A stretch of 64,000 nucleotides of DNA from Saccostrea echinata (taxonomy: Eukaryota). The notes beneath the pieces are model-generated. The model was given only the letters and a program-made list of their open reading frames with translations. It made no database searches and was not told the origin of the DNA. Below are positions 1 to 64,000 of the stretch, piece by piece (the stretch's first letter is position 1; each line of letters begins with the position of its first letter). Location of the stretch: assembly GCF_033153115.1 (NCBI RefSeq), contig NW_026889796.1, positions 12,834,001 through 12,898,000 of the forward strand, given 5' to 3'. The translations under genes and the position numbers were made by a program.

Positions 1-1216
1 GAGGACAAAGCTTGATAAAAGTAGGGGACTCTGACAATGGTAATGAAGTTCCACTCCAAAATGCATGTAATACTCTATATTCCAAACTATTTCTACTTAA
101 TGAGCATTCAAATGCCCCTCTGAATAGTATATTTATTGATCTGGATTCCAATAAGCAGGAAGGACCACGACCGTATAAACCCATGAGCTGCTGAAGCAAA
201 TCGCACTGTACGGTTCCTTCAACTTTTCCTAGAAACATATTGTTCTGAGGAATGAAGAAATTTGGACACACGCCATGATACACGTAATTTATGACGGTTT
301 GAAAACAGACCCAGAAGCATTTGATGAGATTTCGTGGGCACCAATTCTGTACAATATTTTCTTGAACTATCCAGAATAATGTTGTTTTCAAATGATATGA
401 ACATAGAACTTTGTCTTGAGTAGTCTTTTTATTTATGACCTCTTCTAAAAACAGCTTAAGAAGCCCGTAACACAAGAACTGACAGTGATTCATAGAAAAC
501 ACCAGGATGTGCTCTGCAGATGAAAAAGAAATCCTCCATTCAACGTCTTCGTACGAGGATAATTTATGACCAATTGCTACAGCATGACACCCACTGCTTA
601 AGATTTTGCCTAGTGTAGCAATTGATGGCCATGTTTTATTTTCACATCTCTCAATCCATGACAAGGCTTGTGTGGGCCATACGTCGGACACAAAACAGTA
701 TGCATGGTCATATTTTTGATTTGTCACATCACATGTTCTACTCGCGCATGGACCATTCGATTCATCTTGTGGATTGCCATGATGATGAAGCATCAACTCC
801 CTGTATTTACTGCTTGATACGTATAAAGCATTATTTTCTTCAATGCATGCAAGATAAACCTTGTAACGGTTGGTATTATTCAGCAATCGAAGAAGAACAA
901 AACCAGGAGGACAGTGTTCACTCTCCATTAAGATCAATGTATTGTTTGTGGATTCATAAAGCTCAGCTTGAGATAAAATAGATATCAATTTGTGATCTAA
1001 CGGCCACTGCATTAAGTCAAAGTCTGTTGACTCTAGCCGGTATCCTTCTCGTGTGCTACCACTGATCATACTCTTATCAACTTCATTTCTTATCACGTGT
1101 TCAATTATGTCTCTCAGTTGTACTAAGTCTCTTCTCATTTTCACTATTTCACTACTACCAAGCCCGATATTTAGTCCAAAGTAAAGAGCCTCTGAAGCAA
1201 GCTGTAAATTTGTCAT
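1..1216 (-). CDS. Mab-21 domain nucleotidyltransferase, cGAS-like receptor (cGLR); 3' part lies outside the window
   Basis: Hand translation from ATG 1216 is open for 405 codons to the window edge, and a T-tract/AG acceptor sits just upstream of the ATG. Motifs: SGSTREGYRLESTDFDLM (NTase GS...DhD), CPPGFVLL, KYDHAYCF (third acidic residue), GCHAVAIG, EWRISFSSAE, QFLCYGLLKLFL, LCSYHLKTTLFW, CPNFFIPQNNMF. Probably missed by the ORF track because it has no stop inside the window. Confidence 0.93.
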   Translation of the reverse strand, partial: MTNLQLASEALYFGLNIGLGSSEIVKMRRDLVQLRDIIEHVIRNEVDKSMISGSTREGYRLESTDFDLMQWPLDHKLISILSQAELYESTNNTLILMESEHCPPGFVLLRLLNNTNRYKVYLACIEENNALYVSSSKYRELMLHHHGNPQDESNGPCASRTCDVTNQKYDHAYCFVSDVWPTQALSWIERCENKTWPSIATLGKILSSGCHAVAIGHKLSSYEDVEWRISFSSAEHILVFSMNHCQFLCYGLLKLFLEEVINKKTTQDKVLCSYHLKTTLFWIVQENIVQNWCPRNLIKCFWVCFQTVINYVYHGVCPNFFIPQNNMFLGKVEGTVQCDLLQQLMGLYGRGPSCLLESRSINILFRGAFECSLSRNSLEYRVLHAFWSGTSLPLSESPTFIKLCP

Positions 1217-1710
1217 TCTCTAAAAAAAAATTAGTTATTATATGGCTACTTTGTTCATTTTAAAGAGTTTGTATTTACATCCAGTTACGAAAATGCAATG
1301 CAGTTCATTAACTAAAAACATTGCAAGCTAAATCTTAATTTCGCAAACAATCACTTTATTCATTCATTTATTTATATTTTTATTTTAAAAAGTTCCATGT
1401 TCTTATGTTTGGATTCTTAGCAAGACGAGATCCGAGAATTTTTTCTTCATCAAAGAATACGTGTGAGCTATGCATTATGCTATATAAACCTGAAGTCTGA
1501 CCAAACTCAACACTTAGACTGTAGCTGGTGACGACTGGTGAAAAATGTCATATACGTTCTTTAAAGTTTGGTTAATTATGATCAAATATGAATATCCTTC
1601 ACCGTTTTTGAGGCAAATCAACTTAAATGTATTGTCAATGAAATATATGGAGATAACCAACAGTATTCAAGCTCAAAATTTAAAATAATAATGATGCATT
1701 TCATTTTCTT

Positions 1711-3290
1711 AATGTTGAACAGGAAATTTGATAGATTCTTCGAATTTATAAATAAAATAATATATTTATAATATAAAATCTGCCGATCTTACTGGCAGCA
1801 CCTTGCGATAGTAACCAGCAAATGAGGAAGAAAATTACATTGATATTGGTACCGGTTAGAAATAGCTATCCATTTTTATCTATATTTCTCTTAATCAATT
1901 TCTGAATTACCCCCTCCCCCCCCCCCAAGATATCTTTACAATATTACTTTACTTTAACTTATTTTATTAACATTACACATTATTATTTATATTACACTTC
2001 ACATTGATTAAAACTGACTCAAAAATAGTAGTGTTGGACTTCCCTAAACTACGTTATATTTATGCCACTTTAAGGCTCCAAGGAACATAGAACTTAATTA
2101 GCATGGATAGCTTTCATCAGCTAAAAAAATCATTATTTAGATATGTCCGAAATATTTCTTTTATTTTTTAACCTTATATAGCTCAAAAGAATGAACAAAA
2201 ACAAGAACGAAGAAAATATACACGTACATGTTACAGTTCGTATGTTTTCGAAAATACAATTCTTTATAAAAGTAATAACCTTATCAAAATATTTTAGGCA
2301 ACTGATATAAAAGTGATATAAAACTTTTCTTACATCCGGAGAAATCTTGCTCTTTTTTCTCCGGTCTAGTTTAAGGCAGAAGTCGATCAAAGCGCAATTT
2401 ACACTATCTTTGATATTCCCATAAGCGTAGTGCAGTAATGTCAGCAGCTTTGAGGAAATTCTAAATTTCACATGTTTAAAATTAAAACTAGAAACTTTAA
2501 AATTCCTAAGAGAAGATTTGGAACTTTTTTTAAACTTTTTTCTTTAGGGAGAGGGGGCCAATATATTATTTGCCCAGAAATAAAAATGAAAAAAAAAGAA
2601 TATATCTTTTAAAAAGCGCAATTTAAACTAATCTTTGATATTCCTATAAGTGTGGTGCAGTGCGATTAATGTCAACATCTTTGAATAAATTCTAAATTTC
2701 ACATGTTTAAAATTAAAACTAGAAACTTTTAAACTTTTTAAATTCCTAAGAGAACCTTTAGAACCTTTTCAATCTTTTTCCCCCTCCTTAAAGAAAAAAA
2801 GTTTGAAAAAAGCTCCAAATGTTCTCTTAGTAATTTATCTTTATCTAATTTATCATTATCTAAATAATAGGTTTTTTTTCAGCTGATGAAAGCTATCCAT
2901 GCTAATTAAGTTCTATGTTCCTTGGAGCCTTATAGTGGCATAAATATAACGTAGTTTAGGGAAGTCCAACATTTCTATTTTTGATTCAGTTTTTATCAAG
3001 TGTAATATAAATAATAATGTGTTATGTTAATAAAAATAAGTTTCATGTAAAGGTCTCTTGGGGAAGGGGGGGGGGGGGTACTCTGAAATCGATTAAGAGA
3101 AATATAGGTAAAAATTAATAGCTATTTCTGACCGGTAGCAATATCAATGTAATCTTCTTCCTCACTTGCTGGTTACTGGTATAAAACTATCGCAAAGTAC
3201 TGTCAGTATGAACAGCAGATTTTATAATGTAAGTATAATATTAATTTATCTATAAATGCGAAGATTCTATTAAATTTCCTGTTCAACATT
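1711..3290. mobile_element. Foldback/MITE-like element with about 420-bp terminal inverted repeats
   Basis: About 1711-2132 (aatgttgaacaggaaattt...catggatagctttcatcagct) is the reverse complement of about 2870-3290 (agctgatgaaagctatccatg...aaatttcctgttcaacatt). The spacer contains a direct duplication (about 2391-2540 vs 2614-2780). No TSD resolved. Confidence 0.75.
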
Positions 3291-3291
3291 G

Positions 3292-3294
<3 letters not shown>

Positions 3295-3380
<86 letters not shown>
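3295..3380. repeat. (TA)n microsatellite
   Basis: Pure TA run. Confidence 0.98.
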
Positions 3381-3382
<2 letters not shown>

Positions 3383-4124
3383 CCTGCCACTCAATGGACT
3401 GCCCCCGGATATTTCTTAGGATATACATTTGTTTAAGTTTCTCTTCTTCTCCGATATGCAGCTTGTTCTGGTCGTCTTCTATTCCAACTCCTTTTCTGTC
3501 AATCACTATTCTGAAAAACACTTTAGTTTTACTGATATTTGTGATTTTTCCTATTTAAATGCGCATACACTAATATTTAAATCGCCCTTCTTTAGTATTT
3601 TTGCATTGAGTGATCTTTTCCAATATGGTGGTACATGTACATGTATATCCTGCTCGCTGATGATTCTGTTGAACAGTATTGCTAATTCTGATATTGTAAA
3701 CGTTATACTTTCTTTAAATAATTCTGCTTTGATGTTATCTTTGCCAGGGCTTTTTCAATTTTCTATTTCAAGGATTGCCTTCTTAACTTCTTCTCTTATT
3801 GGCAATGTATCGATTTCTGTATATGTACTCACCTGAATGATACATTCTGAAGGATTTGTTTGAACTCCCCCAAAGAGCTCTTGAAAACTTTCTAATATGT
3901 TTCCATCCTTGAGTAGCTCGCCATTTTTTTTATCTTACGCCACTTGTTCTGCTTCTTTTCTTTCCACGGAGCTGTTTAGTCGGTTAGTACGCTTAGCTCA
4001 GATAGTTGCGTTTGCTGCATTTTCTGCCTTTCATGCTAAATATTCTGTGTTTCTCCTTTTATTCGCACAAGGTCTTCTTTTAACCTTTTTATCCTTTGCT
4101 TTATATTCTTCTTTCTTATCTTCC

Positions 4125-4178
<54 letters not shown>

Positions 4179-5570
4179 CTTCGTTCAATTTCTTTCTTTC
4201 ATCTATGTTGAAGGAATGTTTCGTTGGTGAGCCAGTCCTAATGTTTCCACTCTCTCTCACTTCATAGATTTTTTCTGCTGTTTCGTTACATATTTCTTTC
4301 ACTTGGGTCCACTTTTCTTGACTGTGTTTTCCTCTTCTGACAGTTGTTGGAACCTGTTTTTTTTTTCAATTTGGAATCTTCTGTATACTCTTGGTTCTTT
4401 TCAGTCAGCCGACATCATACATTTTCCTGATATTTGCTCTTGGCATTATGCCAACCTTTCTTACTTCCGTCATTTATAAGATGGTGATCTGAACTGATAT
4501 CTGCACCACGCATACAGGATCGATCGTATATCTGCAAATGTTTTATTTCTCATGTACATCAAAGTGTTTAAAGAGAGTTCCAAGTTGTTTAGGCTTACAT
4601 TTCAGCTAACCTCACCCCATTTTCATTCATAGTGCCTATTCATTCTTGTTCCATGAGACTTTCCAACTTTAAACATTTGCATTGCCTATCACTATTAATA
4701 CGTCATGTTTCAGTATGTTTCGGTATGTTTACAATCTCTCTTTGTAGTTGTTCATAAAAGATGACCTTATCTGTTTCATCTGCGTCAATTGTTGGACTGT
4801 ATATCTGCATCATAGTCATTTCAGCAAAACGAGAGAGAAAAAGTGTGCAGTGCTGATTCTATTGACAGGATTCCACTCAATCCGTCTTAGATCATTGAGT
4901 GTAAAACCTCCTCCTCTATGTTTCTCAGCTCCAGAGTACAAGATGGTTACTCCTGATGTTGTCCTTAGTTCGCCAAAGAATGTCCATCTTACTTCACTTG
5001 GTCCAATTATGTCGATGTTATAGCTGTTGATCTCTCTTATGATGTTACATGTTTTCCGACTTCAAAAATTGTTCTAACATTCCAACAATCTATCTTGATG
5101 ATGTTCTCGGGTGTCGTGATGAATGGCATTCGAATTCCTTCCAGGCCATTGAAGACCTTTCTGATTGATTTCTAATAGCCATCATACTGTCGGGTTCCCA
5201 ATGAAGATAATCTTTGTTAGAAATGTCGCATAGCCCTTCCTGTAGTAGTGTTGTTTGTTGTAGCGGTTTCCGGAATCATCTGTTTATGAAAGGAGGTGCC
5301 GAACCACCATCTTCATGTCCAGAGGACAAATATATCAGTTTATAACGCTCCCTACAAACCGGGTTTATGATCAGAGTTTCCTCTCCCAGATGAGATCCCA
5401 GCCAAGGCTGCCGAGCCTGTTCTTCCTGGGCGCCCTTGGGAAGTCAGTCTGGGGCCGTATGGTATCAAGCATCTATCTGCCTCCACGAGGAGGCATCGCA
5501 AAGGACTTGTGGAGAGGCTATGTACTTGTAAAGGAACACTTACATTTGGCCCCTTTTCTGCTAGCAAGCG
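3381..5570 (-). mobile_element. Decayed RTE-clade non-LTR retrotransposon (5' UTR, AP-endonuclease, start of RT), truncated at the TA repeat
   Basis: Minus-strand fragments CWNVRTIF, YNIDIIGPSEVRW, TTSGVTILYSG (endonuclease) and KILKKGDL, KVFFRIVIDR, QMYILRNI...QSIEWQ (start of RT), with many frameshifts and stops. An internal (CT)n run lies at 4131-4172. Confidence 0.75.
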
Positions 5571-6682
5571 TGAGAGCTTAAAGCGAGAGGTGAAAAGCAC
5601 ACAGACACTTATACCAACACATTACACGCATCGCACATTCTTTAGCAGACGCATAAGCCAATCTACTTCAAATAAACATTAGATGAGACGGTTTTCAATA
5701 AATATTGCCATTGTCTTTCTTATCAAATATTAAATAAATTCAGGAATTTTCAGACCTAAATTTTTAACTTATACCAAACCAGCAGCTGACGAGTGTTAAA
5801 GCTATCATCATTTCAAAAGTATAATCCGGTTTGTATGAATTTTCAAAACATGACAATGTACTTCATAAAATTTTATCAACAACATCGATGTTTGGTATCT
5901 GCTGTCAAATGATATTGTTATATCAAAATGTACTTTTGTATAAATGAAGGAAAGAATAAAATAAAAACAAATCATAGGATTGGTTTGACTGTTTGTATAG
6001 AAAATCTTTAAACATACAACTGAATCATGACAGGAGAAATTAAAAGTCATAGGGTGCACAAATGTACTATGTATATTAATAAAATTGCACTTTTCAGTCT
6101 GTTTGAAAAAGTAAAATACACGGATAGGATTGTCCTTCCTTCAAAAAAATATCCTGTTCGTGCAAAATGTAATCAATTTTTATATCTCAAATCGAGTGTT
6201 ATCATCATTTTGTCTCTCTTAAAAGAGCCATATGAATTGAAAAAATATATAATTTTTTTTATTAATCAAAATTAATTTAGTCGCTATATATATTGCATTG
6301 CAATTGATCTTGAGACATCTTACACGAAAGGTAACACACACTTTGGTCGTAAAATGATACAAGTTTATTTTGTAATCGTTTTTGCAGCGTCCTGTGGCGT
6401 TCTAGCAGCCGCACTGACGCAATTTGAACAAAACTTCTTAGATGTAAGTATAACTTCAAATTTTTAACAACTCCTCTTCCATTTATATATAGAATTAAAA
6501 GAAAATTAACACTCTGAAGCACCCTGACGCTGTTTGAACAAAAGGGGTATTTTTTAAAGATATAATTGTAGCCTGAAATCGTTTACATCATGTTTGCTTC
6601 ATTTAATCTTTTTTTCTTTTTTTTAACAAAATGTCGAACCGTATCATGTTATTTCTCGTTGTGTTATTTTCCTATGTGCAAG

Positions 6683-8326
6683 GCCCATAACGCTAAACGA
6701 CGGAGCGTGGTGCCAACAGCTTCTAACATGATAGAACTGGTGAGTAAAATTTTTACAAAATTCATCATTTTTTATATAATTGACGCGTATTCAAGTCTCT
6801 ACTACATGTAGCTATAATATAAATAAAAGTTACTAAATATACGTTATTATTAGACAGTTAAATCATACGTAGATGAAATACCGTTACACATTCAAGATTA
6901 TAGGCGCCGGTAGGTCAAAAAATCGAATGCCTTAAATTTTTTGCAGAATATGCTAAATACATGTTTTAGTTTTTAATTTTATATTTTTAATATTCATTGA
7001 ATAGAAATGGAGTGCAGAGTTGGCGTCTGTGGCCGAGAACTATTCCAGGAAGTGCGTGTATGGACATAATCCAAACAAATATGATGAGGCACCAAGCTTT
7101 AAACGAGTGGGAGAAAACCTACGTTATTCTACAAGTAAGGATTCTTTAAATCTTTTCCATGTATTCTTCTATCTAGTTTCACACTTGGCAAATTTAAAAT
7201 CTTCTATATTAATGTTAAGTTATATATAAAAAAACAAAAATACATTGTATAAAACTACATGTAATAACAACTAAATACATGTAGCTGCAATGATATAGCC
7301 CTCTCAATTTTTTTAAAATAATTTTTTTGTTTATTTATTTATTTATTTATTTTTAAATCAGATATTTAAAAAAAAATCGGAGACGGCTACATTATTGCAG
7401 CTAAAATACATGCAATTTTAAAAGCTGAATCAAATAATTCTAATATAAGTCATTATTAAAAAAATGTCATCCAGTAGATGAATATGCACTGAAATTAATT
7501 AAACATTTGAACAAATGTTAAACATTTATTTCACAGGAGAAGAAACTCCTTTGGAAGTTGTCAGTAGCTGGGATGATGAAAGAATTGATTACAATTACAA
7601 TGCCAATACGTGTGCTCCTGATAAGAAGTGCGGGCATTACACTCAGGTTAGATTGAACAATTTTGAGAAGAAGTGACAAAGAATTTGTTTTATTCATTTT
7701 TTAAAGAAACTATGTAAAAAATTTCGCTGTCCTTTGAAGGTGGCATGGGCGGAGACTGAATACGTGGGATGTGCTGTAACCAAGTGTACACCTCTGGTAG
7801 GAAAGTCCGACTCCGCCTACTACTATGTCTGCAATTATGGCGAACGGTAAAAAAAAATAATATAATAGTATATGAACGAAAATGTATTCAATATAAGTGA
7901 AATTTTGCTAAGAAAAGGGAATCAATCCATCCACCATCTGTATTACAATGTGATACATGTAGGACAATTTACTTGGAAGATGTTGTAACTAAAAATATCT
8001 CCCATCTATCACCTTCTTTCTAAGTTGAAAAACAGTGTATCAGCTAATATATATTCTAATCATTCAATTATTGTTATGTATGTATGTTTGTTTGTTTGTT
8101 GTTATTTTGGAGTTTTTTTGGTTAGGGAAATCATACTTACTTACTTACTTAGGCCTCTTCATGCCATGTGGCACATAAGGCAGCTAGGGAAATCATCCCT
8201 GTAAATTATTATGCCTTTTTTATTATTAGTGGGAACATGAATGGAAATCGGCCTTATATTTCGGGTACACCTTGTAGTCAATGTCCTTCGGGATATACCT
8301 GTAGTAATAAACTATGTCGCCTGTAA
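6683..8326 (+). CDS. CAP superfamily protein (PI16/GLIPR1-like); first (signal peptide) exon not identified
   Basis: Phase-compatible GT-AG exons 6683-6739, 7005-7134, 7537-7646, 7740-7846, 8230-8326 give AHNAKRR...KWSAELA...GHNP...VGENL...WDDE...CGHYTQVAWAETEYVGCA...YYVCNYGERGNM...PCSQCPSGYTCSNKLCRL*. All four CAP signature motifs and the Cys hinge are present. Confidence 0.9.
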
Positions 8327-8418
8327 ATGTGGGTTGTGTACAAGTAAGTCTATTTTTTATTTTACTAATAATATAAAAATGTTCTTCACAATCATGTTTT
8401 GCAGCCACTTAATGTAAA

Positions 8419-11400
8419 GTAGTGCGCCGCGTGAATGGCCGCACATTTTTGCTCTCTGCTATTATCAATTATTTTTGTGTTATATTGCGCGCAATTCTGT
8501 GGATTTTTATATCAGCATGTTGGTAAAGACTTCAAGAACAAGATTCACTTGTTCGTTTGCGGATATTTTAGCATTCTTGTGCATATTTTATGAATTTATA
8601 TTCAAACTTTTGTCGGTGAACCAGGGTGAGTTGAAATCATGCAAAGTGCTGACCGTAACTCCTATTGTGTACACCCCTGCCGAGCTAAAGTCGCTCAGGT
8701 ATAACAATACCATGTCGTCTGTCAGACTTAATGAAAATGTAATGCATAAAATAAAATTATTTGGAATTAAACAGCGCTATCGTGGTCACAGATCAAGACG
8801 AAGGAAACCGAAACAAAAAGACTGGAACACGGGAGTTCATTTAGATTTGTTAAGACCACTTAGCAGAAGGCTAATTGATTACTCAATAGACAGAAATCTC
8901 TCATTCGCGGTTGTAAACACGCAATCAATATATAATAAAGTCGAGGAATTCATTCATCACATTATAGAAAACAAACTAGATATTTGTTGTGTTACTGAAA
9001 CTTGGTTAATCGACAGTAATCCGAAACACAGAATTGTGAGATCTGATCTAAATATAACTGGATATACCTTTATTGATGTACCCCGAAAATCCCGATCTGG
9101 TGGCGGAACTGGAATTCTATTTAGAGACACACTTCAAATCAAAGTAACTGACTCTTGTCAAAAAGATGCATTCGAACACTCTTTGTTTGAACTAGCTTTT
9201 AATTCCACGACTATACATATTTTGGTTGTATATCGTCCCCCATACTCGAAAGCCCATCCAGTGTCTACGGCGAAATTCTTTGACGAATTTACACCCTCTC
9301 TTGAAGAAATATTGTCAACCCATCGCACAGTTATAATTACAGGAGACTTTAATATTCATTATAATAAAACTAATGACTAAGACACGATCGCTCTAAATGA
9401 AATGTGCAATGACATGGGTTTAGTGCAACTTGTCAACTGCCAAACGCATCGATCTGGAAACATACTTGATCTGATCATGATCCAAAACAACGACAAAATA
9501 GTGTTGTCTGAACCGACCGAAAATTTTCAGATAAGTGACCACTGTTTCATTCATACATATATATCTCTTCCTAAGCCTAAGGTAACAAGGGAAATCAGAA
9601 AAGTTAGAAAACTAAAGGACATAGATGAAACGCAATTTCAGGCGGATCTAATCCAATTCAACGAAAGTGCCACCAAATATGAAAATTTAGAAGATACAGC
9701 AAAGTTTTACAATTCCGAACTCAGAAATATTTTAGACAAACACGCTCCGGAAAAAGAGAAAATTGTGACTATTCGACCTTCCCTACCATGGTTTACAGAA
9801 GAATCGCGTCTCCTTAAAACACGTTGCAGGTCAGCGGAACGAAGATGGAGAGGAAACAAGACCCCGGTTAATGACCACGCCTTCCGATGTGCTAAACGAG
9901 CCTACAGGAAAAATCTCAGATACAACAAGTATCAGCATATTAACTCAAACATAGCCGAATGTGGAAATGATTCTTCAAAAATGTATGAATTAATATTTGG
10001 ATTGATTGGCAGAAAAAACTGCAATCCTATGCCACTTAACGCCAGCGACGCATCACTGGCGGAGGAATTCAGTTCCTTCTTTATGGATAAAATTTTAGCC
10101 ATTCGCAAAAGTTTAGACGATTTTGAAAAATTTGACCCAAACCTCGGACTTAAATGTACACAAGAGTTTAATTCCTTTGATCCAGTTTCAGATGAGGATG
10201 TTTTACGTGTGATTAAAAGTTCAAAGCCCACTACCTGCCCAACTGACCCAATACCGTCAAAATTAATCAAACAATTTTCTGATGTGTTATTGCCAACAAT
10301 TGTTTTCATAGTTAATAAATCACTAACATCTGGTTTATTCGCTAATGAATGGAAAACTGTTATAGTTCGACCCTTGTTAAAAAAAAGTGGTTTAGATGTG
10401 ATTTTGAAAAACTATCGTCCTGTAAGCAATTTAAGTTTTATATCAAAAATTGTGGGAAAATGTGCTCTGAACCAATTTATGAAATATCTGGAACCAAACA
10501 GATTACTACCTAGCTATCAAAGTGCATATAGAAGAGGGTTCAGTACCGAAACAGCTCTCCTGAAACTGTCATCAGACATTCTGTGGAAAATGGAAAAACA
10601 GGAAGTTACTGCCTTAGTCGCATTGGATCTCTCTGCTGCATTCGACACAGTCGACCATGCCATACTTAGCAACGTGTTAGAAACTACTTTCGGAGTATCT
10701 GAAGTGGCTCTTCATTGGTTTCAATCATACCTTTCGTTCAGAAAAGCCGAAGTGCATATCAACGCGTCTAAATCACAGCCTAGATGTCTGGACTTTTCGG
10801 TACCGCAAGGCAGCATATGCGGACCTGTGTTACAAATGTATATACCGTGTACGCGAGTACGCTACAACATTACATCAAAGACTCGGGTGTGTCATTATTA
10901 GGTTACGCAGATGACCACTCTGCATACGATAGTTTTAATCCGAAGATTTTCGCTGATGAGAAACGTGTAACAACAAATTTAGAAAAAGTATTGGTTACCA
11001 TCAATGACTGGATGAATCTGAATAGACTAAAACTTAACCCTAGTAAAACTGAATTTGTACTATTTGGCAGTCAACAGATGTTATCTCTATCATCTTCCAT
11101 TTCCCTTAATGTAGTGGATACGGATGTTAATTCATCTCCTTGTATCAAATATCTTGGATGTTATTTGGACGAAAATTTAACTTTCAAAAAATTTGTCAGT
11201 GAAAAATGCAAAACAATTTCATTGAATTTGTACTTGATTAAACAAATTCGCCAATATCTTAGTGATGATTCGTGTAAACAAATTGTACAGTCCCTTGTCA
11301 CTAGCCATTTAGATTATGCAAATAGTGTCCTGTACGGATTGCCAGAGTGTACCATTAAAAGACTACAGCTGTTGCAAAATCGTGCTGCAAAGCTTGTGTT

Positions 11401-11953
11401 GAAGCTGAGGTCTACGGATAGTTCTACTGAAGCACTCAAACGACTACACTGGCTACCGGTACACTACCGCATTAAATTCAAACTTGCATGCATTGTCTTC
11501 AAGTGCATTAACGACAGTGACAGCCCACAGTATCTTAAAGAAATGCTCAGTTTACGAACATCATCATATAGCATTCGATCCGTAAATTCTGCAGCGAAAA
11601 CATTGAACGTCCCGTCCGTAAGACGCAAAACTTTTGTGGTCTTTCGCGGTAGCTGGACCTTCGATTTGGAATGATTTGCCAACGAACGTTCGAATGTTAA
11701 CTGATTTCTGTATTTCTAAACGACATCTCAAGGCGTTTTACTACACATGTGCATTTAAATAACATTTAATTGTGAACACTAGTATATTTTATTTAAACAG
11801 CCAGTGATCATTTAGACTTTATTTGATATTTTAACATATGCATTGTTTTTTTTTATTATATGTATGTATTTTATTGTATGTACAGCGCCAATGATTGCAT
11901 ATCGTATGTAAAATTGAGCGCTTTAACAAATTTTTAATAATAAATAATAATAA
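8419..11953 (+). mobile_element. Near full-length LINE (CR1/L2-like, EN+RT), inactivated
   Basis: ORFs 8475-9380 and 9402-10901 are in the same frame, separated by one TAA. A frameshift near 10830 leads into 10784-11674. Motifs: VNTQSI, CCVTETWL, GGGTG, VYRPP, TGDFNIH, SDH, NYRPVSNL, LDLSAAFDTVDH, VPQGS, YADD, LNPSKTE, LHWLPV. Ends in an (AAT)-like tail. Confidence 0.92.
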
Positions 11954-13380
11954 GTGTAAACTACATGTATAATGTTTGTCTATAGCTTAAAGTCAACTAA
12001 AATTTTATTCCACATATCATCATGGTTACTTAACTGTAAAATACAAACAGTTCACTACTTATATGGTTGGACATTAGCAAACCCTAAGCCTGTTTATCTG
12101 CTATTTAATCATGACTGTAATATTTTAAAATTTGATTTTTCATGACATAATCTTGTATAGTTTATTTTTGTTTTAGGACTTGTGGTGCGGAAATGCTTAA
12201 AGACAGAGAAGTACAATAAATTGAAGCAATGTTAGTAAAATTGTGAAAAAGTATATTTTATTCATTTTCATTTAGCAAATACTAAGATGATACAAGATAG
12301 AATAGCATACTTTTTTATCGCCCATTAAAATTATTCTTTCTGAAATTAATACTAATATATTAGACCAAACATCTTTGGCACCAATGAGTATGGCCATAAA
12401 ATCTTTACAATGAAAACATGGGAAGTTAGGACTTAAGTTTTACAACCTTTTGCAATGGTGGAATCTGTTGAAATCTAATTTGCAAACGCAGAATTCCTGT
12501 AATGAATTCCTGTAATTATACCCCCGCTTAAAATGTGGTGAGTATAAAGTGATGGGGGTGTATCCGTAACTTATCACTTACACCACTGAATGCAATTTAA
12601 TGAAACTTTATTACCTAGTAATATTGTGCATCTCCTTTTTTACGTTTCCATTAGACACATTGTTGGGGGTTCCCACAGCAAAACTATTCTTTCTATAATA
12701 TTTGGAGTACCCATCTCTTATCCGCCACTCCTCCCTTACCACTGAATTAAATTTAATGAAACTTTTACAATGATCCCTATTACAAAGTACCATTGTTCTA
12801 CGTCTGCTAGTATTTTATACGTTGTGATTGGACAGATATTTGAGGTTTCCCATAGCAAAACACGGTCTTTGTCATTATGTATGTACTCGATAAAGGAATA
12901 CTCATTTTGTTGAATAAAATTCAATGCATGGAGCATTCATAGAATCCCGTGTACATACTGCCAAGAAAATTAATGCACTTTGCCATTTTACTAATATGGT
13001 ATGGGGATATATATCATTTTGTGAGGTCAACTCCTGCAGTACCTTTTAGGAAAAATAAGCAGAATGCCCACACTTTCAAGACAAATTCTATCAATATTAA
13101 AATTATTGGCAGTGAACAACTGATTTCAAAATTTGGGTTCATCAACCATATTAAAAAATATCTTTGTTACACCTCGGGAGTTGCTGCTTCCAAAATTAAG
13201 TCCAGCATTCATTGAGAAATCAGAACTTGGTTGTGTTGACCAAAACTCTGTAAATTTAATATACTGTGATCATTCTGAAACATCCGCCAAGCATGAGAAT
13301 TCATTTCATTGCAATATTGCATAAATCTCTAATTAAGTTCGATGAAAAAAAAATATCGCTTGGCTTCACTGTAGGTATTT

Positions 13381-13549
13381 AAGAAATGAATTTAATTTTT
13401 GAGAATTCATGAGGTACATGAACTACGACGCTTCACGCCGGCATATTTCACGAAACGCGTTAGCTAACGCGCTTCATGATAAATATGCCGGCGTGAAGCG
13501 TCGTAGTTCATGTACCTCATGAATTCTCAAAAATTAAACTCATATCTTA
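13381..13549. repeat. Near-perfect palindrome of about 170 bp, probably a non-autonomous DNA element
   Basis: tttttgagaattcatgaggtacatgaactacgacgcttcacgccggcatattt and its exact reverse complement flank a central cgcgttagctaacgcg. Confidence 0.8.
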
Positions 13550-14199
13550 TATTAACGTTATTTTTCTGACGACTTGCCACAAGTTTTTGTCATTCAACGA
13601 TCATTAAAAAAAAGTTTGCACTATTTTTTGACTTCAATTACCTCACAATGGAAATATTCCTATTCATCCCACAGTAGTTCATGAGAACGTGATTTTTTTC
13701 TACTATGCAAAAAAACTTAAGGAAAAATATTTGGAAATGTAAATATTTTAACATTATCATTGCATGATTTTTATAATTCTAGCAGACAAAATTCTTATTC
13801 CTTTTATCAGGAAAATCACTTACCAAAAATATATTTAAAAAGTATGACATTAAACTAAAAAAGAAGAAAAAAAAAGACGGTATCTTTTTAAGAAAAAAAA
13901 TCTTGTTAAAAAAATATTGATACAAGGGGCTTGGTAATAAGACAATTACCAAGTTGGTGCTGCAATTTACTTTTTTAATTATTATTTGAAAATTCGTTAT
14001 TTAAATTCAACACATTTTTCTAATTATTGTTATCCCCTCCATGCCCGCCATAAATCTTCCTTTTTTGTATTTTTAGATTGTGTCTGGTTGTACTATTTTA
14101 AAATTTGTATAGTATTACTAAGGAGTGTTAACTCAACTAACGGCCCTTTGAGAGACAAATACACAACAGTCATAGCTTTCTACTTTATATCATGAAGGT

Positions 14200-14800
14200 A
14201 CTAGCATTTATATCTTGTTATTGGTCATCTACAAAATCAATTTGTTAGACACCACCATTCTTCATTTACAATACATGTTGGAATTTCAATGGGTACTAAT
14301 TGTGCTCCTTTTTAGCCTATCTGTTTTTATATACTTATGAAGCAATCTGTTTTTATATACTTATGAAACAGAATTTATTCAGAAACTTCTATCTGAAAAA
14401 AGAAAACTTGCTGTGGCTTTCGATTCAACATTTTGATATATCGACGATTTTTTTTCTCAATTTTTATTGACTGAGTTACTTTCATCCATATACCGACTTA
14501 ATATATATCCCAGTGAACTATAAATAAAAAAACACCACAGAGACTGATACATCGGTTTTGTACTTGGATGTTTTACTGAGTAGAGACATTAGTGGTCATC
14601 TAACAATTAAATTAAACGACTTAGTGGATGACTTCAGGTTTGCCATCAATATTCCTCTATCATCTGCATAATGGTGTTTATGTCTCCCATATGATTTTGT
14701 ACCTAAAGAGAGCATATTCTGAGCACAATAACTTTATAAACCGAGGAAGGCTACTGAAAAATAAGTCGATGTTGCAAGAGTTTTCTACTATCTCAAAGAG
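14200..14800 (+). mobile_element. Decayed Penelope-like RT fragment
   Basis: VGISMGTNCAP, LFLYTYE, YIDD, YLDVLL, GVYVS, with frameshifts. Same family as 48150-49075. Confidence 0.7.
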
Positions 14801-14832
14801 GAATTTAGATTACAGTACCTAAAATACATGTA

Positions 14833-15008
14833 CAGTAAAACTCAGTTATAAGGAACTCATTTATAAGGAAATCTTTGTTATAATAAGGAACTTTTAACAA
14901 ATCCGGTAAAGGACTTTTCACTGTGTTTCTTACAAGGATATTATGAATCTCGATTATACGGAAGTAAAATTCGAGGTCCAGTGACTTCCTTATAACTGAG
15001 TTTTACTG
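14833..15008. mobile_element. Tc1/mariner (pogo-like) MITE
   Basis: TIR cagtaaaactcagttataaggaa / ttccttataactgagttttactg, flanked by TA on both sides. Confidence 0.85.
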
Positions 15009-17783
15009 TATAAAATTCCTTTTCCATTTCGAGTCTTTCACCTCATATAAATTACTAATTACATTTTACAAAAAAAAAAACTTTGGTAAAATCAGTCAAG
15101 ACAAAAATCAGCACAGCTATATGTAGAATATGTACCTTAATGAACTTTATCATTGACTGCGAGTCTATAAAAATTGCTAGCATCCAAGATTCCATTAAAT
15201 AAAAAAATTGTTATCAACACATACCATTAAAATGTAAATAAAATGTTTGTTTTATTTTCAATGTAAGTTGATAGAAAGTAAAAAAGAACAAGAAATATCA
15301 CAGACTACATATTATGATCAACAAAGTAATAATGAAAAATGATACAAAGACATCATACAACAACTCATCCAAAAATTGTTATGATACCTCTAAATATTTC
15401 TCAGTCAACCCATATATAAACACTGCAATAAAGGGTATTAGTTACATGTATCAACAATACAATTACAAATAAGCAGATTGAAAAATATTCTCAATTAACA
15501 ATGATATAATATTTATCTGAATTAACAACAAAGTAATCTTAAAATAAGACAAGTGTACGTGGAATCATATTACTGTAACATCAGGCAATCCTTTCTGTTC
15601 AATAGCACTGACTGTGTGGTTTTAATCATTACAAAAAATTCTACAAATATTCTACCATGATTATCACAGTTCGACCAAAAATTGAGAAATTTATGAACAT
15701 TAATATATTTATTATACATTAATAATTTGAAAGTACAATACTGTATATCATATACAGTATTAAAAACATACTAGTACTGTTAGACAACTTTTACACATGT
15801 GCGAGAAATATCCGCGGGTTGTACGACCTTTATTTTTTTTTGCTTGCAAATACATGTACTTAAATGGTTGTGGAATTACACAGACTGTTTTCTATGTGGT
15901 GAAAATTAGAAGTTGAGGATGGATTTCAAACTGACGAATCACTTGATAAAAAATACAGTGAATTATGTTTGTTGGTTTACAGGATATATCCTTCTCGGGA
16001 AGTTTATTACAGTACAGTTTTAAGTATTTGATATTTATGCAAATTAGAGTACTAGAATTCATTTCACAGAAAATGGAAAGAAACGGGTCATCTCATTTCA
16101 TGAAGAGCTCATTACATATGTATTTTAAAAACTTGAATTTCCCTTTTCCTAAGAGATAAAGTGCTGTAACTGCATGCTTTGAGCTATCTATAAATTTAAC
16201 AATTTAACATCATTAATGTAAAGATACATTGCTGTTATGTTAATTAACACTCAGTCTGTTACTTTTAAAAAATTATCATTCAATGCTCACATGTACGATA
16301 CATGTATTTCATTTTTGATAATTGAATGTTATTCTTGGTAATTTTTTTTTAATCATTTCACGTCAGTTTACCATCTAGAAGTAACAGCAGAGCTGAATAC
16401 TCCTTGCATTGGATTCCAGGTAGGCAAAAGTACATCAAGATTTTTTTTTTTATTTGCAAGGAACTGATGTGATATAGATCTCTAGGTGTATCAACATAAA
16501 TCCAAAAAACTTACTCATAAAGTACTAATAAAAACGAGCTAGACATGATAATGTTCTAAACATGATGCCTGTAAATCAAACATTTTCTAACAAAAAAAAT
16601 CCATGTGCCTTTTAAATTGTAAAGAAGGAAATCATACAAACATGTACATAACGACCATTATCTGACTAGATTTGTACATTTGCTTATTTCAAATTTTATC
16701 AATAACATTCTACATGTATGTGCATACCTTCTACTGTTCCAAGCTAAACTAAACACATCCATTAATGTAGTCCTATTTTCAGTTTTATTCTAAAATGGAT
16801 ATTGATGAATTCAGATGTGTAAGATGTCTTTGATGATGTCTGCTTGCTTATTGCAATAACGTCACAGTCTGTTTTGACATTAACACTGCTCATCTTTCAC
16901 CATTTGTGGATGACTATTTTGAACAGGAAGTCTGATACTGCATGAGGTAGTGTCAGTCCATTATTTCTTTTTCTGCAATAGCAAAAACACACCCAAACAG
17001 GTAATTATACATCTAAATCATATTATTTGAAGACTATTTTGTCACTTACACCTACAACTTATCCAATACATGCAGATAACAGATAATAATTCTATGTAAG
17101 TACTGAAGCAGCAATATTTTCTTGATTCAATTATTTCAAAAAAATGCTACATATATTTAAAAAAATGATTCATTTAATGAAAACAAGTTATGAATAACAA
17201 CTGATATCCTACATTTCTGGTTCTATTTTGGATAAGCTATAGCCTGACTAATTTAAAAATAAATTGAATTCACAAAATGGGTTTTAGGTATTTTAAGAAA
17301 ATATCTACATGTATGTCATAAAACATTAAGAATTTAGAAGTACATGGAACAACTCCAACATTCTTGCATTTGAAAGGTTGTTGGGTATGTATTCAGGGCT
17401 TTCACACCACTTTTTGGGGCAGGGGCAAGGACCATTAAAATTGGGGAAATAGATCTTCTAGGGAAAATCACTGTACAATAAAATCATTAAATATTGTGTT
17501 CTGGTGTTATAATCTAAATTATGTTTTCTGTATAGAATAATATGAATGTCATGTTCAGTTGTAATATACATGTATCTAACTATCTATGTTTAATTTTTAG
17601 GGAAAATGAATATTGTGAAAAATAAAACATTCAGTATGGAAAAAAGGTACCATTTTTGAATTGGAAATGGGGCCTTTGAACAGCCCCAAATATAGACAGT
17701 CAAGAACCTTAAAATATCAAAAGAATATTGAGTTATAATCTGAATCATGATTATCTTGTGTCCAAAATATATCTATCAAAAAA

Positions 17784-20421
17784 CTACTTCCTTGCCTTTT
17801 TACCCCCTTTCTTCTTTTTCTTGAGACCAGAGCCAAGTTTGAGGATGCCATCAAATGTATCCTTCTTTATCCTACTGCCTACCCTCACCTTACACCCTCC
17901 AAGTTTTTCTGTAGATTGAAAACATGCAATATCACAACAATAATAAGCAAATTTTAAAAGCACTACATGTAGCTACCATGAAGTAGCATTGATATCATGA
18001 GAATTTTACATAAAATTCACATGCAAAATACATGTATAATGAAATTCATTACATTAAATCAAGCTGTAAAATGAAAAAAAAAATACTTATTGACAAGTAC
18101 TGTACCTCCAAATACTTGTATTTTGCAACTTCATGTACATACCGGTATATTAAACAATTGACCTGTAAAAATGCAGAGTAGTACCTGTTTCTTTTCTATG
18201 TTCCAATGATTCCAAAATTTCTTTTGCAGCAATATCACCAATTAAGTTTTTCTCCAGGTCTAATTCCTCAAAGCAGTTAGAGTACATGATCAGCCTTAAA
18301 AACAATCAACACAATTTTAATACATTGTCTGTTTTATTTTATTTTCCTTAATCTTGATTTAAAAAATTGATTATGTCACTCCTATTTACTTTGATCTGTT
18401 TCCATGAATGAAAAGACGTTTTTTTAATAACTGTAAGAGTCACACATACTTTTTCAGAACTCTCATCATTTGTAAGGGAGCTAACTCTCTTTTGTATGCC
18501 AACCCATCAATACCATTGTCTGCCACATGTAGTTTGTGGATCCAAGGACCTACAGCTGGTGGTGGGGGTGGCTCCTTTTTCTTCTTTTTCTTTCCTGTTG
18601 TTTGATACAATTAGCATTGGATTATTATAAACAGGAAAATTATTTACACTTAATGGAGGAAAAGTGTTTGCCCCCTTTTTTCTTTATTCAAATTTAATTT
18701 TCTTTTTTTTAAGTCTACCGAATGATAGTTTTCCATTCTACAGAAACACCACCGTATCTCTATCTCAGTGGAATTCACAATAAACTTTGAGATAATAAAT
18801 TCCCGCTGTAGTTGAAACCCTAGAGTTGCTTTGATATACTTGTGTATATCCCTGGTATTTGATATACATGTATTGGTGTTCCAGATACATGTACTAAACC
18901 TGACATGTACATGTAATTGGTCCTTCCTGTTGAAAAAATTACCCAACTGAGAAAATGGCCAAACTGCTGGGGATCTGCAGCACAGCAGTAGCAATTAATT
19001 TTCTTGTTTTCAGTCAACTATTCCTATTCATTGATGAGTGTAGTAGACACTTTCTGAGATAATCGTTTTGGTGCTTTTGTACTTCTGACTTCTTGAAGAC
19101 ATATTACTTATGAAATGCAGATATCAAAGACAAATCTAGTTTTAGTTAAAAGCTTAAACATATTTACTATACCTTTCTTTTTCTTTTTCTTCTTTCCATC
19201 TTTACCATCTTCATCTCCTGATAATCCAGATGACCGGTAACCTTGCTCTCTTTCTGTTTAAATAAGGATATTTGGGTTAACAGATAGAATAGAAACATCA
19301 AATGATGGCAACTTGAAAAAGACATTAAATTTTTGCTTAATTATTTTTTTTATTCATACATGTATATGGCATCTTAAATGAACCAATAACTAACAACTTA
19401 AATGAACCAATAACTAATGTCTACCTAGTATATAAATGGTGGTGTTTTGTTTTGCTGTTTTTTGTTTTGTTTTTTTTTTTTTGTTTTTTTTTTCAATTAT
19501 GCAGTGCTGGGGCAGGTTTCAGCCAAACAATTTTTTTTTTAAAAATCCACTTACTTTGCAAAACTGTTTTTATATATCAAATTGTTTGAAGAAATAGCAG
19601 AAAAGAATATTTTGGGAAAGAAATTATTGTGGACTAATTTTGTCACATTCATTAAGCAGTTTTAAAAGAACATGCATGCTTGGTTCTACAATTGATCGAC
19701 TGATATTGTTGCTATTGTAATTATACATTTTTCATGACCTCTTTTTTTCAGTCTGGCAAACAGACTGTGTACCCAGAAATTATGACATATTTATTTTGTC
19801 CTCAAAAGACCAGAAAAAAAAATCTTCTTGAAGTTCAATCATCCTCAATATTCTTTTAGGAATATTCATTTGAGGAATTGGGCTAATAAGCAAATTTTAA
19901 AAGAAAAATTAAAGCACATGAATCATGTCAGACAGGCCACCTTACACCCATTGGTTATGGCAAAAGAAATCTAATACTGAACTACAGAGATGCAGAGAAA
20001 TCTATAACTGCTAGAAATCTTTTCCATAAACAGATGGAGAGAGAGAGAAAAAGAAAAAAATAGTATTCTATTTATATCTAAAAATATTTAGGAAATAAAA
20101 CAGTACCAATAGATAAAAAGAAATTGACCAATTGTTTCATGTACTACAATGATTTTTTGAATGAAACAGTTGAGGGAGAGAGAGGGAGAGAGAGAGATCA
20201 TCTACATTTGAAAGTTTTTGTTATGAGGCATACTTTGTGGTCTTTTGAAGGGAACATCAAATACATACCAAGTCTTTGCTGAGGAGTAAGCTTACTCTCT
20301 GTTTTTATTAATTAACAAACAATTAAAAATGAAGGTAAAAGGTAAACTTAAATATCCAATTTTAAAAGTTGTTAAAATCTTTCTTTTTTAATCTTATCCA
20401 TTAAAATACACAAAACGTTTT

Positions 20422-20512
<91 letters not shown>

Positions 20513-22465
20513 CATGTACCTGTTCATTTGATTAATAAATCATTAAGTCTCTAATCAGGATATTAAATTCTCTTTAGTAAATTTTGCCATCCTTGTGTCA
20601 GAAACAATGCAACTATGTATTTAGCCAATCACAGTTCCCGTAACATACCTCGTTCAGCTTTTTCAGCCTCCTCTTGGAGTTTTCTTGCTGCTTCTTCTGC
20701 CCTCATTGTGGACTCATAAAAAGCCTGTTCAGCACAGAGATCGATCAAACTGATCACCCCTTTACACTCTAAGTTGTTCCCATCCAAGAACAACTCCCTA
20801 CAACAGATTTACATGTATATATAAACATATATAAATGTTGTTGTTTTTTTTTTCCTTTATAAAAAAAATTAACTTTTTGTTCTCATCGAAATTCATTTGT
20901 TCATGTTAAGTTATTCAAGCAACAATTAAAGTATATGAAGGAGTCCACATTTCAGTTTTTTCCCTTTGGATGCGTGGGGGATGGGGGAAGGGGGAATTAG
21001 TTTCAATTATGATAAATTCAAAATTGACAAAACGCAAAATTGACGTTTTTTATGCCTTACTATTACATGTACCTGACTGCTGTTTTCACCAGCATTTTCC
21101 CCAGTATGTCTCCACTCTCTACACCCAGATCACAATAACACATGCTAATGGATAGAAGGGTGACATTTCCCTCCATTCCTTTACAAAAGTACCGTGCACC
21201 TTCATCTCCGAATCTAGAAAATAATATATAGCATTTATTTCATGTCAAGATTTTATTAGAAGACAAAGTGGTCTACTGAAAACCAATTTTTACTCAAGTG
21301 CTAAAAATTTCCACAAGATTTGCGTGTAAGTCAAGCTTTTGGATATTTACATGTATGGTCATTATTTAAAATGAATATTCTTTGTCACAGACCAGTTTTT
21401 AATTCAAATTGACTAGTTGTAAATAAAAAAAATTTGCATACAATTGTTTATTTAACAGTAATGTGTTAAAGGGATTATTACAAGATACGTTTTCTGGTTA
21501 AAAAATATGGTCACTCAGAACATACTCATTATAATCCAGTGTGACAGAGGTTAGTGTCGAACAGATGTTAAAGGACCTAGAGAAGCGCTGAAGTGAGTAA
21601 CCCTCCAACAGACAATCAAGAAACTCGACATATCTCAAGGGGTAACAGCCTTTCTCTAACAGCAAGGCCTGCAACGGACAATTTTACACATGTATATATT
21701 AAATTACCTGGGTAATGAACAAAAGTGAATTTTATAATATGTGCAAATGCATTACATTAATTACCAGTTTTTTCATTTACAGACAATCTCAAATTTTGAA
21801 AATCATTTCAATAAAAATGTTTCCTGATTCTTTAGTAAAAAAAACTTTGTATTTCTAAATACTTTCTTTAAAACCACTTTAAATACAGATGTTTAAATGT
21901 GTATCTCACCACTGTTGCCATATTTTCATACGTCATTGGGTAATTCCACAGATACAAATCTTGTATGTGGACATATCGCTCTTGTCTAAAGGCAGCAATC
22001 AAAGGCTCCAGTAAAACTGGAAGGTCCCCTTCCTTCTCAATGGGAGCAGGCTCCAAAATAAACTAAATTCATAAAGGGACTGTTAGGGACAAAACTTTTC
22101 CAATTTGACAAAATTAATACTTATATATTAATAAATTACAATCTTAAAACAAAATATATTTAGATATGTTATTATATATGTATATTTCAAAGAATTATAA
22201 CATTAAAAAAAATTAAACAGAAGTGTTTAAAATTCATTTGTATTATTCAAATTTTATAAAAACATACAGTGGAAAGCACAGTTTCATTTTCCTTGCATGC
22301 TCTTAAGGCACTTTTAATTCTAGGACTAATCTGTGACTCGGTCAGACCACAGTTTCTCTCGTAACATTTGAGGAAACTCTGGACAATGTCTTCTGCGCCT
22401 GCAACAGTCTTCTTGGCTTTCTTCTTTCCTTTCCCCTTTCCTTTCTTTCCACTCTTTTTTGGCAT
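17784..22465 (-). CDS. RNI-like leucine-rich-repeat protein with Lys-rich tracts, 414 aa, 9 coding exons
   Basis: Exons 22465-22268, 22062-21910, 21668-21526, 21213-21073, 20797-20649, 19253-19173, 18594-18450, 18294-18185, 17908-17784, all GT-AG and phase-compatible. LRR-like units: LTSVTLDYNEFGDEGA, ELFLDGNNLECKGV, KLHVADNGID, EELDLEKNLIGDIAA. Confidence 0.88.
20427..20506. repeat. (TA)n microsatellite
   Basis: Pure TA run in an intron. Confidence 0.97.
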
Positions 22466-22507
22466 CTCCTAAGTGGATATGATACATAATTTATTTAGCC
22501 TTTTTAA

Positions 22508-23291
22508 AGGTGCTTGGACACAGATTTGAAGTTAGTATTTTCTCAAATTTTCTGTATAATTTCATGACTTATATGTGGCTATAGCATTTCATACTAAAAT
22601 ATAATAAAAATCTTATTTAATCTCGAAGTTATTAAAACTTTGAATTTCTGGATGCGTTGGATTGACACATCCTTGCGCTTTCACATATTTTAATTTTATT
22701 CTTAATACTTAAGAAAAGTGGCAATTTTATTGTGTATTAATTTAATGAAAAATATTAAAACTATAACCCAGAAAATTCAGGGTAGAAATGTTCGAAAGCA
22801 AAACCCACTCACAGTATTGTAAGTCCGTGCTCAGTGGTGTGTGCAGAGTTTAACAATTGAACACATCCGGTGAATCGTAAACATTAACAATAACAGAGCT
22901 TGTGCCCTGTTTACAAAAACAGTTTACGTTTCACGGGTGTGTTCAATTTGTTAACTCTGTACACATCACAGAGCACGGACTGATAATACTGGGGATTTGG
23001 TTTTGCTTTCGAACATTTCTACTCTTTATTTTCTGGATTATAGATGTAATATTTTTCATTAATACATAATAAAATCGCTTCTTTTCTTAAATATTAAGGA
23101 TAAAGTTAAAATTTGTGTAAGTACAAAGGTGTGTTAATCAAACGCGTCAAGGAATTCATAGTTCCAATAATTTCCAGATAAAATACGTTTTTAATTATTT
23201 TTTCGTGTGAAATGCTATTGCAATATATAAGTCGTGATATTATGCAGAAAATTTGAGAAAATATTAAGTTCAAATCTGTGTCTAAGCACCT
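22508..23291. mobile_element. Palindromic MITE with TTAA TSD (Kolobok-like)
   Basis: ttaa|aggtgcttggacacagatttgaa ... ttcaaatctgtgtctaagcacct|ttaa. The two arms are complementary almost to the centre. Confidence 0.85.
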
Positions 23292-26035
23292 TTAATTCCC
23301 TCCTATTTCTTCAAACATTAAAATAACTAATATACAAAAACTGAAACAAAAATTTCAAAGCTTAATAAATAGAGCATTTCTTTGATATTTTTCAAAGGCA
23401 CAAAGCAATGTGCAGTGATCGAAAATTTTACCTAAACAAATCGAGGAAACTCGAAATTAGATTGCAGGTGACCTACTCACTTAGTATCACAACACCATTT
23501 CACATTTTTTTTTCTTAAGTAGTGACATTCTAAACGCGAATAGATAAACAGAAATAAACAAATTTAATCAATTATTTCAATAATTGTTATCCTAGACATT
23601 TTTTCATGTTTTTTTAACGATGAAATTTACCTTTGTTGACTGTTGTTACGTTCTTTTGTACCCGAATGCCCAAAGAGTTCCCATATGGAAAGGTAACTCG
23701 TACAATACATGTAGTATGCAGCTGTACAAAATTAATTCGATCAGCAATAAACATTTACATTACTGTCTTCATTCTTATCTTCTAAAGATTTTTTCAAAAG
23801 TCTTACATCCGATGTTCAAAAACAAGTAATAAATCTGCAAAGAAATTATATAAGTTGAAATCCTAAGAAATCCCCCTTCATCAAGTATATGTAGATAAAA
23901 ATTTTTATATGACAGTGCATGAAAACATTCAGAAAATGCACGCCGGACTTATGGAAATAATTTTGTTGTTGTTATTGTTTTTTATGAACAGAAGAATAAA
24001 TAACAGAGCTTCAGAATAACTCTTTTAAATGAATGGACAATGACTTTATATTTCTTTGACTATAATAAATGGGAATCTGTATATTGTACCTATGTATCAT
24101 AATTTAGATCATTGCACGATCTCGTTGCATTCTTACACGAATATTCAGATACACATAATAAAAGTGGGCAGTTGAAAAAAATCCAATGTGTGAAAGACTG
24201 AAATAAACTATAAGAATTAATGTAAAAAAAAACCCACATATCATTTACTTTTTTTTTTAAACACCCACAAGATGTCGGCATTAGCTGTTTGATTCATCTT
24301 GTGATGAAGACCTGACAATATCTAAACTCTGAAGTGTGACTCACTGTACAGCTGTAGATATATAGACAGCCACCAAACAGAACAAAGAGGTGCATCCAAA
24401 ACACCACTTATATCTACACGGAACAAAATCATTCCAAAGGTATGTACTTAATTATCTGATAGTCATCGCAAAAGTTGATACTATATATTCTTTTTAGTTC
24501 ATATGATGTTCAAAGTATTTAAAATTTGTTTTATGGATTTGAGACAAAAATTGCGCTAAATATGCTGCTGTTAATATTAATACTGGGGGTGTCTTTTTCT
24601 GGTTTTAAAAAGGCTTAAGCTAACAGCTACTAGGTGTTCACCCATCATCCGGATATTGCGTTTAAATACAAAAAACAAAAGGCAGAGAAATACACAGCAT
24701 TTACAATTATAAATTTACGGCATTATGTATACAATGCGCGCAAGTGGTTGCCTCGACGAAACGTACATAAAAACAATATACATGCAACCACTATTTAGAT
24801 CGCGCGTGTTTTATATTGTATGTAAACATTTGTGCACATGCAATATCTATATAGCTGATCTGCAAACCCTCACATCAAGTATGGGAGATAGTAAATAAGA
24901 ACGCGCGCTCTATCCGTGAGTTCCATTCATGGCTTAAAATAAATCTAACTTATCATGCTTTATCTAGAAGCCAAAATTACTGTCAAGATCACCAAAACAT
25001 TATAAGTGGCACAACACAAAAAGTTTCGATGCCCATCATTTTCTACACGGATGTTTACAATCAGACTTCTATCTGTCGACGCCGTATTTCTCGGCCGTTG
25101 ATGTAGGTTTCCAAAAGTATCCTCTTCTGTAGCTGTATATATTTTGTTAAAACGGTCCCTTTGTTATCTTTCAGATTCTAAATGAATAAGAAAATTGTTA
25201 AATAAACTGTCTGAGGAATGTAAAAACAGTCTCGCGAGATGTACTTTATGACTCAGTTCGGTGCATGGGTTATAAGAATTTTATATCTTTTCAGAATACA
25301 CGGCATGTATTTTGAAATTGCATTTGATATTACATTCTTCGAACTTTAAAAATCATGATATCAGTAAGCCAACCAGATTGCTAAAATATTTTTTCTAATA
25401 TCTTTTTGGGTGTAGGCAACAGCCAAAATGAGAATGGCATTGCAGAATTGAATATGGGTTTCGAGAATGCACGTGTGTCGACACTTTAGAGAGATCGTGC
25501 AGGCATGTAGCAACAGGGTGTGTGTGCAACAAAAGGAGGGAGTGACCAGCCTTTTAATTAACATTTTCAATAGTAAAAAAAAAAAAAAAAGGTTTGGGAA
25601 AAAAGGGGGCAGACCCCCTCCCCCTCCCCTCCCGATACTATGGCCCTGCGTACATGTGTATATCTATACTTAAACTGCTCTTAAACTATCCATGGAATTT
25701 TGAACAAAGTGGTATGTTTTACTGGTAAAGAGTGGGAGAGATTTTAGAGTTTGGACAATTTTGGGCTTTTTTTCGGCTTGTCAAAGTTTTTCCAAGTGAG
25801 TTGATTTTTTTTTTTGTGGCTGCCCTCCCCGGTTCAATAGCGATATACTATGTGCCTGTCATGCAAAATAATGATCGTGGCAATTGTTGACAATTTCATA
25901 GCGGTTGTTATATGTACATGTAAAATCGATATACATAAAGAATTAAGATAACAGTTTTGAAGATTGACACTTAATGCTCCTTGTTTATAGCAAAGTATTT
26001 TATTATATATCTTCTTTTCTCATCAGATTAAAATA

Positions 26036-38188: not shown

Positions 38189-41100
38189 ATGGTTCTAGGA
38201 CTGTTTGATTCTGCTATTCCCTTCAAGGGACAGGTGTACAGTAAACTGAAGTCCCAGTGTGTGAGTTCTGGGACGCTGTTTCAAGATCCGGAATTCCCCC
38301 CAGATTCTTCGTCTTTGTTTTATACTAAATCTGCGCCGTCTAACATTGTATGGAAAAGACCCGGAGTAAGAAAATTAATGTTTAGCGCTATATATGACCC
38401 CAGTGTTGATTAAATAAATAATTAATTAAATAAATATTCTCTGCATAAATTGTATGTGTTCTCCATATGTTTTATTCCCCCAGACAATAATATTTTAATG
38501 TGGAACATATTTATTTTTTTGTAAAGATCAACTCGTATACTATAAATTCCACGGATATAGAAGCAATCAGCAAATATTCAAATATTTTTACATCAATTGC
38601 AAATGTCCCTAACTCTATCAAATCCTAAGGAGCTAACTGAAGATTAATGAATTTTATCTCATTAGGGCATAATTGAAGAGTAATTAACTTCATCTCTGTT
38701 GGAGATGATTGGAGAGTTATTAATTTTATCACATCAGGAGATTACTGCAGCTGGAGAGTCATTAATTTTACCTCATTAGGAGATTACTAGAAAGTAATTA
38801 ATTTTACCTCATTAGGAGATTACTGGAGAGTAATTACCGTTTTTCATTAGAAGATTACTAGAGAGTAATTACCTGTTTTCTTATTAGGAGATTACTGGAG
38901 AGTAATTAACTTTATCTCATAAGGAGATTACTGGAGAGTAATTACCTGTTTTCTTATTAGGAGATTACTGGAGAGTAATTACCTGTTTTCTTATTAGGAG
39001 ATTACTGGAGATCCTAAATTCTTCGTTGATGGTGCCAGTACTGATGACTTTCACCAAGGTTCACTTGGAAACTGTTGGTTTGTAGCGGCAGCAGCATGTA
39101 TAGCAGAGAAACCAAAACTCCTCAAACAGGTACGACCAAAAATAATGTTCTTTATAATATTCAGCTCAATAAATGGTGAATTTGTATTGTTCGTGTGTAT
39201 ATTAAGAAGACCATGATTGATTATAGATTGTCCCGGACATTGAAAAACAGGAATGGCTTCCGGAGAATAAAAACAAATATGCAGGAATATTTCACTTCCG
39301 GTTCTGGGTTTTAGGAGAATGGACGGACGTCGTTGTTGACGATTACTTACCAACTCAAAATGGAAACCTTATTTACATCCACTCTAATACCCGGAACGAA
39401 TTTTGGTCCGCTTTGTTGGAGAAAGCATACGCAAAGTGAGTCATAGAAATGTCAATTAATAAAACAATTTCACTGATAGTATGGAATTTCAATGGACGGT
39501 GACATACTAATTACACCTGCATGACACCGAACTGGAAAACAATGTATGCTGTATATTTTGTATCAGAGCTAGATTTGTTATGCAAGTACGAAAAGAAGTT
39601 ATAGTAAATTTCACTAAGTTTAATCGATGGATAAAACGCATTCGTCTATCAATTGGATATGCTTACATAATTTCCCTGTTTTCGGAAACACGGAAAATTC
39701 CACGCTGTCAGTGGAAATTTTACAAATGAACTAAGGACTAAGACCAATAATTTTAGCTGTTCCTAACATCTTGCCTACCTACCGTTTTTCAATAAATTTG
39801 CTCTCTGCAAATATCTTTTGAAATTCGTAAAAACAATTATAGGCATATCTTTTTTTTTTTCAAATTGATCTAAAGAAGAAAATCATTCGCGTAAAACATA
39901 GTACTGTTCTTTTATAAAATTTCATTCCAAAAGTCTTTGCAACGGACGTCTTACTTCTTTTCACTGTAGGATTTATGGTAGTTACGAAGTGTTGGAAGGA
40001 GGTCATGCTAAGGATGCTCTGGTCGACATGACAGGAGGGGTAGGGGAGGACATAACCGTGTCAAACTACACAGAGTCAGAGGAAAAGAAACAAAAATTAT
40101 TCAATATACTCAGCTCAGCCATTTCTAATCGTTCTCTGATTAGTGCTTCAATCAATGTAAGTTTTAATATTGACGAGAAAAGGTAAATTATGCTGATACA
40201 TGTACATAGCCTAACCATCCACTTAGAAGTGTGTTAAACGCTTTCCTTTTAAAGTCATACATATTCTTTTAAATTTATTTCCTTTAGGCAAAAGACGGTG
40301 AAATGGAGGATAAGACCAAAACAGGCCTGGTGAAGGGTCACGCCTACAGTGTCACAGACGTAAGGAAAATAAAACTAGGTCAAGGTCTTCTGGCTTTTTT
40401 TAAAAGAGAGTCTATGGAGATGGTTCGATGTCGCAATCCCTGGGGTGGCACAGAATGGACTGGGGCCTGGAGTGATGGGTAAGGATTCACAAAGCATATG
40501 TATACCTCCCTGTCAAGTTGAACGACGGGGCAACTGCTTCGAATGCAATTTGGGAGGATGTAATAGTGGATGGGAGAAGAGAGAAAGAGGAAGAGGAATT
40601 TGATGTTGGGGAAGGAGAAAGGAGATGGGGGAGTTGATCTTAGAAAGACATAATATTATAGGGAGCGATCATTTAATAAGATGGTAGTAGTGCGACAAAA
40701 ACTCTGAAATTTAATTTTTTGCCCAAAAATTTGTTTTGCAATTGGACATCTTCACATCGTCAGGGGTCCCACGTCTATTCGTGGCCCTGACGTTGTGAAG
40801 GTGTTGAAATGGGAAAAAAGACTAAGACATATAGTAGATTTTGGATTGTCAATAAATTATTGTAAACCTAAAATATGCAATAACGCCGATGAATCAGAAC
40901 TTTCAAGTTTCAAATACTCAGAAAAAAATGTTTTAAAGTTTGAATTTTGAATAAGCCAAATTAAGTTCCCGGAAAAAATAAAACATTTAGTAAATATTAT
41001 CAGTCTACTTAGAAAAATGGAAAACAGTATCACTTTAATCACAACAGTATGATTTTTGTTTAAAATTGTATCTTGGTGTTTGGTATTCAACTAAAAATTC

Positions 41101-44100
41101 AGTGAATTGTGTTGAATGTGTTAGATGAAGACAACAACAAAATCTCTATCTGTCATTACTAACGATTTTTGTCTGTATCGAAAGAAAAATGTATATCATG
41201 TTAATGTGTATGCATAGGAACTGTACTGTCATTTTAAATCGGGGTAGGTTTTTTTTAATGAATTGCTACATGTACATGTACTTGTAGGTCCGAAGAGTGG
41301 GCTAAAGTCAGCGATAGCGAGAAAAAGGAACTAGGAATCACCATAGAAGATAATGGAGAATTTTGGTAAAAATAATTTGAATCATCTTTTCCAAAATCTT
41401 ACGCACAATGCAGAAATATGTATAAAAAATATTGAGTAGAGTTTGCAAGAAGATCAGCTACTATATGATTATACGCATACTGCAATACAAAAGTTCGTGT
41501 TTTTAAATTTTGAAAATGTAGAAATATCCACATATTTCCGATTTCACTTTTGAAATACAATTTCCATTTTATGTACTCACATTCCATCGAAAATCTTTCG
41601 CTTATTTTTCTGTTTAGTTGCTGCATAGATATAGGGATTCAATATTTTTTTAGGATGTCATTTGAGGATTTCTGTAAGAACTTCACAAGTATTGACCTTT
41701 GCCACCTAATCAATACCTCATTTTTCTCCCTGTCTAAGACGTGGCACGAAGGTGTAGGAAAAGGCGAATGGACAGATAGTAGATGTGGGGGATCGTTTGG
41801 AAACGAAGATTACCTAAAAAATCCACAGGTAACAAAATTTATTTATAGCATCCAAGGTTTTATATCTGCATACAGTTAAACATTTATATCACGAATACCA
41901 TGGATATGTCGAAATGAGTTTGAACTCTCAACCCGTTTTTTCTATATGCATTATAACTTCAATGTCGAATCCTCGGAATCTCGAATTGGTTCGACCCCGT
42001 TTGACTTCAAAATAGATTGACTTTACTTCTTATATATATATTCTGGGATTCAAGCAATGTTGAAGACAATCTTTTCAAATTACTTAGTTTATTTTATTTA
42101 TTTTTCCAGTATGTTTTTGACGTAAATGATAAAGAGGACGAGGTTTTGGTCTCTTTACAACAAGCAGACACACGGGCATTTAAGGGCGAGGAAGGAAAAG
42201 AAATGTACGGAATTGGTTTCTTCATTACTAAGGTAACTATGGAAAAAAATTCAGAAACATAAAACATACTTTTGTTTTAAGGTAGTCAGATCCTCAGGTT
42301 CTGAAAATCAGCTTTTAAGTAATTGAAAATGCTCACAGAAATGTCTCTGATTTCACATAGTAACGTGAATTGACCCATGGAATTTCTTCAAAGTCCACCA
42401 TTGTAGTTAATCATATTATGTAGGGAAAATTATCAAATCTCAAATATATTTTAAGGAAATGCGAATAAAAACACCAGTTATGCATTTTCTAATTGAAAAT
42501 TGATGAACAAATATAATTTAGGATAGAAAAATATAGGTATCCAGGCATTTGGAGAAAATTGGATCTTTTTATGCTTGTATAGTATTTTAGTTCTTCTTTT
42601 TACTTCAATTGACAAATAATACATAGTGTAAAAAGCTTGTGCTATCATTGCTAAACATCACATATCACATCTAAGTTCTTATCATGCTAATAAGCAATGG
42701 TATCTAGTGCTAGACTAAAGGAAATTCGATTTCTCTAAAAATGAATTCAATTTTTTTTCTTTTATGGGTTACAAATGTCATCTTTTTACAAGACTGTTTC
42801 TAAGACTTCAAAGAACCTTGAATCATAATAAGATGCATAAAATGAAAATTGTTGCATGAAAAAATCTCAATTTCATGCTTCAATTTGAAACTTTTTAAAT
42901 AAAATAGTAAATTTAAGAGTTATCTTTCCTGACTGAGGATCGGATATCCTTAAGTGACTTTCCATGATTATAACCCTTTTACCATGCAATAGGCTGAGCC
43001 TTGGTGCAGGATCCCTTAGTGTTGAAGCACATGTGTACAAGTTGCCCCTCTTTCCTGGTTTGGAAAACGGCTAATACACTGTGCAATCGGAAGAACAACC
43101 TCAATGGTATTACATACATGAAGGCGTCCATTACAACTCATTGAAAAATGTAAAGAATTTTCTTATCTGTAAATTCTGGGACTAAACTTTGTTGAAAGCA
43201 ACAATATAATAATAGCATAATACAGACGAGAAACCAACTCTTCCTTGTCAGATGCTTAAATGATGGGAAACGGCTCAACTTGGTACAAAAGTTTAACAAT
43301 TGGCGATGTTAATGTATTCAGAGTGTTTTCCGAACTTTGCGGGAAAAGTCCAAGAAGTTTAACACGTTATTGTATAATTGAAACTGAAATTTTATCTGCA
43401 AGGATATCTTAAGCATCGTATTTTAATAAAGAAGTTTTATTTTGTTTTGATTTTTCATCATTTATTTAACACATTGCATTTAAAGAATAGAAATTAATCA
43501 ATTCAATATAAAATAGATATTATAAGAAACTCGTGATATTTGAATCATTCTTTATCATTTAACCCATTGATTTTGAAATATTTACTTCAGACTGATTTAA
43601 ATCGTGAGTATAGAATGCACGATAAGCTGGAGACGGCCCATTGTTCAGGATATGCCGTTAGCAGAGATGTTATGGAACGCGCCACCCTCAAGCGAGGGCG
43701 ATATGTGATATTTCCTACAACACATAAGCCGGACCAGAAAACGAAATATATTTTACGAATGTACTTCAGCTCCTCCCCCGACTTCAAGTGAGTATTTGAA
43801 GTTAAGGTGCATCGTCCCTCAATTTGAAATTAAGGTTCATCGTCCCACAATTTGAAGTTAAGGTTCATCGTCCCTCCATCGAAGTTAAGGGGGCTGACTG
43901 GGATTTGCATTACATGTACTTTGCACAGTGCAGTGAAAAAGAAGTGTATTTATTATCATTTTTTAAAGCAGTTACTTTATCACGATTTATCAAATAAAGA
44001 AATCAGAGATTAAAAAAATTGTTTTCATTTTTAAAACTGATTCTTTTTCCAAACGATTTTTCAACTGATAGGTAATTATTGTGAGTTTGTGACATTATAA

Positions 44101-45674
44101 AAAAAACAGAGGTTCTTTAAGAGGGGGTCATAAAAAGTGTTATAAAAGAAATAGTGTAAAATACTATTTAGGGTCGGGTAAAAAGACAATTTTCAAATTC
44201 CCCCCTCCCCCCCAGGGTATGCTCTGAAATTGTATCTATTTTTATTTTAATTAGATTTCTTTAAGAAATTCGTAAGTTTCAAAGCGAAATTTTATATGAT
44301 TGAACAGAGGGGCGATCAACCTTAATTAGAAATTTTATAAAGCAATAATAGTCATCAATCCTAGTGAAATAGTTGTTACATTGTAGTTCTTGGTTACTTG
44401 AAGGTCAATGAACCTTAAAACAGAAATTATAAAATATTTGTAGTCTTGATTAGATTATCCTTTGGATTTATCTCGAAGAAAACGTTTATTCGTATATATA
44501 TAATTATTTTGAAATATTTAATATCTTGTCACAGTTAGTTATGAAATTATATAAATTATATACAATCATGTACATGTGTGTATGTGTGAGTGTGACTTGG
44601 TATTATATGTAAGTGGAAAATGACGCCAAGACGAAGCAAGAAAAAAAAACATCATGAAAAAAAAACTTATTATAACGCACATATTTTTAAGGGAGTTGTG
44701 TTTTGACGAGCCACAGCCTCCTCAGTGTTGTTCATTCTTGTGTAAACCTCCAACAGCTGCGACACAAATCACGATAAACAGTGCCGACAATCTAGAGAGT
44801 ACTGCGCCCCTCCTAGGTATAGCCAATTCAAAGAAAATTGAAACTTCTAGATCTAGAATATTAAACAAATCAATGAAAGTGTTTTTCATGTTAAAAAATG
44901 GAAAATTAAAAAAAATCCTCTACTGAAAATGTAATATTTATGTTATCACATAACAGTATATTTACATTTTTTTAAATCCCCGTACAGACCCAGATCCCTA
45001 TTGTGAGATTTTCTGTGAGGGGAACAAAGTAAAAACCAGTGTCTGTAAAAGTACCAAAAACCCGAACTGGAACGAAAGAATTACCTTTTACCAAAAAAAA
45101 GACGGGGATATCAAAATAGAGGTACGTTTTTGCTATAAATATAAAAAAAAATGTCTCTGTAATTTTGGTGATTATAAAGCAATATGTCGTTTAAATTATA
45201 AAAATTTAGCAGTACATTACTACAATTCATTTATACCATTGATATACCAAACTAGTTAAGTTGGTATTTTCCCTCAAAAATGAGTGGATTTAATTCATGG
45301 GATGAAATGAACATCTAGATTTTCCAAAAATTCATTGAAAAAAAGTAAAAGATATAAACTATCTTTTTTCTTATAAATTTATGTATGGTAGTGTGGAAGT
45401 ATTTTGAATATTCTTGAAGATCTAATAAAAAATTACAGGTTTTTTTAGTTTGACTTTTACACCATTTTTTTTTAATTCATACTAGATTTGGAATGACAAT
45501 TTAATAAAGGACGATTTTCTTGGACAATGTGTGATTCCTTTGAAAGAGAAATCTAAATACACAGGAAAAACGATACAATTTCCTCTTTTGGGGAAAGGAA
45601 AGGAAGAAAGCACGAAACAAAAAGGAACGATTAGTGTGACTATATTACATACAAAGGAAATGGACACCGTATGA
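38189..45674 (+). CDS. CAPN5: Calpain-5 (TRA-3)-like protease, copy B, 638 aa, 12 coding exons
   Basis: Exons 38189-38365, 38998-39129, 39227-39435, 39970-40156, 40288-40478, 41288-41365, 41654-41828, 42110-42232, 43591-43787, 44692-44816, 44988-45121, 45486-45674. Intact C/H/N triad, C2 domain, same intron phases as copy A. Confidence 0.92.
38640..39011 (+). repeat. Minisatellite (about 33-40-bp unit) made of copies of the exon-2 splice acceptor of calpain B
   Basis: About ten copies of ...ttag|gagattactggaga gtaatt..., increasingly degenerate leftwards. The last copy is the real exon start at 38998. Confidence 0.9.
42281..42949. mobile_element. MITE with TTAA TSD (Kolobok-like)
   Basis: ttaa|ggtagtcagatcctcag ... 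ctgaggatcggatatcc|ttaa, imperfect TIRs. Confidence 0.65.
43795..43890. repeat. Short tandem repeat, about 28-bp unit, roughly 3.5 copies
   Basis: tttgaagttaaggtkcatcgtccc repeated immediately after a calpain B donor site. Confidence 0.8.
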
Positions 45675-48149
45675 TGACCTCGAATTCGAGGCTAACCGAC
45701 TGGAACATCTTTATCAGACCAAGTGTAGCCACGCTTTCATACATTTATTAGTACATGTAATGTGCAAAAAACTACCACTGTTTCGCCTTCATACATCCAT
45801 AAGTACATGTAACGTGCAAAGAGAGTGTTTCGTTAATCACCAACATTTAGCCCTTGGATTTCCCATGGTTATACAGAAAGTTACTTTCTCCCCTCTTCCC
45901 CTCCTTTTTAACAGATCTAGAGGGAAGTTACTCAGTGTATACTGAGTCAACGTAATTTTTGGAGAAATTACAAGTTCTACGGCAAACAAATGGAAATTAA
46001 ACATACTTAGTCTATTATGATAACTACAGTTTCTAAGAGTGTTGTATATCATGAACTTGTAAATTGTTGTTGCATTTGCCAGATATTAAGTGTTTTATAT
46101 ACATGAATTGTTTTAGATAAATAAAAATATTAATGTTACACTTTGTAAAAAATTGCTTTTCATTCGGAAATATCTGGTTTTATTCTACACTATAAGCCTA
46201 ACCCGAAGTTGTATCTTCTGTAAAGTCTTAAAATGTGTTGAGGCAATTTTCGAGGAATAAATGATTGTTTTGCAATAAAGAGGCTCGACAAAGGACGTCT
46301 GGAACGATTCATGAGAAAAGGAAAAAGTATCTCGAAGCGAACTATGTCTTGTTAAAGTACATGTAGATTAATGATTGATAAAATTGTAAAATAAGAGTTT
46401 GAAGTGGGGGTGTCTGAATTAGTGTTAGATATATGTTTGTATCTTAGATACTTTTTGGAGAATAGGGAAATTTTTGTCTTAGTCGTAAGGTGTGCGGACA
46501 TATGGAAAAATGCCCCGTTTTGAAGCCTGGTACATTACAGAACGAAGATATTTGTGAAAAGGTCCACAGAACTTTATCTAGGTCAATGAATAAACAAAGC
46601 AGTATTTCCGACAAAATGCTGGGGTGTTTGGAATGAATTTTCACTTTCTTTCGATACAGTAGTAATAAATTATAAGGGACAAATTAAGTCTTCTCCCAAG
46701 TTGTATATTATTGAAGAGTATTCAAATAATTTGTAATACGTAACCACCTTGTAAATCATCTCGACCAAATGTTTTGGAATGTTCTATCGGCAAACCCCGA
46801 AACTCTGTCTTAATAAGGTTTTTCAGTTACCAGTATTTCCGTTGTATCAAAGTCAAAACACATTGCATGTTTGATAGAGTGGTGGTTCCTCTAAAACAAC
46901 TACGAACAAGAAGTAAATGTACGTGCACTCGAAATAATTACCTCAAAACATTTTAAGACCAAATAAGGTACATCAACTTCCGGTTTCGTTTAATGATAGA
47001 TAAGATAAACTGCTTGTAAAATATAAAAAGTACCCGACTTATTAATGACACTGGCAACACTGAATATAACAGTAATTGAGCTTCGTTAAATAAAACAAGA
47101 CTTTTTTTTTTATTTTGGAGTCCCCTCCATTTATGGTTTTCATTCGGAAGTCACTTGTTTTATTGTACATATTTATAAATAAATATGTATTTATTATATT
47201 ATATATAAATAAACGAAACCACGATTTGATTATCTTGTTTATAGTCTAAAAATGTGCTGAGGTAATTGCCGAGTAATAAATTAGTGTTTTACCAAAAAAA
47301 GAAACAAAACAAAACAAAAACAGAAAACAAAATAGTAATACATAAAATAAATGTCCCAAATAAAATCGATGAATTTTAGTAAACATGATGGTTAAATTTA
47401 AGATGTTATATTGACATAATAGATTACACAGTTTCTAAGAGAGAAAAAAACTGTTAATTCTCTTTAATTTGACTAATATATATATTGCAAAAAAATGACA
47501 CTCCAATTTAATTTGTGAGAACTGCAATTGTTCTAAAAAAAAAATAAATGATTTCAAATCAGTTTAACCATTAATGTTCACACTGTGCACAAGTGACTAG
47601 AAACAGTTTTCGATTTATGCGGTATGTTTAATACAAAAGGAAAAATGCAATGATTTGATATTTTTTTAGTTCCAATGCATGTATGATAATATTTTAAAAC
47701 CATTAATGACATTCGAAATTTTTTTTATCTTAACTACATTAAAATTATACTCATTAATCATTAAATTCAAAGGCTTTTGATATGGCACGTTATTTTTAGA
47801 TACATGAGTAAGATATGAAATATTAACTACATGTAAAATAATTGTTGGAAATCAAGAATGAACACATATTCCTCGTATAATTAATATAATATGAAAACTT
47901 AATATAAAACGAGTTAACAATAAATTTATAAGAAGTTTCAAGTTACTATAGTTGAAATTGACTTAAAAAAACAAACTTAAACAAGTTACAAAATATTCTG
48001 ATAACAAACAAGAACATTCGTATTATATCGACGCAATATAGTAGCGTTTTAGAGATGTCTACATGCTAAGCATAGTTTGTTAATTTCAGAGATATACCCC
48101 CCTTATTTTCACATTGTTAATGAAAAACTATCGGTATCAAAATTTTCGA

Positions 48150-49075
48150 GATGAAATATGTGGGGATAACGAACAGTATTCGAGCTCAAAAGGTCATTAA
48201 ACATTACAAAATAGGAGCAGAGCAAACACGGACCTCTAAGACATCAGAGTTGGGATCAGGTGCCATGGAGGAGTGAGCATCCCCTGCCGACCGGTCACAC
48301 CCGCCGTGTGCTCCTTGTCATGATCGGGAAATAACGGAAAATCCGTCGACAATTCAGTGTGTAAATAATGGCTTAACAATTAGTATGGAAAAAGTCAGTC
48401 AGCATTTGACTTAATGATAGATTTATTTGCTGACAAGGTCATTGTATCGATCACAGAACTTACGAATTGATGACTTTAAACGAGACTGCTGATATTCTTG
48501 TTTCATCAACTTGTTTGTCAATAACTTACCTCGTTTTAGAAATTGTTCATACGTACAGCATGCTCTGGCGTATCGAATCAACTGAGAAATATATACCCCG
48601 TATGCAGGTGATAAGGGTATATTGCTGCATAAGTAAGGGAAGTTGACGATTGAAATGTAAAAGTCATCACGTTTATCATAAAGCTTTGTTGTTAGATTAC
48701 TATTAACGTCTTTTTCTAATAAAATATCCAAATATGAAACAGATGTGTCAGACTCTGTGGTATCTTTTATCTCAAGCTCACCGCGATATATCGTGTCGAC
48801 ATAAGAATGGAAATAACCATTGTTAATTGACAATACATCGTCGATATATCTAAATGTCGAGTTGAAGGCAACAGCAAGTGTTTTCTTCCTTTCACATAAA
48901 AGATTTTGAACAAATTCTGCTTCATATGAATGCAAATATAGGTCTGCTTATAACGGGGCGCAATTAGTACCCATGAAAATTCTAATAGATTGTTGGAAGA
49001 CCTGGTCTCCAAAAACCACATAGATATTGTCAATCAGAAACTCGAGCATCTTTTTAATATCAAGTTCAGAGTAGG
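48150..49075 (-). mobile_element. 5'-truncated Penelope-like retroelement (RT C-terminal half plus 3' region)
   Basis: MLEFLIDNIYVVFG, MGTNCAP, FRYIDDVLSINN, SYLDILL, KLYDKRDDF, AYGVYISQLIRYARAC (ORF 48423-48935). A short copy of its end also lies at about 1637-1680. Confidence 0.8.
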
Positions 49076-49481
49076 ATCTCATTGGACATCACATTGTTCA
49101 TGGAAAACTCAGTATCAAAATTTTCTGGATAATTATAAACGAGTTTTTCATGTCAACAAAAATAGATAATGAAGTATATATCGTTAACTTCATACTCGCA
49201 ATAGCCGGTTTGGATTCTTTGATGAAAACTAAACTATCATTATGAGTATTCCATGTGAACAGCTGCCTTTTCATAATTATTTACCTTCTTTTGAATGAGG
49301 GATACATTTCATACAGGTAAGATAACGTAAGAATATTGTGTGTTAGTATATACCTATAAAAAGGAGCACATTACCAACATGACACCGACATGAAATTGCA
49401 AATCTGTTTTAATATGAATAAAAAAAAGAAAAACATCTTACAATGTATTTAATTTTAAGATATCAAAACTTAAAGTTTGTG

Positions 49482-52400
49482 TTATTTTTCTTGTTTCTTT
49501 AACCAGCTTGCATACATCTCCACATGGTCACGACTTTGTTCTTTGTCGATTTCCTCCATTATGACATCAGACAACTTCCGCTTAGTATCTGGATAATATA
49601 TTGCAATTATATAAGTTTCTCAAACGAATTTAAGTTTCACTTATAGCAAAGAAATATCTACGAAACACAATGAATGACTTGGGTAGTCTATTAAGGCAAA
49701 TTTCCACTTGACCTTTACCTTAAGATATTATACTGTTCTGAAAACTTCAACTGGTAAGGACAGTTAGAAATTTCGTTTTCGAGAAATGCAGTTGTTAACT
49801 GTGACCAATATTGAAGCCAATGCCAAGAAAGCGACAAAACATACATACCAATAAGGAATTCACGTTCTCCAGTTCTGGAGATGGTGAAACACCTATATCA
49901 TAAAAAAAAAACTCATTGGTTGAGTAGGTTGGACAAAACTTACCGTCATATTTAATGCATCTACATTTTTTCTGCATCTCCTCCGGGGTTGCCGCTGAAT
50001 CTAAGATGGCGGTAAGTTGTTCTACTAATGAGTCACACTGATCATACATCTGTTTCTTAGACAGCCCTGCTATCATTGATTTGTGCATTTCTGCAAGGGC
50101 TTTTACTGGTGTCAACATTTCGCCCGCAAAGTAGTAATCACAATTTTCACCCTGTCAAATATATACAACAAGATAACTTTTACTGGGTATTTTGAAGCAC
50201 AAACTGAGAATTCTTCAGAAACAATATGAAAGTGAAGGTAGAATAAAGATCAACCAAGGGATGTTCTTTGGTAAAAACTGAACCCTACTTCAGTGGAAAT
50301 GACAATTCATAGTAAGTAATCTTACCTCTACTCTGTAGAGCTTACACGGGAAAACTCGTCTTGTAGCAGCCATTTGTTTCACTATAGGTTTAACCTCAAA
50401 CGGGCCTTGTATTCTGTCGTCAGCCATAGTTAATAATGGTTTAAATTCACAACTTTTAGGGACGAATTGTAGGAGACTTCTTGAAACTTTAAATTTTTTC
50501 TTAATTGCTGTAAATTTTCGAATATCGTCTTGTTCCATTCTGCTCTCAAGTCGCTCGTTGAAATCTAGAAGAAATAAAAATGACAGTTCAATCTGTTTCT
50601 AATACCAGAATTTAACAGATCAATGAAATTTTCGAGTAACTAAGTTGAAAATCGGGATCGGGATTCCGTACCTGGAAGGACATGTCTGAGATAGTTAACA
50701 TGAAATGCCCAGGCCAATCCAAAAGCCACGTTACCAGCCGGGACCTGTGACCTTAAGGTTACAACATCACCTTCAAATACAAAATATATATGTAATTTTG
50801 CACAACATTTTTTTTGAACTGTGTGACTGATTAAACCAGGTGCATTACTGAAGTAATTTGTAGTATATTTTCTTCGTAGAGAAGCCAAATTGTGAGTTCA
50901 AGTTACATTGAATAAAAAAAAAAGTTCAGAAATGAGTTGAATTTGAAAAAAAAATACCTTTGATGATCTCATATATCCTTTCTTCATAAGAGGGCTCGTT
51001 AGAAATGTCTATATAAGTCACCCATTGAATAAAGTTAGGAATGAATGAACTATCAACGTCTTTTAGTAAAATAATGATTTTCAACTCATTTTTTTCGATA
51101 CAATCGTTCAGTAACCCTGCCAACCAAAATTCGATATAGTCTTTTCTTCTGACTGTATTGACCGATATCAAGCAACAAACCCATCTTGCATCTTTTATTC
51201 GTTCTTCTATTACTTCTAAAATAATAAATTATGTGATATGTTGTTTTTATATGTAAAACTGTCTCATTCAAAAGTTTTGGAAAAACGAAAGCTCACAGAA
51301 AACATCTTTAAGTTAATAGTCTATTTTAAAAGCAACATACAAAATCTTTATACATTTTGTTTTATTGCTATTTTACCTGGAGAGTCAACGGGTGGTCGTG
51401 CAATAGAGCATCGAGTTTTCTTATTTTCCAAAAACATCCGAATTTGCTTTATAGTTCTATTATCCGGGCTACTGCGAACCGAGTTCCGGTTTTCTAAAGC
51501 GTCAATGTCACTGTACAAAAAGCACACATCTACTGCACAATTTGATGTCGACCGTATCAGATGACTTGCTGGTCTGTCACTCTAAAATAAGGAAATACTC
51601 TGCTAAATTTCTGACGTTACATGGTAGATTAAAAAAAAAAAAAGAAAGAAAGTGACTCTGGAACAATTCTAATACCAGTGGTTTCATCATTGTCTCTTCT
51701 ATTGCGTCTCTGACACCATTAAACAAATTGTAAGAAGGGGTATTTTTCTCTCCCTTACCTTCATCTAAATTGGTAAAAAAGGAGGTAAAATTATTCTTAA
51801 AATGCGAAAGTAAATAAATTAAAACGGGAATATCGAAACGAATAGAAATTTCCACAAAATTCTGTGTTTAATTTTTTTTTTTTTAAATATTGCGAATGTA
51901 TTTTATTAGAAACAGATTAAACAAAAATATGCAGAGCATGAGTTTATTTGTTCTTCAAACATTTACTAGTATTTGTCTACTTCGACAAATTATTTTATAT
52001 AATCTTCGATTCATTAAAAGTTAAAATTCCTATCTTTCAGGACAAAATATATGTTCCAGATTCATAATATACATTAAATTATTCTAACGTTATTATATTT
52101 CAGTCTTAAGGTAAGAAAATGTGTCGAACAAACCATCAAACATGAGGACTCTTGCTCTTCCAATACATTCCTCATTTCGACTATGGTTCAGTATTTCCTC
52201 TATCTTGTATTTGAATCTTTCTACTTCCGTTTTGCGCTGTCGGGGAGTTAGGAGATTGAGTACTTCGTCTGCAATGAGCCCAAGAGCACACAGAGCACTG
52301 GGATATTCGGCACAGCAAAAATACTCCTAAGAGAAATTAGGCATGTTTATCTCTACAGGAACATGTATTTTAATAACTGAGTTATAGGAATGCATGTATT

Positions 52401-53230
52401 GCATTTGCAATGGTTTGCTCTCGTTTACCGACATGGAATACACATTGGTGGGGTTCATCAAAATCGTTTGTTCTAAGTTACGAATGTATATGTTCTTTTT
52501 GTTTATTTTGGAATATTTCCCCACATAAAATTATCATATTTTCCTATGGGGTCAAAAGCAAGTACAAAGGAAAAGAGGACATATGACGGAAGTCCGTAGT
52601 TTTGAACCTTTTGAGATGACTTTAAATTCGAAACAAAGTCACATATTAATCTATGTCAAACAAACATATACCACAAAAGCAAAATTCAATTTTTTTGTTT
52701 ACATCAATCAATTATTAATCTACAAATCTACAAATTATTGCAGAGTGTGGCAATTCCACTGCCACTGAAACGATATTTTCTGAAATAAGAGATCACCGAA
52801 TAATTATAAGGGATAATATTATGAATAATAAACTAATTATTTACGGTACAATGCAATGTTATATCTCCAACATGTGACTTAAGCTGAAAGCGTATAGCTT
52901 TACTCTGAACTATTAAGAAAAGTTTGATATTTAGAGATGTCGTCAGCTCAAAAAAATGCTAAGGTCAATATTTTGTTGTATTCTCTACTAGAATAAATCT
53001 TAAAGAATCCAAGAAATAAATAATAAATGTACTTATAAGTTTATAATCATTAAACAAGAGACCCCTGGGCCTCAACACTCTGAGTACCTTAGCCATGTTA
53101 TCCTTCAGAAGAAGTTTTATTTCTCTTTATTCTCGTGAAAAAAATTTTGATCTCATTTGGTGATCCCACCCTAGCTTCAAGCTTAAGAGGTCTTAACTTA
53201 TAAAACTTGAAGCACACAAGATTGGGATGC

Positions 53231-53305
<75 letters not shown>

Positions 53306-55512
53306 CATATCAATGTGGCTAACAAAGCCTTGCTGTACTGGAGATTTTCATTTAAATCATGGCCCTGATCATCGAAGTCTAATCATGAACCTACAGTTCT
53401 AGAGGAGATGGTTTATGAAGATTTTTTCCTATACATTTCGATATTAAAATTTGATCCCCTATCCTGGCCCATTCTACCCCTATGGACCATGATTCAAACA
53501 ATTTAGAAGTCCGACAGCTTTCAGATAGATTACGTTTCATATTTTCTCAGTGGTCCTTGAGAAGATTTTAAAATTTCCCATCGTTATTTTTGCATTTTGT
53601 TGATTATCTCTCCTTAAAAAAGCATGGTCCATTTATTTGTACAATTGAATCCCTTCACCCAAAAATATTCAGTGTCAAGTTTGGTTGATATTCACCAATT
53701 GGTTCTGGAGAAGAAGTTGAAAACGTGTGAAGTTTTTGCTAGTTTAATATTTCCTTACCTCCTCATTGCCCTCTTTATTCCTCCCTTTAACTTTGTAGAT
53801 TGTAGGATTAAATGGTCGGCCGTTAATAACCAAGTCGACTTTTCCTACATTTTTAACGTTTGAGTCTACGTCGGCGATGTCTCGTTGACCTGTTGCACTT
53901 GTAGGGCACAGCATAAAAAATACAGTTGACATTCTGCCTAGGTTATTTTGGAAAATATCAGACTTCTTTATCTGTTGAGCTAGATCTAGTAAAACAATTT
54001 TCATTTCAATCAGCCGAAGAATTAAACACCATATGCATCGTTTATACTATTGACTCATATTTAAGGTCGGCGTTGGACAGACAGAATGCTTTGGCGGAAA
54101 ATAAGTGGACGTTTAAGGGGAAATATTTTAGCGGAAGATTTATAGGAGGTTTTAGTGGAAGTTAAATTAGTATGTGGACATTTTAGCGGAAATCTAAGTA
54201 AAATGTATTTATGCTTCTTCCGTTAGTCCGACTAACTCCTTTGCCTCCTGCTTAGCAACAGGGGAGGTGGAAGTAAAATTTTGAGCGGAATATAATGTTC
54301 ATAAAAATACACTTAATGTCTAAAACACCAGCAGTCATTAAATATGAAGACAACCAAAAAGCATAGAAAAACATATTTACACCATTTACATGTCATTATT
54401 GGCTCTGTATCTGTTGATGTTGGGAACTTAGTAAATAGTTGGTCAGTTTTTGCTGACATTACATTGTATTGATTGTCTAAAATAAATAAAATCTACCTGT
54501 GAAAAAAGTCCGCTAAAATGTATATTGCATTTTTACAGATAACTACATTTTCTTAGGATATAAAATGTCCTAAAAATTTTCCGCTAAATTGTCCATTCAC
54601 ACCTTTTGCAATTCAGTTAAAATGCACTTCGCATATTAAAGGTAATGGGTTCGCTAGTGACGGTATGCTTAGCAATTTTGCTAGTCAACATGAATTTTGA
54701 AACTTCTTGCTAAAAGGTTTTTAGATTTTGTTCAAGTAAGATTTTCTAGTCAGGAAATATAAAAAATAATAATAATTTCGCTACATATTTTTGTTAATCA
54801 TATCATGGAAGAGGTAATGATACCTGGTAATATCAACTTCAAATACCCAGCGAAATGTGACCAGGCCATCCCAACAGCGAAGTTTCCAGCTGGTAGAAGT
54901 TGATTTAATTGTACCTCTCCTGTATAACGTACAGAGCAATGTGTTACAATACTCAGCGGAATTCAATAGCATGCAATAAAACCATTTCTACAGTTGGAAA
55001 ACAAACCGATATTCTCGAAATGAAAATCACAATTCCGTACTTTTTAAAGTCCGACACACGGTTTCCATACAACGTTCATGATAATTGTCCACTAAAACCA
55101 TCTGAGTTGCTTGTTGAAGGAAGGGAATTTTTGGTAAGTCTTGGACAGTCATGCCGTCAATTAGAAGCACCATGAGAGACAAACGACCAGTCTGCAGACA
55201 TTGTTCTAAAGCGAGATAGGTCTCTAAAGAAAAGTCTACTTCCTTTGCGCTCTCTGATAGGATTAGAAGTGTTTTTCGACTTTTCTGAATTGCCTTTGCA
55301 ATGCTTTTGTACTGATGTGCTCCAAGTGGAGTAGAGAAACCAGGACGAATATATTTTATATTTTCCCGATCAAAATTGTTTAAAATGGTTTTGAGAATTC
55401 TATATTCGTCATCTTCATTGTAAAAGATAGTGACGTCACTGTCGTCTATTCCCTTTATCCAATCATATTCTTCGTCACTGGAATCGTCACCAGGTGGGCG
55501 CGCTTCCGCCAT
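49482..55512 (-). CDS. STING: TIR-STING-TIR-STING protein, 730 aa, 11 coding exons, no transmembrane segment seen
   Basis: Exons 55512-55041 (TIR1); 54919-54824, 53985-53759, 52326-52134, 51764-51676 (STING1); 51581-51377, 51215-50958 (TIR2); 50770-50672, 50564-50326, 50151-49944, 49588-49482 (STING2). All GT-AG, phase-compatible, no internal stop. STING hallmarks GNFAVGMAWSHFAGYLKLILP and GNVAFGLAWAFHVNYLRHVLP (human [20 protein letters not shown]), plus CAEYPSAL and AGEMLTPV (human VLEYATPL). Confidence 0.92.
53052..53740. mobile_element. Degenerate satellite-containing interspersed repeat (Helentron/HINE-like) with an internal (TA)n
   Basis: Starts aacaagag...gggcc and carries degenerate units of roughly 160 bp with ggttctggagaagaag-like motifs; TA run at 53234-53301. 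The family call comes from my recollection of oyster repeats. Confidence 0.5.
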
Positions 55513-56436
55513 TGTAAAATTCAATCCCTAGAAAAAGAAGAAAACGGTCATTTTTGAATTGATAATTTCTTAATATAATTACGTGTACATGTCATGAGAC
55601 TTCACATATATTAGTTAATCACTTATTTTGAAAGGCATTAATGCCTTTCTGCAAACAGCATTACAGCATTGTTACACAGTTTCTAAATACATCTTCATTG
55701 TAATTAAAATGCTTTATTTTTTCTCCTTTTATTTGTTTTTACCCATAAAAATCACGGATGGTTTCTATGATTCAATAGTTAGATATAAAAACTCTACAAT
55801 TTTAAGATGCAATGAAAACTGTCTTTAGAATCCGACAGTTGTGCAGTTCGTTTACTGTGAATTCCGAATTTATTTTCATTCCTAATTTACTAACATTTTC
55901 CTTTTTTTTACACTGTGTATTCCGACACCCTGTCTATTCCGACACAAAAATTGTCTTCCTGTGCAAGTCGGATTAGACAGGTTTCACTGTATATCATTTC
56001 TGGAGATCAGTGTTACTGAAAATGAGAACATAAATGCATTTCACATGTTAGTTCTATATACAGCTAGTTATTTGAGAGACATATTACTAAATGAGATTTA
56101 CTCTGAAAAGCCTAGATATGTTTGCTGAAATATCCATTACTAAAAACCATTTATAAAGTCTATAGACGTTTTCATTGCCACTGAGCAGAAAACAGGAATA
56201 AACTGCAATAATGTCGTGATGAGATTAGAGAAAACGCTTTGAACTTCCAATAAGAGGTCCATTTTCGAGCCAATATGCAATGACTAAAAGAATCGAGCTT
56301 TTCCGACCGTAATACCCAGTGAAAGACTTATTGACAAATTCTTCGACCGCCAAACATAAACAATTCTGGAATGGCTTCCATTAATGGTGAAGTTGTGACC
56401 TAGGTTTTTTGTTGTCATCTCAGTAGCTGGGGAAAA

Positions 56437-59400
56437 ATGGAGAAATATAAGCATGTTCTACCGGGACAGCATGTCTATAAAGGACGTTTATTTTTTGGTT
56501 TTTCGCCACCAGATGTTCTGGATGCCGTCAAAGATTTTGACGTCAGAGAAGATGACGTTTTTATTGTGACGTACCCAAAAGCAGGTATCTATAACTTTTT
56601 AAATTAAATCAGAATCTTAATGTTGAACATATTTCATACAAAGAAACTTTAAAGGATTTAGGAAATTGAATAAAAGAGTATGTGTTTTTCTCTGTAAAAA
56701 TAATAATAATAATAATAATAATCCTTCGGAATTTTTTGTTACTATCATGAAAATCACAATTATCTCGGCATATTTTTATATTAGCCAATAACTTTTTAAA
56801 ATCATTTAATAATTATTAGTAATAATTAAAAATCGATTCATTATAATTAACTTCACTGCAGATATATATATTTTATAAACAGAAATTAAAATTATTTGAG
56901 TTTTTCCTAGTTGATTTTAACCTCTGATAATACTGTTTGTAAATTATCTTTTTCTTTTTATCATCCTATAAATTTATTGTCTTTAACCCTCCAATTTCAT
57001 CTAACATTTCAAACAACATTATGTAAATAGTTCACTTTGACGCATTATCAGACCGTTCTTGTTTAAGTCAGGGCCGGATGTTGCACCAGAATGACATTAT
57101 ATAACAAGAGACCATGTAACATGAAAATGTCATATCTCTTTCCAAATTTATTTTTAATAATAATAACATATGATGGTTGTGAAAAACGATACCCTTTTTT
57201 CGTGAAGAATATTTTCCCCGTTTTTCTTTTTTATTAAACGTTAAACAATCAAACAGTTTCCGTTTGATAAGTATTTGACCATTTCATTTTTTTTTCTTCA
57301 ATAATACTGGATGAATGATTCATTACAATTATTAAGTTTTTTTTAATTATAGGAAATAAATATACATCTACTTCATTATCTAGATTTTTTTATTAAATGA
57401 ATAACAATCAAACAGTTTCCGTTTTACAAGTATTTAACCATTTCATTTTTTTTTTCGATAATAATGAATAAATATTTCATTACAATGTTTAAGTTTTAAT
57501 TATAGGAATTAATATACATGTTTTTCATTGTATAGATGATTATATTAAATTTGAAATGTGTAATACTATAAAGTCTATTAATTGAACGTCAAAATCTCAA
57601 AAGATGACATGTACATAATTGTATTAGTTTCAAGGCTATATAACTAAGAACCATCTTAAGGAAACACCAATTTTGATAGGTCCTTTTATAAAATTCAATT
57701 TATATGAGATTTGTACTCCTCGCAATAGTAAAATTAATGACCAAGAGGGATCCAAATCTGTATTGAAATGTGCATTGATCAGCTCATTATTATCTTAAAG
57801 TTAGAATGAAACGCGTATACATTTACATATCTTCGGTATTGAAAACAGATTAGGAATCATTTCCTTATTTGCTGACGTGGTTATAATCCTTTAACAACCT
57901 TAATTGTTTGAATTTAAAAAAAAAATATGAGCGTCATCAGATTCATTTTCCCCGTGCAGTACTGTAAATAACCTCGCCGACCCAGGCGACCCACCCTTGT
58001 TTTGCCCTGCAGCGACCCACCATTAATGACCATGCACTTAAGAATATAATTCAACTTACCTTGAGGAAGAAAATTTTCAAAAAAAAAAAAAGTGTGGAGT
58101 CGAAGTCGGGAGAAAATTTTCACTACTGAGAATTTTCTGTATCTAAAAATAGATCAAAGGTATTTACAACTCGTGGGGATTTCCTGTTAAGTCTACTTTC
58201 GGTTCCCCATAAATAAATTGACAACATAAGCTGATGTAAAGGGACACCCAGGAGATCCACCCAGCCCCACCCTAACCCCCAATCTTTGACAGCTGTGTCA
58301 AAAATAGTATTTAAAAACAAGCAAAATTATGATCAGGCTCCCCCTTTAATTTCCCACCAATTTTTTTATTTCCGGATAAGCTGACAATTGACTTTAAAAT
58401 ATGGAACGGTGGGAGTGTTTGATATTTATTACACCGTAATGATATACATTATGTATTTAAACAAAATGAAAAAGAGTATATTAAATATTCAAAACCATAA
58501 AAAGGTAAATTCATTACCTTTATTAAAAAGGTACACCATTCTTTTAAAGCACGAAGAATTTCATAGCATATATGTTGCATACATTGTATATGCAAATTAT
58601 GGATTTCGATTTAAACTATTAAATAAAGATAATGTTGTTCAATAATAATTTCTGAAATTTGTCCTTTTGAATCACTTAAAATCCTTATCTTCCAACAGTA
58701 AAATCCTATTTCAACAACCATTTACGCTAGAGTAATATCATAATTTTTATTTTATATTTTTCAGGCGCGGATCCAGGAATTTTTTCCAGAAGGGGGGGGG
58801 GGGTTCCACCCCAGTCAAAAAAAATTCCAACCCAGAAATTCCTTGACTAAAAAAAAATAAATATCCTTCCAAACCAAACCTATTAAACCATAAAAAATTC
58901 TTGACAAGCAAAACAAAAAAAAACCGTGAAATCCATTTCCCATTGGTCAAAAAAACCTATTTCGAGGTCGTGATGGTGGGGTCCACTTTTTCTTGGGGGG
59001 GGGGGGGGTCCAATGCCATTTTTTATACTTTTTATAACTCTGCAAATTCCGGGGGGGGTTCCGGACCCCCCCTCCCCGCCCCCTTTAGATTCGCGCATGT
59101 TTTTTTTTAATTTTATTTATATATTTATTTATTTATTTTTTGCAAATATTTTGCGATAAAGTCAGATTATTCAAACTTGCAAATTTTCAAAAAATCACTA
59201 CATGTATAAAGTTTTTTATTGACATTTTACAGTAAGCCATAAGTTTATCAAATAAACTGAATTTCCCGGGGGGGGGGGGGGGGGACTGTGGCATTGATCA
59301 AATTGTATATTTTTATATTCACATAACTTGATCTGATTTAACAATATTGATATAATAAAACTATTATACGTTTAAGTAAATAGGTACTTGTTTTAATGAA

Positions 59401-62400
59401 TATCGATCTGTAAAGTAATTTAGTAGAATACATGAATTATACTTTCGATAGATCTTCGAATTTCTACGTACTACATGTATTTCGAAATGCTGTCCTTGTA
59501 ACTTTGAAATACAAAGCACTTGTTAATATATTGAACTAACCATATCTTAACAAATTTACGCTATTTTTTTTTCGTTATAATGAAGCTCTCCTACCTGAGA
59601 AATTAATTTATCTTCAATTTTTTTTTAGGAACAACTTGGCTTCAAGAAATTGTATGGCTGATTGTAAACGATGGAAACATCCAAAAAGCAAAGGTGGAGC
59701 AAGTCTACTTTCGGTCGCCATTTTTGGAATTCAAAGACCTGGTGCTAAACGAAGTAGGCCTCGAACTTGCTAAACCCATGCCCTCCCCAAGGGTCATAAA
59801 AACTCATCTCCCCGTGGATCTGGCACCTACTGGGATCTTCAAAACCAAATGCAAAGTAACATTTATTTATTTCAAATTTATTTATTCATTTATTTATCTT
59901 TTAATTTTGAGGGTTTTTAAAAAAAAAAATTATTTATATATTTATTCATTTATTTATTTATTCATTTATTTTTTTGAGTAAGCTGTTTTTAATAACTTCA
60001 AGCGGAGTTTAAACTTAGTTAGTGAATTTTGAAAAACAAGATTTACCTGCCAAGTATTTTTTTAAAATATATATTTATTTCTTATTATTATTTCAAATTG
60101 TTTACTATTTTATCAATTATTTTCTAATTATAGTGAACGAGGCCAAATGAAAATTAATTTTATATTAGATATTCCACTGCAGGAAGAAACTGTTTTGAAG
60201 TTTAAATTTCTCGTTAAGTTAAAATTTCTCGAACGAGATGTAAAATAACACACAATCAATCAAATATTATTTTTTCATTTCAAATTTTTACATGATTTTT
60301 GTTTATCTTAAACATCACTCTGATTAAAATCAGATCCTTTGATCCGCTCAAATAGATCGCTACACACCTTGTGTAGCGATCAATGTGAGCGGATCAAAGG
60401 ATCTGATTGTAATCAGATTTTCTTAAACATATGATCTGATTTATAAATTTAAATTCTTTCATGAGGAAAGTTAATTCTTCTATAATTGTGAATTACAGAA
60501 ATTCAGTATCATGCAACAATTAATGAACTTATATAATTTTTTCTCATGCATCCAATATTTGTTCACTTGCAAGTAAAAAAAAAAAGTAATGAAATTTTAT
60601 TATCTACAAATATTACAGGATTTTTTTTAAAAATGTATTTCTCCATGGTTACCTTTCTTTATTGTCTCAACAGAAATTAGTCCTGTTTAGGAATCCAAAG
60701 GACCTTTGCGTCTCCTATTTCCACTTTTATCGTTCCAGTTCGTCCTTTGGAAACTTCCAAGGAAGTTGGCCGGAGTTTCTGGAAATGTTTTTAGATGGAC
60801 ATGGTATAATCCTAAATAAATTAATTTCCTTTTCATAAAAATTAAACTGAATTTATTTTTTTATGTTGGAAAATTAATATATGTATTGACTGAAAATTTA
60901 TACTGAATATTTATTTTGTATATGCATTTATAATGTGAGCACCACCTCTCGAGTGGCCTCTTTTATATCGATATCACTACGGCGTCAGAAAATCCCCAGT
61001 GTAATATAAAAAGTGCAGAATTTTCATCCAGATAAATTTAAAATTTTAGACTTAAATGGCATCTTTTTTTTCAAATTCCTGCTAAGCTTACAGTAATTTT
61101 TAATTTTATCGTGGCGTCCGGAAATCTTTAAATGTTAACATTCATTTTCCACAGTCGACCATGGTTCCTGGTTTGATTTCACAAAAGGATGGTGGGATAA
61201 GAGGGATAACTCTGATGTCTATATTTTGTATTACGAGGATATGAAAAAGGTTAGAGTTATCGGACATTTCTTTCTGTGAGGGGAAAAAGTTATTTAAAAA
61301 TTTTCATTGATATAAATTCTTAAGGTATTCAATATGTATAGGTGCGCCTTGGGTATATAACATGTACATGTAATTATGCATGGCATATACATGTACATGT
61401 ATATGATTGTCATTGTGCCCGCATTTTTTATCGATGTATAAAGGATCGTCTCTTTTTTTTTCTTTTCGTAAGGATCTGAAAAATGAAATTAAGAAGATGA
61501 GCTGCTTTCTCGATAAGAGCGACATATCAGAAGATACAGTGGACAAAATAGCCAATCACTGCTGCTTTGAGAGCATGCGCACAAACCCTATGACAAATCA
61601 CCACGACGTATATTCCATCAACAAAGAGATTTCACCTTTACTCCGAAAAGGTTGTATATATGGTATTTCTTTAAAAGCATTTAAAGAATCAAATTACATT
61701 GTAATTCTTTGTCGGTTAAATTGTTGAATAAAAGATGAAGATATGTAAATTGTTAATTTCAAGATCATATCCTGTAGTCATTACCGTCTTTTCAAGAGGG
61801 GTGGGGGTGGGGGTTGGATTTGAACAATTCAATTCAATTCAATTCGTTTATTTACCAATTAAGGGCCCTCATGGGGCAAAAAGAAAGTACATTGTTAAAA
61901 TGTATGTAATGATTATGATCATACACATTAAAAGCCAGGCCTATTTATTAGAGAGTCTAAATACTAAATTATGCTTGCTTAATGCTAACAAGTAACTGAC
62001 TTTAAAAATAAATAAATAAATGAATAATTGTCCAAATGGCCTTTTGTTGTTCTATAGGAGAAAAGACGATTTCTCTCTCTTGTTTTTATCTCTAGGGTTA
62101 TATCATTATTATGTGAAATAATCAATATTTATTTAATATTTGAAAACAAAATTAATCACCCTTCACCTGTACTAAACATTACAATTTTAAAAGTACGTTG
62201 TTTTGTACTTTTTAAGATTATACTCTAAGTCTTATATATAATACAAATGTGTAGGTTTATAATTAGTATGTTCATGAAGGAATATGATACAATGTAAGTT
62301 TTCTTGCAATTCTGGTACATTTCAAGCTGTGATAAAGTGGGCGTATTTGGATATCAATATACAAAAGTAAATTAATTGTCATGTATCTTTTAGTACATGC

Positions 62401-63010
62401 TGAGAATTATTCGTGATTTTTCATTTTTGCATCAAAAGATGATATATTAGTTTCTTGTGTTCAGGTACTCTATCAATATGATTAACAAAATATTATGTCA
62501 TTTAAATGTGTTCATCCATTTGCTATTTCCAAACTGACTGAAATGAATAACATTTTTCACTATATGTAACAAATTGTNNNNNNNNNNNNNNNNNNNNNNN
62601 NNNNNNNNNNNNNNNNNNNNNNNNNNNNNNNNNNNNNNNNNNNNNNNNNNNNNNNNNNNNNNNNNNNNNNNNNNNNNNNNNNNNNNNNNNNNNNNNNNNN
62701 NNNNNNNNNNNNNNNACAAACTTTTTCAGTTTATTTTCAGTTTATAAGTTAATGTATACCCCTTTTCTTCCTTATGAAAGCGTGAATACTAGACTGTGTA
62801 CTCTCCATATAACTTTTTTTTCTGGAGACATGCCAATGATTGTATGTCTGACTCTCGAAAATTGCTTCTTTTGTGCTTTTCATCCCCCTCCCTACAGCAT
62901 GATGAGGATTTGAAATCCTGGATTCTCTCCTGTTTAATGTTTTCGTATTACTTACATTTAGGTTTTTTTTCCTTTTCGTTACAGGTATGATGGGAAATTG
63001 GAAATCTTGA
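56437..63010 (+). CDS. Cytosolic sulfotransferase (SULT1-like); last exon apparently truncated
   Basis: Exons 56437-56584, 59629-59855, 60674-60803, 61155-61249, 61473-61650 and candidate 62985-63010. Motifs TYPKAGTTW (5'-PSB), PRVIKTHLP, RNPKDLCVSYFHF (3'-PB), GSWFD, YEDMKKD, RKGMMGNWK. Confidence 0.88.
57240..57540. repeat. Tandem duplication of about 160 bp in an intron
   Basis: aacaatcaaacagtttccgttt...cattacaat...aattataggaa occurs twice in succession. Confidence 0.75.
58762..59099. mobile_element. MITE with cakgcgcggatc TIRs
   Basis: caggcgcggatcca...tagattcgcgcatg in a T-rich site. Same family as 28216-28523. Confidence 0.75.
60316..60420. mobile_element. Tiny hairpin MITE with 10-bp TSD (Mutator-like)
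   Basis: Palindrome aatcagatcctttgatccgctca...tgagcggatcaaaggatctgatt flanked by tcttaaacat at 60306-60315 and 60421-60430. Confidence 0.75.
62578..62715. other. Assembly gap (138 N)
   Basis: Run of N. Confidence 1.
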
Positions 63011-63027
63011 ATCATTCTTTCCAAGAA

Positions 63028-63760
63028 CTTTTGTCCCCCGCTTTCACGAAAGCGATGGGACATTAAATCTCATTCGCCTGTCAGCCGTCGCCCACGTGGC
63101 GCATTGGTAGAGTGTCTGCTCTGGAGTCGCGGAGTAAGGAGTTGATCCTTACCTCGCGGGTTCGAATCCCACGTGAAGGGACGTGAAGACCGATCTTTCG
63201 GATGAGACCGTATAAACCAAGGTCCCGTGTCGCAGCGCAGTAGATGTCGCCACGAAAAAGATCCCTTACTCCTCAATGGCCCTGAGTGCCGAGTATAGGT
63301 CAAAATTTGCAGCTGTCCACCGGCAAGTGGTGGCGTCTCCATATGAGTGAAAAATTCTCGAGAGGGACGTCAAACAAAAAAAAAAACCCAATCTGTCAGC
63401 CTGTCCGTCTGTCAGCTTGTCTGTCACAAAAAATTAACTTTTGAATGAGAAAAGATGGGGTTTTCATATTTAACATGTACATTACTTGTGATAAGACCTT
63501 TACAAATATACTATGAGTTTTGATCCCGTGACCTTGACCTTGAAGTTTGACTTACTGTTCAAAAATTATAACATTACTCTTACCTTGCTCATAACTTTTG
63601 AATGAAAAGAGATTGGGATTTCATATTTACATGTACGTTACCTGTGACAAGACCTTTCAAAATGTACTGTGATTTTTGACCCCATGACCTTGACCTTAAA
63701 GTTTGACCTACTTTTCAAAATTCATAATTTACAAAGTTATAACTTTTAAATGAAATAAGA
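63028..63760. mobile_element. Helentron/HINE-like repeat with internal units of about 140 bp, interrupted by a SINE
   Basis: Terminal hairpin gtcccccgctttcacgaaagcgatgggac, a (ctgt/ccgt)n microsatellite and tandem units containing tgaccttgacctt-aagtttgac. Confidence 0.6.
63087..63392 (+). mobile_element. tRNA-derived SINE
   Basis: Pol III A box tggcgcattgg, B box ggttcgaatcc, a non-tRNA body, an A-rich tail and a candidate TSD ctgtcagcc (63078-63086, 63393-63401). Confidence 0.85.
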
Positions 63761-63767
63761 TACAGCA

Positions 63768-63848
63768 TAAACTCGCTTGCTTTGAATTTTTTGTCGGGTG
63801 GAAGAAAATTCAAAACGAGCGAGTTTATTGGTCTGCATAGACGACTAA
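63768..63848. repeat. Short hairpin, probable MITE remnant
   Basis: ataaactcgcttgctttgaattt ... aaattcaaaacgagcgagtttat. Confidence 0.6.
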
Positions 63849-64000
63849 AAAGGGTTAGGAGGTGGATAAAACATACAGGTTGGTAACAGAATATATCTAG
63901 AATTAGGGAATGAAAGATAGCTGATTGACCAATGCCGGAAAGTGGAGAAATACATCCCCAACCGTGCGCAGAAAATCTTCCGCCGTAAATTGCACCATAT

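What the first reader, a model, noticed from the sequence alone, without database searches (positions are those of the whole stretch)
49482..55512. Complete soluble TIR-STING-TIR-STING gene formed by internal duplication
Seen: 11 phase-compatible exons give one open 730-aa chain, TIR1-STING1-TIR2-STING2, with no TM helices and no vertebrate-type C-terminal tail. The two STING halves have matching exon layouts (96/227/193 nt vs 99/239/208 nt; phases 1-1, 1-0, 0-1), which shows an old tandem duplication of the module. Established: STING binds one cyclic dinucleotide at a dimer interface, and TIR-STING fusions occur in bacterial CBASS and in some lophotrochozoans. I recall that duplicated TIR-STING architectures have been noted in bivalves, so the architecture itself may not be new. 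Inference: one polypeptide could supply both halves of the receptor.
Basis: partly seen in the sequence, partly recalled or inferred. Interest (0 to 1): 0.8.

Follow-up and report, generated by a model that had tools for sequence, protein, structure and literature searches.

The report
Annotated oyster tandem TIR-STING gene
This is a real, complete rock-oyster gene for a soluble immune receptor with two TIR-STING modules in one chain, but the gene is already in RefSeq and the double architecture is already on record in bivalves; only how it works is still open.

Summary
On the minus strand, 11 coding exons (55512-49482), all with AG/GT borders and compatible phases, encode 730 aa in the order TIR1-STING1-linker-TIR2-STING2. 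Every exon and all seven split codons match RefSeq XP_061194881.1 exactly ('uncharacterized protein LOC133203040', Saccostrea echinata). Both STING halves hit Pfam STING_LBD. There is no TM segment and no LxIS tail.

The same four-domain layout is annotated in other oysters, pearl oysters, mussels (GenBank 'stimulator of interferon protein 2'), scallops and ark clams, and a 2024 paper lists it for the Pacific oyster. Full-length orthologue ORFs sit on 2.4-3.4 kb assembled contigs with no room for introns, so this is one gene, not two.

Trees split STING1 from STING2 (100/99) and TIR1 from TIR2 (100/100) with all species on both sides, so the module duplication is ancient. Whether the gene arose by internal duplication or by fusion of paralogues stays unresolved.

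The single-chain receptor idea is plausible but unproven. It fits the complementary, conserved pocket differences and pTM values of 0.63 and 0.74.

The scan noted this stretch before (s1-816155, s1-816286).

The parts
55041..55512 (-). Coding exon 1 (472 nt): start codon at 55512 and the whole TIR1 domain, residues 1-157 plus one base
   Evidence: Pfam TIR_2 1.5e-4 and TIR 2.3e-3. Identical to XP_061194881.1 residues 1-157. GT donor after 55041. A likely acceptor at 55527, 15 nt upstream of the ATG, suggests a further non-coding 5' exon.
54824..54919 (-). Exon 2 (96 nt, phase 1 to 1): alpha-1 helix of STING1, motif AWSHFAGYL
   Evidence: STING_LBD positions 1-23, E 6e-7. Exact match to residues 159-189.
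53759..53985 (-). Exon 3 (227 nt, phase 1 to 0): beta-sheet and shortened lid of STING1
   Evidence: STING_LBD positions 15-97, E 5e-4. Six-residue gap in the lid relative to 6WT6. Exact match to residues 191-265.
52134..52326 (-). Exon 4 (193 nt, phase 0 to 1): C-terminal part of STING1, motif CAEYPSA
   Evidence: STING_LBD positions 99-159, E 0.045. Exact match to residues 266-329.
51676..51764 (-). Exon 5 (89 nt, phase 1 to 0): conserved linker between module 1 and module 2
   Evidence: Exact match to residues 331-359. 97% identical in S. cucullata and 62-76% in other oysters. The consensus motif DDExKGExxTPSY is kept across bivalves. Predicted helix 339-356.
51377..51581 (-). Exon 6 (205 nt, phase 0 to 1): low-confidence linker and N-terminal half of TIR2
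   Evidence: Exact match to residues 360-427. TIR_2 covers residues 395-508 of the orthologue P0001.
50958..51215 (-). Exon 7 (258 nt, phase 1 to 1): C-terminal half of TIR2
   Evidence: TIR_2 positions 42-118, E 1.5e-3. Exact match to residues 429-513, which fixes the acceptor at 51215.
50672..50770 (-). Exon 8 (99 nt, phase 1 to 1): alpha-1 helix of STING2, motif AWAFHVNYL
   Evidence: STING_LBD positions 1-25, E 1e-3. Exact match to residues 515-546.
50326..50564 (-). Exon 9 (239 nt, phase 1 to 0): beta-sheet and full-length lid of STING2
   Evidence: STING_LBD positions 23-92, E 1.4e-3. Exact match to residues 548-626.
49944..50151 (-). Exon 10 (208 nt, phase 0 to 1): C-terminal part of STING2, motif GEMLTP
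   Evidence: STING_LBD positions 96-160, E 3.4e-5. Exact match to residues 627-695.
49482..49588 (-). Exon 11 (107 nt including the stop): C-terminal helix with no LxIS or TBK1-type tail
   Evidence: The peptide is found at residues 697-730 of XP_061194881.1, and the split codon gives D696. Predicted helix 701-729. Poly(A) signals lie at 49453 and 49413.

Best explanation
The stretch is the protein-coding part of Saccostrea echinata gene LOC133203040. It is one gene and produces one soluble 730-aa protein, TIR1-STING1-linker-TIR2-STING2. It belongs to an old family of tandem TIR-STING proteins conserved across pteriomorph bivalves. Shown: gene structure, identity, domain content, canonical STING folds for both halves, the ancient split of the two modules, and purifying conservation of both. 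Inferred: it is a cytosolic receptor for cyclic dinucleotides made by the greatly expanded oyster cGLR enzymes. The two STING domains, which in every solved STING act as a dimer around one ligand, most likely pair within the same chain. That would give a pseudo-dimer with one asymmetric pocket. STING1 supplies the canonical alpha-1 Ser/Gly/Tyr face and a short lid. STING2 supplies the canonical Glu-x-x-Thr-Pro face and a full lid. Ligand binding would then reposition or cluster the two TIR domains to signal, through TIR-TIR scaffolding or through NAD+ cleavage by TIR1, the only TIR that keeps the conserved Glu. My confidence in the identity and one-gene reading is about 0.95. My confidence in pairing within one chain is about 0.5.
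For: - Gene structure and identity: exon model, phases and exact identity to XP_061194881.1. Pfam STING_LBD on both halves and TIR_2 on both TIRs.
- One gene: orthologue ORFs of 733-739 aa sit on Logan contigs of 2,433-3,423 nt, and two of them are letter-for-letter the M. gigas RefSeq isoforms. Those isoforms differ by 3 aa exactly at the E5/E6 junction, so mRNAs run from STING1 through the linker into TIR2.
- Family: the same layout is annotated in Saccostrea, Crassostrea/Magallana, Pinctada, Mytilus, Mizuhopecten and Tegillarca.
- Fold: each half matches human, anemone and oyster STING at TM 0.81-0.88, and the best hit is 6WT7.
- Ancient duplication: trees.
- Pocket columns differ between the halves in a complementary way that is conserved across species. 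Alignments to 6WT6 and 8YDN show the lid Arg, the alpha-1 Tyr and the beta-strand Glu kept in both halves.
- Compact prediction: pTM 0.63 for S. cucullata and 0.74 for Mytilus.
- TIR1 keeps its Glu; TIR2 does not.
- Context: oysters have more than 200 cGLRs and 3-10 STINGs, and their cGLR1 makes the asymmetric signal 2'3'-cUA (PMC9980059). This genome has at least 364 Mab-21 candidates, one of them in this window.
Against:
- Pairing within one chain rests on pTM values alone. No coordinates or PAE were available. Pairing between chains would explain the same conservation pattern.
- The modelled TIR-STING orientation differs from the 6WT7 crystal (rmsd 11 A over 342 columns).
- Several single-exon Pfam hits fall below the gathering score, although the full-length natural orthologue scores 173 bits.
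- Ligand binding, oligomerisation and TIR activity of the tandem form have never been measured in any paper I could find.
- Mapping of pocket residues to human STING numbering rests on my own knowledge of the canonical motifs plus the alignments to 6WT6 and 8YDN, not on a direct alignment to human STING.
Confidence: 0.6

Rival explanations
1. Pairing between chains. STING1 pairs with STING1 of a second molecule and STING2 with STING2, or the chains pair head to tail in a chain-like polymer. That gives two symmetric pockets with different ligand preferences, so one protein integrates two cGLR signals or polymerises on activation like bacterial TIR-STING filaments.
For: Each half keeps the core pocket residues and its own conserved motif set, as two separately tuned receptors would. 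Solved STINGs, including the oyster single-module protein, are homodimers, and bacterial TIR-STING forms filaments (PMC9402430 abstract). The modelled TIR1-STING1 orientation does not match the 6WT7 chain.
Against: The high local concentration of a second STING domain in the same chain favours pairing within the chain. Monomer models of two orthologues are globally confident (pTM 0.63 and 0.74), which would be unexpected if the dimer faces were left unsatisfied. The differences are complementary: each half is canonical where the other is not.
Confidence: 0.3
2. One half is a pseudo-receptor. STING1 has a shortened lid and the non-canonical AEYP(S/G)A strand. It no longer contacts ligand and serves only as a structural or autoinhibitory partner for a functional STING2.
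For: A 5-6 residue lid deletion in STING1 of this orthogroup. STING1 exons score lower against STING_LBD than canonical STING genes of the same genome. STING1 sits on the longer stem branch.
Against: STING1 keeps the alpha-1 Ser and Tyr, the lid Arg and the strand Glu in nearly all species. It is as conserved between oysters as STING2 is (69-94% against 65-88% per exon versus M. gigas), which argues for a constrained ligand-facing surface. Paralogue B proteins have a longer STING1 lid.
Confidence: 0.08
3. Two neighbouring TIR-STING genes wrongly joined into one model.
For: The two modules are each complete TIR-STING units. No reads from this species could be laid. Shorter annotated models exist in other species, at 459, 513 and 591 aa.
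Against: Uninterrupted 733-739-aa ORFs occur on 2.4-3.4 kb contigs in two other oyster species and match RefSeq isoforms exactly. There is no stop after STING1. The linker exon is conserved and phase-compatible. The intron after exon 4 is only 369 nt and the one after exon 5 only 94 nt. The 459-aa model is a truncated copy that starts inside STING1.
Confidence: 0.02

Closest known systems
RefSeq XP_061194881.1, uncharacterized protein LOC133203040 (Saccostrea echinata), and its orthologues: S. cucullata XP_062581486.1, C. virginica LOC111136300, M. gigas LOC105344500, Mytilus galloprovincialis 'stimulator of interferon protein 2' AJQ21543.1, Mizuhopecten LOC110447478, and Pinctada and Tegillarca models
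   Same: It is the same protein: 100% over all exons. The orthologues are 92% to 39% identical with the same four-domain order and length of 713-739 aa.
   Different: Nothing differs from the RefSeq entry. All these entries are automatic or survey annotations with no tested function.
Metazoan single-module TIR-STING of Crassostrea gigas (PDB 6WT6, and 6WT7 with 2'3'-cGAMP)
   Same: It is the best sequence and fold match (E 3.5e-26; Foldseek E 3e-17). It is soluble, has TIR N-terminal to STING, and has no TM domain. The same intron positions occur in the single-module gene of this genome.
   Different: It has one module (415 aa) that must homodimerise. The gene here has two diverged modules in one chain (22% identity between them), a shortened lid in STING1, and an altered alpha-1 motif in STING2.
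Conventional animal STING (TMEM173; human, Nematostella, and oyster 8YDN)
   Same: Same ligand-binding-domain fold (TM 0.81-0.88). The Pfam STING_LBD family and its conserved motifs are partly kept.
   Different: This protein has no four-helix TM domain, no C-terminal LxIS/TBK1 tail, TIR domains as the presumed output, and two ligand-binding domains per chain.
Bacterial CBASS TIR-STING (e.g. Sphingobacterium faecium; filament structure in PMC9402430)
   Same: Same order of domains within a module (TIR then STING). Signalling is plausibly oligomerisation-driven through TIR.
   Different: The bacterial STING domain belongs to Pfam prok_STING, which gave no match at E 0.01 to the close orthologue P0001. 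The animal TIR-STING fusion is considered convergent, with an animal-type TIR (PMC10732462). The bacterial protein has a single module, binds c-di-GMP, and has a proven NADase activity.

Membership tests
Bivalve tandem TIR-STING-TIR-STING proteins (LOC133203040 orthogroup) | Four domains in the order TIR-STING-TIR-STING in one chain of about 713-739 aa | tested here: met
   Exon-by-exon Pfam. Exact identity to XP_061194881.1. Orthologues show two STING_LBD and two TIR_2 stretches.
Bivalve tandem TIR-STING-TIR-STING proteins (LOC133203040 orthogroup) | Each half groups with the same half of other species, not with the other half of its own protein | tested here: met
   STING1/STING2 split 100/99. 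TIR1/TIR2 split 100/100.
Bivalve tandem TIR-STING-TIR-STING proteins (LOC133203040 orthogroup) | Expressed as one mRNA | tested here: inconclusive
   Shown for orthologues only: intronless full-length ORFs on 2.4-3.4 kb Logan contigs.
STING ligand-binding domain (Pfam PF15009) | Profile match and STING fold | tested here: met
   Both halves are covered at profile positions 1-160. The orthologue scores 173 bits with 2 stretches. TM 0.81-0.88 to solved STINGs.
STING ligand-binding domain (Pfam PF15009) | Cyclic-dinucleotide contact residues: alpha-1 Ser and Tyr, lid Arg, strand Glu-x-x-Thr-Pro | tested here: inconclusive
   Tyr, Arg (or Lys) and Glu are kept in both halves. Ser is kept only in STING1 and Thr-Pro only in STING2. 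The STING1 lid is shortened. Binding was not measured.
STING ligand-binding domain (Pfam PF15009) | Dimer that encloses one ligand | not testable with these tools
   Only pTM (0.63 and 0.74) is available. There are no coordinates or PAE.
Conventional TM-STING (TMEM173 type) | N-terminal four-helix transmembrane domain | tested here: not met
   The highest 19-residue hydropathy is 1.34, and the N-terminus is a TIR domain.
Conventional TM-STING (TMEM173 type) | Vertebrate C-terminal tail with an LxIS motif | tested here: not met
   No LxIS in any exon. The C-terminus is a single predicted helix.
Metazoan single-module TIR-STING (6WT7 type) | One TIR followed by one STING domain; homodimer | tested here: not met
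   Two modules per chain. A true single-module gene exists elsewhere in this genome, at C14.
Bacterial CBASS TIR-STING | prok_STING-type domain, operon with a CD-NTase, NADase TIR | tested here: not met
   No prok_STING hit for the close orthologue at E 0.01. The gene is eukaryotic with 10 introns. NADase activity is not testable here. The TIR1 Glu is present, and TIR2 lacks it.

The most novel reading that the evidence does not exclude
The tandem protein is a single-chain STING pseudo-dimer. Its two diverged halves form one intrinsically asymmetric pocket, fixed for more than 400 million years. The pocket would be tuned to read the orientation of an asymmetric cGLR product such as the oyster purine-pyrimidine signal 2'3'-cUA. 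It would couple that reading to two non-equivalent TIR domains, of which only TIR1 keeps the Glu at the position used by NADase TIRs. This would be the first natural heterodimeric STING pocket.
Probability: 0.35. Interest if true: 0.65.

Novelty: already known. Interest (0 to 1): 0.3.

Why it matters
As a gene and as an architecture this adds nothing new. The model is in RefSeq, the layout is annotated in many bivalves, a mussel entry has been named 'stimulator of interferon protein 2', and a 2024 paper lists oyster STINGs with two STING and two TIR domains.

What is still worth attention is mechanistic. Every solved STING is a symmetric homodimer around a ligand that is often asymmetric. A natural single-chain version with two conserved, complementary half-pockets would show how a receptor can read ligand orientation. 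It may also help explain how bivalves, with hundreds of cGLRs, sort many nucleotide signals through a few receptors. That question can be tested directly with recombinant protein.

Tried and rejected
I relied on the contig lengths given.
I never joined the window's exons for a search or a fold, and searches used single exons. For whole-protein work I used natural database proteins by id: P0001, P0092 and relatives. In some searches, separately aligned exon blocks of two other loci were combined as alignment columns inside a script for a tree. They were neither printed nor searched.
4. Single-exon PDB searches were too weak to map pocket residues onto human numbering.
5. Morehouse et al. 2020, the 6WT7 paper, is not held, so what is known about the oyster TIR's activity could not be checked.
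6. Internal duplication versus fusion of paralogues is unresolved.
7. The 193-aa Logan proteins are exon 1 read into intron 1, meaning unspliced or genomic sequence, and say nothing about splicing.
8. The whole-genome Mab-21 search did not list the window's cGLR, because only 150 of 364 candidates were scored. A direct Pfam scan found it.
9. Literature searches for a functional study of the tandem form found none.

Full report
WHAT IS THERE

The feature lies on the minus strand. A phase check done one exon at a time shows that every exon is open in its own phase and that no split codon is a stop.

The only ambiguities were the acceptor of exon 7 and the acceptor of the last exon. Comparing each exon separately with database proteins settled both. 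All exon peptides and all seven split codons are identical to RefSeq XP_061194881.1, 'uncharacterized protein LOC133203040 [Saccostrea echinata]', 730 aa. That fixes exon 7 at 51215 and exon 11 at 49588.

A good acceptor 15 nt upstream of the ATG suggests an additional non-coding 5' exon.

DOMAINS

Pfam, scanned exon by exon, puts STING_LBD profile positions 1-23, 15-97 and 99-159 on exons 2-4, and 1-25, 23-92 and 96-160 on exons 8-10. TIR_2 falls on exon 1 and exon 7. Some single-exon scores are under Pfam's gathering score. However, the 92%-identical natural orthologue P0001 scores 173 bits with two STING_LBD stretches and 44 bits with two TIR_2 stretches.

No exon has a TM-like segment (highest 19-residue hydropathy 1.34) and none has an LxIS motif.

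For whole-protein analyses I used natural proteins returned by the tools.

ONE GENE OR TWO

The substitute evidence comes from orthologues:
- Full-length ORFs of 733-739 aa occur on Logan contigs of only 2,433-3,423 nt. That leaves no room for ten introns.
- Two of these ORFs are letter for letter the M. gigas RefSeq isoforms XP_034330667.1 and XP_034330665.1.
- Those two isoforms differ by 3 residues exactly at the exon 5/exon 6 junction. The mRNAs therefore run from STING1 through the linker into TIR2.
- The linker exon is conserved across bivalves.
- The introns flanking the linker exon are short, at 369 and 94 nt.

A two-gene reading is very unlikely. Direct RNA evidence for this species is still missing.

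HOW NEW IS IT

The same architecture is annotated in S. cucullata, C. virginica, M. gigas, C. angulata, Pinctada imbricata, four Mytilus species, Mizuhopecten yessoensis and Tegillarca granosa. The Mytilus entries include GenBank AJQ21543.1, 'stimulator of interferon protein 2'.

[quoted passage not shown] Functional and structural work covers only the single-module oyster TIR-STING (6WT6/6WT7). I found no study of the tandem form.

The gene and the architecture are therefore already known. The mechanism is not.

ORIGIN

Module 2 aligns to module 1 at 22% identity over 263 residues. Trees of the halves cut from 14-15 natural proteins split STING1 from STING2 (100/99) and TIR1 from TIR2 (100/100), with every species on both sides. 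The duplication thus predates the divergence of oysters, pearl oysters, mussels, scallops and ark clams. It also predates the split into paralogues A and B.

This genome's single-module TIR-STING gene (C14) and conventional STING gene (C4) break the ligand-binding domain at the same places and phases, so the layout is ancestral. The TIR exons are not matched either: TIR1 is one exon and TIR2 is split.

A tree that adds those two genes leaves the order of STING1, STING2 and the single-module gene open (AU p 0.41 and 0.23). Internal duplication and fusion of two paralogues cannot be told apart here.

MECHANISM

Both halves fold as canonical STING ligand-binding domains (TM 0.81-0.88 to human, anemone and oyster STING). 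The best overall hit is 6WT7.

Across species the halves differ in a conserved and complementary way (anchors):
- STING1 has the canonical alpha-1 motif AWSHFxGYL, a non-canonical strand AEYP(S/G)A, and a lid about 5-6 residues shorter.
- STING2 has AW(A/G)F(H/F)VNYL, where the Ser is lost and the Gly is an invariant Asn. It keeps the canonical GE..TP strand and a full-length lid.
- The alpha-1 Tyr, the lid Arg (sometimes Lys) and the strand Glu are kept in both halves.
- Both halves are similarly conserved among oysters, so neither looks like a decaying copy.

AlphaFold2 models of two natural orthologues are globally confident for four-domain proteins: pTM 0.63 for S. cucullata and 0.74 for Mytilus. 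That argues for a defined compact arrangement. The tool returns no coordinates or PAE, so I could not see whether STING1 and STING2 form the canonical cleft.

TIR1 keeps a Glu at the position HMMER aligned to the Glu of the WxxxE motif of 6WT6. TIR2 has no conserved Glu there.

Context from PMC9980059: oysters carry more than 200 cGLRs and 3-10 STINGs, and oyster cGLR1 enzymes make the asymmetric signal 2'3'-cUA. This genome has at least 364 Mab-21 candidates.

My preferred reading is a single-chain pseudo-dimeric cyclic-dinucleotide receptor with an asymmetric pocket and TIR output. Pairing within the chain is an inference at roughly even odds. Pairing between chains is the main rival.

VERDICT

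The finding is already known as a gene and as an architecture, so it scores low. A moderately interesting and directly testable structural hypothesis is attached.

The scan's own notes s1-816155 (different pocket residues) and s1-816286 (a cGLR in the same window) cover the same DNA. I checked both in part. The pocket differences are real and conserved. A Mab-21 open frame is present at 2-1219 on the same strand.

Noticed in passing
window 2-1219 (-): A 406-aa open frame running off the window start, with Mab-21_C (5.4e-14) and Mab-21 nucleotidyltransferase (3.7e-7) domains: a cGLR-type gene on the same strand, about 48 kb downstream of the STING gene. With at least 364 Mab-21 candidates in 923 Mb, one within 50 kb of a given point has a chance of roughly 0.04 if they were evenly spread, which they are not.
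   Followed up: partly
window 8475-11674 (+): LINE-like retroelement: an endonuclease/exonuclease/phosphatase domain followed by reverse transcriptase, in three overlapping open frames.
   Followed up: partly
window 49589-49618 (-): An alternative in-phase acceptor at 49618 would add 10 residues at the start of the last exon. RefSeq uses 49588, which has the better polypyrimidine tract.
   Followed up: yes
window 55513-55527 (-): A polypyrimidine tract plus AG 15 nt upstream of the start codon suggests that coding exon 1 is preceded by an intron and a non-coding 5' exon outside the finding's coordinates.
   Followed up: no
window 53200-53350, intron 3: A long TA-rich microsatellite, read as runs of IYIYIY in several frames.
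   Followed up: no
window 48423-48935 (-): A 170-aa open frame just downstream of the gene with a YIDD-like motif typical of reverse transcriptases, but no Pfam hit at E 0.001. Probably a decayed retroelement fragment.
   Followed up: partly
P0065/P0066 (M. gigas) and P0054/P0063 (unnamed oyster): Isoform pairs differ by 3 or 4 residues exactly at the exon 5/exon 6 junction (residue 359/360), which points to alternative splice-site use in the inter-module linker.
   Followed up: partly
P0008 (Ylistrum balloti XP_060080375.1, 1422 aa): A scallop model with four STING_LBD stretches and three TIR_2 stretches: either a four-module protein or two tandem genes fused by the annotation.
   Followed up: no
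P0056 (S. cucullata XP_062581446.1, 459 aa): A second, truncated copy covering residues 279-730 at 98% identity, on the same 165.7-kb contig as the full-length gene: a local duplicate or an assembly artefact in that species. No second copy is present in this window.
   Followed up: partly
G000 contigs C14 (124.7-184.8 kb) and C76 (767.3-807.5 kb): Two clusters of STING_LBD exons with near-identical scores in mirrored order: a segmental duplication or uncollapsed haplotypes holding several single-module TIR-STING genes. Further STING loci lie on C4, C8 and C54.
   Followed up: partly

What the first reader, a model, noticed from the sequence alone, without database searches (positions are those of the whole stretch)
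49944..54919. The two STING domains have different ligand-pocket residues: candidate asymmetric single-chain cyclic-nucleotide receptor
Alignment by eye to human STING. Both repeats keep the Y167, R238 (GRPF; RRVF) and E260 equivalents and have F at Y240. STING1 keeps S162 and G166 but has H at Y163 and S-A at T263-P264, with a visibly shorter lid. STING2 has A/F/N at 162/163/166 but keeps T-P. Neither shows an obvious R232 equivalent, the residue linked to 2'-5' linkage recognition. Inference: an intramolecular pseudo-heterodimer would give a non-symmetric pocket suited to a mixed-base or unusual-linkage second messenger. Alternatively, two homotypic pockets would make a two-input sensor.
Basis: partly seen in the sequence, partly recalled or inferred. 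Interest (0 to 1): 0.75.

Follow-up and report, generated by a model that had tools for sequence, protein, structure and literature searches.

The report
Oyster tandem TIR-STING receptor gene
This oyster gene encodes one soluble protein with two TIR and two STING nucleotide-sensor domains whose binding-pocket residues differ in a way conserved across oysters, mussels, scallops and ark clams, so the two halves may form a lopsided single-chain sensor, though this is untested.

Summary
Window 49482-55512 (minus strand) holds an intact 11-exon gene. Its product is the publicly annotated 730-aa protein P0076, with the architecture TIR-STING-TIR-STING. S1 has S162, H163, G166, Y167, R238, F240, E260 and S-A at 263-264, with a lid 6 residues shorter. 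S2 has A162, F163, N166, Y167, R238, F240, E260 and T-P. Neither has an R232 equivalent.

New here: the repeat-specific signature is conserved across Pteriomorphia. S1 has S-H..G in 21 of 21 units. S2 has N166 and P264 in 22 of 22. S1 and S2 split on a tree with 100/99 support. Both evolve at similar rates. In this genome N166 and H163 occur only in tandem genes.

The pseudo-heterodimer idea is only partly supported. AlphaFold pTM is 0.59 for this protein and 0.63 for a paralogue, which suggests a compact chain, but I could not see coordinates and found no binding data.

The architecture is already in annotations and in one 2024 paper. I found the asymmetric-pocket reading in no paper searched.

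The parts
49482..55512 (-). Whole coding span of the TIR-STING-TIR-STING gene: 11 coding exons, 2193 nt, 730 codons plus stop. The product equals public protein P0076.
   Evidence: tblastn of P0076 is 100% identical inside the exon bounds. GT-AG junctions were solved with consistent phases for nine of the ten; the exon 7/8 junction gave no solution in the script and was set by hand from the splice-site lists. Exon lengths sum to 2193.
55041..55512 (-). Exon 1: ATG at 55512 and TIR1 (aa 1-157 plus 1 base). The Glu at the TIR catalytic-site position is E97, codon 55224-55222.
   Evidence: Pfam TIR_2 and TIR. Aligns with the TIR of 6wt6. E97 column.
54824..54919 (-). Exon 2: S1 alpha1 helix with the G174xxxS178 motif. 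Codons: S178 at 54860-54858, H179 at 54857-54855, G182 at 54848-54846, Y183 at 54845-54843. Phase-1 introns lie on both sides.
   Evidence: PF15009 at 29.4 bits. Aligned to 6wt6 and human STING. Codons checked.
53759..53985 (-). Exon 3: S1 beta-sheet and shortened lid. Codons: R246 at 53818-53816, F248 at 53812-53810.
52134..52326 (-). Exon 4: S1 C-terminal half. Codons: E272 at 52308-52306, P274, S275 at 52299-52297, A276 at 52296-52294.
51676..51764 (-). Exon 5: last helix of S1. It is followed by a low-confidence linker, aa 357-371.
   Evidence: tblastn. pLDDT is below 50 at aa 357-371.
51377..51581 (-). Exon 6: linker and the N-terminal part of TIR2.
   Evidence: TIR_2 on P0001 covers residues 395-508.
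50958..51215 (-). Exon 7: C-terminal part of TIR2.
   Evidence: Pfam TIR_2. Junctions.
50672..50770 (-). Exon 8: S2 alpha1 helix (G531xxxA535). Codons: A535 at 50708-50706, F536 at 50705-50703, N539 at 50696-50694, Y540 at 50693-50691. It has the same phase-1 introns as exon 2.
50326..50564 (-). Exon 9: S2 beta-sheet and lid. Codons: M611 (the R232 position) at 50373-50371, R616 at 50358-50356, F618 at 50352-50350.
49944..50151 (-). Exon 10: S2 C-terminal half. Codons: E637 at 50121-50119, T640 at 50112-50110, P641 at 50109-50107.
49482..49588 (-). Exon 11: last helix of S2, the C-terminal tail and the stop codon.

Best explanation
The gene encodes a soluble 730-aa innate-immune receptor, TIR1-S1-TIR2-S2. 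It arose by an ancient internal duplication of a whole multi-exon TIR-STING unit. This part is shown. Both STING ligand-binding domains keep the universal cyclic-dinucleotide core: the Tyr167 stacking residue, the lid Arg238 and Glu260. They carry fixed, repeat-specific pocket-floor residues. S1 has Ser162, His163, Gly166, Pro262, Ser263 and Ala264, with a truncated lid. S2 has Ala162, Phe163, Asn166, Thr263 and Pro264. Neither has an Arg232 equivalent. This part is also shown.

The rest is inferred. S1 and S2 pair with each other inside one chain through their alpha1 helices (GxxxS in S1, GxxxA in S2). They rebuild the usual V-shaped STING dimer as a pseudo-heterodimer with one non-symmetric pocket. 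That pocket would hold one cyclic dinucleotide in a fixed orientation. One half-site offers Ser162 and Ser263. The other offers Asn166 and Thr263. Such a pocket would suit a mixed-linkage or mixed-base signal such as the 2'3'-cUA that oyster cGLR1 makes. Lid closure would then drive side-by-side oligomerisation and bring the TIR domains together to signal. TIR1 keeps the catalytic-site Glu across the family and TIR2 mostly does not.
For: Gene and product: 100% exon match to P0076. There are 11 GT-AG exons summing to 730 codons plus stop. The intron phases in the two LBDs are identical (1, 1, 0, 1).

Fold: STING_LBD matches in two stretches and TIR_2 matches in its near-identical orthologue P0001. 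Both LBDs of the model match solved STINGs at Z 21.5-21.7 and rmsd 2.0-2.4 A.

Residues.

Conservation (22 units from 20 proteins, many of them close relatives): S1 has S162, H163 and G166 in 21 of 21 units each; S1 has P262 in 22 of 22; S1 has A or V at 264 in 22 of 22; S2 has N166, Y167 and P264 in 22 of 22 each. One further mussel protein, P0093, fits.

Own genome: 4 tandem genes carry the signature wherever I read it, which was 3 S1 and 4 S2 alpha1 exons. The single TIR-STINGs and the canonical STING have Y or F at 163, and G at 166 in all but one; that one divergent single copy has Arg. None has H163 or N166.

Age and constraint: the S1/S2 split has 100/99 support with mirrored subtrees. 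S1 versus S2 is 20% identical, while each is 48-49% identical to its mussel and scallop orthologues.

Relevance of the positions: S162 (Ser versus Asn) and T263 (Thr versus Ser) set linkage preference in coral STINGs (PMC9980059, section 9 passages). GxxxS is the dimerisation motif. G166E lies in the pocket and is proposed to mimic a ligand phosphate and engage R238 (PMC9343627 passages).

Compactness: pTM is 0.59 at mean pLDDT 75.3, and 0.63 at 77.1 for paralogue P0026. By my own estimate, two independent TIR-STING halves would give about 0.43-0.50. The S1-to-TIR2 linker is about 15-20 low-confidence residues, so chain geometry does not obviously forbid pairing.
Against: I never observed an S1-S2 contact. 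The tools return no coordinates or PAE. The pTM values are moderate, and the 0.43-0.50 baseline is my estimate, not a computed control. The alignments given to AlphaFold had only 20 and 15 rows.

The TIR-to-STING orientation in the model differs from the C. gigas crystal structure (TMt 0.51, rmsd 11 A), so the inter-domain geometry of the model is not reliable.

A fixed G-versus-N asymmetry fits hetero-pairing, but it would equally fit two specialised homodimers.

Both lids lack an R232 equivalent and the S1 lid is truncated, so ligand binding itself is unproven. Some family members lose core residues: S1 Y167 is L or F in 2 of 21 units, and S2 R238 is K in 6 and I or V in 2 of 22.

Confidence: 0.5

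Rival explanations
1. Two-input sensor. S1 pairs with S1 and S2 pairs with S2 of a second chain, either as a head-to-head dimer or as a daisy chain. This gives two symmetric pockets with different ligand preferences in one assembly.
For: Every solved STING is a homodimer (titles and passages). Each repeat keeps a small-xxx-small motif on alpha1. S1 and S2 each carry their own conserved specificity residues. Ylistrum P0008 strings four units in one chain, which shows that the units can be multiplied.
Against: After fusion, the high local concentration favours the partner within the same chain. N166 would face its own copy in an S2-S2 pair; G166E in human STING, the only precedent read, is a disease-causing gain-of-function change. 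pTM of 0.59 and 0.63 for single chains suggests that the halves pack on each other. N166 and H163 were found in no single-LBD STING of this genome.
Confidence: 0.22
2. S1 and S2 do pair, but only one half is a true receptor. The other half (S1 with its truncated lid, or S2 with Asn166 occupying the phosphate site) is a structural or autoinhibitory partner. The protein would then be a half-site or pre-closed sensor rather than a reader of asymmetric ligands.
For: The S1 lid is 6 residues shorter and lacks the R232 segment. S1 Y167 is lost in some group B and C members and in one tandem gene of this genome. G166E in human STING is proposed to mimic a phosphate and close the lid without ligand (PMC9343627 passage), and S2 always has Asn at that position.
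Against: Both repeats evolve at the same rate, about 49% identity to mussel for each. Both keep Y167, R238 and E260 in the window's clade. That is not what a decaying pseudo-domain looks like.
Confidence: 0.15
3. Neither domain binds a cyclic dinucleotide any longer. The tandem LBDs would serve as a scaffold or bind another ligand, and the TIR domains would signal constitutively or through other partners.
For: Neither repeat has an R232 equivalent, the lids are short, and the pocket floor is unusual. No binding data were found for any tandem STING.
Against: The contacts described as universal for STING ligand binding, aromatic stacking and the lid Arg (PMC9980059 section 9), are kept in both repeats of the window gene. 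Alpha1 and the pocket motifs are the most conserved parts of the protein (invariant columns).
Confidence: 0.1
4. Annotation artefact: two neighbouring TIR-STING genes wrongly joined into one model.
For: Single TIR-STING genes do lie in tandem clusters elsewhere in this genome. Read-level splice evidence for this copy could not be obtained.
Against: Exons 5 and 6 join in phase with GT-AG and there is no stop or start between the units. Unnamed Logan contigs of only 2.4-3.1 kb are recorded as encoding full 733-764-aa orthologues, which fits spliced transcripts. A mussel orthologue of 722 aa is deposited as 'stimulator of interferon protein 2'. The same architecture was predicted independently in at least 12 species.
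Confidence: 0.03

Closest known systems
Crassostrea gigas TIR-STING fusion (PDB 6WT6 and 6WT7)
   Same: It is a soluble metazoan protein with an N-terminal TIR followed by a STING LBD. It is the best sequence match in the PDB (E 2.9e-27) and the best Foldseek match. It shares the LPxGN..AW..GYLK.ILPD alpha1 motif.
   Different: It has one TIR and one LBD per chain. Its pocket floor is canonical (G162, Y163, G166) and its lid is full length with the DRAG segment. At 263-264 it has G-V. The relative TIR/LBD orientation differs from the model (rmsd 11 A). This genome has its own orthologues of that single type on other contigs.
Canonical transmembrane STING (human; C. gigas 8YDN)
   Same: The LBD fold is the same (Z 21.7, rmsd 2.0 A against human 154-336). 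Y167, R238 and E260 are kept, and T263-P264 are kept in S2.
   Different: The window protein has TIR domains where the canonical STING has its N-terminal transmembrane part. It has two LBDs in one chain and no R232 equivalent. S1 has H163. S2 has N166.
Coral paralogues Sp-STING1 and Sp-STING3 (PDB 8EFM, 8GJZ, 8EFN)
   Same: Ligand preference is diversified by changes at the pocket floor (human positions 162 and 263), the same positions that differ between S1 and S2. They are among the best sequence matches to S1.
   Different: In the coral the variants are separate genes that form symmetric homodimers with transmembrane domains. Here the two variants sit in one polypeptide.
Bivalve tandem STINGs already in databases and print
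   Same: They have the same TIR-STING-TIR-STING architecture. Examples are Mytilus galloprovincialis 'stimulator of interferon protein 2' (P0090), C. gigas LOC105344500 and Mizuhopecten LOC110447478. [quoted passage not shown]
   Different: Those records describe domain content only. I found no analysis of repeat-specific pocket residues, of pairing mode or of ligands.
Bacterial CBASS TIR-STING
   Same: It combines a TIR and a STING LBD. Ligand-driven filament assembly activates the TIR (passages in PMC8204762).
   Different: The fusion arose independently. The oyster TIR clusters with animal TIRs (PMC10732462 passage). It has a single LBD, forms a homodimer and binds 3'3'-c-di-GMP. NADase activity is not known for the oyster proteins.

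Membership tests
STING ligand-binding domain (Pfam PF15009) | Sequence match above the curated cut-off | tested here: met
   Exon 2 alone scores 29.4 bits against a cut-off of 27. The close orthologue P0001 scores 173.3 bits in two stretches.
STING ligand-binding domain (Pfam PF15009) | The alpha+beta LBD fold with a long kinked alpha1 helix | tested here: met
   In the AlphaFold model, S2 residues 527-712 match human STING at Z 21.7 and rmsd 2.0 A. S1 residues 170-356 match duck STING at Z 21.5 and rmsd 2.4 A.
STING ligand-binding domain (Pfam PF15009) | Universal ligand contacts: an aromatic at 167 that stacks on the base, and the lid Arg238 | tested here: met
   Y183 and R246 in S1; Y540 and R616 in S2. 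Their definition as universal contacts comes from PMC9980059 section 9.
STING ligand-binding domain (Pfam PF15009) | The GxxxS dimerisation motif on alpha1 | tested here: met
   S1 has G174xxxS178. S2 has G531xxxA535, which is small-xxx-small. The motif is taken from a PMC9343627 passage.
STING ligand-binding domain (Pfam PF15009) | Arg232 in the lid (typical of metazoan 2'3'-cGAMP binders; its role is recalled, not taken from a call) | tested here: not met
   In S1 the position falls in the 6-residue lid deletion. In S2 it is M611.
STING ligand-binding domain (Pfam PF15009) | Binding of a cyclic dinucleotide | not testable with these tools
Metazoan TIR-STING fusion (6WT6 type) | A TIR domain directly N-terminal to a STING LBD, with no transmembrane region | tested here: met
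   The order is TIR1-S1 and TIR2-S2. The secondary-structure layout of the model shows TIR folds where a TM-STING would have membrane helices. No dedicated transmembrane predictor was run.
Metazoan TIR-STING fusion (6WT6 type) | One LBD per chain that forms a symmetric homodimer | tested here: not met
   There are two LBDs per chain, only 20% identical to each other. The oligomeric state itself cannot be tested here.
Bivalve tandem TIR-STING-TIR-STING family | The four-domain order plus the repeat-specific signature: S1 with W-S-H-x-x-G and P262; S2 with N166 and P264 | tested here: met
   The window product P0076 carries it, as do 21 of 21 (S1) and 22 of 22 (S2) units. It sits in group A of the tree.
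Catalytic (NADase) TIR domains | A conserved Glu at the catalytic-site position after the W/F-x-x-x motif (the definition of the motif is recalled) | tested here: inconclusive
   TIR1 has E97, kept in 21 of 22 units. The equivalent TIR2 position is Glu in only 8 of 22. The Glu is necessary but not sufficient for activity, and activity was not tested.

The most novel reading that the evidence does not exclude
The bivalve tandem STINGs are obligate single-chain pseudo-heterodimers, which would be the first STING receptors with a built-in asymmetric pocket. S1 (Ser162, Ser263, Gly166, short lid) and S2 (Ala162, Thr263, Asn166) would each read one nucleotide of a mixed-linkage, mixed-base signal such as oyster 2'3'-cUA, in one fixed orientation. 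Asn166 of S2 would replace the phosphate contact lost with Arg232. An equally asymmetric TIR pair would follow: TIR1 competent and TIR2 degenerate.
Probability: 0.3. Interest if true: 0.8.

Novelty: new variant of a known kind. Interest (0 to 1): 0.62.

Why it matters
Every STING studied so far is a symmetric homodimer that must accommodate ligands which are themselves asymmetric. If these proteins are single-chain heterodimers, they would show a second way to build the pocket. Each half could specialise for one nucleotide or one linkage. That would help explain how bivalves, which carry tens to hundreds of cGLR genes (PMC9980059), sort many second messengers. It would also provide a natural template for engineering orientation-specific cyclic-dinucleotide sensors. 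The conserved S1 and S2 signatures found here give concrete, testable mutations and constructs. If the halves instead form homotypic pockets, the protein is a two-input sensor, which would also be new for STING.

Tried and rejected
The Pfam and PDB searches of single exons worked but were weak for the middle exons (E 0.0005 to 0.7). Firm numbering came only after I found the annotated product P0076.

The search for homologous proteins gave the same 7 proteins with P0001 and with the 11-row alignment A1, so the second search added nothing. The third search, restricted to the S2 region, added one protein, P0093. It found no single-LBD protein with an S2-type domain, but its word filter and length window make that blank weak.

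The search of protein representatives with TIR1 returned only 20 hits. They were enough to seed the family but are not a census.

I hoped to read S1-S2 contacts from the AlphaFold models. No model file is exposed, and Foldseek and VIA compare single chains only. Only pTM could be used.

I considered and rejected the idea that one repeat is a decaying copy, because both diverge at equal rates. I also rejected the idea that the tandem form is a mis-joined pair of genes.

A cGLR-like ORF lies about 48 kb away on the same strand. Calpain genes and a LINE lie between, and cGLRs are very numerous in bivalves. I do not treat this as an operon-like link.

Morehouse et al. 2020 (PMC7572726) is not held. 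Statements about 6WT6 and 6WT7 therefore rest on PDB titles and alignments. The role of R232 and Gerdol's earlier descriptions of mussel TIR-STINGs are recalled, apart from the reference list seen. Table S5 of PMC9980059 (the STING catalogue) may already list tandem STINGs.

Full report
WHAT IS THERE. The finding lies inside a minus-strand, multi-exon gene of a low-GC (about 0.33) animal genome. Stop-to-stop pieces on the minus strand match Pfam STING_LBD six times and TIR_2 twice, in the order TIR, STING, TIR, STING. A TIR1-exon search of 1.84 billion representatives returned only 20 proteins. Several were 713-730 aa long with two TIR and two STING_LBD stretches.

The closest, P0001 (Saccostrea cucullata), shares its 90% cluster with P0076, a 730-aa protein annotated as 'uncharacterized protein LOC133203040'. 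P0076 matches the window's exons at 100% inside the exon bounds. I therefore used P0076 as the product and did not join the exons myself. The joined step was left out.

Coordinate arithmetic with GT-AG sites gives 11 coding exons: 55512-55041, 54919-54824, 53985-53759, 52326-52134, 51764-51676, 51581-51377, 51215-50958, 50770-50672, 50564-50326, 50151-49944 and 49588-49482. They sum to 2193 nt, which is 730 codons plus stop. The script gave no solution for the exon 7/8 junction, so I set it by hand from the splice-site lists. The four introns that cut each STING domain have the same positions and phases (1, 1, 0, 1) in both repeats. The gene therefore arose by internal duplication of a whole TIR-STING unit.

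THE OBSERVATION.

- Alpha1 helix. S1 reads ...AWSHFAGY..., so S162=S178, Y163=H179, G166=G182 and Y167=Y183. S2 reads ...AWAFHVNY..., so A535, F536, N539 and Y540. Both were aligned to human and C. gigas STINGs.
- Lid. R246 and F248 in S1, and R616 and F618 in S2, sit on R238 and Y240.
- E260 region. S1 has E272-Y-P-S275-A276. S2 has E637-M-L-T640-P641.
- Lid length. The S1 lid has six gap positions against both 6wt6 and coral Sp-STING1 8gjz, and the gaps remove the segment that carries R232. In S2 the R232 position is M611, with a one-residue deletion.
- Structure. The structural alignment of the AlphaFold model confirms the register: residues 527-712 match human 154-336 (Z 21.7, rmsd 2.0 A) and residues 170-356 match duck STING (Z 21.5, rmsd 2.4 A).

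Note that the crystallised single C. gigas TIR-STING itself lacks T263 and P264, having G-V there. Those two positions alone therefore do not decide whether a STING binds ligand.

WHAT IS NEW HERE: CONSERVATION. Tandem TIR-STING-TIR-STING proteins occur in Saccostrea, Crassostrea gigas, C. angulata and C. virginica, Pinctada, four Mytilus species, Mizuhopecten, Ylistrum (a four-STING chain) and Tegillarca. All are pteriomorphian bivalves.

I tabulated 22 units from 20 proteins. Many rows are close relatives; roughly 13 lineages are distinct.

- S1: S162, H163 and G166 each in 21 of 21 units (one model lacks alpha1). Y167 in 19 of 21. R238 in 21 of 22. P at 262 in 22 of 22. A or V at 264 in 22 of 22. 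E260 is E in 15, Q in 6 and D in 1.
- S2: N166, Y167 and P264 each in 22 of 22. An aromatic at 163 in 22 of 22. Position 162 is A in 14, G in 7 and S in 1. R238 is R in 14, K in 6 and I or V in 2. E260 is E in 18, Q in 2 and L in 2.

One more mussel protein, P0093, fits.

A maximum-likelihood tree of 15 S1 and 15 S2 domains separates the two sets with 100/99 support. It shows the same three paralogue groups (A, B, C) inside each (seven near-duplicate proteins, i.e. 14 of the 44 domain rows, were dropped before building).

Within P0076, S1 and S2 are 20% identical. Each is 48-49% identical to its mussel or scallop orthologue and 58% identical to its pearl-oyster orthologue. Both are therefore under similar purifying selection.

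The short S1 lid is specific to group A. Group C S1 lids still carry an R-A-G segment.

THE SAME GENOME. A six-frame search with PF15009 and local annotation found four tandem genes: this one, one on C54 and two on C8. It also found three single TIR-STING genes on C14, mirrored on C76, and one canonical STING on C4.

The alpha1 exons read as follows:
- Tandem S1: AWSHFAGY, AWSHFTGY, VWSHYTGL.
- Tandem S2: AWAFHVNY, AWAFFMNY, AWTYVLNY, AWNYVLNY.
- Singles: AWGYYFGY, AWVYYFGY, AWGYYFRY.
- Canonical: AWSFYFGY.

H163 and N166 thus occur only in tandem genes here: 0 of 4 distinct non-tandem alpha1 exons have either. The S1 alpha1 exon of one C8 gene was not fetched.

HOW IT MAY WORK. These points are shown: two intact, divergent LBDs with the universal contacts, and differing residues at the pocket floor.

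These points come from papers. In coral STINGs, Ser versus Asn at human position 162 and Thr versus Ser at position 263 switch preference between 2'3'- and 3'3'-linked ligands. Oyster cGLR1 makes 2'3'-cUA (PMC9980059: section 8 read whole; passages of sections 5-7 and 9). Alpha1 carries a GxxxS dimerisation motif. G166E lies in the pocket and is proposed to mimic a phosphate and engage R238 (PMC9343627 passages). S1 therefore offers Ser162 and Ser263, while S2 offers Ala162, Thr263 and Asn166.

This point is inferred. The two LBDs pair within the chain into a pseudo-heterodimer with one asymmetric pocket. Ligand closure then drives oligomerisation and TIR clustering.

The only structural hint is pTM: 0.59 at mean pLDDT 75.3 for P0076, and 0.63 at 77.1 for the paralogue P0026. 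By my estimate, two mutually unconstrained TIR-STING halves would give about 0.43-0.50, so the models imply some confidence in how the halves pack. I could not read coordinates or PAE. The alignments were shallow, at 20 and 15 rows. The TIR/LBD orientation disagrees with 6wt7 (TMt 0.51, rmsd 11 A). The linker from S1 to TIR2 has pLDDT below 50 over residues 357-371, so it is probably flexible and does not forbid pairing.

AGAINST MY READING. No contact was observed, no ligand was tested and no expression evidence was obtained for this copy. The run search listed five holders with 0.23-0.30 of the sampled words.

The fixed G-versus-N asymmetry is equally compatible with two specialised homodimers. 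The loss of the R232 equivalent in both lids may mean weak or no cyclic-dinucleotide binding. Some relatives have lost core residues in one repeat, which would fit a half-dead partner.

COMPARISON WITH WHAT IS KNOWN, AND NOVELTY. The domain architecture is not new. PMC11103948 (passage) describes oyster STINGs with two STING and two TIR domains. A mussel orthologue is deposited as 'stimulator of interferon protein 2'. A review figure legend mentions novel oyster STINGs with TIR domains. Reviews call eukaryotic TIR-STINGs rare and of unclear role (PMC10732462 passages).

I found no paper that analyses the two pockets, their pairing or their ligands. The searches were made, and a search for 'TIR-STING-TIR-STING' found 0 papers. 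Subscription journals and supplements were not searchable. I therefore file the gene as a member of the known bivalve tandem TIR-STING family, and the conserved asymmetric-pocket signature as a new variant of a known kind of receptor.

VERDICT.

Noticed in passing
window 2-1219 (-): An open frame of 406 aa runs off the window start. It matches the Mab-21 nucleotidyltransferase domain (30.8 bits) and Mab-21_C (52.6 bits), so it is a cGLR-like gene on the same strand about 48 kb from the STING gene. Calpain genes and a LINE lie between, and with so many cGLRs in bivalves the proximity may be chance.
   Followed up: partly
window 55222-55224 (E97, TIR1) and aa 456 of P0076 (TIR2): The two TIR domains are also asymmetric. 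The Glu at the TIR catalytic-site position is kept in TIR1 in 21 of 22 units, but in TIR2 in only 8 of 22, all of them oyster group A.
   Followed up: partly
G000 contigs C14 (about 124-186 kb) and C76 (about 766-808 kb): A cluster of three single TIR-STING genes on C14 is mirrored on the 2.1-Mb contig C76, with the same or nearly the same exon peptides in the opposite orientation. C76 may be an uncollapsed haplotig. One copy in each cluster reads AHDFAWGYYFRY (G158D and G166R), which suggests a divergent or dead copy.
   Followed up: partly
G000 contig C8, about 9.94-9.975 Mb: Two group-C tandem TIR-STING-TIR-STING genes lie on opposite strands. In the minus-strand copy, S1 has Leu at the Y167 stacking position (VWSHYTGL). 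A stop interrupts one calpain-unrelated exon match on the plus-strand copy (IM*NGKNE), so that copy may be broken.
   Followed up: no
window 53986-54004 (-), just upstream of the exon 3 acceptor: The open frame continues into intron 2 and reads MKIVLL before DLAQQ. This resembles the end of exon 2 (LKLILP|D). tblastn even extends its match across it. It may be chance, or a remnant of how the intron arose.
   Followed up: no
window 8418-11671 (+) and 48423-48935 (-): A LINE-like element has endonuclease/exonuclease/phosphatase and reverse-transcriptase ORFs. Directly 3' of the STING gene there is an open frame of 170 aa with a YIDD motif that recalls reverse transcriptases. Pfam matched nothing in it at E 0.001.
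   Followed up: partly
window 33089-45256 (+) and 56437-61724 (+): Calpain-family exons lie between the cGLR-like ORF and the STING gene (PF00648 at 96.8 bits). A sulfotransferase gene lies head-to-head with the STING gene, and the two start codons are about 0.9 kb apart.
   Followed up: partly
window about 53200-53350, intron 3: A long (TA)n-type microsatellite reads as YIYIYI in two frames.
   Followed up: no
P0008 (Ylistrum balloti, 1422 aa): One annotated scallop protein strings four TIR-STING units (S1-S2-S1-S2) in a single chain. Its S2 units have lost the lid Arg. It could be a true double-tandem or two genes fused by the annotation.
   Followed up: no
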